Shown piece by piece: positions 1-64,000 of a stretch of 64,000 nt of DNA. Each line of letters begins with the position of its first letter. The stretch's first letter is position 1. Made by a program: the position numbers and the translations under genes. The notes beneath the pieces were generated by a model. It was given only the letters and a program-made list of their open reading frames with translations. It was not told where the DNA came from and did not search any database. Source of the stretch: an uncultured Saccharofermentans sp. (GTDB taxonomy: Bacteria > Bacillota > Clostridia > Saccharofermentanales > UBA5734); NCBI GenBank assembly GCA_963675845.1, contig OY776634.1, positions 1,952,633-2,016,632 on the forward strand, read 5' to 3'.

Positions 1-167
1 ACATTGGCGTCAATAAACACAACGGTATCTTGATATAATTCTTCTTGATATGAAGAGTATCCTGACTGCAATAAATAAGGCACAGAAGCCGTTATCCAAA
101 TTAAAAGCATCCCGATAATATAAAACTGTATCATCATCATGGCAGACGCAATCAAACGCCTTTTCAT
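1..167 (-). CDS. Partial CDS (N-terminus only, runs off left edge): membrane protein, possibly a second FtsX-like permease
   Basis: ATG at 167 preceded by GGAG. MKRRLIASAMMMIQFYIIGMLLIWITASVPYLL is a basic N-terminus then one hydrophobic helix, the same layout as the start of the permease 29 nt upstream. Below the ORF-track length cutoff. Confidence 0.35.
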   Translation of the reverse strand, partial: MKRRLIASAMMMIQFYIIGMLLIWITASVPYLLQSGYSSYQEELYQDTVVFIDAN

Positions 168-196
168 GTCGCTCCATGCTAATAATAATGCTGATT

Positions 197-1255
197 TCAT
201 GAATCTGCCTCGCTTTTGCTGATGAAATCCGAGCGGAAATACAGTAACGTGAATAGAGCCATCCAAATTATGATAGTGCCGACAATTATGATTGGGTAGA
301 ACAAAACAATTCTCATCATGGCTCTTGAAGAATTAAAAACAATAATCCAGAAAAGCAGCTGCAATAGACTGCCTAGCAGTGCGCCCATGACACTTGGAAA
401 AAATTGTCGCCGAATGGCAATGCAGTAATGTGTTCGCTTTCTGGCACCGACCCTGTAGCGAATATGATTCCACTTTTTTTCGCTGTTAAGATGCTGAATG
501 TAGTTGAAAGACAAGGTCGCTAATGAAACGATAAGCCCCAGTGATATGATCAGAAAAAATTTATCGGACAGTAAAACCTTTGCACTGGCTTGATTGAATC
601 CGTCTGCTTGAACCGGAGACATCACAACGGATAAACCCAAGTTGCGTAAAGCGTCCACAAGCCTGTCTGATAAATCCATATCAGTGGAAGAAATAATCCA
701 TTTACCAATCAATGTTTGAGTTGTACATAAAGGCGCTATGGCATCATAGCCGTTTCTTTGCAGTGCAGCATCTTGTTCAAGAACGCCGACAATCTCATAT
801 TCGTCTCCTGCGACGAACATTTTTTGGTTCTCTTGATAAAAATATAGATCAATCCAGGAATCTGCAAATGTAACCAGCACCTTGTGATCACGATTCATTT
901 CGTCAAAACCAAAAAACCGACCAGCTTTAAATTTCAAAGACTCCATAGATATGGGGTCGCCCGCAACATATAACCAAGTGTGCCTGCCATTTGTGTTTTC
1001 GGGCTGGAATAGTACCCCATCAGAAGAATTGGTCGCATAAATTCGAATAAGATCAAATAGTTTTACACCTTCATTTGGATCAAAACCATCAGCAGAATTA
1101 GCGGGTGTTTTGGTTGTTGTTATCATGGCTGCCGGGGAAGCCAACCCTCGGGTATCATCCCTGCTGTATAACAAGAAACAAGCTTGACTGAATGCAGCCA
1201 GGAGACAGAAGATACAAGCGGCATGAAAGAGCATCGTGACAAATTGACGATTCAT
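197..1255 (-). CDS. ABC transporter permease, FtsX/MacB-like (possibly DUF1430-type bacteriocin-associated membrane protein)
   Basis: 352-aa ORF with an N-terminal TM (LFHAACIFCLLAAFSQACFLL), a ~220-aa soluble middle and three C-terminal TMs. The basic loop IRYRVGARKRTH is typical of FtsX-fold permeases. Co-directional with the ABC ATPase at 1684-2406. Confidence 0.7.
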   Translation of the reverse strand: MNRQFVTMLFHAACIFCLLAAFSQACFLLYSRDDTRGLASPAAMITTTKTPANSADGFDPNEGVKLFDLIRIYATNSSDGVLFQPENTNGRHTWLYVAGDPISMESLKFKAGRFFGFDEMNRDHKVLVTFADSWIDLYFYQENQKMFVAGDEYEIVGVLEQDAALQRNGYDAIAPLCTTQTLIGKWIISSTDMDLSDRLVDALRNLGLSVVMSPVQADGFNQASAKVLLSDKFFLIISLGLIVSLATLSFNYIQHLNSEKKWNHIRYRVGARKRTHYCIAIRRQFFPSVMGALLGSLLQLLFWIIVFNSSRAMMRIVLFYPIIIVGTIIIWMALFTLLYFRSDFISKSEADS

Positions 1256-1324
1256 AATCTCTCCTTGGCAAATTTTGTCTCATCCCATGCAGATAGATGT
1301 TCATATACCGGGTCTTGACAATAA

Positions 1325-1687
1325 TTAGAATGTTTCAAACATGTAGTGAAACGTTGCTACAGGCGCAAATGGGTCTAAAAGGTCCCACACCCGCTGGGTT
1401 CTGATGTATGTATATGTGTCTGTTGGTCCATAGGCTGTCATAGTCGAAAAAGGACCATTGTTTTGTGTATTTGTGTACCACATTGACCCATATGCAACAT
1501 GGCCGCCCCAATAAGAATCATAATATGAAGCACGGCATTGTATAGACCCGTTGTAATATAAGCCTGGCCACGGTCCCTCCGTTGAGGATGCATAATTGGG
1601 GCCGGATGCAAAAACTGCCATAGTCATGATTAGGAAAACAGATGTCAAACATACTGCTGCCACAACTGATCTGAGTATCTTTCTCAT
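1325..1687 (-). CDS. Small secreted aromatic/Gly-rich protein; candidate lactococcin-972-like bacteriocin
   Basis: 120-aa ORF whose ATG shares ATGA (1684-1687) with the ATPase stop. Sec-type signal MRKILRSVVAAVCLTSVFLIMTMAVFA|SG. The ~90-aa mature part is rich in Y/W/G/T/S/N and ends HYMFETF. It lies between the ABC ATPase and the FtsX-like permease. Confidence 0.55.
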   Translation of the reverse strand: MRKILRSVVAAVCLTSVFLIMTMAVFASGPNYASSTEGPWPGLYYNGSIQCRASYYDSYWGGHVAYGSMWYTNTQNNGPFSTMTAYGPTDTYTYIRTQRVWDLLDPFAPVATFHYMFETF

Positions 1688-2406
1688 AGAATATCCTCCC
1701 TGTGCATATCAATTCTACCTGCATGAGATGATTCAATTATTTGTCCATCTAGAATTTTTATAACCCTTGAACACCGGGCAGCCAAATCTAGATTATGCGT
1801 TGCCATAATCAGTGTCTTGCCCTCATGTACTAAATTCATGAGCAACCGCATAACCTGTTCTTGGTTTTGCGTATCCAATGCACCTGTTGGCTCATCAGCT
1901 AAAATTATGCTGGGGTTATTGATTAAAGCCCGAGCGATGGCTACTCTCTGGCGTTGCCCGCCGGACAATGTGTGAACTGGTTGTCTGCTCTGAGCATGCA
2001 TATCAACTCGATTTAGAGATTCCAGCGCCAATTTTCTTTTCTGTGACCTGGATAACCGCTCTTTTGTATATAGAAGAGGAAGTTGAACATTTTCGAGTGC
2101 AGATTCATTTTCGATTAGCGCAAAATCTTGGACAACAAAGCCGATTTCGCGGTTTCTAAAATCAGATTGCTGACGTTCGCTGCTCCTGATCATATCGATA
2201 TCATCATAAAAGAACGAACCTGAATCTGGTCTGATCAGCAAGCTTAGAACATTTAACAATGTGGTTTTGCCACAACCAGAAGGCCCGGTGATAGCAACAC
2301 TTTCTCCTTGGTCAATTGAAAATGAAACTTCAAACAATGCACGGTTCAAGCAGGGCTCTTGACCAAAATATTTGCTGATCGATTGACATTCAATGATCTT
2401 TTTCAT
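1684..2406 (-). CDS. ABC transporter ATP-binding protein (MacB/LolD-like)
   Basis: Walker A GPSGCGKTT, signature LSGGQRQRVAIARAL, Walker B IILADEPTGALD, H-loop MATHN. Confidence 0.9.
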   Translation of the reverse strand: MKKIIECQSISKYFGQEPCLNRALFEVSFSIDQGESVAITGPSGCGKTTLLNVLSLLIRPDSGSFFYDDIDMIRSSERQQSDFRNREIGFVVQDFALIENESALENVQLPLLYTKERLSRSQKRKLALESLNRVDMHAQSRQPVHTLSGGQRQRVAIARALINNPSIILADEPTGALDTQNQEQVMRLLMNLVHEGKTLIMATHNLDLAARCSRVIKILDGQIIESSHAGRIDMHREDIL

Positions 2407-3256
2407 TTTACCTCTCCATCCTTGAGCGCCTGATCCAGTTGCTCGAAAAGCCGGCTCATTGCTTTTGGGACAGGATTCTTAAGCGAAGATCTATGCAATT
2501 CTACGACGTTGTTATCTTTGAAAAGATTGGATCGTTGGTTTTGTCGAATACATGCACTGTGTCTGTCCTTGCCTCATGTTGATCAAAAAATTAATATAGA
2601 TATATAATCAATATAGATAATTAATAAATATATCTTAACAGATAATAAGGTGACATACAAGAAGCCGCATTGCCCCTTTAAACAAGTCATTTGTTGAACC
2701 GGGTAAGAATGTAGCTTTAAGTCAACAAAGGTGCGTAGTTGTGCTGCGTTGGACGGATAAGAATTGGGGTTATGAGGCACGTCGCTATTTGGGGGCATAT
2801 TGGATTAAAATATCATAAATTAACAAAAGACAAAAATAGTAAGTAAATTTATAATATAATATAGTGTGTCGAGTTTTACTGCGAAACAACCATTTGAGCA
2901 TCAATAAACCGGTTGAGCCAACCTATCGATAACCAAGAGCAAATACAAACGCTCTCGATACGGACTGATTCTGCCGACACTGATAACAATCTGGAAGGTT
3001 TTGGACGATCTATGATGGAAGCGGTTGCAAGATGCTAGTCCTGTTTATCTTTAGTCGCATGTGGCAATCGCAAGAACTGTCTCTTGTTGATGATTAGACC
3101 GATCTGATGCTTCTGATCCGTCCGGCAAGAACCGATCGATCCGGGTCTTAACGGGCTCAGAAAGCGTCCTGATCGGCTGAATGTCGCCTGGCAGGCGACC
3201 CGGTTGCCATCCTGCAGCGGTATGCTGAAGGCATCAAGACCAGGAGGCGACCTGTT

Positions 3257-3883
3257 ATGAACAATCAATCAACCGAAATCATTTTCATCCTCGACCGCAG
3301 CGGTTCAATGGCCGGCCTTGAAGCCGAAACCATCCATGGCTTCAACACCGTGCTGGCCGAGCAGAAGGAATTGCCTGGCAAGGCGCATGTAACGACGGTT
3401 CTGTTTGACGACCGGATCGAAATCGTGCATGACCGGCAAGACATCCAGACAGTCAAACCCATCACCCGGGCAACTTATTTTGTCAGGGGAACGACCGCTC
3501 TTTTGGATGCCATGGGCATGACGATCAACCGGATCCGAAAGCTTGGACGCAACGCACTGGGGCGGGTGCTGTTTGTCATCATAACCGATGGCTATGAAAA
3601 CGCGAGCCGGGCGTTCGGGCTGGACCAGGTTCGGGAAATGGTTCGGCACCAGCAGGAGATTGAGGGCTGGACATTCCTGTTTCTGGGCGCCAATATCGAC
3701 GCCGTTCAGGCGGCATCGCAGATGGGCATTGCCGAAGACAGCGCCGTCGACTGCATGGCTGACGACATGGGCGTTGGGGCCCAATATAATGCCGTCAATG
3801 AAGCTGTCAGGGAGTATCGTTCCAGTTACAGGGTCGGAGCGGACTGGAAAGGCGCCATCGAGAAAGACCGGCGACGTCGCTGA
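3257..3883 (+). CDS. von Willebrand factor A (vWA) domain protein
   Basis: MIDAS motif DRSGSM near the N-terminus, then GTTALLDAMG and VIITDGYENAS. AGGAGG lies upstream of the ATG. Confidence 0.8.
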   Translation: MNNQSTEIIFILDRSGSMAGLEAETIHGFNTVLAEQKELPGKAHVTTVLFDDRIEIVHDRQDIQTVKPITRATYFVRGTTALLDAMGMTINRIRKLGRNALGRVLFVIITDGYENASRAFGLDQVREMVRHQQEIEGWTFLFLGANIDAVQAASQMGIAEDSAVDCMADDMGVGAQYNAVNEAVREYRSSYRVGADWKGAIEKDRRRR

Positions 3884-3895
3884 AGCATGTCGCCG

Positions 3896-4270
3896 CTATG
3901 CCTTATAGGCCCTGGACACCGACTCGATCAGCTCATCAAGCGTCAGACCCATGCTCTTATAGTAGTCGACATCTTGTTTGATTTTTTCTTCGACCATGGT
4001 GTTGCGCTTGTCTAGAAGACTGTTCGAAGTCAGATCCGCGACAAAGCAGCCGCGGCCAACCATGGTGACAATCAAGCCGGAACGCTCCAGCTCTTCCCAG
4101 GCCTTCTTGATGGTGATCACGCTGATATGCAGTTCCCTGGCAACCGTTCGAATCGGCGGCAACGCCTGTCCGGCTGCCAGGGAACCTTTGAGAATCTGCA
4201 GCCTGATCTGTTCGAAGATCTGGCGGTAGATCGGCTTGTCGGACGAGGCCCGGATGACGATGTCGATCAT
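3896..4270 (-). CDS. GntR family transcriptional regulator (short YtrA-type)
   Basis: Winged-HTH block LPPIRTVARELHISVITIKKAWEELERSGLIVTMVGRGCFV. 124 aa. ATGA overlap with the upstream permease gene. Confidence 0.85.
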   Translation of the reverse strand: MIDIVIRASSDKPIYRQIFEQIRLQILKGSLAAGQALPPIRTVARELHISVITIKKAWEELERSGLIVTMVGRGCFVADLTSNSLLDKRNTMVEEKIKQDVDYYKSMGLTLDELIESVSRAYKA

Positions 4271-4905
4271 AGGTCAATGCGCTCAAAGCGCCTGGCGGAA
4301 ATCCGGTAAGCCAGATAGGTTACCAGCCCGAAGATGATCATTCCTAAAAGCAGCACGACGATCTGCTCGATATTGATCTGCCGGCTGTCTAGAATCCGGC
4401 CGGCGGGGATCAGCAGCAACGCGGCTTCGACAGCTACGGCGAAGACAACCGAGGCGGTCATCCCGACAATTACCGGCAGCCCGATTTTATAGGCTGTCTT
4501 GTAGAACATCGGGAAGAATGCGATGTTGAAGATGGCGTACATCACAAAGCAGAACCCGATAAAGGCCGCATTCGCGTCGAGCAGGAAATTCTGATGCTCA
4601 AACAGCGAGAGGTTGATGGCGCAGAACGCCGCGGTCACAATAATCTGCACCAGCTCGAGGATGGTCATGGCCAGGATCCTGGCCTTGACGACATCCCGCT
4701 TTCTGACCGGCATCAGGACCGAAAACCCGATATCGTTCTGGGCTTTCGCGTTCGAAAAAACATTGGGGACCGTGATGAAGAAAAAGTACATCAGGGCCAG
4801 AAAATAGATCCATTCCGGAATCAGCACCAGGGCGCCCAGCAGCGGCACGATGTAGTACAGCGGGTGGATCGCCAGTTTGAATTCCTTGTACAGCAGCTCT
4901 TTCAT
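4267..4905 (-). CDS. ABC-2 type transporter membrane protein
   Basis: Multi-TM ORF without a soluble domain. Preferred start is ATG 4905, with GGGGAGG 6 nt upstream; the ORF-track start at 4920 lies inside that RBS. It begins 1 nt after the ATPase stop. Confidence 0.75.
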   Translation of the reverse strand: MKELLYKEFKLAIHPLYYIVPLLGALVLIPEWIYFLALMYFFFITVPNVFSNAKAQNDIGFSVLMPVRKRDVVKARILAMTILELVQIIVTAAFCAINLSLFEHQNFLLDANAAFIGFCFVMYAIFNIAFFPMFYKTAYKIGLPVIVGMTASVVFAVAVEAALLLIPAGRILDSRQINIEQIVVLLLGMIIFGLVTYLAYRISARRFERIDL

Positions 4906-4906
4906 G

Positions 4907-5761
4907 TCAGGCCTCCCCATTTTTGATTCTGGCGTAGTAGATCATGATCTCTTCCAAAGTCGGCGCTTCAGCCAGAACAGCGTCCTCGGGCTTCAGATCA
5001 CTGGTTCGGATCAACCCGGTGAAACCGAAGGCGTTGGTTTTGGTCGCGATTGCCCGGGACTCGATGCTGCCAAGCTGGTCGGCGGTGCCCTTGATCAGGC
5101 GGTAGGCTGCGGTCAGGTCATCCTTAGCCTGGCTTTCGATAATCTGACCGTCCTTGATGAAGGTGATGAAATCGGCGCATTTGTCCAGGTCGCTGGTGAT
5201 GTGTGTGGAGAAGAGAATGCTCTTGTCGCCGTCTTCGATAAGTTCCTGGAACAGTTCGAGCAGATCGTCCCGGGCGACCGGGTCCAGGCCGCTGGTCGGC
5301 TCATCGAGAATGAACAGCCTGGCCTGGTGCGACAGGGCGAGAGCCAGCGAATACTTGACGCGCATGCCGTGCGACAGGTCGGATGGCCGCTTGGTATCGT
5401 CCAGGTTGAAGCGGCGCATATACTGGCGGTAGATGTCTTCATCCCAGTTTTCATAGAAGCGCCTGACGACGTCCGTGATTTTGGAAATTTTGCTTTTGGC
5501 ATAGTAGTCCACGCCGCCGAACATCGAACCGACCTGCTGCTTCAGCGCCATCTCATGGTCCTTGAAGTCCAGCCCCAAGATGCTGACGCGACCGCTATCG
5601 GCGTGGACCAGGTTCAAGATGGACTTGAGCGTGGTTGTCTTGCCGGCGCCGTTGGCGCCGATAAACCCGCAGATATAGCCTTCGTCCAGTGTGAAGGACA
5701 CATCCTTCAAGTGGAATCCGGGGTAGTGCTTGTTCAGTTGTTCAACTTCAAGAATGGCCAT
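4907..5761 (-). CDS. ABC transporter ATP-binding protein
   Basis: Start moved to MAILEVEQL (ATG 5761). Walker A GANGAGKTT, degenerate signature LSHGMRVKYSLALAL, Walker B LFILDEPTSGLD. Confidence 0.88.
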   Translation of the reverse strand: MAILEVEQLNKHYPGFHLKDVSFTLDEGYICGFIGANGAGKTTTLKSILNLVHADSGRVSILGLDFKDHEMALKQQVGSMFGGVDYYAKSKISKITDVVRRFYENWDEDIYRQYMRRFNLDDTKRPSDLSHGMRVKYSLALALSHQARLFILDEPTSGLDPVARDDLLELFQELIEDGDKSILFSTHITSDLDKCADFITFIKDGQIIESQAKDDLTAAYRLIKGTADQLGSIESRAIATKTNAFGFTGLIRTSDLKPEDAVLAEAPTLEEIMIYYARIKNGEA

Positions 5762-5903
5762 GACAGTGCACCTCAAATCAAATTGTGTATAGTAGACATA
5801 CACAATATACACGGTGGCGAAGATATTGTCAAATTGCCGCCCAGGCCGATAGGCGTATAATGGGGAGTGAAGCAATTAGTCGACATCCAGGAAGGTGGTT
5901 CAA

Positions 5904-6101
5904 ATGAAGCAGTACAAAGTCGAGTTGATCTCGGTTGAGAAGAACCGGCGTTTCGGCGAATTCAATCCTCAGCCGCTGGAAGACGCCCTGAATGAGTTCT
6001 CCCGGCAGGGCTGGCAGGTCATATCCTGCTCGGCCCGGGATATTCCCGGTTTTGGATCAGGCCGACAGGAGTTTGTTGCCGTCTTGGAAAAGGCCGTTTA
6101 G
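5904..6101 (+). CDS. DUF4177-like small protein
   Basis: 65 aa from ATG 5904, with GAAGGTGG upstream. MKQYKVELISVEK...FSRQGWQVISC...EFVAVLEK resembles DUF4177 proteins. Confidence 0.6.
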   Translation: MKQYKVELISVEKNRRFGEFNPQPLEDALNEFSRQGWQVISCSARDIPGFGSGRQEFVAVLEKAV

Positions 6102-6119
6102 ATCACCCGTTATTCAGGT

Positions 6120-6731
6120 TCAGGAGTCGGGATCAGGCAGGCAGAAGCTGTTGGGCTTTCCAAACAGCGCCCGCAGTGCGCCATGGGCGAAGGCGATCGG
6201 CAGGAGAATCAGCCAGGACAGGCTGACCAGAACTTCCCAATGCAGTGAACTGTTATTGTAAGGACGGCCTTTGATCCTGGATCCCAGTGCGCTGAAGGGA
6301 ATGCCCATCACATTGCCGACCATAATGACCTGGATGGCTCCGAGGATGGCTCGCGCCTGATCAGCACCATATGCCTCGACCAGATTCTGCAGGGCCTTCC
6401 TAGAGGGTCGGCCGCTCTGGTCGGCGTAGTGCTGGGCAAACAGAATCGCCCGGGCTTCGTGGGGCACGACATACTGGTCGCTGCCGCTTAAAAAGCTCTG
6501 GATTTCGGCGTTGCTCAGCCCTTCGCTTAAGGCTCTGCCGGTGTGGGCATAGGAGCAGATCGCACAGCCATTGACCTCGGTAACCGCTAGCATCAAGCGC
6601 TCGACGAATTGCGGACTGATCTGCTGCTTTTTCCGGTTCTGAATCAGTGCCCTCAGGGCTCGAGGCATCAGGACAAGTGCGCGGTAGGCGTCCGACATGC
6701 TGTATTGTTTTTTCAATTGAGAGATTGCCAT
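6120..6731 (-). CDS. Carboxymuconolactone decarboxylase (AhpD-like) family protein
   Basis: AhpD-like CxxC core EVNGCAICSYAHT, plus a C-terminal hydrophobic tail. Confidence 0.7.
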   Translation of the reverse strand: MAISQLKKQYSMSDAYRALVLMPRALRALIQNRKKQQISPQFVERLMLAVTEVNGCAICSYAHTGRALSEGLSNAEIQSFLSGSDQYVVPHEARAILFAQHYADQSGRPSRKALQNLVEAYGADQARAILGAIQVIMVGNVMGIPFSALGSRIKGRPYNNSSLHWEVLVSLSWLILLPIAFAHGALRALFGKPNSFCLPDPDS

Positions 6732-6806
6732 TTGACTGCCTCGATTTCAGGAAGAACGTGTGGACCTTCTTAACTTGATTATCAGTCAAATTCTGTTTAT
6801 TGTCCA

Positions 6807-7242
6807 ATGCCCATGTATTTGGAGGTTAAGCCAGGTTCGGAACAATCAAATGAGATTGCCATGTACCAGCAGCAGGAATGGTTTTTCCGCCAGATTGAAA
6901 TGATGGTCCAATTCATCGCCCGGGTACTTTTTCATCAAGAGGCAATTGTCTACGAGATCCAGGATGAGATGCAGCCAACCCAGACGGACGAGCTCTATAA
7001 CCGGATCATGTTCCTGCTCGCCCAGGGCGAGTTGGGCCGCGCAGAGGATCTGCTCTTCGCGCAGCTGGATCCATCCGACACCCGAACAGCTTGAGCTGGC
7101 GGTCGATTTCTACCAGACGCTGAACCGGCTCAGTGATGACGAGTTGGACAGCGCCGGTTTTCCCCGCCCGGAGATTCTGGACGGGCTGTCTGAAGTTATG
7201 AAAAAATTCGGTTTAGCGAATTATATACAGCCGCAAATCTGA
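6807..7242 (+). pseudogene. Frameshifted DUF6483-like gene
   Basis: ORFs 6807-7094 and 6946-7242 overlap in different frames. Joined near 7075-7090 they read ...LLAQGELGRAEDLLFAQLDPSD/TPEQLELAVDFYQTLNRLSDDELDSAGFPRPEILDGLSEVMKKFGL, one small helical protein. Confidence 0.5.
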
Positions 7243-7305
7243 AGGTGTCGGGTATAAATTCGGGAAAGCTTCCACAATAAGTTAGGCAACTAATGGCTAG
7301 GTACC

Positions 7306-7345
7306 TTGACAATAACTTTTCAGCATGCTATCTTGTAGCTGAAAA
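7306..7345 (+). promoter_or_regulatory. Sigma-70-type promoter with overlapping inverted repeat (candidate MarR operator)
   Basis: TTGACA (7306-7311), 17-nt spacer, TATCTT (7329-7334). The 8-nt arms TTTTCAGC (7317-7324) and GCTGAAAA (7338-7345) bracket the -10. Lies 27 nt upstream of the marR-type gene. Confidence 0.5.
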
Positions 7346-7371
7346 CAAGTCTTGATCAAGGAGGAAATGCT

Positions 7372-7926
7372 ATGAAAATAAAACCTGATAACCACCGTGA
7401 ACACCCCGCTCGATTTTCGGCTCAACCCCTGTCAGCCGAGGATCGACTGATCCGGCAGATTCGATTCTGCGGACGCTTCCTGCATCACAACACTGAACAA
7501 CGAGGCAGCCAGCGCCATGTCCTGGAGCGGCTGAAGGCACACGGGACCATGACGCAGAAAGACCTGATGGAATCCATGCGCATCCAGTCCGGATCGGCCA
7601 GTGAATTGCTTGGAAAAATCGAACAGGCTGGCTTGGTCAGCCGCGTAAAGTGCGAAACCGATCGTCGCCTGGTCGAAATCCGCATCACCGACGAAGGTCT
7701 TCAGGAACTTGACAAAATGCAGGCGCAATACCGTCAATCGGTCTCTGAGCTCTTGACGGTGCTCAATGATGATGAAAAGACACAATTGACCGACCTTCTA
7801 GACAAGCTGGCCGCAAATTGGGCCGAGCGGCTGGATCGTCTGCCGGATCGCCGCAGACCCGGCGGACGCGGCCGCCACAGGCGTCAGCATCCAGCAAGCG
7901 GTGAAGGGAGGTCCGAACATGCCTAG
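7372..7926 (+). CDS. MarR family transcriptional regulator
   Basis: wHTH block MTQKDLMESMRIQSGSASELLGKIEQAGLVSRVKCETDRRLVEIRITDEG and an Arg-rich C-terminal tail. The 3-prime end overlaps the next gene by 8 nt. Confidence 0.85.
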   Translation: MKIKPDNHREHPARFSAQPLSAEDRLIRQIRFCGRFLHHNTEQRGSQRHVLERLKAHGTMTQKDLMESMRIQSGSASELLGKIEQAGLVSRVKCETDRRLVEIRITDEGLQELDKMQAQYRQSVSELLTVLNDDEKTQLTDLLDKLAANWAERLDRLPDRRRPGGRGRHRRQHPASGEGRSEHA

Positions 7927-9733
7927 ACCTAACCGGGGATTTTTGACCGACGAGGAAAAAGCCAACAAACCCAAGATCACGCTCAAGCTGATCCGACGCA
8001 TTACATCCTATCTGGCGCCCTATTGGAAACAGATTATCCTGGTGCTGGCGGCCATTGCCCTGGCAGCCGTTTTTGGACTGCTGCCGGCGATTCTGACCGG
8101 CCGAATCATCGACGAGGCGATCGGCGGCCAGAACCTCTCGCTGCTGGTCAACCTGATCCTGATCGCGCTGGGCGTTATCGTTTTATCCAACCTGATCAGC
8201 ATTTTGGAAAACTACCTCAACAGCTGGATCGCCCAGCATATCTCGTATGACATCCGAAACAAGATGTTTACCCACATCCAGACCATGTCGCACCGCTTTT
8301 TCACCAACAACCGGCAGGGCGACATTATCACCCGGATGACCTCGGACATATCGGGTATCCAGTCGACGTTTGCCAACACCTACTCCAGCATCATCCGCAA
8401 TGTCATCACCCTGACGGTCGCCCTGATCGCCATGTTCAGGGTCAACTGGATTCTGGCGCTGGTCGCGCTGGCGATCGTGCCCCTGTTCAGCATTCCGACC
8501 AAGCGGGTGGGCAAGACGCGCTGGATGCTGACTCGCCAGTCTCAGGAGCAAAATGACAAGATCAACGACATCCTGAACGAGACGCTGAGTGTCAGCGGCC
8601 AGCTTCTGGTCAAGCTGTTCAACAACGAACAGCGCGAGTTCAATCGATACGAGAAATCCAACGCCCGGATGGTTCAGATCAATATCAGGGAGTCCCTGGC
8701 CGGTCGCTGGTTCAGGGCTGCGCTGAGCATTTTCGCCAGCACCGGCCCAATGCTGATCTACCTGGTGGGCGGCCTATTAATGATTCGCTACGGTTCGGCA
8801 CTCACCATCGGCGACATCATTGTCATGGTGGCGCTGCTGGACAGGATGTACCGGCCGGTCAACGCCCTGATGAGCATCCAGGTGGACATCGTCCGTTCCA
8901 TGGCGCTGTTCACGCGAATTTTCGAGTACCTCGATCTGCCGACGGAAATTAAAAACGCCGAACAGCCGCTGGTGCCGGACAGGATATCAGGCGACCTGGC
9001 CTTCGAGCATGTCCAGTTCGACTATGATCCGAAAAAGGCGCTTCTCAGGGATATCAGCTTTGAGGTCAAATCCGGCCACTCCCTGGCTATCGTGGGGCCG
9101 TCCGGCGCCGGCAAGAGCTCGATCATCAACCTGATTCCGCGCCTGTATGACGTGACCGGCGGTAAAATCACGCTGGACGGCACGGACATTCGGGAAATTG
9201 ACCTGGCTGTGCTTCGGCAAAGTATCGGCATGGTCACCCAGGACACCTACCTCTTTAACGGCACCATCCGCGAAAACCTGATGTACGCCAATCCCGAGGC
9301 AACAGATGATGATCTTATCGAAGCCTGCCGAAAGGCCAATCTCCATGACTTCATACTAGCCCAGCCTGACGGCTATGACACAGTGGTCGGCAACCGCGGC
9401 CTTAAATTGTCGGGCGGTGAGAAGCAGCGCGTATCAATCGCCAGGGTCATCCTCAAGGATCCGCCGATTCTGATTTTCGATGAAGCGACGTCATCGCTGG
9501 ATTCGATTTCGGAAAACCTGATCCAGGAAGCGATCGATCCCCTGATCCGCGGACGCACCAGCATCATCATCGCGCATCGTCTGTCAACCATTATGGCTGC
9601 GGACTCGATCATGGTTGTCCGTGACGGCAGGGTTATCGAGGCCGGCCGCCACCGCGACCTGGTCAACAATGGCGGACTCTACAACCAGCTGTACGAAACA
9701 CAGTTCAAGCTGGCGTTGGAGAACCAGGCCTGA
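7919..9733 (+). CDS. ABC transporter ATP-binding/permease (type I exporter, MsbA-like)
   Basis: Six-TM exporter domain followed by an NBD: Walker A GPSGAGKSS, signature LSGGEKQRVSIARV, Walker B ILIFDEATSSLD, H-loop IIAHRL. Start set to ATG 7919 after GGGAGG. Confidence 0.9.
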   Translation: MPRPNRGFLTDEEKANKPKITLKLIRRITSYLAPYWKQIILVLAAIALAAVFGLLPAILTGRIIDEAIGGQNLSLLVNLILIALGVIVLSNLISILENYLNSWIAQHISYDIRNKMFTHIQTMSHRFFTNNRQGDIITRMTSDISGIQSTFANTYSSIIRNVITLTVALIAMFRVNWILALVALAIVPLFSIPTKRVGKTRWMLTRQSQEQNDKINDILNETLSVSGQLLVKLFNNEQREFNRYEKSNARMVQINIRESLAGRWFRAALSIFASTGPMLIYLVGGLLMIRYGSALTIGDIIVMVALLDRMYRPVNALMSIQVDIVRSMALFTRIFEYLDLPTEIKNAEQPLVPDRISGDLAFEHVQFDYDPKKALLRDISFEVKSGHSLAIVGPSGAGKSSIINLIPRLYDVTGGKITLDGTDIREIDLAVLRQSIGMVTQDTYLFNGTIRENLMYANPEATDDDLIEACRKANLHDFILAQPDGYDTVVGNRGLKLSGGEKQRVSIARVILKDPPILIFDEATSSLDSISENLIQEAIDPLIRGRTSIIIAHRLSTIMAADSIMVVRDGRVIEAGRHRDLVNNGGLYNQLYETQFKLALENQA

Positions 9734-9842
9734 TCAGCCTGGTCACAGCCCAGTTGAATTGTTCGGGTGCAACCGTTAAGATGAATGATGAAAATCACAA
9801 ATCAGCGATCACATGAAAGATCAGTCAACAGGGAGGACAGCT

Positions 9843-10262
9843 ATGCCCATTCAAATTAATGGCATCAATCATTTCGCAATCAGCGTCCCCGATCTCAATG
9901 AGACAGTTAGCTGGTATCAGCGTATCCTGGGTTTTGAAATGGACTATGAAGATGAAATCCCAGCCATCGGAGCCAGGATTGGCCACATGAAGGGACCGGG
10001 CTGCATGCTGGAGATCTTCCAGGTCCAGGGCGCAAAGCCATTGCCGGAAGAGCGCAAAATGCCCAATTCAGACATCATGACACACGGTAACAAGCATTTG
10101 TCATTCGGTGTGGAGGATGGACCTGCAGCCAAGGCTGAAATGGAAGCTATGGGTGTTGAGGTGGTGTTTGTGGCCCAGGTTAACAACACCTATGGTTTTT
10201 TCATCCATGACAACAGCAATAACCTGATTGAAATTTTCGAAGAAGGGCCTCGATCAGCCTGA
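9843..10262 (+). CDS. VOC (glyoxalase/bleomycin resistance/dioxygenase) family protein
   Basis: ATG 9843 follows GGGAGG. INHFAISVPDLNETVSWYQRILGFEM is a typical VOC N-terminal beta-alpha-beta module. Confidence 0.8.
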   Translation: MPIQINGINHFAISVPDLNETVSWYQRILGFEMDYEDEIPAIGARIGHMKGPGCMLEIFQVQGAKPLPEERKMPNSDIMTHGNKHLSFGVEDGPAAKAEMEAMGVEVVFVAQVNNTYGFFIHDNSNNLIEIFEEGPRSA

Positions 10263-10381
10263 GTGCAGCGTTTGGGTCAATCGCGTACAGATTCCTTTTC
10301 ATAAGAGACAATACAGGGCAAGGTCTTGCTACAGGCAAGACCTTGCCCTCATTCTATATCGAATCAATGCAGATACAAAAA

Positions 10382-10771
10382 TTACGATTTGACCTCGAAA
10401 AACTCGATCACTTCACCATCCGGACCGAAAACAAACGCGTTGCAGACTGCCATGGTTCCCAGCATCATGTCCTGCGGCTCGCTGCGGACAGCTGCGCCAG
10501 CTTCGACGGCCGACTGGAAGGCCTCGCGAGCGTTATCCGTATCCAGCGCGATATGCACCCAGTTTGGGTTGGATTCGGTTTCGCCGTTGCCGATCGGGAT
10601 GATCTCAACCACCGAATTGCCGCCCAAATCAACAAGATAGATTTCTTTACCGGTGTCTCCCATCGGGAAGCTGAAAGTGACTTTGCCACCCAGGCCTTTG
10701 GTGTAGAATTTCAAACTTTTGTCGACATCCGCTGATGCCAGTCCGATGTGATGGTATCCATTGAATTTCAT
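10382..10771 (-). CDS. VOC (glyoxalase) family protein
   Basis: YHHIGLASADVDKSLKFYTKGLGG. Convergent with 9843-10262. Confidence 0.8.
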   Translation of the reverse strand: MKFNGYHHIGLASADVDKSLKFYTKGLGGKVTFSFPMGDTGKEIYLVDLGGNSVVEIIPIGNGETESNPNWVHIALDTDNAREAFQSAVEAGAAVRSEPQDMMLGTMAVCNAFVFGPDGEVIEFFEVKS

Positions 10772-11214
10772 GTCGCATTCTCCTTCGTGATAGGTAATCT
10801 GATTTCTTTCAAGTATAGCGCAGTCTTAGTACTGCGGACAATATCAATAAAGCGGGTGAAATTCTGGCGCAAAGTCCAGGACAGATTCTAATTGGGTAAA
10901 CTGACTGTCGCCAAAATGACAAACGTTCAGATTTATAATGCCCTGAAATCTGGCAACGTAAATGCAAATATAATGTTAAGGCGATATTGTGAAACTTACA
11001 GTAAATAAAAAAATGTCAATAAATGGCAATAAATGGATTAAATATACGAATATTGACTTCCGAATACAAGACATAACAATAATAATTAAATTATGTGTAG
11101 ACATCTGGGGGGGGTGACGTGTTAATATTGTGACAATTGTATATTGAGAGACACTGGACTGCTAGAAGTGAAGACGCGTATTGCATTTGTTTAGATTTGA
11201 CGGGAGTTTATCTT

Positions 11215-12237
11215 ATGTTGCATTTCAAGAAAAAAGTGTTCTTCAAGTTATTTTCAACATGGACGATCATCTTCGCGATGGTGCTGGGTATTTATGGATA
11301 TCCCATTGTTGCAGGTCTAACGACTGACGAAACATTAGCTGATCAATCGGCTGATGTTATTTTTTTGTCTGAAACAGATCCCTATCTAGAACAGGCGATC
11401 AATACAGGCAAACCGGTCAAGGTTGAGGAAGAATGTGACGAGTATACAACGATCTTCCAGAATCCGGATGGATCGAGATCGTCCTATATGTTCCAGACAC
11501 CTGTTCGCTATAAGGATAGTGCTGGCAAGTGGCAGGAGATTGATAGCCAGCTAGTTGAAGTCAGTAGCGATAAGCTCGGCGAAGGTTATCAATACCAGAA
11601 TAAAACCAATATCTTTAGTGTCTATTTTCCTGAGAACATGGCATCGGATGTACCTGTTCTGCTTGAGGATCAGGATTATTCGATTGAGATCAAGCCAATC
11701 CAGCTCAAAGATACCTCTAAAGATGACAAAAGCAAATATGATGCGGTAGCTGAATCTGCAACATTGGATAATATCAAAAACGAAGTCAAATTTGAAAAGG
11801 AAGCCGATAAAGCTAAAGCGATTATTGATGGAGAGGTCCAAGAAGTCACAAAGTCAGTTAAATACAGCAGCGGATTCGACGACACTGTAGAGCTGGTCTA
11901 TTCCGCGACCGATACCGGCCTGAAAGAAGAAATCATCATCAGTGAATATACTGGACTGAATGAATTCCAGTTTTTGCTGCAGCTCGAAGGCGTAGAGCCT
12001 GAACTTCATCATGACGGCAGTATTCTCTTGAAATACACCTGCACTGACGAGATCGCCGGTTCATTCCCGGAGATGTACATGTATGACGCCTATACCGGTG
12101 AAGAAAAGCTGGAAGGCGAACACTTCAGCGAAGCAGTCACATATTCAATCGCCGACGGCAAAAAGGACGGCGAGTACATCCTGACAGTTACTGCCGATAC
12201 AGCATTCCTGGAAGATGAAAGCACAGTCTATCCGTGA
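11215..12237 (+). CDS. Signal-peptide-bearing N-terminal module of the RHS toxin (separate ORF or frameshifted 5-prime part of 12234-20081)
   Basis: ATG 11215 follows GGGAG. MLHFKKKVFFKLFSTWTIIFAMVLGIYGYPIVAG is a signal/anchor. The ORF ends ...DESTVYP then TGA, which shares GTGA with the next ORF. AT-rich like the RHS gene. Confidence 0.7.
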   Translation: MLHFKKKVFFKLFSTWTIIFAMVLGIYGYPIVAGLTTDETLADQSADVIFLSETDPYLEQAINTGKPVKVEEECDEYTTIFQNPDGSRSSYMFQTPVRYKDSAGKWQEIDSQLVEVSSDKLGEGYQYQNKTNIFSVYFPENMASDVPVLLEDQDYSIEIKPIQLKDTSKDDKSKYDAVAESATLDNIKNEVKFEKEADKAKAIIDGEVQEVTKSVKYSSGFDDTVELVYSATDTGLKEEIIISEYTGLNEFQFLLQLEGVEPELHHDGSILLKYTCTDEIAGSFPEMYMYDAYTGEEKLEGEHFSEAVTYSIADGKKDGEYILTVTADTAFLEDESTVYP

Positions 12238-15200
12238 CGATTGATCCGTCCTTTACACGCAGTTCATCATCTGATCAATATGATACATATATCAATTCCG
12301 GTGGTGAATATTATAATTACTACAATAATGTTTATCTACGGTTGGGAATGCCAACTTCAACTCAGTTGACAAGATCGTATGTTCAACATATTCTGAATAA
12401 CATTACTGGTTCTGTTATTTCAGCTTCTTATCATGCCTATGAAGACACCGGCTACACATCAACGTCATATATCGATTTGCACAGAGTTACTGAAAGCTGG
12501 ACTTCTACTGGGATTACATGGCATGATGACGCTAATTTTGATTCATATTTATACAGTTACAATATTGTCAATCATGCAGGTTGGTATACATACAACTTAA
12601 CTAAATTAGTCTCTGAATGGTATAAAAACACCTATCCCAATTACGGCTTTATTCTCAAAGATAGATATGAAAGCACAACAAGCAGAAGATATAGACGCTT
12701 TGTATCCTCGGACGGTTCAACAAAACCATATTTCACCGTTAGTTATACCTATGCTCCGACCACTGCACCTTCTGTATCAGTAAGTTATGCCTCAAATGGC
12801 AGTGGAATATTGAATGTTAGTTGGAGTCCAATCACTAATGCTAACCATTACCATGTTTATAATGGATCAACATTGCTTGGTGAAACTACAAGTGCTACAA
12901 CATCAATCCAATTAACTAACATATATCCAGGGACTTATAATATCCGGATCAGAGTCGCTAACCAATATGATCATTTAAGCAGCTACTCACCATATTGTGC
13001 AACGAAAACCGTCGACGACCATGTTAAACCTCCTTTGCCGACCACGTTTACTGCGATCGGATCGTTTAGCGGAGAAACCGGAACAATTACTGTAGACTGG
13101 TCAGATGTTACAGATTTACCAAGTGCAGGGGCATCAGGTCTTTACTTATATGAAGTTGGAATAAGTATTAATGGCGGCGCATATTCTCCTAGCAATGTTT
13201 TAGCTCCAACTTCAATTAAGACATATACAAATTGTGCTGATAACACAACATATAGATTCCGTATTCGTACAAAAGATGCACACGGGAATTATAGTAGCAC
13301 TTACAAGTATTCTGATGAGTATTATTCGCCAGATAAAACAGGACCAGACGCACCAACAAGTGTTTCTATTACCCCCAGCGGATGGACTAATGATACATCC
13401 CCGCTTGTTGCTTGGTCTGGGATTATTGATGAAGGCAATCACTTAAACAATGTTCAGTACAAAATAGACAGCGGTGCTTGGACTCCCACAGGAAGCACTA
13501 CGTACACGAATGGCGCATTCACTTTAAGCGGCGCATCTCTTAGTGAGGGTGCCCACACCATATCTATTCGTGGTGTAGATAGTTCTTCAAATGTCGGCGC
13601 TTCAGCAAGTGCGACCTACTACAAGGACACAGATGCTCCGGAAGTTTCCTTAGAAGTTAGTGATCTGTCTCCAGAAGGTATCATTTACATCAAAGCAACG
13701 ATCACAAACGGCACCGGCAGCGGTTTCAGTGACTGGGCGTTAGACTATGGACTTGGCAATCCTGCCTCAACATTTAATACGCCTGTCTTGGCCAGCGGTA
13801 CTTCACTCGTTAATGATCAGGTCATTTATGAGTGGGACACAAGTAATTTAACTGAAAACAATTATTACACATTAAGGCTAACAGCAAAAGATTCAGCTGT
13901 CCCAAGTAAAAATGCTAGAAGTACATACTTAATCTTGCTGAAAGCCAGCGGTAGTGTTGAAGTTAATGCTGCCTTACAAATCGATCAGCCAGAAGTTGAT
14001 GGGATCGATGGCTACCAACCAGATATAAATAATATCGATCAGTATGCGATCAGTTCTCCTGAAACTGATGTGACATATCAAAGGGCTGAAGACGGTGGAA
14101 TATCCGGATTACTCCCAGGGAAATTATATGTAAGTAATCAGCTACATGATGAAGAAACATCAGCCGGGGAAGGCTTTACGTTCAATGCAGCCGATTATGA
14201 TAATGGATGGACATATCCAGAAGGAAGCATTGCTTTCATTTATGTCCAAACAGAAGATTCATCTGGAAATGAGCTATACAGCACTGGAACGATGGAAGCT
14301 TTGGAGATAACAGATACTTTTAATGACCAGTCCAAGATCGAATCCCTAATTAATGTAAATCAAGCAAGCAGCCAAATTGTTCTAGATAAATGGGATGGCG
14401 TCAACTATTATGCCAGTGGTAGTTTTGAAAGTACAAACGAAGAATTTGCCGGAGATATCAGTTACATCGATCTAATTGTTGATCAAAATATACCTAGCGA
14501 TGGAAGCATTGAATACAAAGTCTCTGTTGATAATGGTAATACTTGGAGCAATATAACGCCTGTTTCAACAGATGGTGGATTTACAGTCGACACAAATAAC
14601 AGAAAATATTTCACAACAAATCCAATCGGTGATAGCGTTAAGCTGAGAGCAATTGTTTATAAATCAACTAGTCAGAATTCATCACCAACAATCAATTCAT
14701 GGTCCATTAATGTTCGCTATACAACTTACGCCAATGCAGTTTTAATCGATAACACCTTTCCATTGAATGCGCGAGGCATAACCAACCTTGTCTCAACTGA
14801 GCATGACAAACAGGCTGAACGCATTAGGCTCGCATATGGAGTGGGTTCTGCATTTGCAGCTGAAGGAACAATACAAAGCACAGTTCGCTATTCCTCGAAT
14901 GATGTTATTTCAGTATGCCTTGAAGTAGACGAAACGATAAACCCAGGAACTGACATTGTTTATAAGATTTATACGAATGGAAAATCCGAAGGCGAAAATG
15001 GGCAAACTATTGAACCTGGACTGGCAAATAATAATGAAGATTGGATTGAGATAACAAATCCCGGCAGCCAGATTGTTATTGAAGCGATATTATCTGGTGA
15101 CGGGTTGTATACGCCGCTACTCAACTCTTGGAAACTGGTTATCAAAGAAAAGATTGCCGGTGAACCGCATCTGATTAAGCTGGTTGATGAACCTTGGAAT

Positions 15201-18200
15201 TTATCTGCTTTGACAAATGCTAACTATATGACTTTATTAAGATGGGAAGAAAGTGATACTGACGATGTCACATATAATGTTTATCGGAGTACCACACCAC
15301 ATTTTGAACCATCTGAAGAGAATCGGGTCGCCGAGAATCTGGCAGCTAATAGTTGGAGTGACTATAACCTCAATTACGGTCAAGAATTTTTCTATAAAGT
15401 GACAGCTGTTAAAGTAATTAATGGACATGAACGAGAAAGCCTGCCGTCAAATGAAGACAATGCTACCATAGTTTCTGAAGGCGAAATGAATAAGCGCCTA
15501 GGGCTTCAGGATTATTGGAGCTACTCTGGCTTCAATACAGGCAGCGGAACTGGGTATGTTAATGTTTCAAATGGCAACTTATCTTACATAACAACTGATA
15601 TGGTGCTGCCTGATCCGTTTTTAGCTGTCGTAATGCGCAGAACCTACAACAGCCTGGCGGACACAACGACTCCCATGGGCAATGGCTGGGACTTCAGCTT
15701 GAATACGAGATTGATGAGAGCGTATGACGTAAACGGCGATGAAACCGGCATGATTCTCAAAGACGGTGATGGCAGCTTCCATATTTTTGCTAAAAACTTG
15801 GATGGTACATATCAAAGTGCAAAAGGCACTTTAATGGTATTGACTCACGATACGACGCTCGGTGAATATCAGATCCGAAGAAAGGACAATATTGTATATC
15901 ACTTTGACGACCAGTCAATGCGTCTTGATGGCTTTTCCGACAATAATGGAAATACCTTATCTTTCGACTATGATAACCGAGGCAACCTTAAGACAGTGGA
16001 GAATACTGTTGGCGATATAGTTGAACTGGATTACTATGTTGTTAACGAAAATCAGCAAATTGTTCAAATTACAGATCCGGACTATTCTTACATCAACTAT
16101 CATCCAGACATGCTAAAGAGTATCACCTGGACTGAAGATACAGCTATTAATCCTGTTACTATTTCTTATACATACGAATACGATGATGATTTTAACAAAC
16201 TGACTAGAGCTTATACAGTTATAGAAAACAGCGTTGAGTATGAAGAGGTATTTAGTTACGATCCTCAAACTGGAGAGCTTCTGACAATAACGGATCCTGA
16301 AGGTAACTCAACAGGTATTTCTTACGATGCAAATGATCGCATTGATATCATAACTGATGCATGCGAAGATGCAAATACTTATGATTTCGATTATTTGTCC
16401 AATAACACAAGCATCACGAGCAAATATGACACCAGTGTTAGTTACATATTTGACTCGAACGGTCAGGTAACGAGCACGACAAATCCAATGGGACACACCA
16501 TTAATTACAGTTACAACAACGATTTACAAGTAACAAGTGCTAGTTATCTGAATTATGTTGATGGCGGAAGTACACCTGAGACTGTCTCGACAGCCATGAG
16601 CTATGTTGATGGAAATTTGGAGACAATAACTGCAGCTGATGGGACGGTGACGACATATAGCAATTACAATAGCTTTAATAAGCCTCTCAGCATGAGTGTT
16701 TCCAAATCAGGTGAGACAACTAGAACGACAACGTATACCTATGATACAGCTACTGGTAATTTGCTAACAGCAACTGACCCAGAAGGCAAAACGACCACAA
16801 ATGTTTATGAAACAGTTAATGGTGACCCAGGGTATCTGACCTGGGTGATCAACGATTTTGATGGCAAAACACACTATATTTACAACAGCAAAGGCCAAGT
16901 GGAGCAAGTCGATGCATATATTGGGAGCAGTTATGAATATACGTCTGTCTCTTACGCCTATGATTATAATGAAGATGGATTTTTCCAACGTGTTATTGCA
17001 ACAGATGCATTAGGCATTCAAACCAAGACATATTATGATCGTCTAGGCAGAACGGTTAAGGTAGTTTCTGATGACGATGACGATAAATATGAAACGGCTT
17101 CTTATGACCTGGTTGGCAATGTCAGGTTTAGTGTTGATCGAATGGGATATGAAACTGAGTTCCAATATGATGAACTAAACCGTTTGGAGCATATAATATA
17201 TCCTGATGACACTATTAGCTCGATCGAATACTTAAAATGGAATTGCGACGATAATACTAATACTGGATATGGATCCAACGGTGAAGATGCTGATAAAGTT
17301 ATCAGGACTGCAGAAGTCGGTGGCGTTCAGAATATCGAGTATTATGACATCGCTGGCCGATTGGTCAAGACGGCAATATCGAACGGAACCGGTGAAATCG
17401 TTACCGCGCACTATGAATATGATTTGATCGGCAACTGTACCAAGGTAACCGATAATGCTGGCAGAGTATCCGAAGCGCATTACAACGAGCTTAATCAAAC
17501 AACTCAAAGCATTGTTGATCCGACCGGGGAGAACATCCAGTCCGTCTTCACATATGACATGATGGGGAATAACTCGAGTACGACCAATGGTGAAGGCTAC
17601 ACAACCACTTATTCTTATGACTTGGACTCAAGGCTGGATAGTGTTAGCCAAACGATTAATGTTGGAACTCAAGACGAGGAAGATTTGATTACCAGCTATG
17701 CGTATGACATTGAAGATGGCGGGTACATTAAAAATCGTGTAACAGATGCAAATGGCCATGTCAACGAAGCCTGGTTTGATGCTTTAGGCAGAAAGCTTTT
17801 TGATTACAACATTGGCGATGCTGGCGATAGCATTACAATACAGACAGGATACGAATACTACGATAATGGCCAAATCTATCTAGTTACAAGAAACGATGGT
17901 ACAAAAGAAAAATACACCTACACTAACCTTTGCCAGCTTAAACGTATCGATTACTATGAGTCGAGCGAAAGTATCGAAAATGATAGTGACGACTATGTTT
18001 ATTATGAGTATAACGACAACGGACAATTGCTATTAAGCAGTGTCTATCACGATTCAGACGAAGTATCAACAGCATATACCTATGACAGTAAGGGCAGAAC
18101 GGATACGATTACTGAAGGTGATCTCAATAATGGTGGACTAATTGTCGATTACGATTATGATGCTTCTGACCGTGTGACTCAAATTAGCTATGCCAAAGAC

Positions 18201-20081
18201 GATACTCAGAGGAAACTGGGATATGTCTATGACACATTTGGTAGAATATGGGAAATTACGCTTGCCCTTGGCACAGAAACACCAGAATTGGTTCGTGAGT
18301 ATAGTTATAAAACCAATGGAGATCTTGACTCTATTAAGAATTACCGTAATTTCGAAAATGACGGGACAGAGTATATTGAGCTAGTCTACGAACTGAACAA
18401 TGCCGGAATGACTTCCAAGATCACATATACTGATCATGCTGCTACTCAAGTCAAGAAAGAAGAATACATTCTGAGTTATGATAAGCGCGGGTATATTACA
18501 GATGAAACAATCTATACCAATTACGATTCAGCGCAGACGGTCATTAAGTCATTTGATTATGATGAGATTGGACGACTTGAAACCGCAACAGTAGGTAGTC
18601 AAACAACCAGCTATACTTACGACAGTGTTGGCAACCGTGAGTCTATGGACGATGAGACGGATCTGTTCGAGTACACCTATAATCAGTTCAATCAGTTGGA
18701 AACTGTCACTAAGAATAGCAGTGATTACCTCAGCTATTCCTTTGATGATCTTGGCAATCAAGTTGAAGAAGTACTGGTAGGTTACTTATCGGTGACGGTT
18801 GGAGAAACAACAACTACTTATGACCGGGAAACAAGTTTTGATTATAATCTTATGAACCGGTTGAGTGATCTTGAGATAACCACACCTGAGGCAGATGAAC
18901 TTGGTAATGTGACATATGATGTTGTCAGCACAACAAACACATATAACGCTGCTGGACAAAGGGTTAAACGACTCGAAGACGGCTATACAACAAAATACTA
19001 TTACAGTGGCAGTGCGTTGTTGTTCACGACAAATATCGATAATCATCTTTTGACTGAGAATATTCTTGATCTTGGTGGGAATATTGTTGCTTCATTAAGA
19101 TTTGATGCACAGAATCCGGATGATCCGTTTGAAGGTGATTTTTACTTCTACAATTATGATTGTCGAGGCAGCACTACATCAATAATTGCTCCCGATGGCA
19201 CGTTGACAACTGGATACTCATATGATGAGTTCGGTAATCAGGAATTAACTGGTTCATCTAGCTTCCTTAACGAAGTTACATTCACGGGTTCGGTTAGTGA
19301 TATTTCGTCAGGGCTACAATACATGAATGCGAGGTTCTATAACCCCACTACAGGACGATTCCTATCTCAGGATACGTATTCAGGTAATGCGTATGATCCT
19401 TGGACACAGCACTTATATGCTTATTGCGGGAACAATCCGGTTAATATGATAGATCCTACAGGTCATTCTGCCGAAGGAATTTTTGGTTCTGATTTAATGT
19501 CACAAATTCAAGGGGCAATTCAGCAAATTGGTATTTCAATTAGCAATCAAAAGGATAAATTTTTATCACTGAAAGAAGGTTGCTGGGCAGATGGAGGGGC
19601 ACCATTTGCAGACATAGCTATGGGCGTTGGTGCGCTTGCTTTATTAGGTTATTGTGTATACGAAGGTGTTAATACTTACTCACAAACCTTAACTATTGAC
19701 AAACCTGCTGCTGTAGAAAATGATGATGCGAAAGCGAAGGAAGCGGAAATTGATATTGTTAGTGAGATGAAACAGGGCAATGACATTCATCATATCGTTG
19801 CGCAAAAATCTCCATATGCTGTACCTGCAAGGCTAGTGCTTGAAAGTGTCAATATAGATCCCAAAACAAATCCTTTAAATCTGGTTCCTGTACCAAGAAC
19901 GTTCCATAGGATTATGCATACAAAGGGTTATTATGATTACGTTAATATTAGATTGAGTCCATATGAAGGTGATTTGGACGGTGTTATTATGACTCTTGCA
20001 TCGTTAGCTGCCGAAATTGAGTTCAGAGCGTATACTGGAAACAGATGGCCTGGTAAAATGGACTTCTTGGTATTTGATTGA
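12234..20081 (+). CDS. RHS/YD-repeat polymorphic toxin (DNRLRE domain, FN3-like modules, RHS shell, C-terminal nuclease toxin)
   Basis: 2615-aa ORF. DNRLRE-like block (YLRLGMP..SYHAYEDTG..LHRVTESWTSTGITW). FN3-like modules (VSWSPITNANHYHVYNG). RHS plug NGNLSYITTDMVLPDPF. Dozens of YD repeats (YxYDxxGN/R). RHS core end GRFLSQDTYSG..HLYAYCGNNPVNMIDPTGH, with DPTGH at 19452-19466. Confidence 0.92.
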   Translation: MTIDPSFTRSSSSDQYDTYINSGGEYYNYYNNVYLRLGMPTSTQLTRSYVQHILNNITGSVISASYHAYEDTGYTSTSYIDLHRVTESWTSTGITWHDDANFDSYLYSYNIVNHAGWYTYNLTKLVSEWYKNTYPNYGFILKDRYESTTSRRYRRFVSSDGSTKPYFTVSYTYAPTTAPSVSVSYASNGSGILNVSWSPITNANHYHVYNGSTLLGETTSATTSIQLTNIYPGTYNIRIRVANQYDHLSSYSPYCATKTVDDHVKPPLPTTFTAIGSFSGETGTITVDWSDVTDLPSAGASGLYLYEVGISINGGAYSPSNVLAPTSIKTYTNCADNTTYRFRIRTKDAHGNYSSTYKYSDEYYSPDKTGPDAPTSVSITPSGWTNDTSPLVAWSGIIDEGNHLNNVQYKIDSGAWTPTGSTTYTNGAFTLSGASLSEGAHTISIRGVDSSSNVGASASATYYKDTDAPEVSLEVSDLSPEGIIYIKATITNGTGSGFSDWALDYGLGNPASTFNTPVLASGTSLVNDQVIYEWDTSNLTENNYYTLRLTAKDSAVPSKNARSTYLILLKASGSVEVNAALQIDQPEVDGIDGYQPDINNIDQYAISSPETDVTYQRAEDGGISGLLPGKLYVSNQLHDEETSAGEGFTFNAADYDNGWTYPEGSIAFIYVQTEDSSGNELYSTGTMEALEITDTFNDQSKIESLINVNQASSQIVLDKWDGVNYYASGSFESTNEEFAGDISYIDLIVDQNIPSDGSIEYKVSVDNGNTWSNITPVSTDGGFTVDTNNRKYFTTNPIGDSVKLRAIVYKSTSQNSSPTINSWSINVRYTTYANAVLIDNTFPLNARGITNLVSTEHDKQAERIRLAYGVGSAFAAEGTIQSTVRYSSNDVISVCLEVDETINPGTDIVYKIYTNGKSEGENGQTIEPGLANNNEDWIEITNPGSQIVIEAILSGDGLYTPLLNSWKLVIKEKIAGEPHLIKLVDEPWNLSALTNANYMTLLRWEESDTDDVTYNVYRSTTPHFEPSEENRVAENLAANSWSDYNLNYGQEFFYKVTAVKVINGHERESLPSNEDNATIVSEGEMNKRLGLQDYWSYSGFNTGSGTGYVNVSNGNLSYITTDMVLPDPFLAVVMRRTYNSLADTTTPMGNGWDFSLNTRLMRAYDVNGDETGMILKDGDGSFHIFAKNLDGTYQSAKGTLMVLTHDTTLGEYQIRRKDNIVYHFDDQSMRLDGFSDNNGNTLSFDYDNRGNLKTVENTVGDIVELDYYVVNENQQIVQITDPDYSYINYHPDMLKSITWTEDTAINPVTISYTYEYDDDFNKLTRAYTVIENSVEYEEVFSYDPQTGELLTITDPEGNSTGISYDANDRIDIITDACEDANTYDFDYLSNNTSITSKYDTSVSYIFDSNGQVTSTTNPMGHTINYSYNNDLQVTSASYLNYVDGGSTPETVSTAMSYVDGNLETITAADGTVTTYSNYNSFNKPLSMSVSKSGETTRTTTYTYDTATGNLLTATDPEGKTTTNVYETVNGDPGYLTWVINDFDGKTHYIYNSKGQVEQVDAYIGSSYEYTSVSYAYDYNEDGFFQRVIATDALGIQTKTYYDRLGRTVKVVSDDDDDKYETASYDLVGNVRFSVDRMGYETEFQYDELNRLEHIIYPDDTISSIEYLKWNCDDNTNTGYGSNGEDADKVIRTAEVGGVQNIEYYDIAGRLVKTAISNGTGEIVTAHYEYDLIGNCTKVTDNAGRVSEAHYNELNQTTQSIVDPTGENIQSVFTYDMMGNNSSTTNGEGYTTTYSYDLDSRLDSVSQTINVGTQDEEDLITSYAYDIEDGGYIKNRVTDANGHVNEAWFDALGRKLFDYNIGDAGDSITIQTGYEYYDNGQIYLVTRNDGTKEKYTYTNLCQLKRIDYYESSESIENDSDDYVYYEYNDNGQLLLSSVYHDSDEVSTAYTYDSKGRTDTITEGDLNNGGLIVDYDYDASDRVTQISYAKDDTQRKLGYVYDTFGRIWEITLALGTETPELVREYSYKTNGDLDSIKNYRNFENDGTEYIELVYELNNAGMTSKITYTDHAATQVKKEEYILSYDKRGYITDETIYTNYDSAQTVIKSFDYDEIGRLETATVGSQTTSYTYDSVGNRESMDDETDLFEYTYNQFNQLETVTKNSSDYLSYSFDDLGNQVEEVLVGYLSVTVGETTTTYDRETSFDYNLMNRLSDLEITTPEADELGNVTYDVVSTTNTYNAAGQRVKRLEDGYTTKYYYSGSALLFTTNIDNHLLTENILDLGGNIVASLRFDAQNPDDPFEGDFYFYNYDCRGSTTSIIAPDGTLTTGYSYDEFGNQELTGSSSFLNEVTFTGSVSDISSGLQYMNARFYNPTTGRFLSQDTYSGNAYDPWTQHLYAYCGNNPVNMIDPTGHSAEGIFGSDLMSQIQGAIQQIGISISNQKDKFLSLKEGCWADGGAPFADIAMGVGALALLGYCVYEGVNTYSQTLTIDKPAAVENDDAKAKEAEIDIVSEMKQGNDIHHIVAQKSPYAVPARLVLESVNIDPKTNPLNLVPVPRTFHRIMHTKGYYDYVNIRLSPYEGDLDGVIMTLASLAAEIEFRAYTGNRWPGKMDFLVFD
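19467..20078 (+). other. Variable C-terminal toxin domain of the RHS protein: AHH-type HNH/EndoVII-fold nuclease
   Basis: Lies downstream of the DPTGH cleavage motif. Hydrophobic stretch APFADIAMGVGALALLGYCVY, then GNDIHHIVAQKSPYAVPARLVLESVNIDPKTNPLNLVPVPRTFHRIMHTKGYYDYV (HH at 19788-19793; N..V.VP...H...H..Y pattern). Confidence 0.6.
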
Positions 20082-20103
20082 GAAAAAGGAGGAAACAGCT
20101 TTA

Positions 20104-21000
20104 ATGAAAGTAATTACAAATAAATCATGCTTTTCAATAAATGCAAACGATAAATATTTGTCTGTAATTGGAGATGATATTAGCATTTATCGTCTTAAAG
20201 ATAATGTTCAAGTTTGCAGGATTAAAGGCTTTAGGTATAATAATTACTCAGAATTTATCAATGAAAATCATCTAATGGTTAAAAACACATTAGGCCAATA
20301 CAGGTTATATAATGTTGAAAACAGCGATTGTTTAAATGAGATAGTTATTGGAGGAATAGAAAAAAGTGCCCAAGACGTTCAATTCATCATGTCTCAGAGG
20401 AGGAAGTACTGCTTTGACGTATTAAAACAAGAAACATTTCAAAAAGCGAAGATTTATAAAATTGATATTGAAAGATGCGAAGTTGAAGAGTTTGCACATG
20501 TTTTGAGTTCAAGGGTAATTCGTAACTTAGGATATGATGAAAATTTAAACAGATTATACTTTCGGAACTCCGGGGCAGGTGAAAAAATTGATGGTTTCCC
20601 AACTATTATTGATGAAATAATTGAGTGTGATTTTAATACTCAGAGTATGAAGATCATAAATTCATTTCAGAATTTTATCAATAACAAATCGCTAGTTCTA
20701 TTTGCTAACAAATTCATCTTAAGGCAAGACATGAGCATTATAAATATATTCACAGGTAAAATTGATAATCAAGTTAATTATAACTTCAATCTAGAACGCA
20801 GTGAATATATTGCTAATTGCAAAATTCATGGTAATCGATACATAGTTATTGCTACAAATAAACGAATACTCATTTTAGATTTAGATTCAGGTAATCTATC
20901 ATATGAAATTTTCAAAAAGAGCAACTATACCTGTCTTGTAGGTGGAAATTTATATATCGGAGATTATGATGGAGTGTATTTAGTTGAAAATGTAATATAA
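20104..21000 (+). CDS. Candidate cognate immunity protein (298 aa, beta-propeller-like repeats)
   Basis: ATG 20104 lies 22 nt after the RHS stop and follows AAGGAGG (20086-20092). Very AT-rich. Recurrent strand-like motifs ISIYRLKDN, YRLYNVENS, ILILDLDSGN, GVYLVEN. No signal peptide. Confidence 0.6.
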   Translation: MKVITNKSCFSINANDKYLSVIGDDISIYRLKDNVQVCRIKGFRYNNYSEFINENHLMVKNTLGQYRLYNVENSDCLNEIVIGGIEKSAQDVQFIMSQRRKYCFDVLKQETFQKAKIYKIDIERCEVEEFAHVLSSRVIRNLGYDENLNRLYFRNSGAGEKIDGFPTIIDEIIECDFNTQSMKIINSFQNFINNKSLVLFANKFILRQDMSIINIFTGKIDNQVNYNFNLERSEYIANCKIHGNRYIVIATNKRILILDLDSGNLSYEIFKKSNYTCLVGGNLYIGDYDGVYLVENVI

Positions 21001-21035
21001 CTAGATTTCTGAATATTAATAGAAATCTAGTTTAG
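21001..21035 (+). terminator. Rho-independent terminator after the immunity gene
   Basis: Perfect 10-bp stem CTAGATTTCT/AGAAATCTAG with a 10-nt loop, followed by TTTAG. Confidence 0.55.
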
Positions 21036-21078
21036 ATGTTTTGAATATGCCTATTTTGCACATTATTCATGATAGCTA

Positions 21079-21343
21079 GTAAGCGTCCGAAGAACGACGC
21101 CTTAACAAGCCGGAACAGATGAAATCGATTAGCGACATCGTTCCTTCATAAAAGCGCTCCAAGTCATCAAGCTTTTCATCATATCCGGGTTTGTCCGGAA
21201 ATTACTTCCAGGTATAAGCATCAATAGGAACTGCAGGTATTTGAACGGATCCAGACCATTGGCCTGGGCCGTTTCAACAAGAGAATAAACGCATGCGCTG
21301 GCGTTGGCGCCTTTCGGAGATCCCGCGAACAGCCAGTTTTTAC
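21079..21343 (-). mobile_element. IS66-family element remnant 1 (terminal repeat plus last ~70 codons of transposase)
   Basis: Family-typical end GTAAGCGTCCG at 21079. Minus-strand reading of 21338-21129 gives NWLFAGSPKGANASACVYSLVETAQANGLDPFKYL...*, an IS66 transposase C-terminus. Cut at 21343/21344. Confidence 0.65.
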
Positions 21344-21944
21344 GTAAGCGTCAAAGAATCACATCTTGAAATTATTTTTTGACCCTGAGCTCAACCGGCA
21401 GGCTGCTCGACCAGGGCATCAGAGCGTCCCAATCCTCTGTGTTTGCAAATCCGCCGACAGGCAGCCGCTGCAACAGATACACCAGGTAATCATAGATTTT
21501 GAGCTTGTTCTCTTTGGCCGTGACAATCAGGCTATTAAGCATGGCGCTCGAGCGCGCACCGCGCTGCGTATTCGAGAATAGCCATGCCTTGCGACCAAGT
21601 ACAAATAGTTTCACTGAGCGTTCCGCCCGATTGTTATCTATCTCGCAAGCAGGGTCGTTCAGGTAAACGCGCAGTTTTTTCTCTTCGTTTAAACTGTATT
21701 GCATCGCTTCACGAAGTTTGCCGGTACAGCGGTTCTTGTTGGTTTTGCAGAACTCGAAATACTGGTCACAGACCGCCAAGCTTTTGGTTTGTCGAGCGGT
21801 CTGTTTCTGGCAGAATAGAAACCAGCCACTGTGGAAGTTAAGAAATCTGCCAGATGGAGAATAAAAACTCCACTGCCGCGCCCCCGAATCATGTATCCTT
21901 TTAGTTAGCCTAAAAACTGAAAGGAAGATCGGAGATGTTGACAA
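21344..21944 (-). mobile_element. IS66-family element remnant 2 (terminal repeat plus C-terminal part of transposase), inserted into remnant 1
   Basis: GTAAGCGTCAAAG end at 21344. ORF 21372-21944 contains EIDNNRAERSVKLFVLGRKAWLFSNTQRGARSSAMLNSLIVTAKENKL. The N-terminal two-thirds of a normal IS66 transposase is absent. The right boundary with the IS21 remnant is unresolved (about 21800-21934). Confidence 0.65.
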
Positions 21945-22690
21945 TGGAGCATATCTATCATATCAGGTATGAGTATTTCGAGAAAGGGAAAAGCAAACGG
22001 GAAATTTCCAGGACGACCGGGCATGCCCGTGAAACGGTAGCAAAGTATGTCGAGCAGGAGGATTTCAGCTTGCCCCAGCCCGTCAAGCGCAAACGCCGGA
22101 GCAAGACGGACCAGTACCGAGACCAGGTTTGGGAGTGGCTCATGGCAGACGAAACGGCACCGCGCAAGCAGCGACACAGTGCCATGTGCGTTTACAGACG
22201 GCTGAAGAAGCAGGCCGCGGCTGACAATAAGCCTTTCGATGTTTCGGACCGCGCGATTCGTGATCTGGTAGCGGATCTAAGGCTTGAGCTGGGTCAGCAA
22301 AAGCAGGCATCACTGCCGCTGCTGCATCCGGCGGGCGAAGCACAGGTGGACTTTGGCACCACCTACTTCTATGAAAAGGGCAGCTATTACGAAGGCAGCC
22401 ACCTGGCGCTGACGTTGCCACATTCGGATGCAAAATTCACTCAGCTCTTCAAAGGTGAGAACTTCGAATGGCTGGCGCAGGGCCTGAAGAATATCTTTGA
22501 GCACATTGGATATGTACCGACGGTTATCCGGTTTGATAATATGTCGACTGCAGTCAAGGCAATTAAGGCGCAGGGAGACCGTGAAATCACTGATAACTTC
22601 CGGCGCCTGCAGTGCCATTATGGATTTGACAGTAATTTTTGCAACCCGGCATCGGGGCATGAGAAAGGGTCGGTGGAGAACTCCTTAGAA
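21935..22690 (+). mobile_element. IS21-family istA transposase, 3-prime truncated
   Basis: HTH GKSKREISRTTGHARETVAKYV. DDE region GEAQVDFG..VIRFDNMSTAV..NPASGHEKGSVEN. Family-like sequence stops near 22690; the rest of the ORF reads into the tail of the MFS gene. No istB follows. Confidence 0.7.
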
Positions 22691-22767
22691 TTTATTAGTT
22701 ATGATTTCCTTTTTGCTAAAGCTCTTCATCTAATCGCTCATTACTGTTGCTTGTTCTCAGCCGCTTG

Positions 22768-23958
22768 CTATAAGGCGTTCCCGGCGACGCTTTCTTCTTC
22801 AGTGTCATCCGGAATTTTCCTGATGTTCCTCGCCAGAACATAATAGATCACCGCACCGAATAGCAGCGGTGTGATCATGACAAAATACATCTTGCTGTAT
22901 CCGAGCCAGGTGGCGATGATGCCTGCTGAGAGGCCGCCGATGCCGATGCCCGCGTCAAAGCCGGTGAAAAATGTCGCGTTTGCCGCGCCCCGGCGGCTGG
23001 CCGGCGCGTTGACGACGGCCATGGTCTGGAGACTGGTCTGAACAGTGCCGTAGGCCATGCCCTGGAGTACGGCGGCGACCAGGAACACGGGCAGCGAAGT
23101 CGAGCGGGAGAGCACGATCACGGAAGCGACCATCAGGATAAATCCGGGGAAGACGGTCGCATTGAACCCCAGGCGGTCAATGATCCGGCCGATCAGCGGC
23201 CGTACCACGAACAGGGCGATGGCGTAGCAGGTGAAAAACAGCGCGACGTTGTCGATGCCTACGCTTCGCCCGTAGAGTGCCGCGAAACTGAAAACCGACC
23301 CGATGACGATGCCGACAAAAACCATGACAATGGTCGGCCGGACAGCGGAGCGCTCATAGGGGGCAAAGCGGTTGCTGGTTGACTTTTCGACTTGGGGGAA
23401 GCGAATGATGATGGCAGCGATGAGGGCGACCAGCAACAATCCGAAGGCTGTGAATGTCATCGCCCGGTAGCCCAGTGCGTCCATGATGGTCAGCCCGATG
23501 ACCGGAGAGAGCGCCAGCGACAGGCTCTGGGACAGGGTGAAGTAGCCCATGCCCTCGCCGAAACGGCGCTTGGGAATGACGTCGGTCGCGATCGTGTTGC
23601 TGGATGTGGTCGATGTTCCCCAGCCGAAGCCGTGTAGGAATCGAATAGCCAGAATGACGGCGACAAACGGGAAGTAGCTGTAGAGGGCAGTCAGGCTGGA
23701 GATGATGACGATGCCGACCAGCAGGACGCCGCGTCGTCCTGCGTGATCCAGTTTGTAGCCGGCCAGTGGCCGAGCCAGCAGGGCGGCAACGGTGGACAAG
23801 GCGGTGCTGACACCGACGATGGTATCGGAACCACTTAATTCGCGGAGGAAAATGGGCAGGCTGGACAACTGCATCTGCCAGCCCAGGAACAGCAGGACGT
23901 TGATCAGGGCGATACCGATGAAGCTTTTGGTCCACAAGGGCGTTTGGGGTCGGATCAT
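22768..23958 (-). CDS. MFS transporter
   Basis: 396 aa, ~12 TMs, loop LAGYKLDHAGRRGVL (MFS motif A-like). Paralog of the upstream gene, with an ATGA-type overlap at 23955-23958. Confidence 0.88.
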   Translation of the reverse strand: MIRPQTPLWTKSFIGIALINVLLFLGWQMQLSSLPIFLRELSGSDTIVGVSTALSTVAALLARPLAGYKLDHAGRRGVLLVGIVIISSLTALYSYFPFVAVILAIRFLHGFGWGTSTTSSNTIATDVIPKRRFGEGMGYFTLSQSLSLALSPVIGLTIMDALGYRAMTFTAFGLLLVALIAAIIIRFPQVEKSTSNRFAPYERSAVRPTIVMVFVGIVIGSVFSFAALYGRSVGIDNVALFFTCYAIALFVVRPLIGRIIDRLGFNATVFPGFILMVASVIVLSRSTSLPVFLVAAVLQGMAYGTVQTSLQTMAVVNAPASRRGAANATFFTGFDAGIGIGGLSAGIIATWLGYSKMYFVMITPLLFGAVIYYVLARNIRKIPDDTEEESVAGNAL

Positions 23959-25208
23959 GTTCTTGATACCGGTCCTTCCTGCGATTCAATGTTTTCGATA
24001 GCCTTGGTTTTTATGGCATCAGGCTGATGACCGTCAGTGCTGACCGTGAATTTCCAGGCCAGCAGAAGGTACAAAGCCAGACCGATAATGACAAAGATGA
24101 TCAGAGACAGGACCATGGTCGAATAGCCCCAGGCCTGGGCCATATAGCCCGCGGCCAGGGAGCCGAAGCCGATGCCGCCGTCTAGGCCGGTGAAAAAGGT
24201 TGCGTTGGCAGCCCCGCGCCGCTCGTACGGCGCGTTGATCACGGCCATGGTCTGCAGGCTGGTCTGGGTCATGCCGAAACCGATGCCGAGCAGGGCGCCG
24301 CTGATTAGAAACATCGGCAGCGCGACTGCGCCGGATAGCAGGAACAAGGCAATGATGACCAGGACGAATCCGGGTAAAATGACTGTTTTGAAGCCGAATC
24401 TGTCGATCAGGCGGCCGATCAGGGTTCGGGTCAGCAGCAGCGCGCCGGCGTTAAAGGTGAAAAACAATCCGATGTTGCCGACATTGACTGAGGCGGCATA
24501 GAGCGTAATGAAGCTCAGTACCGCGCCAAATACGGCACAGACAAAAAAGACGATGATCGCAGGTCTTGCCGCGCTGATATCATACGGGGCAAAACCGGCT
24601 CGCCGACCAAGTGCGTTGGTATTTTTCTTGAACTTGATCCGGGTAGCCAGAAAAAACGAGAGCACCATCAGGGCGGCGGCACCGATTGTCATCCACCTGA
24701 AGCCCAGGGCGGACATCAGGGCCAGGCCGATCATCGGGGCGAACGCCATGCCGATGCTGTTGGTCAGGGCAAAATAGCCCATGCCCTCGCCAAAGCGGCT
24801 TTTGGGGATAATGTCTGTAGCCAGTGTCGAGCTGCCGGTTGAAGCCAGGCCGAATCCGAATCCGTTGATGATTCGGAAGAAAAGGAGCATGGCGATGAAC
24901 GCGGCCAAACTCGTGATCGCAGTCGACGCGGCCATGACCAGCAGGCCGGCGAACAGGATCCATTTACGCCCGAACCGATCAATCGCAAGCCCGGAGAACG
25001 GCCGGATCAGGAGCGACGCGATCGTGAACACGACGGTGACCCAGCCGATGTGAGAATCGTTGCCGCCGATGTCCTTGATGAAGGTCGGCAGGGTCGGTAT
25101 CATCATTGAGAAGCCAAAAGCCAGCACCAGGTTGATGATACTGATGCTGACAAATTCTTTGGTCCAGAGCGCGGCTTTCCCCATCTTATTCACCGTCCCG
25201 GCTGGCAA
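23955..25208 (-). CDS. MFS transporter (tandem paralog)
   Basis: 417 aa, loop LAIDRFGRKWILF. Collinear with 22768-23958. An alternative start ATG at 25184 lies 1 nt after the marR stop. Confidence 0.85.
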   Translation of the reverse strand: MPAGTVNKMGKAALWTKEFVSISIINLVLAFGFSMMIPTLPTFIKDIGGNDSHIGWVTVVFTIASLLIRPFSGLAIDRFGRKWILFAGLLVMAASTAITSLAAFIAMLLFFRIINGFGFGLASTGSSTLATDIIPKSRFGEGMGYFALTNSIGMAFAPMIGLALMSALGFRWMTIGAAALMVLSFFLATRIKFKKNTNALGRRAGFAPYDISAARPAIIVFFVCAVFGAVLSFITLYAASVNVGNIGLFFTFNAGALLLTRTLIGRLIDRFGFKTVILPGFVLVIIALFLLSGAVALPMFLISGALLGIGFGMTQTSLQTMAVINAPYERRGAANATFFTGLDGGIGFGSLAAGYMAQAWGYSTMVLSLIIFVIIGLALYLLLAWKFTVSTDGHQPDAIKTKAIENIESQEGPVSRT

Positions 25209-25647
25209 ATTCCAGCGCGCCTGTCCGTTGCTTTTCCTGTTGAATATTGCTGAACATTTTGTTCATCAGTTCAAACGCCTGCCGGGTCTGCTCAGCTGTC
25301 AGCCCGCGAACCAGAGCCTTTCGGATGTCGAGAACCACTTGTTCAACCAGCGGCGCGGCCTGTCGTCCGGCCCTGGTGAGATACAGCCGGGTGAAACGCT
25401 TGTCCGATTCGTCCCGCTTCTTGCTGACATAGCCCAGATCGATCAGATGCCGGATCGCTTTGGCTGTGGTTGATTTCTCCATATGCAGCATCTCGCAGAT
25501 TTCCTTCTGGGTGATGCCTTCCTGCTGCCAGATCACCCAGAGAAAAATATGGTTGCCTGATCGGATCGGCAGATCCCGCAATCTGTGATTGATCAAGCCG
25601 ACGATATTTCGGTAGATCGCGGCGTTCAGCTGTCCGATTTGCTCCAT
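25186..25647 (-). CDS. MarR family transcriptional regulator
   Basis: GITQKEICEMLHMEKSTTAKAIRHLIDLGYVSKKRDESDKRFTRLYLTRAG. First gene of the marR-MFS-MFS operon. Confidence 0.88.
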   Translation of the reverse strand: MEQIGQLNAAIYRNIVGLINHRLRDLPIRSGNHIFLWVIWQQEGITQKEICEMLHMEKSTTAKAIRHLIDLGYVSKKRDESDKRFTRLYLTRAGRQAAPLVEQVVLDIRKALVRGLTAEQTRQAFELMNKMFSNIQQEKQRTGALEFASRDGE

Positions 25648-25840
25648 TCAGTTTGCCCCCAATAATTTCAGCAGATAATTTTATTGGCTCGATTATACAG
25701 TATAATAGTTGACTGTTCAACTAATCCTGTGCGGAAGATCACCCGGGATGTCATCCGAAATGAACCGCCTTGGACACTTGGAATAGCCGGTCAGGACTGG
25801 TAAAATGACATAAATCCCATCGAAGAGAGGATGTGGCCGC

Positions 25841-26368
25841 ATGATTCTATCCGGACTGGAGATCGCCAGGCACCAGGGCGACAAGATTGTCATTGAACCG
25901 TACGATCCCAAGCAGATCAACCCGAACAGCTACAATCTGAGGCTGCACCATGACCTTTTAGTCTACGATGAAGACATCCTGGACATGAAAAAGCCGAACA
26001 GGACGAAACCCCTGACCATACCGGAGGACGGGCTTGTCTTACAGCCCGGAAAGCTCTACTTGGGCAGGACCCTCGAATTCACGTCGACCCGGGATTTTGT
26101 TCCCATGCTGGAAGGGCGCTCCTCGATCGGACGGCTCGGTCTCTATATTCATGTCACAGCTGGTTTCGGGGATGTCGGCTTTGCCGGCTACTGGACGCTG
26201 GAGATCCACTGCATTGAGCCGGTCCGGGTCTATGCCGGTGTCGAGATCTGCCAGATCTATTACCATACCCTGCAGGGCGAATACGAGCAATACAGCAGCG
26301 GCAAATACCAGAACAACACCGGTATCCAGCCGAGTATGCTCTACCGGGATTTTGAAGCGAAGGATTAA
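25841..26368 (+). CDS. dcd: dCTP deaminase
   Basis: INPNSYNLRLH, LEGRSSIGRLGL, YWTLEIH. 175 aa. GAGAGGA lies upstream. Confidence 0.88.
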   Translation: MILSGLEIARHQGDKIVIEPYDPKQINPNSYNLRLHHDLLVYDEDILDMKKPNRTKPLTIPEDGLVLQPGKLYLGRTLEFTSTRDFVPMLEGRSSIGRLGLYIHVTAGFGDVGFAGYWTLEIHCIEPVRVYAGVEICQIYYHTLQGEYEQYSSGKYQNNTGIQPSMLYRDFEAKD

Positions 26369-26991
26369 TCGCCGACTTGGATGCGCAGAACGGTCTTGAG
26401 CTTGCCCGGTGCTGTTTTTCTAGCATCGGTCAGGTAGATTTCACGGTGCCGTCGGCTTTTTCGAACCAGCTGGTTCTGCCGGCAATAATCGGCCATGAGC
26501 TGAAAGCTTTCAGGCTCCCGGTCGTAGCTGCCCAGGTGCAGCATCTGGACACATAACCCCTCCGTCAGTGTTTTGAACCTGACCTGGTCCAGCAGCTCGC
26601 TGGGCTTTTTGCGTTGGGCCCTGGCCAGCATCTCAGCGGCAAAGTCCGGCGTTACGAATTCAGGCTGTCGGATCATCAGCTCGAAGACCAGGTCGTCCTT
26701 GTCGAGCGTGCCGCCGTCCTTTTGCCTGCCCGCTTCGCTGAGATCCCAGATCCCTTCCAGCGGGTAGACCGTATAGTCAAAATAGCCGTCCGGCGCCAGG
26801 CCGGCCTTAGCGGACATTCTGACGGTGTAGGATATGGCATACAGTGCCTCGATGACCTTCGGGAACTGTGGGCCGTTGGGATTGCCCCGGCCCTGGATGG
26901 TGAAGAAATTGAAAGGGGGAAGTTTCAGCATTTGCGGCTGGACCCCGGGCAGGTAGATGTCCCGTTCGTGTTTTCGCCATTCATGTTTCAT
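26365..26991 (-). CDS. GyrI-like (SOUL/effector-binding) domain protein
   Basis: FNFFTIQGRGNPNG..YTVYPLEGIWD..LCVQMLHLGSYD pattern of GyrI-like small-molecule binding proteins. Confidence 0.65.
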   Translation of the reverse strand: MKHEWRKHERDIYLPGVQPQMLKLPPFNFFTIQGRGNPNGPQFPKVIEALYAISYTVRMSAKAGLAPDGYFDYTVYPLEGIWDLSEAGRQKDGGTLDKDDLVFELMIRQPEFVTPDFAAEMLARAQRKKPSELLDQVRFKTLTEGLCVQMLHLGSYDREPESFQLMADYCRQNQLVRKSRRHREIYLTDARKTAPGKLKTVLRIQVGD

Positions 26992-27027
26992 CGGGACGCC
27001 TCCAACGATCTAATCCAGGCTGCTAGG

Positions 27028-28347
27028 CTACTCATCCACCGGCTCCACAATGACCTTGGCCCCTTCAACATGAATGACCTTGACGGGTGTCCCTTGGTCA
27101 ATGAACTCGCCGGCCGCGATGACATCAATCCGGCGGCCATCGATTCTGACTGCCCCGGCTGGCCGCAAATCGGTATAGGCGACACCGAGCTGACCCAACA
27201 GATTTTTCTTGCTTTCGGGAAGATTGACGTATCCGGCTTCGCTCGTTTCCGCCTGCTCGAGGACGAGGCGACGAACAAATCTGCTGTGGCCGAAAAACTT
27301 GATGAAGAGCGGAACGGCAACAACGGCAACGACAATGGCGATCAGGAGGTAGAGGATACCCTGGCTCAGGCTGGGCGCCGCCAGCACAATGCCGACCATC
27401 ATGGCCAGCGCGCCGGCAATGCCGAACACCCCGAACCCGGGGACGATCAATTCGACCACAATCAGCACGGCGCCGGCGATGAAGATCACGATTGACCAGA
27501 GGTTGGTGTAGCCGGCGATGAAACCGCCGGAGAAGTACAGCACGAAGAAGACGATGCCGACGATGCCGGCGCCGCCAAATCCTTCGGTGAAAAACTCGAC
27601 GACAAAGGCCAGGGTCCCGATCGCGAGCAGCAGGGCGGCGACTTCGGTGCTGGTCAGGAACTGAGCGATTCGCAGACGGAAATCCGGTTCATCTTCGACC
27701 AAGACTGCATTTTGCCAGCCTAGTTTGGTTAAAAGATCATTGCGGCTGTTCACCAGCAAGTCGGCATAGCCCACCTGGCTGGCCTCTTCCGCGGTCATAT
27801 CCAGGATCTCGCCCTCGCCGACCAGCCCTTCGATTGCCAGGGATTCGTCGACCATCGCTGCCGCGATTTGAGGATCACGGCCAGTCCGTTCAGCGGTTGT
27901 CCGGAACTCGCCGCTGACATAGGCGACCGTCTTTGAATCCGACGGGTTGGGCTTGGCGGCTCCCAGGTGGCTGCCCGGCGCCATCGCGATCGTATCCGCT
28001 GCGATGGAGATCAGGGCGCCGGCCGAAATGGCGCGGCTCTGGATATAGACAACGACCGGCACTTCGGATGAGAGGATCGCGTCGCGCATCTCAACCGCCG
28101 CGTCGACACGACCGCCGAACGTCTTGATGTCGATGATGATGCCAAGCATCCCCGAGTCATTGGCCTCGTCGATCTTGTCTTCGAGGAAGGCTGCCATGGC
28201 CGGCGTGATTTCACCGTCAATCGGGATTACCATGACCGTGTTGGCCGGATCACTGGCCGCTGAAGCCGTGGCCGGCAGCAGAACGGCCAGCAGGATCAGG
28301 AGCAGGGCGAAAATCTTGAGTTTTGAACGCACGGGCCAAGTCTTCAT
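27028..28347 (-). CDS. NfeD-family membrane-bound serine protease (ClpP class)
   Basis: Start moved to MKTWPVRSKLKIFALLLIL (ATG 28347). Protease domain PIDGEITPAMAAFLEDKI..VVVYIQSRAISAGALISIAAD. Several TMs. C-terminal NfeD OB domain GVAYTDLRPAGAVRIDGRRIDVIAAGEFI. Confidence 0.85.
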   Translation of the reverse strand: MKTWPVRSKLKIFALLLILLAVLLPATASAASDPANTVMVIPIDGEITPAMAAFLEDKIDEANDSGMLGIIIDIKTFGGRVDAAVEMRDAILSSEVPVVVYIQSRAISAGALISIAADTIAMAPGSHLGAAKPNPSDSKTVAYVSGEFRTTAERTGRDPQIAAAMVDESLAIEGLVGEGEILDMTAEEASQVGYADLLVNSRNDLLTKLGWQNAVLVEDEPDFRLRIAQFLTSTEVAALLLAIGTLAFVVEFFTEGFGGAGIVGIVFFVLYFSGGFIAGYTNLWSIVIFIAGAVLIVVELIVPGFGVFGIAGALAMMVGIVLAAPSLSQGILYLLIAIVVAVVAVPLFIKFFGHSRFVRRLVLEQAETSEAGYVNLPESKKNLLGQLGVAYTDLRPAGAVRIDGRRIDVIAAGEFIDQGTPVKVIHVEGAKVIVEPVDE

Positions 28348-28499
28348 AGCAGTCCCTCGATTCATTGTTTGTGACACCATTTTACCATAGCTCGCCGGCA
28401 TCAGGCTCTGGTTGGAATAAAATTGGCGTACTTGACGCTCCAAATGGTATAATCCACCCGGTAAGCGTTCTGCCTGAAGCAGAAACTGGAGGAACCCCC

Positions 28500-29171
28500 A
28501 TGACAAAGCAACGCCCGATCTCAGCGGTTATTTTCGATATGGACGGCCTGATGTTCGACACCGAACGCATCGCCCTGATGGCCGATATCCAGGCCGGCAA
28601 GGTGATGGGCTACGACCTGGCCGAAGACTTGGTTGTCGGGACGGTCGGCTTGAATCTGGACGATACCCGACGCTACTATCTAAATCATTTCGGCCCGGAC
28701 TATCCGTTTGACGCCATCCGCAGCCTGCGCTATGAGATCGCCGGCGCATTTATCCAGGACCACGGCCTGCCGGTCAAAGACGGTCTGCTCGACTTGCTTG
28801 ATTTTCTAAAACGACATTCGATTCCCCGGGCGCTGGCCACCTCATCCGATCGCGACAAGACACAGGGCTATTTGGACATGGCTGGCATTGGCCATTATTT
28901 CGGCGCGATTGTCTGCGGCGGCGAGGTCGCGCGCGGCAAGCCTGAACCGGACATTTTTCTCAAGGCTGCTGAGCAAATTGGCGTTGACCCTGCCGGCTGC
29001 CTGGTGCTGGAAGATTCGGAGCATGGTATCCTGGCCGCATCCAGGGCCGGCATGTTGCCCGTCGCAGTGCCTGATCTCAAGCAACCGGCAGCCCAGATCC
29101 TCAAACTTGCGACCAGAACATGTTCCACGCTGCTCGAGGTCCGCGACTATCTTGAGACGCTGTTGGCCTGA
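28500..29171 (+). CDS. HAD-superfamily hydrolase (beta-phosphoglucomutase-like subfamily IA)
   Basis: ATG 28500 follows GGAGG. Motifs FDMDGLMFDTE, ATSSDR, GKPEPDIF, LEDSEHG. Confidence 0.85.
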   Translation: MTKQRPISAVIFDMDGLMFDTERIALMADIQAGKVMGYDLAEDLVVGTVGLNLDDTRRYYLNHFGPDYPFDAIRSLRYEIAGAFIQDHGLPVKDGLLDLLDFLKRHSIPRALATSSDRDKTQGYLDMAGIGHYFGAIVCGGEVARGKPEPDIFLKAAEQIGVDPAGCLVLEDSEHGILAASRAGMLPVAVPDLKQPAAQILKLATRTCSTLLEVRDYLETLLA

Positions 29172-29306
29172 TTCGATCCAATCGGGAATTCTTGGCGCGA
29201 TCGATGACAAGGCGCGTGTCGCCGCTAAAAAAAACGGGCAGCAGCTGCTGCCCGTTTTCGATTAAAGACATTGATCTTTGCTGATTTGATTCATTTCATG
29301 CTTGCC

Positions 29307-31049
29307 TTAGCGGTAGATGTAGTCGCCGTCTGCGTATTTCGGCGGGATGACCGGAATCTGTAGGAAGGCGTCGTACTGTCCGCCGGTGTGGATGATATGG
29401 CGGCCATGGTTGTCGGTGTCCCAGAACAGGGGCTCAAACCAGTTTTCGCGGATATAGCGGCCGGCGACCTGGACGCGGATCTGCTGACCCTTGTGCCAGA
29501 TGCGGCTGGTCGGCCAGATCTCGATATCCACTGGAACAATTTGACCCGGTGACAGCTTTTCATCGACAACATGAGCCTGAACCGGCTGGAAGTCGGTCGA
29601 CAGTTTCTCGTCCAGTTTACGGCGCGACACGCGCATCTTGCCCCAGGCGCCGGGATGCGGCTCGCCCAGAACCGTGATCGGCAGCCAGTCACCGGTGGTG
29701 CTGAGCTTCTGAACATTGATGAACATATCCATGTCATCGTGACCGTCAGCCTCGACCCAAAGGCGGAGCTTGAGGAAGCCGGTGATTTCGGTCTCTTCTT
29801 CAAACTTGTAGTCGAAGGTCACCTCTTCGGTCTCGGCATCGTAGCTGATCTTGCTTTCGGCGGCGACCGGCGCGTCCTGCATAGCCTGGTTTGCCGCGTC
29901 CAGATATAGTTTGCGATACTCGGTACGCTTGAGCGGGAAAGACGTTTCAGACCGGTCAGTCTGGTAGTCGCAGTCAAACGCATCCTGGATTTCAAGGCGG
30001 ACCTTGGGTGTGAGCTCCCAGCCGTTGCGCTCCAGCTTGAGGTAACGATCGAAGAAGAGTTCGAGGTCGGAGAGATACTTGTTGCAGTAAGCATCCGGCC
30101 ACTCAAATTCGCGATGCGCCCGGAGCCATTTCTTGGGCGAGCGGATTTTGCGGAACGCGTTGATCGAGCCGCGCAGGTGGAAGTGATTCCAGCAGGCCGT
30201 GGCATAGACCGGCAGCTTGATCTTTTTAAAATTGGGAATCTTGTCCTGCCAGTAGGTGTTGTTGATAAACGGGTACTTCTCGGCATTCAACGGCGTTGAG
30301 TCGACATAGTTATAGCCGGTCGCGTCCCGAAGCACCATCTTGACGAAGCTGGTCGCGGGGATGCCGCCTTCCATCAGGCTTTCACGGTACATATCGGACG
30401 TGCCTTCCCAGGGCGCGATGCATTCCAGATGCGGCGGCTGTTCGGCCGCGATGCGCCACTGGGTCATGGCGACGCAGCTGTTGCCGGACAAGCCGACGCG
30501 GCCGTTGCACCAGTCCTGCTCGGCGATCCACTCAATGAAGTCATAGCCGTCACGACCGTCCTGTGTGCCGAACTGGATGAAGTCGCCTTCGGAATGGCCG
30601 ATACCGCGCGGGTCGACATTGGCGACTGCATAGCCTTTGCGGCACCAGTAGCCGGGGTCGGCGGATTCGAACTTGGCCATGTTGGACACGGTCGAAGACG
30701 GAACGCCCATGATCTTCCACTCGCTCTGGGCATCGAACGGGCGCTTGCCATAGAAGCTCCACGAGACGATGACCGGCAGGTTGGTTTCGCCTTCCGGGCG
30801 GTAGATGTCCGCGTAGATGGTGATACCGTCACGCATCTTGACCGCAACATCCTGGTCACAGACAATGCCGTCTTCCGGGCTGTAGGTCCGCTGGTTCAAA
30901 GGGGACATGAACTTGCAGCTCTCACGGTCCTCGGGGGACATGGCATCCAGTTCCTCCTGGGACTTTGGATGCATCATCTGGAGCATCAGGACGTCGAGTT
31001 CCTCGTCGCCGTATTTGATTTTCTTGGTTATCACTTTGCGTTCTGCCAT
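29307..31049 (-). CDS. CocE/NonD family hydrolase (S15 X-Pro dipeptidyl-peptidase-like)
   Basis: 580 aa. Alpha/beta-hydrolase core with nucleophile elbow GLSGNSCVAMTQW, plus a C-terminal beta-sandwich. GAGGTGA RBS. Confidence 0.8.
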   Translation of the reverse strand: MAERKVITKKIKYGDEELDVLMLQMMHPKSQEELDAMSPEDRESCKFMSPLNQRTYSPEDGIVCDQDVAVKMRDGITIYADIYRPEGETNLPVIVSWSFYGKRPFDAQSEWKIMGVPSSTVSNMAKFESADPGYWCRKGYAVANVDPRGIGHSEGDFIQFGTQDGRDGYDFIEWIAEQDWCNGRVGLSGNSCVAMTQWRIAAEQPPHLECIAPWEGTSDMYRESLMEGGIPATSFVKMVLRDATGYNYVDSTPLNAEKYPFINNTYWQDKIPNFKKIKLPVYATACWNHFHLRGSINAFRKIRSPKKWLRAHREFEWPDAYCNKYLSDLELFFDRYLKLERNGWELTPKVRLEIQDAFDCDYQTDRSETSFPLKRTEYRKLYLDAANQAMQDAPVAAESKISYDAETEEVTFDYKFEEETEITGFLKLRLWVEADGHDDMDMFINVQKLSTTGDWLPITVLGEPHPGAWGKMRVSRRKLDEKLSTDFQPVQAHVVDEKLSPGQIVPVDIEIWPTSRIWHKGQQIRVQVAGRYIRENWFEPLFWDTDNHGRHIIHTGGQYDAFLQIPVIPPKYADGDYIYR

Positions 31050-31226
31050 ATCTTCACCTCGTTTATTTGATTTCAGACAGTCTTTTAAAGAATAACATCT
31101 TATATATCAGACTTCTAGGACACGAGTCGGTCATGGTGTCCGAATAATGATGATTTCACAACCGAATTCAGGTATAATCCTGGAGAAGAGGATTCAAACA
31201 AGCAAGCTTCGAGGAGGGTGCTATCC

Positions 31227-31838
31227 ATGGTCAACCAACCCAACAACGCGAGATCGGCGGCCAGCCGTCAAGCGATTGAAGCCGCCCTGATTAATCTCCT
31301 GCAAGACCGGGACCTGTCAGCGATATCCGTCAAGGCTATCTGCAGTCAGGCTGGGGTGTCGAGAAGCACTTTCTATTTGCATTACGACAATATCGACGCC
31401 CTGATCCAATCCGTTGAGCGACGCTTTGAACAAGATCTTTTGCCCTATTTTGATTACAGAGATACCCGTAAGGCGGGCAGCGAGGTTCAATCGCCGTATT
31501 TGAGCTGTACACGCTGGTTCGAGTACTGCCTTAAACACGCTGCCTTCCTGCGCGCGATCCTCGGACAGTATGGCGACCACGGCTTCGAATACCGGCTGCG
31601 CGAGCGTCTGCGACGCGAAGTTGACGAGATGATGGACTATGACAACATGCCTCAGGACAAAAACCGCAAATTCATTCTCGAATGCATGGTCGCATCCATT
31701 CTGGCGCTGCTGCACTGCGCGCTGGAAGACGACTCCAGCCTGGAAACCCAGCAGATCGCCTTCATTGCCAACATCATGCGCGAAGGCCCGGTGATTCTCA
31801 AGCGCCAGGAACTGGGTTTGGCTGACGGGCACACCTGA
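31227..31838 (+). CDS. TetR/AcrR family transcriptional regulator
   Basis: HTH ISVKAICSQAGVSRSTFYLHYDNIDALI. ATG 31227 follows GAGGAGG. Divergent from the CocE/NonD gene. A 6-bp inverted repeat GGACAC..GTGTCC at 31118-31141 lies in the spacer. Confidence 0.85.
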   Translation: MVNQPNNARSAASRQAIEAALINLLQDRDLSAISVKAICSQAGVSRSTFYLHYDNIDALIQSVERRFEQDLLPYFDYRDTRKAGSEVQSPYLSCTRWFEYCLKHAAFLRAILGQYGDHGFEYRLRERLRREVDEMMDYDNMPQDKNRKFILECMVASILALLHCALEDDSSLETQQIAFIANIMREGPVILKRQELGLADGHT

Positions 31839-31945
31839 GTGAAAGCGCTACAAAACAATCACGCGATTCGCTAACCTATGGTAAAATAGGCCTAAGATCT
31901 CTGCCATAACAATGCATTAGCGACAGATTATAAGGAGATGACAGC

Positions 31946-32557
31946 ATGAGACGACCAAGCTCAATTTTTTCACACCCGACCTTCAACAAAATCCGAATAA
32001 TCATCCTCATCCTGGCGATCGCTATCTCAGTTTCAGCTTGTACACCGACCGGCGCAATTGATTCAAGCGAGAGCCGTGAAGCTGTTGAAGCTGCGCTCAA
32101 GGCGGAAATTTCGCGGCTAGAGGCTGAAATTGACGGCATGGCCGAAACCATCACCAGTTTGGAAGATCAAATCCGCCAGGGCATGGATGTCAATACTACC
32201 TATTCGATCGAGGCGATTATTGAACAGATGGCGGACCGTTCAAACACTGTGGAGATCTTTTCCGCCAACATCAATTCCGTCAGCAAAGGCACTATCGATG
32301 GACGACGCTATTATGAATTTGACATCATCCGCCACCGGCCGGGCTGGGGCTGGGAAATCACGCTTGACGAAGAAGAAGAGGGTTATCCGATAGCGGATCA
32401 GGTTCGTTCGACCATGGGCCTGGTTTTTGAATTCAAGCGTTATGATGATCCCCAGGACCTGATCAATAAAATCCAGGGCTATGACCCGTCAGACCGCTAT
32501 AATTTTCTGATGATCAACGACAATGTCGTCTTCATCAGTCCGGAAATGGGTCCATGA
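31946..32557 (+). CDS. Hypothetical lipoprotein
   Basis: AAGGAG RBS. Signal with lipobox ISVSAC, followed by a coiled-coil-like segment. Confidence 0.65.
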   Translation: MRRPSSIFSHPTFNKIRIIILILAIAISVSACTPTGAIDSSESREAVEAALKAEISRLEAEIDGMAETITSLEDQIRQGMDVNTTYSIEAIIEQMADRSNTVEIFSANINSVSKGTIDGRRYYEFDIIRHRPGWGWEITLDEEEEGYPIADQVRSTMGLVFEFKRYDDPQDLINKIQGYDPSDRYNFLMINDNVVFISPEMGP

Positions 32558-32590
32558 ACAACTGAAAGCAATCGCATCTTTGGAGCAGAC

Positions 32591-32770
32591 ATGAACATGA
32601 GACATCTCAGACGAGTTACAGCTATGCTGAACTTTTCCGCAGCCGTTGGTTTTTTCACCGCCTATCTGATTGGCGGCTATTCAACTTTTGCCACGATCGC
32701 AGGATTGTGGCTGTCAATCGGGCTGTTGAATGTAGCGATTGACAGCCGGCAGCAGAAGATTCAGCAATAA
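32591..32770 (+). CDS. Small membrane protein (59 aa)
   Basis: MNMRHLRRVTAMLNFSAAVGFFTAYLIGGYSTFATIAGLWLSIGLLNVAIDSRQQKIQQ has two hydrophobic helices. GGAGCAG lies upstream. Below the ORF-track cutoff. Confidence 0.4.
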   Translation: MNMRHLRRVTAMLNFSAAVGFFTAYLIGGYSTFATIAGLWLSIGLLNVAIDSRQQKIQQ

Positions 32771-32835
32771 CCACAAGAAATCATAATATCATAAGATTTG
32801 CATCGACAGCACTGAATAGCACAAGGAGACAATGC

Positions 32836-33456
32836 ATGCTGAAGACTAAATGGAGAAGAACCGTTTTTATCGCCATTGTTCTGACAATTGGCTTGGTCTT
32901 GACCGGCTGTTACTCAGATCCGATCCTTGAACAGACGACTTCAACAAGCCCGGGCAGCCAGACTGGCGATCACAGCCGTGAAGAGATAGAATTGGATGGC
33001 TGGGGTGACTGCGGCCTGTTCGAGTCGGCAAAAACCCTATCCACTGACACCTGGCAAGAAGCGTCATCCGACGAAGCCGGGATATCGGTCAGGTATCCTC
33101 AAAGCTGGCAGTGCGAAATACTGCCATACATTCCAGCAACATCCTCCCACGAGGCCAGCCTGATGTGGGGTCTCGAACTGTTCCTGGAAGGATCTGAACC
33201 CGGCCATGAATTCATTTCGGTTGTCAAGTTGCAAAGCAAAGCCATCGGCTGGCTATCCTATCCGCGATATGACGTGCAGATTAACGATCTGAACCGTGCC
33301 CAAATGGCCTACCAAAGATTTGATGGCGAGTACGCCATCTACATCGCGTTCAACGACCATATAGACCATGCGGTGGTTATCCGGATCACTGAGGATCACT
33401 TTGAGCAGCACCAGTCTGATATTCTGGGCATCTTGTCCAGCATATCGTTTGAATGA
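32836..33456 (+). CDS. Hypothetical lipoprotein
   Basis: AAGGAGA RBS. Signal with lipobox LVLTGC. Confidence 0.65.
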   Translation: MLKTKWRRTVFIAIVLTIGLVLTGCYSDPILEQTTSTSPGSQTGDHSREEIELDGWGDCGLFESAKTLSTDTWQEASSDEAGISVRYPQSWQCEILPYIPATSSHEASLMWGLELFLEGSEPGHEFISVVKLQSKAIGWLSYPRYDVQINDLNRAQMAYQRFDGEYAIYIAFNDHIDHAVVIRITEDHFEQHQSDILGILSSISFE

Positions 33457-33814
33457 GCCGGATTGGAGCAGCCTGACCGGTAACCCTTCATATTCGACCA
33501 CTCACAAGAGCATATTGACCACTAAACGAACGCCCCGGTTTTTCTGATATTTGTTGTGCTACGATCAGGCTGTCCAAAAAAGACACCGAACTGACCATCG
33601 GCACAACAAATCAAACGGGGTGGTACCATGATACGAAATAAGCAATCGGTAATCGAGAAAAATCAAACCAGTCGGCAGACCCGGAGCAAACAACGCCATG
33701 AAAAGGTTGACCCAAGACCTTGTGTTTCAGGCTGCTGGCACGTCAATTCCAGGCAGGATGTCAGGCTTTTAGCCGAAATGACCATGGCCTGTTCCAGGAT
33801 TAAGCTGCCTTGAG

Positions 33815-34213
33815 CTAATCGGCTGAAAACGCTTCAGCCAGTTCAAACGGAATTAGGTTCGCGTTGATTATCGCGGCCAGCCCTTCGGAATCTGCCAGCT
33901 CATGGATGACGACCTGGTTTTTGTCCACTTCAGACATGTCGCCACCCTCCCACAATTTCTCGTCGTCCAGATAGACAGAGATGGACTGGCCGATCAGGCG
34001 GGCAGTCGCTTGGTTGAACTTTCTTCGGCCGTCGGCGTCAAAGCTGATCATGAGCACCGGCTTGTTGTCGTAAGGTGCAAGCTGGGATTCTGCTTGCAGG
34101 ATATGGGTGCTGTCACAAATGACCGTGCCATCCGGCTCCTTGACGTCGGATCTTCAGGTTCCGCGCTCATAGCCTGGCAGGATCTCAATAGGATCAGAGC
34201 GATCAGGAGTCAT
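33815..34213 (-). pseudogene. Gene with in-frame TGA; C-terminal part resembles a SecD P1-head-like domain
   Basis: One frame reads MTPDRSDPIEILPGYERGT-TGA(34154-34156)-RSDVKEPDGTV..PVLMISFDADGRRKFNQATARLIGQSISVYLDDEKLW..LIPFEL. Only the last 80 codons form the track ORF, which has a GTG start. Confidence 0.4.
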
Positions 34214-34431
34214 AAAATGTGCAGTGCATTTCCAGATGATTTTTCCAGGAGAGCGTGATGATTTCTAGCCGATCCAGCGCATGCAGGACTCGGTAAGCTG
34301 CCAGGTGTCATCCGGGCGCTCGAATTTGAAGCGCATACCAGTTGCGCCTGTGCCTGATCGATACTTGGATGCGTCAAAGATCCATTCGGTGCCTGGTTGT
34401 CTGGGTTCAACAGTGCTCAGGATTCAATCTT

Positions 34432-35949
34432 CTATATCGGTAAATCCAGCAGGTTGAGCATGCGGATGGTTGCCTTGATCGCCGATGCCGCCTGGTCGCT
34501 GTCCAGTCCCTTGGTCTTGAATTCGCGATCCAGCTTCCAGGTAATGACCGTCTCGACCAGCGCACTGGTCTGGCCGCCGGGTGGGATGGTGACCACATAA
34601 TCAATCAGGGCGGGGAGCTGAATATTCAGTCGGTCGAATATTTTGTTGAGCGCTTTCATGAAGGCGTCGTACTGGCCGTCACCGGTCGAGGTTTCTTCAT
34701 AGACCTGGCCGTCGATGTTGATGCTCAAGGTTGCGATCGGGCTCAGGTTCAGGGCATGGCACATATAGTAGTTTTCAATCTTGATCCGTTCCTGAACCGG
34801 TTTGCTGCCGATGACCTCGGCAATAATGAACGGCAGTTCGTCCTGGGTGATGGTTTCCTTTTTATCGCCCATCTCAACAATCCACTCGGTGACCTTGGCC
34901 AGATCCTCCGGATTGAGCTCAATGCCGAGCTCCTGCAGGTTTTTGAGCACGCTGGCCTTGCCGGAGGACTTGCCTAGGGCATATTGACGGTTGCGGCCGA
35001 AGCGTTCGGGGATCAGGTCATTGAAGTAGAGGTTACCTTTGTTGTCGCCGTCCGCATGGATGCCGCTGGTCTGGGTGAAGACATTTTCGCCGATGATCGG
35101 CATATTGGGCGGGATGCGGATGCCGGAGAATGCTTCGACCAGGCGGGCGATCTTGTAGATGTTGCTCTCCTGGGCTGATATCTCATAGTCCTTCATGTGG
35201 TCGTTGATCAGGCCGATCACGCTGGACAGCGCAACATTGCCGGTTCGCTCGCCCAGGCTGTTGACGGTTGTATGAAGGCCCCTGGCGCCCGCGTGGATCG
35301 CGGACATGCAATTGGCCAGTGCGAGTCCGTAGTCATTGTGCGGATGGAAGTCGAAGTGCAGATCAGGGAACCGGCTCGTGATCTGGCTGATGTAGTCATA
35401 GGTCTCTTTCGGGTTCAGGATGCCCAGCGTATCCGGCAGCATGAAGCGCTTGATTGGAGCATTCTGGAGCTGTTCAATGAAATTGAAGACATATTCTGGT
35501 GACTGGCGCATGCCGCTGGACCAGACCTCGAGATAGACATTGACCTGGATGCCGTGGCTTGCGGCCAGATCAATGACCTGGCGGATATCAGCGATGTGCT
35601 CAGCCGGCGTCTTGCGCAGCTGTGTTCGGACATGCTCATACGAGCCCTTGCATAACAGGTTGAGGACCCGGCACTGAGTCTTTTGCAGCCAGTCAATGGT
35701 CTTGGTGCCGTCAACGAAACCCAGAACCTCCAAGCGGTCCAGGTAGCCCTTTTCCTTGCACCAGGCTGCCAGCTTGGCGACGGCTTCCAGCTCGCCCTTG
35801 GAAACCCTCGCTGATGCGATTTCAATGCGGTCAACCTTCACGTCCTCTAAAAGGATTCTGGCAATATTGAATTTCTCACTGGGTGAAAAGGCGACGCCAG
35901 GTGTCTGTTCGCCATCGCGCAAAGTCGTGTCCATGATTTCAATTCTCAT
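34432..35949 (-). CDS. 2-isopropylmalate synthase / (R)-citramalate synthase family protein (CimA-like)
   Basis: DTTLRDGEQTPGV, HPHNDYGLALAN, LNLLCKGSYEHV, YLEVWS, plus a C-terminal LeuA-type regulatory domain. 505 aa. Confidence 0.85.
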   Translation of the reverse strand: MRIEIMDTTLRDGEQTPGVAFSPSEKFNIARILLEDVKVDRIEIASARVSKGELEAVAKLAAWCKEKGYLDRLEVLGFVDGTKTIDWLQKTQCRVLNLLCKGSYEHVRTQLRKTPAEHIADIRQVIDLAASHGIQVNVYLEVWSSGMRQSPEYVFNFIEQLQNAPIKRFMLPDTLGILNPKETYDYISQITSRFPDLHFDFHPHNDYGLALANCMSAIHAGARGLHTTVNSLGERTGNVALSSVIGLINDHMKDYEISAQESNIYKIARLVEAFSGIRIPPNMPIIGENVFTQTSGIHADGDNKGNLYFNDLIPERFGRNRQYALGKSSGKASVLKNLQELGIELNPEDLAKVTEWIVEMGDKKETITQDELPFIIAEVIGSKPVQERIKIENYYMCHALNLSPIATLSINIDGQVYEETSTGDGQYDAFMKALNKIFDRLNIQLPALIDYVVTIPPGGQTSALVETVITWKLDREFKTKGLDSDQAASAIKATIRMLNLLDLPI

Positions 35950-36355
35950 TCTATATCCCCCGATGCCTTGAAAAGACTTGTTTTCTGAATCTATTATATC
36001 GGTTTTTGAGGCAAGATGACCAGTGGCTTGTAGATCAGATATTGATTCAAAATATTACCACAGCCTTCTGATCATGTAAAGATCACACGATTATATCCTC
36101 AACTTATCGGCTGACGAGCCATTCGGACCTTGCGCTGCTACTTGAACCGGAACTGTTTTTATTCGGGCAATATTTAGTGTATGATAACAATATATTGGCA
36201 TCACAGGACACATTGTTTTTATAAGGACAGCATAGCATGACATCACATTTATTGAACAATGGCGACAACAACCAGCCCCATGTAAGCAAGCCTTCAAGAC
36301 AAATTGATTGGCCTTCACTTGGCGTCTTAATCACGATCGGAAGCCGGTGGATCAG

Positions 36356-37312
36356 ATGAGATATCTGGCGATCGATTTTGAAACCGCCAATGCCAGGCGC
36401 TCCAGCATCTGCGCGTTTGGCTATGCGCTGTTCGAGGACCATCAGCTGCTGGATACGGCTTCCTTTCTGTGCAAACCTTATCCCAACGACTATGATGACC
36501 GCAATGTCCAGATTCACGGCATTTCCAGCCAGGACACAGACGGCTTGCCCGGATTCGAGCGGCACTTTGAACTGCTTAGCCGTTTCGCTCCGGATTTTCT
36601 GGTTGCGCACAACGCGTCGTTTGAAGCCAGCTGCATCAGGAGCTGGTGTGAAACCCAAGGGTATCCGGTCGATCTCCTGCCGTTTGTCTGCACGCTGAAG
36701 ATCTCAAGAAACATCCATCCTGGCATGACACACAAACTGTCGAGTCTTTGCCGGCTCTATTCGATCCCGCTCGTGCATCACGATGCCGGATCCGATGCGC
36801 TGGCCTGCGGCATGCTGCTGCAGCGCCTGGCAGCCGACTTTGATCCGAGCGGAGATATTGCCCTGCTCAGAGATCAGTTTGGTCAGGACTGCCCGAAGGC
36901 TGCAAAGTCCAAAGCTAGCTTTGCCATCGAGCGATCCGGATACCGGGCAGATCGGATCCGACCGTCGCAGGTGTTTGCGGATGCTTTGGATGCGCTGGAT
37001 GAACAATCGCCACTTCATGGACAGCATATCTGCATGACCGGCGCGTTGGATTTTGCCTCGCGGTCGGGCGCGGCAAAACTTGCGGCCAACCGTGGCGCGA
37101 TCAACCAGGATACGGTTTCACGCAAGACGAATATCCTGGTGATCGGTCCGGACGAGTACGCTCGATACTGGCAGGGGCATAAGACGAACAAAATTCAAAA
37201 GGCCGAGCGCTATATCGAGCAAGGCCAAGTCATTGAACTGCTGGATGAACAAGGATTTTGGAGACGGCTGGGAATTGATCCTTGCGAAACAGGCAACAGG
37301 AGGCGTCTATGA
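36356..37312 (+). CDS. DEDDh 3-prime-5-prime exonuclease (DnaQ/epsilon-like) with C-terminal BRCT domain
   Basis: Exo motifs IDFETAN, AHNASFE, HHDAGSDA. BRCT-like HICMTGALDFASRSGAAKLAANRGAINQDTVSRKTNILVIG. Start moved to ATG 36356. Confidence 0.8.
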   Translation: MRYLAIDFETANARRSSICAFGYALFEDHQLLDTASFLCKPYPNDYDDRNVQIHGISSQDTDGLPGFERHFELLSRFAPDFLVAHNASFEASCIRSWCETQGYPVDLLPFVCTLKISRNIHPGMTHKLSSLCRLYSIPLVHHDAGSDALACGMLLQRLAADFDPSGDIALLRDQFGQDCPKAAKSKASFAIERSGYRADRIRPSQVFADALDALDEQSPLHGQHICMTGALDFASRSGAAKLAANRGAINQDTVSRKTNILVIGPDEYARYWQGHKTNKIQKAERYIEQGQVIELLDEQGFWRRLGIDPCETGNRRRL

Positions 37313-37758
37313 AGACATCAACCCCATTGGGCAGGATCGTGATGCAAATAACAGGTCTGCTGGCTGTGCTGGCAGCCCTGGTGATCAATGTCTGGGCCAG
37401 ACTTGAAATCCAGGAAATCTTGAAAACCGTAGTCCACAGACGATTGGAATACTACCTGCTCGAAACCGCTCTGGCTGTCTTGGCAGGCCTTGCTGCCGGT
37501 TTATTGCTCAGACCGCCGCGATTCAAGATCGTTGCGGCCTTCATGACGGTTGTCTTGCTGCTGCTCACCCTGCTGCCGTGTGCCATCTACTGGTTTCCGC
37601 TCGTATTTATATCACGGTCATTGATGAACCTCACCGAAATTACAGATATCGCAGCCGTGCTGTTTGGCATTTTCCTCGTTTTGTGGATCAAGGCTGGGTT
37701 GAGCGGGCGAAAAATGAAGAAACACCCCAAGACAGACAACAGACAGGAGGACTTATGA
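37309..37758 (+). CDS. Polytopic membrane protein (4 TM), hypothetical
   Basis: ATGA overlap with the exonuclease stop, preceded by AGGAGG. Four hydrophobic helices and a basic tail. Confidence 0.65.
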   Translation: MKTSTPLGRIVMQITGLLAVLAALVINVWARLEIQEILKTVVHRRLEYYLLETALAVLAGLAAGLLLRPPRFKIVAAFMTVVLLLLTLLPCAIYWFPLVFISRSLMNLTEITDIAAVLFGIFLVLWIKAGLSGRKMKKHPKTDNRQEDL

Positions 37759-38168
37759 AAACCTTGAAAAGACACATTCCGACAATCCTTTCGGCGATCG
37801 GCATCGCGTTGATCATGTATTTTCTGCGCCAGTTTTACCTGGATTTTCTGATTGCTGCCAATCGCTTGGAATTTCCCGCCTTTGACATCTATCGCGCTAT
37901 TCTTTCGGTCGGGATGATTCTAATCGGCTGGCTAGTTGAATTGAGGCGGATCATCGCAGGGTTCATCAAAGGCTTTCGGATCAATATTTTGCTGCTGGTT
38001 ATCTCTTTACTGCTGGCAGCAGTATTATTCATTCCTTATGAAGTAATGAGTCGTATCACCGGAATGGGATTTTGGTTTGACATCATGCAACTTGGAATTT
38101 TTCGAAGCGCATGGGGTATCCTGGCCGGTATCGGGATGATCCGGGCGATCACCAAACCTGTGGCATAG
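37755..38168 (+). CDS. Polytopic membrane protein (4 TM), hypothetical
   Basis: ATGA overlap with the previous gene, preceded by AGGAGG. Four hydrophobic helices. Confidence 0.65.
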   Translation: MKTLKRHIPTILSAIGIALIMYFLRQFYLDFLIAANRLEFPAFDIYRAILSVGMILIGWLVELRRIIAGFIKGFRINILLLVISLLLAAVLFIPYEVMSRITGMGFWFDIMQLGIFRSAWGILAGIGMIRAITKPVA

Positions 38169-38180
38169 CGGGGCGATCAT

Positions 38181-39593
38181 TCACCGGTCTTGCTGGCTGT
38201 TGGCGTGCTTTCTGCGCCCTTTCAGCCAAAACCAAACGATCAGGCCTGCCAGGACAAGCAGCCCGATGCCCGCCAGAAGGCCGGGCAGCCATCGGCTGGT
38301 GCCGGCACCATCGTTAGAATCGACTATTGTTGTGCTTCCCTGAGTCGGAGTGAAATCGGATTGAGCGGCCTCACAGGCTTCGATGGCCTGCTGCTCGGTG
38401 TCGAACATGGCGCCGCCGCGCTGTTCGCATTCGGAAATGGGAACGAAATCGACCTGGCCGTTGGCGCAGCACCAGACTTCATCTTCGGGCGCCTGTTCAC
38501 AGGCTTCGATGGCCTGCTGCTCGGTGTCGAACATGGCGCCGCCGCGCTGCTCACATTCGGAAATGGGAACGAAATCGACCTGGCCGTTGGCGCAGCACCA
38601 GACTTCTTCTTCGGGCATCTGTTCACAGGCTTCGATGGCCTGCTGCTCGGTGTCGAACATGGCGCCGCCGCGCTGTTCGCACTCGGAGATGGGAACGAAA
38701 TCGACCTGGCCGTTGGCGCAGCACCAGACTTCTTCCTCATATCCTGTGGTTGTTTCAGCCGGCGGCGATGGATCGGTCTCGCTCGCGCAGGTTGTGACGA
38801 CCTGCAGGCAATTGTTGCTTTCGTTGGACTCCTGGATGATGTTGTCATCCTCATCTAAATCACTCGTATCGGCACACACCCGGATTGTCATGTTGCAGAC
38901 TAGATCGATGCCCTGGCTGCCGACATCAAATTCACCTGAATACTGCTGGCCAGGTGCCAGTGTAGTCGGAACAGTATGCATGAAAGATTGCGCGTTGCCA
39001 TTTTGGATGTAGATGTACTGAACAGAAAACCCGGCTGCGGCTGATTCCTGACCGGCATTTTTGACTGTGAAGCTGATGATATCGGCAGTCAAATCATACC
39101 CGATGCCAGAAATGATCAGATCCGGCAGATCCGAAGCTGTTGTTGCAGAAGGGTCCCGATCCCAGAACTTGTTGCCTGTTTTGACCAGGCTGTCAATCGG
39201 GGCTTGATACTCAATCCAGTTCGGGTTTCTGACGATGCCATCGACAGTGGTCGCGCCGACCGATTCATAACCGGTTGGATCAGTCTCAGCAATCCGGTAA
39301 TAGTCATATAGGGTTGTGACCTCGAGACCAAACCAGCCGCTGGAATTAGTTGTCGTGCTGCCGATCAGGGATCCGCTGTCCGGATACGGGTTATGGGCTC
39401 CGAAAACCGAAACGCTGACACCCGCCAGCGGCTGGCTTTCATCGCCGACTTCGCCCGCATAAACACGACCAGACAATGTGTAACTGGCTACGGCAGAAGT
39501 TCCTTGAATTGGATAGGCGCAAACAGCGGCAAAGATGATTGCCAGAATCAAGACAGCGGTTGTTTTGAAACGTGTTGTGCTCTTGTGCTTCAT
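38181..39593 (-). CDS. Secreted, C-terminally anchored surface protein: Cna-B/SdrD-like domain, CARDB domain, 3 Cys-rich repeats
   Basis: Start moved to MKHKSTTRFKTTAVLILAIIFAAV (ATG 39593). SGRVYAG..LAGVSVSVFG..SSGWFGL. CARDB block PDLIISG..FTVKNAG..ESNESNNC. Three copies of EVWCCANGQVDFVPISECEQRGGAMFDTEQQAIEACE. C-terminal TM followed by KGRRKH. Confidence 0.8.
   Translation of the reverse strand: MKHKSTTRFKTTAVLILAIIFAAVCAYPIQGTSAVASYTLSGRVYAGEVGDESQPLAGVSVSVFGAHNPYPDSGSLIGSTTTNSSGWFGLEVTTLYDYYRIAETDPTGYESVGATTVDGIVRNPNWIEYQAPIDSLVKTGNKFWDRDPSATTASDLPDLIISGIGYDLTADIISFTVKNAGQESAAAGFSVQYIYIQNGNAQSFMHTVPTTLAPGQQYSGEFDVGSQGIDLVCNMTIRVCADTSDLDEDDNIIQESNESNNCLQVVTTCASETDPSPPAETTTGYEEEVWCCANGQVDFVPISECEQRGGAMFDTEQQAIEACEQMPEEEVWCCANGQVDFVPISECEQRGGAMFDTEQQAIEACEQAPEDEVWCCANGQVDFVPISECEQRGGAMFDTEQQAIEACEAAQSDFTPTQGSTTIVDSNDGAGTSRWLPGLLAGIGLLVLAGLIVWFWLKGRRKHANSQQDR
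38372..38749 (-). repeat. Three tandem 126-nt coding repeats (42-aa Cys-rich module)
   Basis: Units start at 38372, 38498 and 38624 on the plus strand. There are only a handful of differences between units, and the core differences are synonymous: ISECEQ is encoded three different ways. Confidence 0.95.
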
Positions 39594-39783
39594 AGGACAT
39601 TTCCCATTCAAAAAACATGATTGCACAACCTGCTCTACACAATTCAATTATAACACGAACACGTGGAATTGATACTGAACCTGTTGGCTTGAAATGGCTG
39701 GGCAGGCCGGTGCCTTTGGCCGGAGCAGTAAAACCCGGAGCCATTGCGCGAATTGAAGGGAAATGGTCAATACAAAACCAATA

Positions 39784-39812
39784 TTGACAGCTCGTGACTG
39801 AATCGATATCAT
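39784..39812 (+). promoter_or_regulatory. Sigma-70-type promoter for the TM2-domain gene
   Basis: TTGACA (39784-39789), 17-nt spacer, TATCAT (39807-39812). Confidence 0.45.
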
Positions 39813-39862
39813 ATCTATTGAACTATATTAACAACTATATGAATGAATTTTGGGAGGACAGT

Positions 39863-40063
39863 ATGGACAAAGTTGCAGCAATCCTGATCACATTTTTCCT
39901 GGGCGGTCTGGGCGTACACCGCTTCATGGCCGGTAAAATCGGCACTGGTGTCCTGTGGCTGTTAACTGGCGGCTGCTTTGGCATCGGCTGGCTCGTCGAC
40001 TTCATCATGGTCTGCGTCGGCAGCTTCACGCAAAAGGATGGCACCATCTGGACCAAAGAATAA
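39863..40063 (+). CDS. TM2 domain-containing membrane protein
   Basis: ATG 39863 follows GGGAGGA. ILITFFLGGLGVHRFMAGKIGTGVLWLLTGGCFGIGWLVDFI is a TM2 signature. Confidence 0.8.
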   Translation: MDKVAAILITFFLGGLGVHRFMAGKIGTGVLWLLTGGCFGIGWLVDFIMVCVGSFTQKDGTIWTKE

Positions 40064-40398
40064 GTTGAACCAGTATGCCACGCAATCGATCATGGATTGA
40101 AGAACAGCACCTGCCTTCACGATATCAATTAAGTGGAGAGCAAGTGCTGTTTTCGGTCAGGCTGTGATGTTGGATCAACATCAATTTATGTTCAATTTGC
40201 GTCAAGCCATTCATTACATGGCCGGATCAATGGACAAGTCGAAGTCAAACCGATTCATCTGTTGACTGTTTGGATTATAATGGGAATGAACCTCGTGCTA
40301 TCCATCTCACCACCTTCGCTAGGCTTAGAGGTGGGAGAATTTCACACGTTTTGTTAACTCCAGTCCGATTAGAAATGACACATGCCGGAGGTTTGGCT

Positions 40399-41133
40399 AT
40401 GAAGCGTATCCTGATGTTAACCCTGATCTGTACCCTGTTTCTAGCTGGCTGCGCGCAGCAGCCCCGCTCTCCTGAGATTTTGAAATTCGCAATCGACCAC
40501 GCCGATGACCTGACCATCGGTTATGTTGTATCCAGCTATGCCATGGTCGGCGCCGACCAGGTTTCGATCGACCAGCTGGTCGAAGAGCTGAACGCGCTGG
40601 CGTTTGACGAGACCGACAGCCAGCTGGATGCCGAGCATGCGCTGATCGTGACTTTGTCAGACAAAGGCGAACAGGTCGCCAGTTTTATGGTCGACGAACA
40701 AGGCATCTTCCTGATCAATGGCTCTGGCAAGCGATATGAGGTATCCAGCGGCGATTTCAGCTACGCGAGACTGAAACGGCAGTATGACCAGAGCCGGCCG
40801 ACAGGTCTGGAACCTCAGCGTCAGCGGCTGCTGGACCTCGTCAACGGCATCATCCAGTATGATCCGGACCATCCGGACCTGTTGCTCAGCAGCAACCCCT
40901 ACGACTATATTGAAGCGCACCAGGCGCTGTATGATCAACTGGTCTCAGGTGGTCAGAGCACCGCGGTCATCCTGATCGATATCCTGCGTGAATCGAATGA
41001 GTTTGGACTGGATAAGTACATCATGGCCCAGGCCTTGGCGGACATCACCGGCATCGACAGCGGACTGGACAAGACCTGGGCGAGTGCCGATGAGTGGCTT
41101 GAATTGTATGAGCACGAGATGGCGGGCGGCTGA
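40399..41133 (+). CDS. Hypothetical lipoprotein
   Basis: ATG 40399 follows GGAGG. MKRILMLTLICTLFLAGC has a lipobox. Confidence 0.65.
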   Translation: MKRILMLTLICTLFLAGCAQQPRSPEILKFAIDHADDLTIGYVVSSYAMVGADQVSIDQLVEELNALAFDETDSQLDAEHALIVTLSDKGEQVASFMVDEQGIFLINGSGKRYEVSSGDFSYARLKRQYDQSRPTGLEPQRQRLLDLVNGIIQYDPDHPDLLLSSNPYDYIEAHQALYDQLVSGGQSTAVILIDILRESNEFGLDKYIMAQALADITGIDSGLDKTWASADEWLELYEHEMAGG

Positions 41134-41228
41134 TATTATTCGATATGGTGCATATATAAGTGCAATATATAATAAATTGAACTATAGAGTGCAACAATAT
41201 ATATATTGCATTTAAAATAGCAATAAAA

Positions 41229-41258
41229 TTGACAAGGTGATCGTCGCTGACCTATAAT
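41229..41258 (+). promoter_or_regulatory. Consensus sigma-70 promoter upstream of satD-like gene
   Basis: TTGACA (41229-41234), 18-nt spacer, TATAAT (41253-41258), then GGAGG and ATG 41277. Sits in a short AT-rich spacer. Confidence 0.6.
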
Positions 41259-41276
41259 TATCTCGGAGGCGTCTAT

Positions 41277-41942
41277 ATGTATTGTGCCATTATCGGTGAT
41301 ATCAAGGCATCCAGAAGCATTGAAAGACGACATGAGCTTCAAATCAAGTTGAATCAGGTGTTAGTTCAAATCAATGCGTCGTATGCCGATGAAATCAAGT
41401 CACCCTTTCAGATCACGCTGGGCGATGAGTTTCAGGGGCTTCTGGTTCGGCCGGATGTCGTGATGGATATCGTTGAGCGAATTAAATTTCAGCTGTATCC
41501 GCATGCTGTTCGATTTGGTGTTGGCCTTGGTGAAATGTACACCGAGGTACACGAAATGTCTGCATTGGGATCGGATGGTCCGGCGTATTATGCTGCGCGT
41601 GACGCGATCGAGCAGCTTAAGAAGGCCAGGCACCGATACCAGCAGGTTCAATCAGACGTCTGCATACTCAGTCAAAACCAGCAGGATGCCTGGCTTCAGA
41701 TCATCAACTCATCGCTCGCCGTATGCTATTACCTGGCATCCGGATGGTCAGATAAACAACGTGAGATAATTGAACTGGTGATGCTGCAGGATCTAACGCA
41801 AAACGAGGCAGCTGAACGCATCGGTATTGATCCATCGGCAGCCAACCGTCGTCTGGCGGCTTCCGGGTATATCTATTATCTGAAAACCAGGGAGTCAATC
41901 AACACAGCGCTTCAAGAGCTATGGAGGAGTATGACACCATGA
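41277..41942 (+). CDS. SatD family protein
   Basis: MYCAIIGDIKASRSI...ITLGDEFQGLL N-terminal domain and a C-terminal HTH LTQNEAAERIGIDPSAANRRL. Paired with a DUF3307 gene, as SatD genes typically are. Confidence 0.65.
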   Translation: MYCAIIGDIKASRSIERRHELQIKLNQVLVQINASYADEIKSPFQITLGDEFQGLLVRPDVVMDIVERIKFQLYPHAVRFGVGLGEMYTEVHEMSALGSDGPAYYAARDAIEQLKKARHRYQQVQSDVCILSQNQQDAWLQIINSSLAVCYYLASGWSDKQREIIELVMLQDLTQNEAAERIGIDPSAANRRLAASGYIYYLKTRESINTALQELWRSMTP

Positions 41943-42676
41943 CAGACGTCTTCATTATTCTATTCGCAGCCCATTTAGTGGGGGATTTCTATTGCCAAAG
42001 CAAAGGCCTGTCATTGAAAAAGACCAACCAATACCGCTATGTTCTGTTGCATGGCCTATACTATGCCATCGCTGCCCTGGTTTTTCTGGTTTTCCAGCCA
42101 ACCTTGGCGGTGTTGCTGTTGAGCCTGGGGTTCGCCGGGTTTCACCTGATCATTGATACCGGGAAGCTTTTCATTCTAAAAAGCACAAAGCTGAAAGGCA
42201 TCAACCCAGGCAAATTCATGTATGCCGGAGACCAGATCCTCCATGTTGCCAGTCTAGTCTTGCTAGCTGCCGTGTTGTTTGACACTTTGCAGGTCAGACC
42301 GCTGTTCGCGAACTTTCTGATGCGCTACGATTGGTCAATGACCACAGTTGTCCGCTTGATCCTGTTGTTTCTATTGATTTTCAAACCGGCCAATGTGACT
42401 TTCCGAAATCTGTTCGGCCAGCTCAAGCCTGAAGACGATTTAGCGAAAGCCGAACAGGACAGACGCGCCGGTGCGGTTATTGGCAATATGGAGCGCCTTC
42501 TGATCGCGCTGCTGATGCTGCTTGGTCAGTACACCGCGATTGGCCTGGTCCTGACCGGTAAATCAATCGCTCGATACAAGAAGATTGCCGACGAGAAATC
42601 ATTTGCCGAGTACTACCTGATCGGAACATTTTACAGCCTGATTGTTGTCATCGGACCCTTCATGATTTTGTGTTAG
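41939..42676 (+). CDS. DUF3307 domain membrane protein
   Basis: ATGA overlap with the satD-like stop. FIILFAAHLVGDFYCQS opening motif. Multi-TM. Confidence 0.65.
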   Translation: MTDVFIILFAAHLVGDFYCQSKGLSLKKTNQYRYVLLHGLYYAIAALVFLVFQPTLAVLLLSLGFAGFHLIIDTGKLFILKSTKLKGINPGKFMYAGDQILHVASLVLLAAVLFDTLQVRPLFANFLMRYDWSMTTVVRLILLFLLIFKPANVTFRNLFGQLKPEDDLAKAEQDRRAGAVIGNMERLLIALLMLLGQYTAIGLVLTGKSIARYKKIADEKSFAEYYLIGTFYSLIVVIGPFMILC

Positions 42677-42786
42677 CTGCTCATCTAGAGCGATCTGTCT
42701 CTGCGATCGTTTGACACTTTTTCGATTACGGGCGTATGATGAAAACATCGATCATTCGCCTGTTTGTCAATAGGGGGTTTTTGCTT

Positions 42787-43290
42787 ATGTCAGAAGAATC
42801 GCTGAGCGAGATGCGCCGCAAGAACACTGAGGAAAAACAAGCCGAGATGCCGTCCCTGATCAACATTATCACAGCCCTGGCCCAGCGGGACTGCTTCCCG
42901 TCGGACAAGCTGGTTCGCGTCCTGGACGGACACGACAATTTGCTGAGCTATCAGTTTGAATTTGCCAATCCCTGGTACGTCGCGCAACCTGTCTCGACGA
43001 TCGAGAGTCTGAGGATCGAGATCGACGACCAGCCGGTTGGAACATGCGACCTGGCCCTGGTCATCCGAGACCAGATTGTCCCGATTGACGTTGCCAGGAC
43101 GTTTCATGAACTCTGGTGGGGGTTTGCCGAGATCGCCCGGGTTGAAATCAAGGCTGGCGTCGTTCGTGAGCTTGCACCAGGATCCTGTGTTGACCTCAAG
43201 CTCGTTCTGGACATGAGGACAACGATCAATTACGGGCTCAAGGACAATCTGGCCCAATACGTCCTGAATCATAGACTGGAGGTCGAATAA
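42787..43290 (+). CDS. Divergent C-glycoside deglycosidase beta-subunit-like protein (pair 1)
   Basis: 167 aa from ATG 42787. SYQFEFANPWYVAQPVSTIESLRIEIDDQPV aligns by eye with the YYRG.PLS...VDG block of the two other small subunits. The stop lies 1 nt before the TIM-barrel gene. Confidence 0.45.
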   Translation: MSEESLSEMRRKNTEEKQAEMPSLINIITALAQRDCFPSDKLVRVLDGHDNLLSYQFEFANPWYVAQPVSTIESLRIEIDDQPVGTCDLALVIRDQIVPIDVARTFHELWWGFAEIARVEIKAGVVRELAPGSCVDLKLVLDMRTTINYGLKDNLAQYVLNHRLEVE

Positions 43291-43291
43291 C

Positions 43292-44089
43292 ATGAAAATC
43301 GGAATCAGCCTTTATACTTATGGCGCCGACCTCCATGCCCGGAAGATGACGGTTCGCCAGGCTATTGAACACGCGGCTGAGATCGGCTGTGACGGGGTTG
43401 AAGTCATCGGCGACCAGCATCTGGCAGGTTGGCCGAATCCGTCTCCGGCGGATCTTTTATCCTTTCGGGAATTGATTGAATCCAAGGGGCTGGAAGTCTC
43501 CTGCTTCAGCACTTATCTGGCCGATATGGTCCGCTCGGACCGGCATCTGACCACGGACGAACTGATTTATGAGGCCCAAAAGCATATCGTGATGGCCAGC
43601 CAGCTGGGCGCCAAAATCTGCCGCCCGATCTACAGCGCAGAATCCAAAGATGACCTGTTGCGGGTCATTGAGCCCTGCGTACCGCTTTTGGCTAAGCTGG
43701 GCGTGATCTGGGCGATTGAGGTTCACGCGCCGTACCCTCCGGCATTTTTCAATGAACTGATCCGGCAGATCGATTCACCGCATGTCAAGCTCCTGCCGGA
43801 CTTTTCCTGCTGGCAGACGATGGGGCTGCCTACCGAGTACTCCAAAAACGATATCCAGAGCTTTATTGATATCCTGCCCTACGCGGTCTACTGTCATGGC
43901 AAGGCGCACATGTTTGACGAGAACGGTGAAGAGCCCGGCACCCCGTACCGGGAACTGCTGGGCGCCCTCAAGGACAATGACTTCAGCGGTTATGTGGTCT
44001 CGGAGTACGAGGGCTGGCTGATGGGCTATCTCGACAGCCGGACGATTGCCAAAACCCATGTCGATCTGCTTCGCAAGTATGGCAAGTAG
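43292..44089 (+). CDS. Sugar phosphate isomerase/epimerase (xylose-isomerase-like TIM barrel), short deglycosidase alpha-like (pair 1)
   Basis: KIGISLYTYG, IEVHAPY, LLPDFSCW, VYCHGKAHMF, FSGYVVSEYEGW. 265 aa; lacks the ~90-aa insertion present in the other two paralogs. Confidence 0.75.
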   Translation: MKIGISLYTYGADLHARKMTVRQAIEHAAEIGCDGVEVIGDQHLAGWPNPSPADLLSFRELIESKGLEVSCFSTYLADMVRSDRHLTTDELIYEAQKHIVMASQLGAKICRPIYSAESKDDLLRVIEPCVPLLAKLGVIWAIEVHAPYPPAFFNELIRQIDSPHVKLLPDFSCWQTMGLPTEYSKNDIQSFIDILPYAVYCHGKAHMFDENGEEPGTPYRELLGALKDNDFSGYVVSEYEGWLMGYLDSRTIAKTHVDLLRKYGK

Positions 44090-44148
44090 GGTAGAAGGAT
44101 CAAGTTCTGAATCATTGCATAACAACACCACAAGAGGGGGAACGCCCC

Positions 44149-44562
44149 ATGCATTTGATGAAATATGTTCTGTGTGAAGACGGGTTTGAGAACCGGATGG
44201 CTGACGGCAAAGCTGTAGGGTTCAACGTCCGGATGAGAATCCCCTATTACCGGGGCGTGCCGCTCTCAATGGTCGAAGACATCCTGATTAAGGTTGACGG
44301 TGTGAGCTACACCGGCGCCGACCTCCTGTTTGAGGTGCGCGACGGCATATTCTCGATCGCCGAGATGCCAACCGTGGTCCGGCACCGCTGGCTTTACGGC
44401 GAAAAAGCAGTGGTCCGGGTCAACAAGCCCGGCGGTCTTGCGCCAGGCAGCCACCATGTCGAGGCATATGCCAAGCTGCGGATCAGCTATTTGCCGATCC
44501 AGGGCTTGGCCGGCGGCTTCGCTGATCTGGATATTCTCCAGAAGACCGTGACAGGAGAGTAA
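44149..44562 (+). CDS. C-glycoside deglycosidase beta-subunit-like protein (DUF6379-type, pair 2)
   Basis: CEDGFENRMADGKAVGFNVRMRIPYYRGVPLSMVEDILIKVDGVSY...HRWLYGEKAVVRV. 137 aa. Ends 4 nt before the TIM-barrel gene. Confidence 0.6.
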   Translation: MHLMKYVLCEDGFENRMADGKAVGFNVRMRIPYYRGVPLSMVEDILIKVDGVSYTGADLLFEVRDGIFSIAEMPTVVRHRWLYGEKAVVRVNKPGGLAPGSHHVEAYAKLRISYLPIQGLAGGFADLDILQKTVTGE

Positions 44563-44566
44563 GGCT

Positions 44567-45634
44567 ATGGCGATTAAACTTGGCGCATCATCATACAGCT
44601 GGCAGCTGTCTTATTATCTGGGTCAAATGACCCTGGAAGACTGCATCGCGCATCTTTCGAGCATCGGCGGGACGGGCTTTGAGCTGATTCCGGAACAAAT
44701 GCTGCCCGGCGACAATTTCATGCGACTGGACCCGGGCTTCGTCGAGACCTGGTTCGAATGGATGGAAAAATACCGGATGGCACCGACCTGCCTCGATCAT
44801 TTTGACGATTTCAATTTATACAAAAACCGCACCCTGACCTGTCAGGAGCAGCTTGACCTTTCGGAAAACTATCTGCTGATTGCCCAAAAACTTGGATTCG
44901 GCAGCATTCGGGTCTTGAGTACCACGCCATTTGATGTGCTGGAAAAAATGATCCCCATGGCCGAGCACTACGGCGTCAAACTCGGGCTGGAAATCCATGC
45001 CCCGCTGTCAATGAAATCGGACTGGGCGCGGAAGTGGCAGGAGATGATCGCCCGGACCGGTACAAAATTTGCCGGATTTATTCCGGACTTCGGCATTTTC
45101 TGCAAGCAGCCGCCCCTGATCTTCACCAACAACCTGATCAACCAGGGCGCGCGCCGCGAGATCGTCGACTATATTGTCGACTGCTATTCGAAAATTCAGC
45201 TTGAACGCATCCGTTCCAGCGATGGCGCGAAAAGTGTCAATTCACTGATGGACATCAGCGAAGACATTCTGGCGCTGGAGGAAGATGCAAGGGCAAAAGG
45301 CGCCACGGATCTGGAGCTCTCGATCTTCAGGATCCGCAACATCTACGACAACCCGCAGTGGATCGTCGATGTCCTGCCGTTGATCGTGCATGTACACGCC
45401 AAGTTCTATAACATGGTTGACAACGGCTCAGGCGGCTACACCGACCCCAGCGTGGACACCGAACGGGTTGTCCGGCTGCTCAGGGACCATGGTTATGACG
45501 GCTATCTCTCCAGCGAATATGAAGGGCCATTCTATTCGCTGCTGTTCGGCGGACACGACTCGCTCGATGCCCTCGAGGAAAAAGAAGCGGTCAGACGCCA
45601 CCACGCGATGCTCAGATCGGTGCTCGAAGAATAA
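44567..45634 (+). CDS. Xylose-isomerase-like TIM-barrel protein, C-glycoside deglycosidase alpha-subunit-like (pair 2)
   Basis: AIKLGASSYSWQ, LEIHAPL, FIPDFGIF, VHVHAKFYNM, YDGYLSSEYEGP. 355 aa. Confidence 0.7.
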   Translation: MAIKLGASSYSWQLSYYLGQMTLEDCIAHLSSIGGTGFELIPEQMLPGDNFMRLDPGFVETWFEWMEKYRMAPTCLDHFDDFNLYKNRTLTCQEQLDLSENYLLIAQKLGFGSIRVLSTTPFDVLEKMIPMAEHYGVKLGLEIHAPLSMKSDWARKWQEMIARTGTKFAGFIPDFGIFCKQPPLIFTNNLINQGARREIVDYIVDCYSKIQLERIRSSDGAKSVNSLMDISEDILALEEDARAKGATDLELSIFRIRNIYDNPQWIVDVLPLIVHVHAKFYNMVDNGSGGYTDPSVDTERVVRLLRDHGYDGYLSSEYEGPFYSLLFGGHDSLDALEEKEAVRRHHAMLRSVLEE

Positions 45635-45754
45635 CTGAAGGATTGTGCATAAAACCGTCTGTGCATGTGCGGCCGGTCTGTTTCGCAAGTCTAGTTTTGC
45701 TGGTTTCCCCAGTTGTCGGCGGAACAACTGTCGCGGCTCAAGTTACAGCATTCT

Positions 45755-45955
45755 ATGGATATTACTAACGTCTTGAATCAGGTTCTGGTCCTCTTGCTGC
45801 TGATCGCAGTCGGATTTGCCTGCCAGAAGTTTTACATCATCAACCGGCAGACCCGAAAAGGCATCGCGGATCTTCTGCTCTATGTCGCCATCCCGGCTGC
45901 GACGATCCATGCTTTCAACAGGTCCTTCCCGCAGGAGTCCTGCTCGATGGCCTAG
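45755..45955 (+). pseudogene. N-terminal remnant of an AEC (auxin efflux carrier) family transporter
   Basis: MDITNVLNQVLVLLLLIAVGFACQKFYIINRQTRKGIADLLLYVAIPAATIHAF matches the first ~60 aa of AEC permeases, then terminates. Full-length members are ~300 aa. Confidence 0.5.
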
Positions 45956-46206
45956 CCACGCCGCTGGCCAGGGTCTAGCTGCTCTAGCCTCAAGACAGAA
46001 GCGGTGAGTGCCATCTCTCGCGATTTTTGGTCATTCGAAATGAATAATATCTGCTGTGGCATTTGTCTTCCCGGATGAATTTGTCGATTGTCATGAAGTT
46101 GAGCTATAATCAATTGAGACATTAGCGATTCAATAAGCTTTGGTCGTCAGATCTGTGCCAGGACCTGCTTCGTTGAATGACAGATAAAAGGAGACAGGAG
46201 AACCCC

Positions 46207-46347
46207 ATGGTTTTTGAAATACTGATCACCGGTGTGATAACCGTCGTCAATCTTTTGGCCTATGCCCTGATCATTTTCCTGCTCTGGCAGCTGCTGGTCA
46301 AAAAGCGCTCGCTAATCGAACTGTATCACCGATATTTCAAGGGGTAA
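46207..46347 (+). CDS. Small membrane protein (46 aa)
   Basis: AAAGGAGACAGGAG lies upstream. MVFEILITGVITVVNLLAYALIIFLLWQLLVKKRSLIELYHRYFKG. A possible promoter is TTGTCG (46081-46086), 18-nt spacer, TATAAT (46105-46110). Confidence 0.4.
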   Translation: MVFEILITGVITVVNLLAYALIIFLLWQLLVKKRSLIELYHRYFKG

Positions 46348-46394
46348 GTGCAAACGGATCTTGTCGGATTAATCTGGACCATGGAGGTGCGAGG

Positions 46395-47393
46395 ATGAAG
46401 GTCCTGCTGATCGGGGCAGATGGGTTTTTAGGGTCACATATACTGAGGCGCCTGCTGGATCAGGATTATTGTGTTCGTGCGTTCCTGCAAGCGCATCGCG
46501 ATCACGCGACGATTGAAGGGCTGGATTATGAGCCGTTCTTGGGGGATATCTTGAACAGCAAGGATGTCGAAGACGCCTTGGCTGGCTGCGATTATGTGAT
46601 CAACACGGCTGCGGTAACCGATGTCTGGCCGAGTAGAAACGAGGCCAGCTGGCAGATCAACTACAACGCCGTCAAAATCTTGAGCGACGCCGTACTGGCA
46701 TCGGATGTCCAGAAGTTCATCCATGTCGGTACCGCCAACTCGTTTGGCTACGGCTCAAAAGCATCGCCGGGGGATGAGCTGACACCCTATAATTTCGCGA
46801 AATATGGCATGGATTATATGGATTCCAAAAAGGCAGCCCAGGACTTTCTGCTCCAGGCCTGCCGGGACGATCAGCTGCCGGTGGTCATCATCAACCCGTC
46901 GTTCATGATCGGGGAGTACGACTCAAAGCCCGGATCCGGGGCGATGGTGCTGGCAGTACTTCAGGAGCGCCTGCCGTTTTGCTCGCGCGGTGGACGGTGC
47001 GTGACCTATGTCGGGGATGTCGCAGCCGCCACGGTCAATGCGCTGGACAAGGGTCGGATCGGCGAATGCTATATTACAGGCGGCACCAACCTCAGCTATG
47101 CTGAATTCTTCCGGATCATTGCCGACACCGCGGGCGTCCATGCGCCCCAGCAAAGCCTTCCCGCGCCCCTGCTCATGGCGTTTGCCGGCCTGGCGCAGGC
47201 GTTGGGCCGTCTGCTGCGCAAACCGCCGATGCTGTCTGTCGACATGGCCAGGATGTCGCTGGACGGCCATTACTTTTCCGCCGCGAAGGCCATCCGGGAG
47301 CTGGACCTTACCCAAACTGACATTGAAACAGCCGTCCGGCGCACAGTCGATTGGTTTGAGGCCAATGGATACTGGCAGAGGAGGAAAGCATGA
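46395..47393 (+). CDS. NAD(P)-dependent extended SDR (epimerase/dehydratase or 3-beta-HSD/dihydroflavonol-reductase-like)
   Basis: Rossmann motif LLIGADGFLGSHILRRLL. Catalytic YMDSKKAA (YxxxK). 332 aa. Confidence 0.8.
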   Translation: MKVLLIGADGFLGSHILRRLLDQDYCVRAFLQAHRDHATIEGLDYEPFLGDILNSKDVEDALAGCDYVINTAAVTDVWPSRNEASWQINYNAVKILSDAVLASDVQKFIHVGTANSFGYGSKASPGDELTPYNFAKYGMDYMDSKKAAQDFLLQACRDDQLPVVIINPSFMIGEYDSKPGSGAMVLAVLQERLPFCSRGGRCVTYVGDVAAATVNALDKGRIGECYITGGTNLSYAEFFRIIADTAGVHAPQQSLPAPLLMAFAGLAQALGRLLRKPPMLSVDMARMSLDGHYFSAAKAIRELDLTQTDIETAVRRTVDWFEANGYWQRRKA

Positions 47394-48190
47394 GACTCCA
47401 AAACAAGATCATCCTCATCACCGGCGGCGGCAAGGGGATCGGCCGGGAGACGGCCAAATTGCTGGCGTCTTTCGGCAATACGGTTGTCATCACCGGCCGA
47501 AGCGAGGTTCCTTTGCAGGACACTGTGAGGGCGATTGAAGCCAGCGGCCAAAAGGCCGTCTATTACACGGGCGATGTAACGGACCCGCAGGACTGTGACC
47601 GGATTATCCGGTCGGTGACCGAACAGTTTGGCCGGCTGGATATTTTGGTCAACAATGCCGGCATGAGCATGCGCGGCCTGTTTCAGGATACATCGCTCGA
47701 GCTGTTTCGCAAGATTGTGGACATCAACCTGATGGGTGCGGTCAACATGAGCAAGTGCGCGCTTGAACAGATCATCCGGGCCAAAGGCAGCATTTTGTTC
47801 GTCTCCAGCCTGTCCGGACTGAAAGGTCTGCCGGGTATTGCGCCGTACAGCACAGCCAAGATGGCGCTGACCGGATTTTCCGATGCGCTTCGCTGCGAAC
47901 TTAATCAATACGGCGTGCACATTGGTATCGTGTATGTGGGCTTTACGCAAAACGACAGCGGCAAGAAGGTCTTCACCGGGGATGGCCAGCTGGTGGATAT
48001 CGCCCGCAAGGCGAACCACGCCACCCAGTCCGATGTGGCTCGGTCGATTTTGAAATGCCTGGTCAAGCGGCGCGACTCGCTTGTCCTGACCTGCCTGGGC
48101 CGTTGGACGAAGCTGATGGTTCAGTTCCTGCCGGGTCTGTCGAACAAGATTCTCAAGAAGCATGCCGTCCGAAAATACCGGGACATCTGA
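47390..48190 (+). CDS. Classical short-chain dehydrogenase/reductase (SDR)
   Basis: ITGGGKGIGRET, NNAG, YSTAKMAL. ATGA overlap with the previous SDR gene. Confidence 0.88.
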   Translation: MRLQNKIILITGGGKGIGRETAKLLASFGNTVVITGRSEVPLQDTVRAIEASGQKAVYYTGDVTDPQDCDRIIRSVTEQFGRLDILVNNAGMSMRGLFQDTSLELFRKIVDINLMGAVNMSKCALEQIIRAKGSILFVSSLSGLKGLPGIAPYSTAKMALTGFSDALRCELNQYGVHIGIVYVGFTQNDSGKKVFTGDGQLVDIARKANHATQSDVARSILKCLVKRRDSLVLTCLGRWTKLMVQFLPGLSNKILKKHAVRKYRDI

Positions 48191-48203
48191 GCGGGAGGCT
48201 GAT

Positions 48204-48917
48204 ATGACAGACGCCATGAATGACATTCTACGTGACGATTCCCTGACTTTGTTCATTTTCACCATGGGATATCTGACCTATTTCTTTTCCCGCGACAGCC
48301 GACTGGTCCAGAAGCTGGCCGGCCGTCTGGGCGATACACACCGGCGCAAAGTCTACGGTATCTACCTGCCGCGCCTGCTGGGGTTTTGCCTGCTCGGCGT
48401 TGTCCCATGGGGTTTATCGGTTCTGGTCTATGCATCACCGCCTGCCCAGTACGGCCTGAGCCTGCCGCGAGGCGAGCATGCGCTGCTGGTCTCACTGGGA
48501 TCAATCGCGATCTTCGCGCTGGCGTGCAGCCTGCGCAGCGGCAAGCGAATTGACCAATCCATCTATCCACAGGTTAAATTGTCCGATTGGACGATCAAAG
48601 ACCATCTGCTGAACGCGCTGACCTGGAGCCTTTATCTTCTCGGCTATGAGTTTATGCTGCGCGGGCTGCTGTTTTTCAGCTGCCTTGCCGCCTTTGGTCT
48701 GGTTCCCGCAATTGCGATCAACAGCACCGTCTACAGCCTGATCCACATCTTCAAGGGCCGACAGGAGGCCTTCGGCGCCTTCTTTCTGGGGATCGTGCTC
48801 TGTCTGGTCGCGTATTATACAAATTCCTTCGTCATTGCATTGGTCTTGCATGTCATCCTCGCGGTCAGCAATGACTTGAAAGCGATCAGGATCAAGCAAA
48901 GCCAAAGCGCTGTTTAG
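48204..48917 (+). CDS. CPBP family intramembrane glutamic endopeptidase (CAAX protease-like)
   Basis: ATG 48204 follows GGGAGG. Motifs GYEFMLRGLLF, YSLIHIFKG, LVLHVILAVSND. Confidence 0.8.
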   Translation: MTDAMNDILRDDSLTLFIFTMGYLTYFFSRDSRLVQKLAGRLGDTHRRKVYGIYLPRLLGFCLLGVVPWGLSVLVYASPPAQYGLSLPRGEHALLVSLGSIAIFALACSLRSGKRIDQSIYPQVKLSDWTIKDHLLNALTWSLYLLGYEFMLRGLLFFSCLAAFGLVPAIAINSTVYSLIHIFKGRQEAFGAFFLGIVLCLVAYYTNSFVIALVLHVILAVSNDLKAIRIKQSQSAV

Positions 48918-49031
48918 TCAATCAGACCCGCCTTGCCGGTATAGATGTTGATGAAATTGATGGTATAAACGGGATTATCAAACGGACGGTTTTCATCGTT
49001 AGAATTTTACTAGACAGGAGAGGAAAAAGCG

Positions 49032-49481
49032 ATGTATGAGTCACAACCGATCCAGGATCTGGCATCGAGTCTGGACAAGAAAACAGCCGAGAAGCTTCGA
49101 TTACCGGTCCTCCTGCGCCTGATTCAAAAGCTGAACGACAAAGAGATCAAGGATGAGCAGGTCTTTAGCCAGATCTCCGATTTGACCCAGGTGCTGAAGG
49201 CGGTTGTTCAAGGCGACCGGAGCCGGCTGAAAGCCTACCGGGACAGCCTGAACGAGCTGACGGAGATGGTCCGGACGAAGCATGGGCTTGTTGCCAAAGG
49301 ATATTATACCTCACTGTATCTGTCCATCGGCATAGCCCTCGGCGCGGGTATCGGAACGGCGCTGATGGCCGCGGTCAATGTCTCTTTTATGGCGATCGGA
49401 ATCGGCGTTGGCATATCGCTGGGCGTTGCTTTCGGAGCAGGCAGGGAGGACAAGCTGGACAAGGACGGGCTGTTGTATTAA
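49032..49481 (+). CDS. Hypothetical protein with C-terminal glycine-zipper membrane segment
   Basis: GGAGAGGAAAAAG RBS. Helical N-terminal half, then SIGIALGAGIGTALMAAVNVSFMAIGIGVGISLGVAFGAG. Confidence 0.6.
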   Translation: MYESQPIQDLASSLDKKTAEKLRLPVLLRLIQKLNDKEIKDEQVFSQISDLTQVLKAVVQGDRSRLKAYRDSLNELTEMVRTKHGLVAKGYYTSLYLSIGIALGAGIGTALMAAVNVSFMAIGIGVGISLGVAFGAGREDKLDKDGLLY

Positions 49482-49602
49482 CTGAAGGCGACGAGAGACA
49501 ATTAAGGTTAATAGGATCTTCACAGAATGGATTTATTTCTGAAACCTCAAAAGCATATAATGTATATATGATATATATGATATGTGATCAAGAGGTGATC
49601 TT

Positions 49603-49827
49603 ATGAAAGCTAAAACCAATAAACGTGAAGTTGAGCAGCAGGCTTGCCGCTATGGCAACCCGTCCGGATCAGCAGACCTGGGACAAGGCGGCCTGTTTGA
49701 CAAACTTTTCAACCTGGGCTTGAACGTCTCGGATCTTTCCGTTGACGACAGCTCGTCTGGCAATCGTTGCCGGGAAGTGGATATTGAGCGCAAGTGCTGG
49801 GATACAGACAGCTGCCCGGTATCCTGA
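49603..49827 (+). CDS. Small hypothetical protein (74 aa, 4 Cys)
   Basis: AGAGGTGA lies 5 nt before the ATG. An AT-rich promoter-like tract is upstream and a strong terminator is 22 nt downstream. No recognisable family. Confidence 0.45.
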   Translation: MKAKTNKREVEQQACRYGNPSGSADLGQGGLFDKLFNLGLNVSDLSVDDSSSGNRCREVDIERKCWDTDSCPVS

Positions 49828-49849
49828 CCTGATCAGTACACATTATGAA

Positions 49850-49889
49850 CAGCCCCGGCCGGAGACCATCCGGCACGGGGCTGCTTTTT
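49850..49889 (+). terminator. Rho-independent terminator
   Basis: CAGCCCCGGCCGG..CCGGCACGGGGCTG stem followed by CTTTTTG. A T-tract is present only on the plus strand. Confidence 0.65.
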
Positions 49890-49921
49890 GGTGCGTGATC
49901 GAAGCGAAGCCGGCAAAGCGG

Positions 49922-50899
49922 CTAAGCGCGTGCTTGGTAATGCCGGCATTCATCCTGGCACCACTGCTTTCGTTTTTCAGTTCGCGGATCGTCAGGGTCG
50001 CCAAAGATTACAGGGAAGAGCATGTAGTTTCCGTTTTGCCCATACGTATCAATGCAGCGGCGAACCTCGGCCCGGATTTCTGCCTCGGTCGCGTCGACTT
50101 GAGCGGCGCGGCCGTAGGAATCCCATCCGCCATGGATGCACAGCTTGTCGCCGTATTGCCGATTGATGCCGACCAGGTCATTCATCGACTGGGCGGTCTG
50201 CCAGACACTGGCGCCGGTCGCGATGATGTCTGGAATAATTGCATCAACCTTGCCGCAGACATGGTGTTCCGCGATGACGCCTTTGGAGACCGCATGCCGG
50301 TGAAGCTTTTTCTCGTGCGGCCAGATTATTTCACGATAAAGATCCGGAGAAAAGAAGAGACCGTTTGACGACGCGACATCGTCGCCATAGACAATGATAT
50401 CCGGCTGGTAGTGTTCAACGGCTTTGTCGATGATCCTGACCATGAAGTCGGTATAAGCTGTGAAAAAATGATTGACCTCAGCCGGGTTGTCAACCATCGC
50501 GATCAGGGCCTCACAAGTCCCCATCAGGGCTTCAAGCCGATTGAAGCAGCCCGTCAATGAAATGAATACCGTCAGTTTATTGACCCGGTCAAGGTGAGCT
50601 GTGTCCTGGCTAGCCGAGCCTGCCCAGTTCATTTGATCCAGATCCGGGAATCGGATGATGTCACGCCAGGATTCGATATCTTCCAGGATATGCTCATTGG
50701 GATCATGGATGGTCATGAACCCGGTATCACGGGTCACCAGCCAGTTGCTGCCGAAAAGATCCCGGCCGCCTTTGCCGCGCTCTCCCTGATCCCTGATCAG
50801 GGAGGTTCCTACCGGATCGTAGGCCTCCAGAAAACAGGGGGTCCAGTATGGCTTTTGGTGATGAATGGCCAGCAGGGCGTTTTCTCTTGGTGTGATCAT
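49922..50899 (-). CDS. Uroporphyrinogen decarboxylase (URO-D) superfamily protein, MtaA/CmuA-like
   Basis: MITPRENALLAIHHQKPYWTP..., HHVCGKVDAIIPDIIATGASVWQ. Preferred start is ATG 50899 (AAGGAAG upstream, 1 nt after the TIM-barrel stop). The ORF-track start at 50920 would overlap the upstream gene by 20 nt. Confidence 0.65.
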   Translation of the reverse strand: MITPRENALLAIHHQKPYWTPCFLEAYDPVGTSLIRDQGERGKGGRDLFGSNWLVTRDTGFMTIHDPNEHILEDIESWRDIIRFPDLDQMNWAGSASQDTAHLDRVNKLTVFISLTGCFNRLEALMGTCEALIAMVDNPAEVNHFFTAYTDFMVRIIDKAVEHYQPDIIVYGDDVASSNGLFFSPDLYREIIWPHEKKLHRHAVSKGVIAEHHVCGKVDAIIPDIIATGASVWQTAQSMNDLVGINRQYGDKLCIHGGWDSYGRAAQVDATEAEIRAEVRRCIDTYGQNGNYMLFPVIFGDPDDPRTEKRKQWCQDECRHYQARA

Positions 50900-50900
50900 C

Positions 50901-51968
50901 TTAATCTTCCTTTGCATCAAGGCATTGGCGCATCAGGACGTGCTGTTTGCGCACCAGTTCGATCTCGTCGACCCAGCCGGCGTCATTCATCCGTCTGTTG
51001 CCTTCGAATTCTGAACAGACATATCCATGATAACCGCCATCTTTCAGAGCTTTAAACAGTTCAGGGTAGTCAATGTTGTCCACCTGGCCGTCTTGATCGA
51101 TATCGTAGAATTTGGCATGGATGTAAACCAGCTTCGAGGCATATTCCTTCAGTGTCTGATAAGAGTCCGGCTTGTCGGAGGCCAGCTGGCGGGCACAAAA
51201 CTTGAGGTCAAGCTCCGTCGCACCCATTTGCACAAGCTCCGCCCGAAGCTTCTCCTTGTCTGAGCGACGGCCGGCCAAATATGCGTTGCGCTCGCTATCC
51301 CGAAGGTGGCGCATGATTTTCTCATTGGCGCCGCTGCGCACAGCCTGACCGAGATCAGCCTCGCTGAGACAATATTCGTAGCAGCCGAAATCAGACTGCA
51401 AGCCGATGAAGTCCTGATAGCCCATTCGTTCGGCGGATTCCAGATAGGGGAGCTGACAGGCCGCATCGATTGATGTCGGCGAGTGGCACTCCATCGCTAA
51501 TATAACATTGTGCTCGGCAGCGACCGGCAGCAGTTTCTCAACAATGGGCAACGTCGCTAGATGATAATCAAGACCCATGCGCCGCATGGCATCGCCCATG
51601 ATCGCGTCATGCATCAGGCGGATGTGCGAACAGCCCAGCCGAGCTGCCGTCTTGATATACAGCACGCTGCGTTCATACAATTCATCGTCTGACAGGTATT
51701 TGTTCTTCCACATGTGCCGGTCGGCGAAATGATCCAGACAGACCGGGTTGACGCCGTAACGGGTCATTAAGCCGTGCCAGTGATCGACGAAGCGATCTGA
51801 AATGTATGGCCATTCGGGCATCATCATTTCCGGGAAAACCTCAATGCCCTCAGCCCCAGCGCCGGCCGCGGCCGCGATGCAGCCTTCCAGGTCATAGCGC
51901 TTGAAGTAATAATTGTCCTGATAGCTGTAGAGCGAAACCCCCAGCTTGATGTCATGTTGAGTTTTCAA
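50901..51968 (-). CDS. Xylose-isomerase-like TIM-barrel protein, C-glycoside deglycosidase alpha-subunit-like (pair 3)
   Basis: IKLGVSLYSYQ, MECHSPT, LQSDFGCY, VYIHAKFYDI, YHGYVCSEFEGN. Preferred start is TTG 51968, 8 nt after GGGAGGA, giving 355 aa like pair 2. The track start at 51995 is also TTG. Confidence 0.7.
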   Translation of the reverse strand: MKTQHDIKLGVSLYSYQDNYYFKRYDLEGCIAAAAGAGAEGIEVFPEMMMPEWPYISDRFVDHWHGLMTRYGVNPVCLDHFADRHMWKNKYLSDDELYERSVLYIKTAARLGCSHIRLMHDAIMGDAMRRMGLDYHLATLPIVEKLLPVAAEHNVILAMECHSPTSIDAACQLPYLESAERMGYQDFIGLQSDFGCYEYCLSEADLGQAVRSGANEKIMRHLRDSERNAYLAGRRSDKEKLRAELVQMGATELDLKFCARQLASDKPDSYQTLKEYASKLVYIHAKFYDIDQDGQVDNIDYPELFKALKDGGYHGYVCSEFEGNRRMNDAGWVDEIELVRKQHVLMRQCLDAKED

Positions 51969-51987
51969 TGTAAAATCCTCCCGAATC

Positions 51988-52383
51988 TCAAGCAAATGTT
52001 AATGTTTTTTCACAAACTGAAACCATAGTCGGTGTATAAGACCTGCGTGTTCCCAGGGTCAGCTTGACCCGGTGCCGTCCCTGTTCGATCCCGCCGTCCT
52101 TGTTGACGACAATCCGAAGATCGTCACCAAACTGCCAGTAGACATCTGTCGGGAAGAAGTCCTTAAGGATATCGGTGTAGGGGTATTCCCGGTCCCCGGT
52201 CTGGATCGTCATCTGTTTTGGATCAACTGATTCGCCGTCAACGTCCAGTGCGATGCTGTCGATACAGCTTAGCGGCAGACCGCGATAGTAGTTAATCCGG
52301 ATGTTGACGCAATAGCCGACTTTGCGACCCTGGTCCCAGATGCTGCGGCAGTCGCGTTCGGTTAGAATGTGTTTGTCGTACAT
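51988..52383 (-). CDS. C-glycoside deglycosidase beta-subunit-like protein (DUF6379-type, pair 3)
   Basis: Start moved to ATG 52383, which follows GGAGG. GRKVGYCVNIRINYYRGLPLSCIDSIALDVDGESV...DVYWQFGDDLRIVV. 131 aa. Confidence 0.6.
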   Translation of the reverse strand: MYDKHILTERDCRSIWDQGRKVGYCVNIRINYYRGLPLSCIDSIALDVDGESVDPKQMTIQTGDREYPYTDILKDFFPTDVYWQFGDDLRIVVNKDGGIEQGRHRVKLTLGTRRSYTPTMVSVCEKTLTFA

Positions 52384-52587
52384 TGAATGTTCCTCCGGTT
52401 GAGCAGACGATTTGGATCGATTTCCATAAGTCAATTATATCGTCAACCGGCACATACAGCCTTGTCTGAATCGAAACGATTGAGCACGATCTGTGCTCAA
52501 TCGTTCAGTCCGTGGCTTGGGTGTCAATTGAACCTGGAAAATCCGTATGCTAGAATGAGCATATTATGTTCAGTGAAAGGTACTGCT

Positions 52588-53388
52588 ATGGATGCGCTGA
52601 CACGCCTGATCAGTTTCTATAACAACAGTTCTGCCAACGACATTTATCGCCAGATCGCTATCAATGTGCTGAGAAATATCCAAGCCTTGCCGAATGCCAG
52701 CTCATACGAGATGGCAAAAATCTGTTTTTCGGCCCCATCGACCTTGCGTCGACTGGCAACCAAGCTGGGATACAAGTCCTACTCAGCGTTCAAGGCCGAC
52801 CTGAGCTGGTCGCTTGACAACTATCGTTTTTTGCACGCCTACCGACCGCTGGAATCAAACACAAAGCAGGATACTGTCACTGATTTGCTGCGGTTCATTG
52901 CCCGGCTGGCCGATGAGCTTGAGCAAAACCTGGACCGGGAGTTGCTCAGCCGGGTCGTTACGGACATTCGCAGCAAAAAGAAGATAGCCTTTTTTGTATC
53001 CGCGGTAACTTCCCAGATTTCCAGACTAGAGCTCGATCTGCTGCTCGACGGGCACGAGGTGGCGTTATATACCGAACTGCACGACCAGATGACCGGTATG
53101 GACTTGTTGGACGGCCAGTCGCTGGCCATTTTGATCAAGCCGGAGGTTCCGGCTTCCGGACATGTCCGGGAACTGGCCAAAATCGCCAAGGCAAAAGGCG
53201 CCCGCACCTTGGTGATCAGCAATTCCAGCAGCTATGCAGCCAATGACTCTATGGATTATGTCCTCAATTATTCGGGATCGGCATCCCTGATCGATATCTA
53301 TGCCATCGACATGATCGTTTCCGCGATTGTCACGAAGCACCAGGAGATGATTTTTCGGTCGGACAATCGCCCTTGGCCGGCAGATTGA
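52588..53388 (+). CDS. MurR/RpiR family transcriptional regulator (HTH + SIS domain)
   Basis: Start moved to MDALTRLISF (ATG 52588). HTH SSYEMAKICFSAPSTLRRLATKLGYKSYSAFK, plus a C-terminal SIS-like domain. Divergent from the pair-3 operon. Confidence 0.8.
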   Translation: MDALTRLISFYNNSSANDIYRQIAINVLRNIQALPNASSYEMAKICFSAPSTLRRLATKLGYKSYSAFKADLSWSLDNYRFLHAYRPLESNTKQDTVTDLLRFIARLADELEQNLDRELLSRVVTDIRSKKKIAFFVSAVTSQISRLELDLLLDGHEVALYTELHDQMTGMDLLDGQSLAILIKPEVPASGHVRELAKIAKAKGARTLVISNSSSYAANDSMDYVLNYSGSASLIDIYAIDMIVSAIVTKHQEMIFRSDNRPWPAD

Positions 53389-53398
53389 TTAAGAAAGC

Positions 53399-53668
53399 GT
53401 GGGCATGAACAGCTTGAAAGTCGCTTGGCTGCAGATTCTGCCGCAAGATGACCTGAACGGCAATCTCCAGACAGGTTATGACAACTGCGAGAAAGAAAAA
53501 GATATCGGCACCGACATGGTAATGCTGCCAGATACACTGATTGTCGAAACAGGTGAGCGGGAAGGGATGTATCTGGCCGGTTTTTTCGATAAGATCAGGC
53601 AAACAGACGCTGAGAAGTCTCTGACAATGCTAATCGACACCTTAGATAGCAGGACTGCCAGCGGGTAA
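53399..53668 (+). pseudogene. Possible N-terminal remnant of a carbon-nitrogen hydrolase (nitrilase superfamily) gene
   Basis: LKVAWLQILPQDDLNGNLQTGYDNCEKEKDIGTDMVMLPD resembles the first strand-helix-strand of nitrilase-fold enzymes, but the ORF is only 89 aa. Confidence 0.25.
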
Positions 53669-53838
53669 GGATATCGAAGCGCCATTGATCAGGAAAGACC
53701 ACAGACCATACAACAAGATGCTTCAAAACGGTCAGATCACATTGAGATTTGCTGCTCTGGTTTTCATGAGCACAGCCTTTTATGGCATGTTAGTTGACAG
53801 CGACAAAAAGACCAATAACAAACGGCGTTCTTGTACGC

Positions 53839-53879
53839 AAAATAAACAGGGTCTCTCTCAATGATTGCGAGAGGCCCTG
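53839..53879 (-). terminator. Rho-independent terminator downstream of rpsU
   Basis: The minus-strand RNA reads CAGGGCCUCUC-loop-GAGAGACCCUG followed by UUUAUUUU. Confidence 0.6.
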
Positions 53880-53913
53880 CTTTATATAGCTTCACCAGGT
53901 TTGGGGTGAAACC

Positions 53914-54090
53914 TTATTTCCTTTTTCTTTTTCTGGCGGCGGCGCTCTTGCGGATGCTGCGCTCGCGATTGTTTTCAAAGCGCGAACGCACTCTGTATTC
54001 TTTCAGGATGCCGTCTTTTGAGACCTGCTTCTTGAATTTGCTCAGGGCCTGTTCGAGAGATTCCGGATTGTGTACGATGACTTTTGCCAA
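53914..54090 (-). CDS. rpsU: 30S ribosomal protein S21
   Basis: 58 aa: (TTG)AKVIVHNPESLEQALSKFKKQVSKDGILKEYRVRSRFENNRERSIRKSAAARKRKRK. AAGGAG lies 6 nt upstream and there is no in-frame upstream ATG. Missed by the ORF track (under 60 aa). Confidence 0.85.
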   Translation of the reverse strand: MAKVIVHNPESLEQALSKFKKQVSKDGILKEYRVRSRFENNRERSIRKSAAARKRKRK

Positions 54091-54140
54091 GTGTAGCTCC
54101 TTACTGATTTTAAAAATCTAAATGTATCAGGTGGTTGTCT

Positions 54141-54179
54141 CTAAAATGAATGCCCTGAAACAATGGGTTTCAGGGCATT
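54141..54179 (-). terminator. Rho-independent terminator downstream of the zinc-ribbon gene
   Basis: Perfect 13-bp stem AATGCCCTGAAAC/GTTTCAGGGCATT (54149-54161 / 54167-54179), then CAUUUUAG on the minus strand. A second GC hairpin lies at 54196-54220. Confidence 0.6.
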
Positions 54180-54242
54180 ATTTCTTTGTGGTAGAGAGGG
54201 GGAGTTGAACGCTCCCCCTCCTGCAGTTAACGCACGGTGTCT

Positions 54243-54530
54243 TTAGCGGCGGCCCTGAAAGCAGTCGCGGCAGTAGACCGGACGGTCACCGCTCGGCTGG
54301 AAAGGAACCTGGGTCTCTTTACCGCATTCAGCGCAAATCGCATCGTACATGACGCGGTCGCTTCTACGCTGTCCGCCCTGGTCACCACGAGATCTTTTTC
54401 TGGCGGCACGGCAATCCGGGCAGCGGGTCGGCTCGTTGGTGAAGCCTTTTTCACGGTAGAAATCCTGTTCGCTTTCAGTGAAGACGAAGCTGGTACCGCA
54501 GTCTTTGCAGTTTAGATTCTTGTCTGACAT
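54243..54530 (-). CDS. Zinc-ribbon protein with duplicated CxxC-x17-CxxC modules
   Basis: CKDCGTSF...CPDCRAARK and CAECGKETQVPF...YCRDCF. Confidence 0.8.
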   Translation of the reverse strand: MSDKNLNCKDCGTSFVFTESEQDFYREKGFTNEPTRCPDCRAARKRSRGDQGGQRRSDRVMYDAICAECGKETQVPFQPSGDRPVYCRDCFQGRR

Positions 54531-54753
54531 AATGTTTTTCTCCTTAGTTGGGCTTATTTCTTCTAAGCCCAGTTTGATGTTTTCAGATGTTCGCAGGGGA
54601 GAACATACTTGAACTTTGGCCGATGCGACGGTTGATTGCTTGTCGATGACTGTCCTCCCTGTGTGTTGACAGGCATCTTAAAAACATCAAACAAACTTTG
54701 TGTCATTCCCTGTTGAGAATAAGAAGTCCCTGAAACCGGAGTCTCAGGGACTT

Positions 54754-54829
54754 TGGTTGCGGAGGGAGGATTCGAACCTCCGACCTTCGGGTTATGAGCC
54801 CGACAAGCTACCAACTGCTCCACTCCGCG
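54754..54829 (-). tRNA. Initiator tRNA-fMet (anticodon CAU), CCA encoded
   Basis: The reverse complement is CGCGGAGTGGAGCAGTTGGTAGCTTGTCGGGCTCATAACCCGAAGGTCGGAGGTTCGAATCCTCCCTCCGCAACCA. It has a C1:A72 mismatch and three G-C pairs closing the anticodon stem, both initiator hallmarks. Confidence 0.95.
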
Positions 54830-54869
54830 GTATAACTTTTCTCCTTGACGCTCACGTGTTGTGCACTTT

Positions 54870-54956
54870 TGGTGCTCGTGGCCGGACTTGAACCGGCACG
54901 GATTTTACTCCGACGGATTTTAAGTCCGTTGCGTCTGCCTGTTTCGCCACACGAGC
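54870..54956 (-). tRNA. tRNA-Leu (anticodon UAA), long variable arm, CCA encoded
   Basis: The reverse complement is GCTCGTGTGGCGAAACAGGCAGACGCAACGGACTTAAAATCCGTCGGAGTAAAATCCGTGCCGGTTCAAGTCCGGCCACGAGCACCA. 7-bp acceptor stem and anticodon loop CTTAAAA. Confidence 0.93.
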
Positions 54957-55020
54957 AGGCTCTCTTCAAGGCGCCTAGCTATAGTATCACTGATGTTGAC
55001 TGTTGTCAAACATCAATTTT

Positions 55021-56199
55021 TCAAAGATTTCCAGGTTCTTTTTCAGGCCTTGCAAACAGGATGTTGACCAGCCCCAAAACGAAGAGCAGCGCGGTGACAC
55101 CGGCCAGAAACGTCATGCCGACCAGGATGCCGCCGGTGTTCGAAAATACCCCGATCAGGTAGGGGACGATTGTCGCGCCCAGGCCGCCCAGAGACATCAT
55201 CAGGCCGCTGACCACGCTGGATTCGATCAGCAGGCCGCTGGCGTTGGCCAGCACCATGCCATAAAAGGATGCCAGGGCAAGACCGATAACCACTACGGAC
55301 ACGGACAGGATGATCGGTATGCCTGTGCCGATCAGGACAATGGCTCCGATCAGGGCGAAAAGACCTTCCATTAATAGAAAGGTTTGCTTATTGAGCTTTT
55401 TGGATAAAACTGCGACGGCCAGCCTGCCGATAATGAAACAGACCCAGAACGCGGACAGCAGGAACTGGGCGTCCGTATCCAGGTAGCCGCGGGCGTCTTT
55501 AAGGTAGCTGACCAGGAAAGAGTTGAAGCCGGTTTCCGTCCCCACATAAACGAACAGCAGAGACATGTAGAGATAGAATTTCCAGTTTTTCAGAAATTTG
55601 AGATTGGCCGGCCGCTTTTGATGCGCCTTGTTTTGGTGGATCTCCGGAATCGGCATCAGGAGAATGACGCCGATCAGGAGAAATGACATCACGGCCAATA
55701 TGCCGGTCGGCAGCTGCCAGGACAAGCCAAAGCTCAGGAACAGGCCGACCAGCAGCGGGGCCAGGAAGGCTCCAAAAGAATAACTGGAGTGCGTCAGCAA
55801 TATTTTGCCGCTGCTGCCCCCGGATACCAGGGCAACCAGGAAGTTGACCAGGTTATTGAACGCGCCCCAGCCCAAACCGGTCAAAAAGAGCAGCGCCTGC
55901 AGCGCCCAGAGCGGCGGCATCAGTGTCAGTCCGGCATAGCCGACCAGGTAAAAGACGGCTGACAGGGTCATGGTGAGTTTTCGGCCGATCTTATTTGAAA
56001 TCGGACCGCTCAGATAATTGGACAGGACACTGCCGGCCGCTAAAAAACTCAGCAGCAGACCGCCCTGGTCGTATCGCAGGCTGTAGTGCTCCATCAGGTA
56101 GGTCAGGATCGAACTGGTCATCAGGACAATGGCGCCGGTGACGAGAAATATGTACATGCAACCAAACATGAAAAATTTGTTGCCGGGTTTGACTTTCAT
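55021..56199 (-). CDS. MFS transporter
   Basis: 392 aa, ~12 TMs, loop LSGPISNKIGRKLTM. GGAGGGG RBS. Confidence 0.85.
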   Translation of the reverse strand: MKVKPGNKFFMFGCMYIFLVTGAIVLMTSSILTYLMEHYSLRYDQGGLLLSFLAAGSVLSNYLSGPISNKIGRKLTMTLSAVFYLVGYAGLTLMPPLWALQALLFLTGLGWGAFNNLVNFLVALVSGGSSGKILLTHSSYSFGAFLAPLLVGLFLSFGLSWQLPTGILAVMSFLLIGVILLMPIPEIHQNKAHQKRPANLKFLKNWKFYLYMSLLFVYVGTETGFNSFLVSYLKDARGYLDTDAQFLLSAFWVCFIIGRLAVAVLSKKLNKQTFLLMEGLFALIGAIVLIGTGIPIILSVSVVVIGLALASFYGMVLANASGLLIESSVVSGLMMSLGGLGATIVPYLIGVFSNTGGILVGMTFLAGVTALLFVLGLVNILFARPEKEPGNL

Positions 56200-56325
56200 G
56201 GGCCCCTCCGATAGACTTAGAATGTTTAACTTCGCTCTGCAAGCTGTTCATCAGTATAACACGTTATACAGTGCCCGGAAAGCAGAATATCTTGCCCGTA
56301 CAAGCCAATATAAGGAGGGTTTTTC

Positions 56326-57279
56326 ATGAATCTGGATACCGTTCGTCTGATCCGTCTGGTCAGTGTGATTGTCGTGATTATCCTGCTGATCATTATCATC
56401 AGCAGCAGCGTGTTCTCTGTCGCTGAAAGAGATCAGGCGGTCATCACTACATTCGGGAAATACACCAAGACAGTCCAAGCCGGCCTGCAGTTCAAGCTGC
56501 CCTGGCCGATCCAGCAGGCAACGACATTGCCGGTCAACCAGACCCAGAAAATCGAACTGGGCTATTACAGCGACCGCTCCGGAAACTACTACAGCATTCC
56601 GGAAGAGAGCATGATGATCACCAACGACTTGAATATCGTCAACATCGATTTCTTCGTTGAGTGGAAAATCAGTGATCCGGTCAAATACCTGTATACAACT
56701 AATAATCCGAACTCGATCCTGAAGAACATGCTGCAAAGCACAGTCCGCTCGGTGGTCGGCACCAAGAGCATCGACGATGTCCTGACAACCGGCAAGATCG
56801 AGATCCAGTCGGATGTCGAGGAAATGCTCAAGGAAAAGCTGGCTGAGAACGATATCGGCCTGATGGTCATCGACGTCAAGGTCAATGATTCGGAACCGCC
56901 GACAGAAGAAGTCGCCAAGGCTTTCCGTGATGTTGAAACCGCCAAGCAGGAAAAGGAAACGGCGCTGAACCAGGCGACTGAGTACAGAAACGGGCAGCTC
57001 CCGGCCGCCAACGCCGAAGCTGACAAGATCATTCGTGCCGCCGAAGCCCAGAAACAGTCGCGCATCAATGAGGCAACCGGTGAAACCAATCGTTTCCTGG
57101 CGATGTACAACGAATATGTCAACTTCCCTGAAATCACCCGTGCACGCATGTACCTGGAGGTCCTGGAGACCATTCTCCCGGATGTCAGGGTCTATATCGA
57201 CGATGGCAGCGGCATTGATAAACTCCTGCCCCTCGAAGAATTGACGCCTGCTGAAGCCGCAGCCGGCACCATAGGTTGA
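56326..57279 (+). CDS. hflK: FtsH protease activity modulator HflK (SPFH/band 7)
   Basis: N-terminal TM, SPFH domain (ITTFGKYTKTVQAGLQFKLPWPI..) and a coiled-coil AKQEKETALNQA. AAGGAGGG RBS. Confidence 0.85.
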   Translation: MNLDTVRLIRLVSVIVVIILLIIIISSSVFSVAERDQAVITTFGKYTKTVQAGLQFKLPWPIQQATTLPVNQTQKIELGYYSDRSGNYYSIPEESMMITNDLNIVNIDFFVEWKISDPVKYLYTTNNPNSILKNMLQSTVRSVVGTKSIDDVLTTGKIEIQSDVEEMLKEKLAENDIGLMVIDVKVNDSEPPTEEVAKAFRDVETAKQEKETALNQATEYRNGQLPAANAEADKIIRAAEAQKQSRINEATGETNRFLAMYNEYVNFPEITRARMYLEVLETILPDVRVYIDDGSGIDKLLPLEELTPAEAAAGTIG

Positions 57280-57295
57280 AAGGGAGGGGAATAAG

Positions 57296-58219
57296 ATGGA
57301 ACAGACCACTACAAACACCAGCAAATCCAAAAAGCAGAACAAGCCCAAGGGCAGATCCCTGGTCATTGCCGGCGTGATCGTCCTGCTGGCGATTATCCTG
57401 CTATCTTCATCACTCTACATCGTCACCGAAGGCGAGTATGCCTACATCACACAGTTTGGCGCGATCATCGAGATTCGGACGGAAGCCGGGCTGTATGTCA
57501 AGACACCGTTCATTCAGGACGTCAATCGTCTGACCAAGAAGCAGATGATCTACAACGTCAGCTCATCCGAGGTCCTGACCGCGGACAAGAAGGCGATGAT
57601 TGTCGACAGCTACTCGCTATGGCAGATTACCGACGTCAAAACATTCATCCGCACCGTCGGCAATATTGCGGAAATGGAGAAGCGTATTGACGCCAGCACC
57701 TACAGTGTGATCAAGAACACTATGAGCCAGATGCAGCAAAGCGAGATCATTACTGAAGGCGAAGACTCCAGGACATCGCTGAACAACCGGATCTCCGAGC
57801 AGATCGCGGAAAGCCTGACCCTTTACGGCGTTGAAATCGAAGCCGTCGAGATCAAGCGCTTCGACCTGCCGGAAGACAACACCAATGCTGTTCACGCCCG
57901 CATGATTTCAGAGCGTTCCCAGATGGCTGCGGCCTACAAGGCAGACGGTGAATATGAGGCGGCCAAGATCCGCAATGAAACCGACAAGGAAGTCAGCATC
58001 ATCGTCGCTCAGGCCAGAGCCGATGCCAACAAGCTGATCGGTGAAGGTGAAGAAGAGTACATGAAGATCCTGTCCGAAGTCTACAATGACCCGGCCAAGG
58101 CTGATTTCTATGTTTTCTTCCGTGAACTGGAAGCGCTTGAAAAGTCGCTGGCTGGCGAAAAGACAATTATCCTCGGTCCGAATTCGCCGCTGGCAAAGAT
58201 CCTGAACCAGACTGACTGA
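57296..58219 (+). CDS. hflC: Protease modulator HflC (SPFH/band 7)
   Basis: N-terminal TM and SPFH domain (VTEGEYAYITQFGAIIEIRTEAGLYVKTPFIQ). Begins 16 nt after hflK. Confidence 0.85.
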   Translation: MEQTTTNTSKSKKQNKPKGRSLVIAGVIVLLAIILLSSSLYIVTEGEYAYITQFGAIIEIRTEAGLYVKTPFIQDVNRLTKKQMIYNVSSSEVLTADKKAMIVDSYSLWQITDVKTFIRTVGNIAEMEKRIDASTYSVIKNTMSQMQQSEIITEGEDSRTSLNNRISEQIAESLTLYGVEIEAVEIKRFDLPEDNTNAVHARMISERSQMAAAYKADGEYEAAKIRNETDKEVSIIVAQARADANKLIGEGEEEYMKILSEVYNDPAKADFYVFFRELEALEKSLAGEKTIILGPNSPLAKILNQTD

Positions 58220-58859
58220 CCGATGCGACGTCAAACCAGACAGCGCCGCCTCCCCAGCGGGAGGCATCATACCAGGCAGACAGGTCAATGACCTTCCTGT
58301 AACCGCTGTCAGAAATAGTTGCCTGACCGACCGAGCTGTCCGAACCGGACAGCTCGGTTATTGTTACCCAATGCCAGCTGTCAAGGTTTTTGAGCCCGCC
58401 GTTGGACAGATTGAGAAACGCGACCGGGCAGTCCTGGCGCAGACCCTCGCGAATGAAGCGATCAAATACCGGGTAGCCTTCGTGCCGGATCTTGCGGCGC
58501 GGCACCGTCATAACATGGGCTGTCAGTTGAATGCCATGGTCGCGGGCATAATCGACAACGCCGTCCGCCAGAATGGAAGCCTCGTTGACGCCCAGGGTAC
58601 CCGGTGTCACGTATTGCCAGATATCGTTCATGAAATGCTGGAAGTCTTCCTTGATCTGGGATCCCGGCGTGTAGAGGTGATCCAGAAAGGCGCGGCTTCG
58701 GGCCAGATAAAAGAGGATGGTGGCAGCCGTGCAAGGTCCACAGCCGGCCTGGCGCTGCCAGGCGCTGGCGTACCAGGTCTGATCGCAACCGAAAGCTGAC
58801 TGGCTGCGCAGCCGGTCGGTGATCAGCAGAAGCTCCGGTTTTTCAATGCTTAGCGCCAT
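58167..58859 (-). CDS. Papain-like cysteine peptidase candidate (C39-like / BtrH-like fold)
   Basis: Start moved to MALSIEKP (ATG 58859). AWQRQAGCGPCTAATILFYL (Cys in a CGP context) and later LDSWHWVTITE (His). The 3-prime end overlaps hflC by 53 nt, convergently. Confidence 0.45.
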   Translation of the reverse strand: MALSIEKPELLLITDRLRSQSAFGCDQTWYASAWQRQAGCGPCTAATILFYLARSRAFLDHLYTPGSQIKEDFQHFMNDIWQYVTPGTLGVNEASILADGVVDYARDHGIQLTAHVMTVPRRKIRHEGYPVFDRFIREGLRQDCPVAFLNLSNGGLKNLDSWHWVTITELSGSDSSVGQATISDSGYRKVIDLSAWYDASRWGGGAVWFDVASVSQSGSGSLPAANSDRG

Positions 58860-59020
58860 GGATTTCGATCCTTTCCTGAATGCTGATACCATCATATCGA
58901 CCGCAGGTCCGATCTGTCAAACCAGCTTGGAGATAGGCGCACAATTGAATTGTATCCGTATCGGTGCTAAGATTAAAAATATCTCATTACAGTGTTTATT
59001 TCTTTCGGAGGTGATCATCG

Positions 59021-59857
59021 ATGGCTGACGAGAACAACAGCGTGAAACTGATTGATCTTTCTGCCGAGCATAACGGTGCGATTGTCTGTCAAAAGCTGGA
59101 CCTTGATTTGAAGACCCGGCAGATTGTCATCATGCTTGGTGCTGACCCCAAATGCATCGACGCGCTGATGCGCATGATCGCCGGCATTCAGGAAATCCCG
59201 GCTGGCGATATTGAACTGTGGGGTCTTCCGATCGCTCGAATCAACCGGAGAAGCCTGTTGAGCCGGGTCTGTTTTGTACCGCGGCACCAGCACCCGAAAT
59301 TCGCCTATACGGTTTTTGATTTTGTGATGCAAGGCTGCGAGCCGCGTCTCAAGCCGTTGGAAGTGCCGGATGAGTCGGACCGCCAGAAAGCACGCCAGAT
59401 CCTGTCACTCATGGGCATTGAGCGCCTGATCAACCGTGACTCGAGCCTGCTGACCAATCGCGAACGGCAACTGGTCGTGCTGGCCAGGGCCCTGATGCAG
59501 AACGCCCGTCTGATGCTGCTGGAAGAGCCTTTTGATGATCTAGGCGAAGAAGATCGGCGGGTCGTCATCAAACTCATCAACGACCAGGTTAGCCGCCTCC
59601 ATGGCACGGTGATCATGTCGGTTTCCGACCCGCTGACCGCCATGACGCTGGCGGACCGGCTGCTGATCTTCAATGACCAAGGCCTGAAGGCTGCTCTCGA
59701 CCGCACCGGTCCCGATTACCTCACACGGGCCAAGACCCTATTGGCAGAACTGGATCTGATTCGGCCTGAAGATGAAGAAGACGATATATTCCAGGACATC
59801 CTCAATCTCCAAAAGCCTGAACAGGAAGACAGCAGCCCGCCGGGCCGGCTGTTTTAG
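59021..59857 (+). CDS. ABC-ATPase-like protein with degenerate catalytic motifs
   Basis: Collinear with FepC/FecE-type NBDs, but Walker A is LGADPKCIDAL (no GK[ST]), the signature is LTNRERQ, Walker B is MLLEEPFDDLG, and the H-loop is SVSDP. Confidence 0.7.
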   Translation: MADENNSVKLIDLSAEHNGAIVCQKLDLDLKTRQIVIMLGADPKCIDALMRMIAGIQEIPAGDIELWGLPIARINRRSLLSRVCFVPRHQHPKFAYTVFDFVMQGCEPRLKPLEVPDESDRQKARQILSLMGIERLINRDSSLLTNRERQLVVLARALMQNARLMLLEEPFDDLGEEDRRVVIKLINDQVSRLHGTVIMSVSDPLTAMTLADRLLIFNDQGLKAALDRTGPDYLTRAKTLLAELDLIRPEDEEDDIFQDILNLQKPEQEDSSPPGRLF

Positions 59858-59871
59858 TCCGAATACGTTTC

Positions 59872-60405
59872 ATGCGACGATTATTTTTTGCCATCGAGTT
59901 TTCCCGGCTCGTGCGGGACAGCCTGCATCAGGCATTACGGCAACTGGCTGACCTGGCCGATCAAGGACGATGGGTTCGCTCGGACAACCTTCATCTGACA
60001 TTGCAGTTTCTCGGCGACATGCCGGACGATCAGCTGGATGTACTCCGGCTGATTCTCAAGCAAAGCGCAGAATTTGTTGCGCCGTTCTCGCTGGTTGTGG
60101 GACCGGCCGGAACCTTCGGTCGGAAAAACGATATCCTGTGGATCGGCCTTTTGCCGTCAGCCGATCTGGACCAGCTGGCCGGACAATTATCCAGCCTGTT
60201 GTCCGATCACCATCTCCGGCATGAATCGCGGGAATTTTCGGCCCACATCACAATCGGCCGCAATGTTCAAATCGATCCGGACAGACTATCTGCCTGGAAA
60301 CCGCCGGATCTCAAGATACAGGTTGGTGCCGTCAGCCTGATGGAAAGCCGCCTGGTTGACGGCCGCCGGCAGTACAGGGCAGTCTTCAGACAACCCATTG
60401 GCTAG
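59872..60405 (+). CDS. thpR: RNA 2-prime,3-prime-cyclic phosphodiesterase (2H phosphoesterase, LigT/ThpR)
   Basis: Two HxT/S motifs: HLTLQFLG and HITIGR. 177 aa. Confidence 0.85.
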   Translation: MRRLFFAIEFSRLVRDSLHQALRQLADLADQGRWVRSDNLHLTLQFLGDMPDDQLDVLRLILKQSAEFVAPFSLVVGPAGTFGRKNDILWIGLLPSADLDQLAGQLSSLLSDHHLRHESREFSAHITIGRNVQIDPDRLSAWKPPDLKIQVGAVSLMESRLVDGRRQYRAVFRQPIG

Positions 60406-60671
60406 AGATCGTGATGCGGCGACCGGCTGACCACTGCGATCGCCTTGAGAACGGCTGACATGGCGTCTGCCTGCATCTGAACGTTCGTGGCATCGATGTT
60501 GGCGAAAAGGCCACCGGCGTAGGTTACGACGTAGGACGGCGGCAGGCTGTTGAGAGCCAGCGCCATGACATCCAGCCGACATTTGTCGCATTGGCACATC
60601 TCGGTTTCCGCCATCAGATCCCGCGTGATATCCGCGATCAATTCCTCATTGCTGTTTTTCAACTGATACAT
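60402..60671 (-). CDS. comFB: Late competence development protein ComFB family
   Basis: MCQCDKCRLDVMALALNSLPPSYV signature. 89 aa. Confidence 0.8.
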   Translation of the reverse strand: MYQLKNSNEELIADITRDLMAETEMCQCDKCRLDVMALALNSLPPSYVVTYAGGLFANIDATNVQMQADAMSAVLKAIAVVSRSPHHDL

Positions 60672-60803
60672 GCCGCAGCCCTCCCTGGACTCAACTCAGA
60701 AATTTGTTGATTCCCATACTCTCTATATCGGATAAAATCCCAAAGACTTGAAGACAGATTGTGCCGGGTTATGCGATAATGGGGAAAACGGAGGGGCATA
60801 TGT

Positions 60804-62102
60804 ATGACAGACAAGAACCGATCAAAATACCAGCAGACAAGGCAAGTCCTCCTGCGAGGTTTGAGCCTGACCCTTGCGCTTGTTTGGCTGATTGCTATGA
60901 ACAGCGCCTGCCTGCCGTTTTCACTCGAGACCCATGATACCATTGTCGATGTCGAGTTTTCCGACCGGACGCAGACCCAAACCCAGACCCAAACTCAGAC
61001 GAAGGCTACGACTGTCTCTTCGCCGGCTACAGAGCCAGCTACGTTGCAAACAACTGCAGCTTCTGGTGAAACATTCATCAAGGAAGTTCGGTGGATTATT
61101 CTGACAGGGCTTGCCAGCAATATGCGCACGATCATTCTGGATACTGTGGTTCGCGACTACAGCATTCCGGAAAGCGACGTGCAAAAGACCATTGATCAGG
61201 TTTTCGCAATATACCAGGATGTTTACCGTACACATGCTGAATACTTTTACCTGAGCGGCTCGATTAATGTCGGATATTCCCTGGATGGCCAGGACAATGT
61301 GCTGGCGGGTTTGATCATCGAACCGGTACTCTGGCCGATTTTCGCAGGCTTGGCTGAACCGGCGCTCCAGGATCTGATCGACGAAGTTGAACTTGCGGCA
61401 GACACTCTGGCTCAGGAGATCGCCGCCGAAACCTCGGTACCCTGGCGCCAGCTGCAATTAATTCACGACAAGCTGGTGCGCCTGATCCGCTATGACGAGA
61501 CCATGGATCAGGATCGCAACCAGGCTTACAGCGCCCTGGTTGAGAAGATTACGCTGTGTCAGGGCTACGCCCAATCCTTTGCCTTGATCGGCCAACGTCT
61601 TGGGTTTGACATAGAAATGATCACCGGCGAGGCGGATGGCACCGGACATGCCTGGAACCTGGTCTGGCTGGACGGCAAGCCCTACCATGTGGATGTCACC
61701 TTCGATGACCCGACGCCGGATGGCGGCAGTGCCGCCCCGGTCCAGCATGCCTATTTTCTGCGATCCGATGCCGTGATAAGCCAGACCCATACCTGGGATG
61801 AAAGCCAGTTTGCCGCCTGTCCTCAAGACTGGGCCGCGTATTACCGAGAACAAAATCTCGTTGTCAACGACCGGGCCCAGCTGATCGGACGATTGAATGA
61901 TTTCGTGGCTGCGATTGATTATGCCACCCCTGAAATAAACCGGCTTGAGATCCTGGATGACAGTTCTGACCTGCCGGACAGCGCTGAACTTGAGGATCTG
62001 GTCAGGCAGGCTCTGCAGCAGCACGCAGCCGGATATTCCGTTCACTTTAGTTACCAGATTGTATTGGATATCGTCATCGTCGAGATCAGTCCGGACGCAT
62101 GA
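60804..62102 (+). CDS. Transglutaminase-like domain protein (secreted or lipid-anchored)
   Basis: N-terminal TM/signal, a (TQ)5 tract, and the Cys-His-Asp core LCQGYAQSF..GHAWNLVWL..YHVDVTFDD. Confidence 0.8.
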   Translation: MTDKNRSKYQQTRQVLLRGLSLTLALVWLIAMNSACLPFSLETHDTIVDVEFSDRTQTQTQTQTQTKATTVSSPATEPATLQTTAASGETFIKEVRWIILTGLASNMRTIILDTVVRDYSIPESDVQKTIDQVFAIYQDVYRTHAEYFYLSGSINVGYSLDGQDNVLAGLIIEPVLWPIFAGLAEPALQDLIDEVELAADTLAQEIAAETSVPWRQLQLIHDKLVRLIRYDETMDQDRNQAYSALVEKITLCQGYAQSFALIGQRLGFDIEMITGEADGTGHAWNLVWLDGKPYHVDVTFDDPTPDGGSAAPVQHAYFLRSDAVISQTHTWDESQFAACPQDWAAYYREQNLVVNDRAQLIGRLNDFVAAIDYATPEINRLEILDDSSDLPDSAELEDLVRQALQQHAAGYSVHFSYQIVLDIVIVEISPDA

Positions 62103-62126
62103 TGATTGGATCGGGAGGGATACAAC

Positions 62127-63059
62127 ATGATCAAAAGACTCGATCAGATTGAAGGCTTAATCTCAGGACTCAAGCCTGGCCGGATCGCGGTCGCTGCCGC
62201 TCATGAGAGCTATGTGCTGCAGTCGGTCGCAGCAGTCCATGCGAAAGGCTATGGCTTGCCGGTCCTGATCGGCGACAAGGAGAAAATCCTGGCCTTGGCC
62301 GACGAGATGGCACTGGACATTTCCGGCATGGCCATCATCAAGGAGTTGGATACGCTGCGCTGCGCCGAAATCGCGGCCAGCCTGGTCGGCAGCGACGAGG
62401 CTGACGTCTTGATGAAAGGCCAGATCCAGACATCTGATCTGCTGAAAGCCGTACTCGAGCGGGACCGGGGTCTTCGCACCGGCCGGCTGATGAGCCATAT
62501 CGGTGTCTATGAGATTGGCCATTATGACAAGCTGCTGTTTGTCACGGACGGCGGCATCAACATCGCCCCGGATCTCCGGCAGAAGGTTGAAATCATCAAG
62601 AATGCGTTGAAACTCACCCGCCTGTTCGGCATCGACCGCCCCAAGGTCGCAGCCCTGACTGCCGTTGAAACCGTCAATCCGGCGATGCCGAGTACGCTGG
62701 ATGCCGCCGCGCTGTCCAAAATGGCGCAGCGCGGTCAGATTCCGGACTGCGAGATCGACGGACCGCTGGCGATGGACAATGCGATCAACCGAGTTGCGGC
62801 CGAGCACAAACAGATTATCAGTGAAGTGGCGGGCGATGCCGACATTTTGCTGGCGCCGGACATCGAAGCCGGTAATATTCTGGTCAAGGCCCTGATCTTT
62901 TTAGGCCAGGCCAGGTCCTGCGGCATCATCACCGGCGCGAAGGCGCCGCTGGTTGTCACCTCGCGCGCAGAAAGCTCTGAAGCCAAGTATTATTCCATGC
63001 TGCTGGCACTGGCCATGGCTGGCCTGCCGGATGAAGACGGGAAGGGGATTAGATCATGA
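62127..63059 (+). CDS. ptb: Phosphate butyryltransferase / phosphate acyltransferase (PTA_PTB family)
   Basis: ATG 62127 follows GGGAGGG. FVTDGGINIAPD, ILLAPDIEAGNILVK. ~310 aa, typical of Ptb. Confidence 0.8.
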   Translation: MIKRLDQIEGLISGLKPGRIAVAAAHESYVLQSVAAVHAKGYGLPVLIGDKEKILALADEMALDISGMAIIKELDTLRCAEIAASLVGSDEADVLMKGQIQTSDLLKAVLERDRGLRTGRLMSHIGVYEIGHYDKLLFVTDGGINIAPDLRQKVEIIKNALKLTRLFGIDRPKVAALTAVETVNPAMPSTLDAAALSKMAQRGQIPDCEIDGPLAMDNAINRVAAEHKQIISEVAGDADILLAPDIEAGNILVKALIFLGQARSCGIITGAKAPLVVTSRAESSEAKYYSMLLALAMAGLPDEDGKGIRS

Positions 63060-63556
63060 CGAAAACAACCAAGACAATATTATCGGTCTGGGTGGAAGAC
63101 AAGGCCGGGGTACTCTGGCATGTCAGCCAGCTGTTTGGCGAGCAGGACTGCAATATCGAGAGCCTGACGGTTGGCGGCACTGAAAAGCCCGGCGTCTCCC
63201 GAATGACCATTGTTGTCGACGGCAAACAAGATGCCGTCGACCAGGTGATCTCAAAGATGCAGCGCATGACCGACTTGATCAAGGTGCGGCGAATCGACGA
63301 TGATGAATCGGTCATGATGGAACTGGCCCTGATCATGGTCCGCGCTGAAGATGACAAGAAAACCGACATCATCAACATGGTCAATGTCTTCAGGGCCAGG
63401 ATAGTCGATGTGGCTGCCGAGTCCATGACCGTGGCCGCCACCGGCGGCCAGGTCAAGATCCAGGCGATGCTCGACCTGATGCGTCAGTTCGGCATTGTCG
63501 AGATCGTCCGCACCGGCCCGATTGCTATCGACCGCGGCAAGCGCGAATCAAGCTGA
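63056..63556 (+). CDS. ilvN: Acetolactate synthase small (regulatory) subunit, ACT domain
   Basis: [47 protein letters not shown] is collinear with IlvH/IlvN. ATGA overlap with ptb. Confidence 0.8.
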
Positions 63557-64000
63557 CAGATCGGTTTCAAACTGGCTGTTATATAGGTTGGCGTAGAACC
63601 CTTCGTCCGCAAGCAGCTGCTGGTGCGTGCCCTGTTCGACGATGTCGCCGTCGCGCATGACCAGGATCATGTCCGCATCGCGGATCGTTGACAGACGGTG
63701 GGCGATAATGAAGCTGGTCCGGTCTTTCATCAGCCGCGCCATAGCTTTCTGGATAATGATTTCGGTACGGGTGTCGACCGAGCTGGTCGCTTCGTCCAGG
63801 ATCAGGATTTTGGGATCGACCAGGAAGGCCCTGGCAATGGTCAGGAGCTGCTTCTGACCCTGGGAGATATTGGTGCCTTCCTCGTTCAGCATCAGGTCAT
63901 AGCCATGGGGCTGGGTGTGGATGAAATGATCGGCATAGGCCGCCTTGGCAGCTTCCTGGATTTCCGCTTCGGTCGCGTCCGGCCTGCCATAGGCGATATT
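63548..64000 (-). CDS. ABC transporter ATP-binding/permease, C-terminal NBD part (partial, continues past right edge)
   Basis: [39 protein letters not shown]. The frame stays open to position 64000 (...[27 protein letters not shown]...). Confidence 0.88.

Follow-up and report, generated by a model that had tools for sequence, protein, structure and literature searches.

The window, by which we mean the whole 64-kb stretch of DNA analysed, encodes three separate two-subunit enzymes that sequence comparison places, at the family level, in the C-glycoside deglycosidase (CGD) family of DgpB-DgpC, DfgA-DfgB and CarB-CarC, each in a pair of genes for a small subunit and a TIM barrel. They are very probably three heteromeric Mn2+-type 3-keto-glycoside β-eliminases encoded in two operons, and they add divergent members to a known kind of enzyme and do not constitute a new system. 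C-glycosides such as puerarin, orientin, vitexin, mangiferin and carminic acid withstand ordinary glycosidases, and we know of no enzymes other than the CGD lyases that cleave their C-C bond, few of which have been characterised.

Organization and family assignment of the three pairs

Pairs A (A1/A2) and B (B1/B2) lie in tandem in the order small ORF, barrel, small ORF, barrel, with intra-pair spacers of 1 nt and 4 nt, respectively, as an earlier note on this DNA had described, and A2 and B1 are 59 nt apart. The third pair (C1/C2), which the note had placed at 50901-52383, is indeed present on the minus strand with a 19-nt spacer. In each pair the alpha and beta genes are adjacent on the same strand, each has its own ribosome-binding site, and the two are predicted to be co-transcribed. 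None of the sequencing runs searched was identifiable as RNA. The features are as follows.

42711-42740, plus strand: promoter candidate of the A1-A2-B1-B2 unit, sigma-70-like TTGACA-18-TATGAT (consensus match, 11/12)
42787-43290, plus strand: A1, divergent CGD beta subunit, 167 aa (by hhalign and fold prediction)
43292-44089, plus strand: A2, predicted lid-less CGD alpha subunit, 265 aa, xylose-isomerase-like TIM barrel (by PF01261, PDB and Foldseek)
44149-44562, plus strand: B1, canonical CGD beta subunit, 137 aa (Pfam CGDB, 123.6 bits)
44567-45634, plus strand: B2, CGD alpha subunit with predicted lid insertion, 355 aa (PDB matches)
45713-45955, plus strand: short ORF downstream of B2, 80 aa, with no continuation in any frame (sequence inspection)
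49922-50899, minus strand: UroD/MtaA-superfamily protein, 325 aa (Pfam URO-D, 52.8 bits)
50901-51968, minus strand: C2, CGD alpha subunit with predicted lid, 355 aa from a likely TTG start at 51968 (PDB matches)
51988-52383, minus strand: C1, canonical CGD beta subunit, 131 aa (Pfam CGDB, 97.7 bits)
52588-53388, plus strand: RpiR/MurR-type regulator, 266 aa, divergent from pair C (Pfam HTH_6, weak NCBIfam HexR/MurR)

The start of A1 was placed at 42787, in agreement with the note, rather than at 42736, where a longer ORF begins, because of an AGGGGG ribosome-binding site, the promoter-like site (a consensus match 47 nt upstream of the A1 ATG) and homologues of 167 aa. An opposite-strand ORF (42790-43293) and other overlapping ORFs were taken as shadows of the coding frames. 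On the minus strand, a GGAGGA site lies upstream of the C1 ATG. The longer C2 reading frame (50901-51995) reaches 51995, and the TTG at 51968 is the likely start because it is preceded by a GGGAGGA site and because a conspecific, 99%-identical strain has a 355-aa gene call.

Barrels A2, B2 and C2 match Pfam AP_endonuc_2 (PF01261) at E = 6e-11 to 3e-22 (80 bits for A2), as had been expected of them. Against the PDB, each of their sequence matches at E ≤ 1e-11 is a CGD alpha chain (DaCGD, DgpC, DgpC1, DgpC2, AgCarB2, DfgA or the fused Microbacterium testaceum CGD), and the lone non-CGD barrel among the matches, 4ovx, is weak (E 5e-7 and 1e-3) and ranks beneath the CGD chains. The leading matches are DgpC (1e-28) and DfgA (8e-26) for A2, DaCGD alpha (3.8e-56, 39% identity), DgpC1 (8e-42), DgpC (2e-36) and AgCarB2 (2e-33) for B2, and DaCGD alpha (1.7e-56) and DgpC (1e-32) for C2. 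The best E-values across the pairs reach 2e-56, a similarity far above chance, and identity to any enzyme of solved structure is at most 39% for the alpha and 36% for the beta subunits. The three alpha subunits are mutually 24-30% identical, and the pairs are old paralogues; being so deeply diverged, they most likely accept different glycosides.

Among the small subunits, B1, which contains FNVRMRIPYYRGVPLSMVEDILIKVDGVSY as previously described, and C1 match PF19906 (C-glycoside deglycosidase beta subunit) with E-values of 4e-36 and 5e-28, respectively. All beta matches in the PDB at the reported thresholds are CGD chains, led by DgpB1 of P581a (2e-17) and DgpB (8e-16) for B1, at 32-36% identity, and by DaCGD beta (1.4e-14) and DgpB (8e-14) for C1. 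The expectation that the small ORFs would hit the beta-subunit profile was thus borne out for B1 and C1 but not directly for A1, which scores 25.7 bits, beneath the cut-off of 27.6. Nevertheless, alignment of the A1 family with canonical beta subunits by hhalign gave a probability of 98.0-98.8% (E 9e-17 at 98.8%), 7/7 members of the A1 subclade match PF19906, and all of the best 17 Foldseek matches of an AF2 model of A1 of moderate confidence (pLDDT 69) are CGD beta chains. On profile-profile comparison and predicted fold, A1 is taken to be a beta subunit of the CGD family.

Seven metal-binding and catalytic residues (ExH / D / HxK / ExE) are conserved in A2 (E143, H145, D170, H202, K204, E238, E240), B2 (E142, H144, D174, H277, K279, E317, E319) and C2 (motifs ECH, SDF, HAK and EFE), and in A2 they are invariant across 25 homologues. 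They align to the residues E147, H149, D179, H269, K271, E305 and E307 (AgCGD2 numbering), whose alanine mutants are inactive in PuCGD and MiCGD; by this mutagenesis ExH / D / HxK / ExE are needed for C-C cleavage (PMC8563793). The blocks KIG/KLG-x-S-x-Y[ST][YW], E[IV]HAP, [IL]PDF, H[AG]K and GY..SEYEG that had been read from the barrels are present in A2 and B2. The CGDB matches, the CGD alpha chains in the PDB and the catalytic residues support the proposed resemblance to C-glycoside deglycosidases at the family level.

Comparison with characterised deglycosidases

DaCGD from Deinococcus aerius TR0125 (PDB 8qvc, 8qvd, 8umc) is the best solved match for B2, C2 (35% identity) and C1 (36%); for A1 it is the top structural match. 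It shares with them an architecture of a lidded alpha subunit and a beta subunit of ~125 aa, and the motifs EIHAP / PDxG / HAKFY / SEYEG, but identity stays below 40% and C2 carries a 16-residue insertion absent from DaCGD. In the Deinococcus system a GMC flavin oxidase performs the first step. DgpB-DgpC (PuCGD) of the human gut strain PUE (PDB 7bvr, 7xrf, 7drd) is the reference two-subunit Mn2+-dependent C-C lyase acting after oxidation by DgpA, and DgpC is the best match for A2 in both sequence and fold (TM 0.89), its H143 and E301 aligning to the ExH and ExE motifs of the window. The alpha subunits are however only 22-28% identical to it and the beta subunit B1 about 32%, the lid of DgpC is missing from A2, and dgpA lies within the PUE operon whereas no oxidase is found nearby in the window. 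CarB-CarC / AgCGD2 of soil Actinobacteria (PDB 7dnm, 7dnn), alpha-beta heterodimers that work with the GMC oxidase CarA, have the same fold and metal site and provide the numbering that defines the catalytic residues, and are the most distant solved relatives of all three pairs.

The metal-binding Asp and the HxK His are 103 residues apart in B2 and 91 apart in C2, which therefore appear to contain the lid insertion, and just 32 apart in A2, which therefore would have no lid. The ~350-aa alpha type suggested in the note accordingly describes B2 and C2, whereas pair A is atypical. The lid, a four-helix element of the alpha subunit, is present in PuCGD and AgCGD2 and absent from EuCGD; PuCGD without its lid loses activity but lid-less EuCGD is active. 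Not all members of the family have a lid. DfgA of EuCGD (DfgA-DfgB from Eubacterium cellulosolvens; PDB 7bvs, 7dre), with 290 aa, is the sole characterised lid-less alpha subunit, about 26% identical to A2, which is 25 residues shorter. In an AF2 model of A2 (pLDDT 92.8), the top 16 Foldseek matches are CGD alpha chains with TM 0.85-0.89, a range that also describes DfgA. The partner A1, unlike DfgB, belongs to a distinct beta subclade marked by a helix at the N-terminus (about residues 3-33) and by NPWY, ELWW and DMRT motifs; NPWY stands in the place of PYYRG, and the invariant Arg of PYYRG is replaced by Val.

By these features pair A falls into a conserved subclade, spanning Firmicutes and Actinobacteria, of predicted lid-less alpha subunits of 265-277 aa and beta subunits of 155-175 aa with an N-terminal helix, for which apparently no characterised member is described in the literature. 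In other organisms, such short-alpha/long-beta pairs adjoin Gfo/Idh/MocA or GMC oxidoreductases and sugar transporters.

Among 1.84 billion cluster representatives, the only near relative of pair B is one 50%-identity cluster, which is 66% identical. A GTDB scan with B2 yielded no relative above 37% identity, a metagenome scan yielded one (62% identity, on a 2-kb contig without useful context), and an exact-sequence look-up of B2 gave no match. Database labels, where they name a source, assign the closest relatives to Clostridiaceae or Clostridiales MAGs. PDB entries 9m3a and 9m3b derive from strains W974-1 and P581a, for which a literature search returned no relevant paper. For several CGD pairs in one genome, Catenibacillus scindens and C. 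decagia provide precedents, with 4-6 divergent pairs per genome and dgpA genes elsewhere, and the authors attribute a broad substrate range to the multiple dgpBC pairs (PMC11170127). These genomes differ from the window in GC content (43-47% vs ~53%), and the pairs are non-orthologous as far as testable.

Proposed reaction and neighbouring genes

Drawing on the solved homologues, we propose that the glucosyl 3''-hydroxyl would first be oxidised by a separate NAD-dependent DgpA-type Gfo/Idh/MocA oxidoreductase encoded outside the window. The alpha TIM barrel would then hold the 3-keto sugar at a metal bound by Glu, Asp, His, Lys and Glu, where the His of the ExH motif may abstract H-2'', and β-elimination would free the aglycone and 1,5-anhydro-D-erythro-hex-1-en-3-ulose. 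The β-sandwich subunit is predicted to close the aglycone pocket and, with the alpha lid, to set substrate specificity. A1-A2-B1-B2 would form one operon, on the plus strand, and C1-C2 with a UroD-like gene behind them a second, minus-strand operon that faces the divergent RpiR regulator.

A search of the 64-kb window found neither a 3-oxidase of the Gfo/Idh/MocA or GMC type nor genes that would handle the released sugar, and the genes lying between the two operons have no shown link to them. The earlier description of a dedicated catabolic locus is therefore overstated. On the contig of the conspecific strain, however, a DgpA-like Gfo/Idh/MocA gene (best PDB matches DgpA, 7xr9, 5e-49, and DgpA1, 7e-47) lies about 1 Mb away beside three more CGD pairs, adjoining a pair A paralogue and MFS and TetR genes. 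The species carries at least six very divergent CGD pairs, three of them in the window. In this second strain the locus is kept at 99.05% DNA identity with all six genes intact, and the alpha genes differ by 14 synonymous and 2 non-synonymous codon changes. Co-location is not required, the Catenibacillus dgpA genes lying apart from dgpBC (PMC11170127).

The start codon of the UroD-like gene lies 1 nt past the C2 stop; the gene shows translational coupling to pair C, of whose operon it is probably the third member. Its product scores weakly, far under the cut-offs, with MtaA-type NCBIfam models. A phmmer search of the protein against the PDB gave no match, and the family profile gave a weak match to MtaA (4ay7, E 7e-4) in which the HxCG motif is aligned; H213 is invariant in the family and C215 is found in at least 90% of sequences. 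The family adjoins non-orthologous CGD pairs at two loci of other organisms (L013 and L025), and a B12-binding protein adjoins a 74%-identical paralogue at another (L014); no corrinoid or B12-binding protein was found in the 64-kb window. We consider it doubtful, taken jointly, that the pair A subclade is distinct in that the helix and the NPWY/ELWW/DMRT motifs replace the lid and that the UroD-like protein catalyzes a third step of the pathway. If true, the former might mean a different substrate class for pair A, and the latter a so far undescribed step, either O-demethylation of methoxylated C-glycosides or processing of a reaction product.

The longest ORF of the RpiR-type gene starts at 52387, and 52588 is its likely start (266-aa gene call at locus L022); RpiR genes also flank CGD pairs at loci L003 and L013. 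The short ORF downstream of B2 resembles the N-terminus of an auxin-efflux-carrier (AEC) permease and is presumably a membrane permease remnant. Rfam detected in the window two tRNAs alone, with no riboswitch near the operons.

Alternative activities and significance

It is very unlikely that the barrels are ordinary xylose-isomerase-like isomerases, epimerases or dehydratases and the small ORFs accessory proteins unrelated to glycoside cleavage, although Pfam names the barrels just AP_endonuc_2, no NCBIfam model matches them, and ketose 3-epimerases occur lower in the Foldseek list of the A2 model. The top 16 structural matches and all strong sequence matches are CGD alpha chains, with generic epimerases 8 to 11 orders of magnitude poorer; moreover, every barrel is tightly coupled to a CGDB-family partner, and related pairs adjoin glycoside 3-oxidoreductases. 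We regard it as equally improbable that two SDRs (46395-48190) stand in for DgpA as the sugar 3-oxidase, which would make the pathway complete within the window and the oxidase one of a new type. They are encoded on the same strand as B2, ~760 nt further downstream, one belongs to the extended SDRs (sugar epimerase/3-beta-HSD type), and the window has no other oxidoreductase, but the classical SDR is split by a 1-nt indel in the 99%-identical strain, in which the CGD genes are intact. Furthermore, no SDR lies beside CGD pairs at the loci with gene tables (L009-L015, L025), and the window SDRs have no relatives beside the pairs at loci L001-L008, where Gfo/Idh/MocA or GMC genes are found instead. 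The SDRs were rejected as a replacement oxidase on the sister-strain frameshift and the absence of SDRs beside CGD pairs at the related loci examined, and a DgpA-like gene is present elsewhere in the species.

A less remote, though still unlikely, alternative is that one or more pairs, most plausibly A, act on 3-keto O-glycosides as generalist or O-specific β-eliminases, like DfgCD. PuCGD acts on 3-keto O-glucosides as well as 3-keto C-glucosides, and C-C cleavage demands extra positioning of the aglycone (PMC10628242); the homologous pair DfgCD of E. cellulosolvens and C. scindens deglycosylated O-glucosides alone (PMC11170127). Pair A itself has no predicted lid and a divergent beta subunit. 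On the other hand, the lid-less DfgA-DfgB complex cleaves C-glycosides, and pair A retains all catalytic residues, including the His/Glu pair. Because PuCGD accepts both classes (PMC10628242), neither the preference for C- or O-glycosides nor the aglycones can be read from sequence.

Membership of the three pairs in the CGD family leaves the accepted picture of that family unchanged. The recurring UroD-like neighbour provides a lead to an additional pathway step, and the pairs are candidates for a wider substrate range, for work on the part that lid and beta subunit play in setting specificity, and for use in biocatalytic deglycosylation.

CGD-family gene pairs and their assignment

The earlier note had described tandem pairs of a small subunit and a TIM barrel resembling C-glycoside deglycosidases (CGDs). 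An ORF scan recovered the positions, order and spacers of pairs A and B as placed there, every motif block quoted was found in the ORF translations, and the third pair claimed there was located, on the minus strand. The six genes form two predicted CGD operons, with 5.3 kb between them.

Genes of the three CGD-family pairs (window positions)
42787-43290, plus strand: A1, beta subunit, 167 aa
43292-44089, plus strand: A2, alpha subunit, 265 aa, 1-nt spacer after A1
44149-44562, plus strand: B1, beta subunit, 137 aa, 59 nt after A2
44567-45634, plus strand: B2, alpha subunit, 355 aa, 4-nt spacer after B1
51988-52383, minus strand: C1, beta subunit, 131 aa
50901-51995, minus strand: C2, alpha subunit ORF, likely start TTG 51968 giving 355 aa

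A longer ORF beginning at 42736 is also open for A1. The start at 42787 is preferred, because an AGGGGG ribosome-binding site and a promoter-like site lie upstream and all homologues have 167 aa; the candidate promoter, a consensus match (TTGACA-18-TATGAT), is at 42711-42740. C2 likely starts at TTG 51968, since a GGGAGGA site precedes it and a 355-aa protein is called in a near-identical strain. Counted from this TTG, the C1-C2 spacer is 19 nt.

B1 and C1 matched PF19906 (C-glycoside deglycosidase beta subunit) with 123.6 and 97.7 bits, and all three barrels matched PF01261, and NCBIfam had no model for any of these. Against PDB sequences, all matches of A2, B2 and C2 at E<=1e-11 were CGD alpha subunits (best about 2e-56), namely Deinococcus aerius DaCGD (8qvc), DgpC of strain PUE (7bvr, 7xrf), DgpC1 of P581a (9m3b), DgpC2 of W974-1 (9m3a), AgCarB2 (7dnm), DfgA (7bvs) and the fused Microbacterium testaceum CGD (8qrz). 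The single non-CGD match, the unrelated barrel 4ovx, was far weaker and appeared for A2 and C2. B1 and C1 matched CGD beta chains only. In the printed alignments, B2 shares 39% identity with DaCGD alpha, C2 35% with DaCGD alpha and 28% with DgpC, B1 36% with DgpB1 and 32% with DgpB, and C1 36% with DaCGD beta. The proposed CGD-family identity is thus supported by both Pfam and PDB matches, and the check suggested for a beta-subunit family and AP_endonuc_2-type barrels gave the expected families for every subunit except A1, which was sub-threshold.

A1 scored 25.7 bits against PF19906 (cut-off 27.6) and matched DaCGD beta at E 2e-3. Nevertheless, we regard it as a CGD beta subunit on three independent lines, namely profile comparison, predicted fold and the PF19906 matches of its subclade. 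With ten canonical beta subunits from the window and related loci as reference, hhalign gave a probability of 98.0% (E 1.8e-13) for three A1-type sequences and 98.8% (E 9e-17) for seven. The AlphaFold2 model, built from a shallow alignment (pLDDT 69, pTM 0.62), has an N-terminal helix (residues 3-33) followed by a beta-sandwich, and its 17 best Foldseek matches in the PDB were all CGD beta chains (E 7e-7 to 4e-4; next 1.7e-2). Each of the seven sequences in this long-beta group matches PF19906 (best 8e-11), and they share the invariant motifs RD, NPWY (replacing PYYRG), ST, RxQ, ELWW, DMR and YG.

Identity among the three pairs is 24-30% between alpha and 22-33% between beta subunits. Such low values mark the pairs, as far as sequence can tell, as ancient paralogues or separate acquisitions, and are consistent with differing specificities.

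Predicted active sites and the lid-less pair A

In AgCGD2 numbering, Mn2+ is bound by E147, D179, H269, K271 and E305, H149 is the proposed catalytic base, backed by E307 via a water, and alanine mutants of these residues lost activity (Mori et al., PMC8563793). When A2 is aligned to DgpC, its ExH and ExE motifs fall on H143 and E301 of that enzyme, and the motifs of B2 and C2 align likewise.

Aligned metal and catalytic residues of the alpha subunits
A2: E143, H145, D170, H202, K204, E238, E240; 32 residues from Asp to the His of HxK
B2: E142, H144, D174, H277, K279, E317, E319; 103 residues from Asp to the His of HxK
C2 (long-ORF numbering): E169, H171, D202, H293, K295, E329, E331; 91 residues from Asp to the His of HxK

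These distances indicate that the lid, a four-helix insertion of the alpha subunit, is present in B2 and C2 and lacking in A2. Each pair would form an alpha-beta unit with its active site at the subunit interface and, by homology, would cleave 3-keto-glycosides by abstraction of H-2'' and subsequent beta-elimination. Substrates of PuCGD include 3-keto O-glucosides as well as 3-keto C-glucosides (PMC10628242). The homologous pair DfgCD acted on O-glucosides only (PMC11170127). Therefore, we limit the wording to predicted 3-keto-glycoside beta-eliminases of the CGD family, which is the safe statement for all three pairs.

The relatives of the short A2 comprise about 40 database clusters at 43-83% identity, nearly all of 264-287 aa, and the seven catalytic and metal residues are invariant in all 25 aligned relatives. 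The A2 model (pLDDT 92.8) superposes best on lid-disordered cryo-EM DgpC chains and on the lid-less DfgA (TM 0.85-0.89), and its top 16 Foldseek matches are all CGD alpha chains, followed by ketose epimerases (E about 1e-12 to 1e-15). Moreover, in all short-alpha contexts examined a 155-175-aa CGDB gene precedes the alpha gene and a glycoside-oxidase candidate is near. One context (L009) has TetR, MFS and Gfo/Idh/MocA genes; L012 has TetR, two Gfo/Idh/MocA and MFS genes; in L011 two pairs in tandem are accompanied by two Gfo/Idh/MocA genes, LacI and an ABC-type sugar transporter; and L010, from Virgisporangium, combines a GMC oxidoreductase with ROK and an ABC-type sugar transporter. Invariant residues, CGD-like fold and recurring context together argue that pair A is a conserved lid-less CGD variant rather than a decayed copy, belonging to a lid-less, long-beta subclade apparently without a characterised member.

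The order of the two genes in a pair varies in the family. In loci of Cytophagales, Maribacter and some Clostridia (L004, L006, L014, L025) the alpha gene comes first. Many relatives (P0130, P0131, P0143, P0145 and others) have 450-540 aa, and their alpha domain begins at about residue 145; presumably they are fusions of beta and alpha, as is the M. testaceum enzyme.

A UroD-like gene beside pair C and other neighbours

A UroD-superfamily gene (49922-50899, minus strand, 325 aa) starts at 50899, 1 nt beyond the C2 stop. Corrinoid methyltransferases with O-, S- and halogen-demethylase activity belong to this superfamily (PMC10418091). When 25 homologues were combined in a profile, it matched MtaA (4ay7) at a weak E of 7e-4, and the HxCG motif was part of the alignment; H213 does not vary among the homologues, and at least 90% of them keep C215. 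Among seven independent contexts sampled, a CGD pair lies within 1 kb of the UroD-like gene in three (the window, L013 and L025) and within 6 kb in one more (L014), and the other three (L015, L023, L024) have no CGD pair beside it. The gene is at 10001-10978 in L013, 8001-8993 in L025 and 10001-10978 in L014, and in the two other organisms its product is 83% (L013) and 56% (L025) identical to the window protein. The L013 pair is non-orthologous to pair C: its alpha subunit shares 34-35% identity with B2 and C2, and its beta subunit shares 53% with B1 and 31% with C1. In L025 the order is reversed, alpha then beta.

This association is unlikely to have arisen by chance, because CGD genes are rare. 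When B2 was compared by HMMER with all 1.84 billion representatives of 50%-identity clusters, 586 proteins passed E<=1e-3, of which 316 reached E<=1e-10 and 88 reached E<=1e-30; the nearest was 66% identical and the next <=42%. Identity to B2 was <=37% in GTDB species representatives, and metagenomes yielded one 62% relative.

Pair C is adjoined by a divergently transcribed gene for an RpiR-type regulator, and CGD pairs of L003 and L013 likewise have RpiR genes at their flanks.

Other features of the window
about 10000-22000: block of low GC (38-44%; elsewhere about 54%), probably an island gained by horizontal transfer; a 2615-aa ORF (12234-20081) and, at the end, an IS66 transposase fragment (21372-21944)
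38181-39647, minus strand: probable surface/membrane protein gene with a Pfam CARDB match; three tandem 126-nt repeats (38371-38748, 90-100% identical), each a 42-aa Cys-rich unit (EEVWCCANGQVDFVPISECEQRGG...)
41277-42676, plus strand: SatD-family and DUF3307 genes overlapping by 22 nt, immediately 5' of pair A, kept in the sister strain and without evident CGD link
45713-45955, plus strand: 80-aa ORF 3' of B2, by eye like the N-terminal part of a permease of the auxin-efflux-carrier type and not continued in any frame; probably the remnant of a transporter gene formerly linked to pair B
46395-47393, plus strand: extended SDR, HpnA/3-beta-HSD-like
47390-48190, plus strand: classical SDR, 4-nt overlap with the extended SDR
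48162-48917, plus strand: CPBP/Rce1-like membrane protease
54243-54530, minus strand: 95-aa four-Cys zinc-ribbon-like ORF, adjoining tRNA-Met(CAT) and tRNA-Leu(TAA) (54754-54956, minus strand), with the RpiR gene on one side of the group and an MFS transporter gene (55021-56199) on the other

A role of the classical SDR in the CGD pathway was considered and is argued against by a 1-nt indel that splits the gene in a 99%-identical strain (L022), where the CGD genes are intact.

A second region and a candidate first-step oxidase

No Gfo/Idh/MocA, GMC or B12-binding protein was found among the scanned ORFs of at least 150 aa across the window. The dedicated catabolic locus proposed in the earlier note stands in part: besides the two predicted CGD operons the window has a regulator and one candidate accessory gene. 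An oxidase, an intact adjacent transporter and released-sugar genes are missing.

On a 3,206,367-bp contig (ENA ERZ21831104), one stretch shares 99.05% DNA identity with window positions 33290-54060, gene order included, and we take the contig to come from a conspecific strain. None of the six CGD genes is disrupted in either strain; the alpha genes differ by 14 synonymous and 2 non-synonymous codon changes, the beta genes by 7 and 6. About 1 Mb away on this contig (about 1.366-1.404 Mb) lies a second region (L014, 1-20978, and L009, 1-20504). It encodes a corrinoid-binding protein, a PucR-type regulator, CobW, a second URO-D protein, a 74%-identical UroD-like paralogue, two CGD pairs, a pair A paralogue (alpha 83%, beta 60% identical), a multicopper oxidase, Oxidored_FMN, MFS and TetR. 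One of its three CGD pairs is in alpha-then-beta order, and the region includes a corrinoid methyltransferase set. In addition, its 378-aa Gfo/Idh/MocA protein has DgpA (5e-49) and DgpA1 of W974-1 (7e-47) as best PDB matches. From its gene content, the region looks like a larger polyphenol-processing island.

Taking the three pairs of the window with the three further pairs of the conspecific contig, the species is predicted to carry six or more CGD pairs along with a DgpA-like oxidase. Similarly, Catenibacillus has multiple CGD pairs and unlinked dgpA genes (PMC11170127). With the three pairs of the window, a known enzyme family gains new and divergent members; pair A and the CGD-coupled UroD-like gene merit experiments most.
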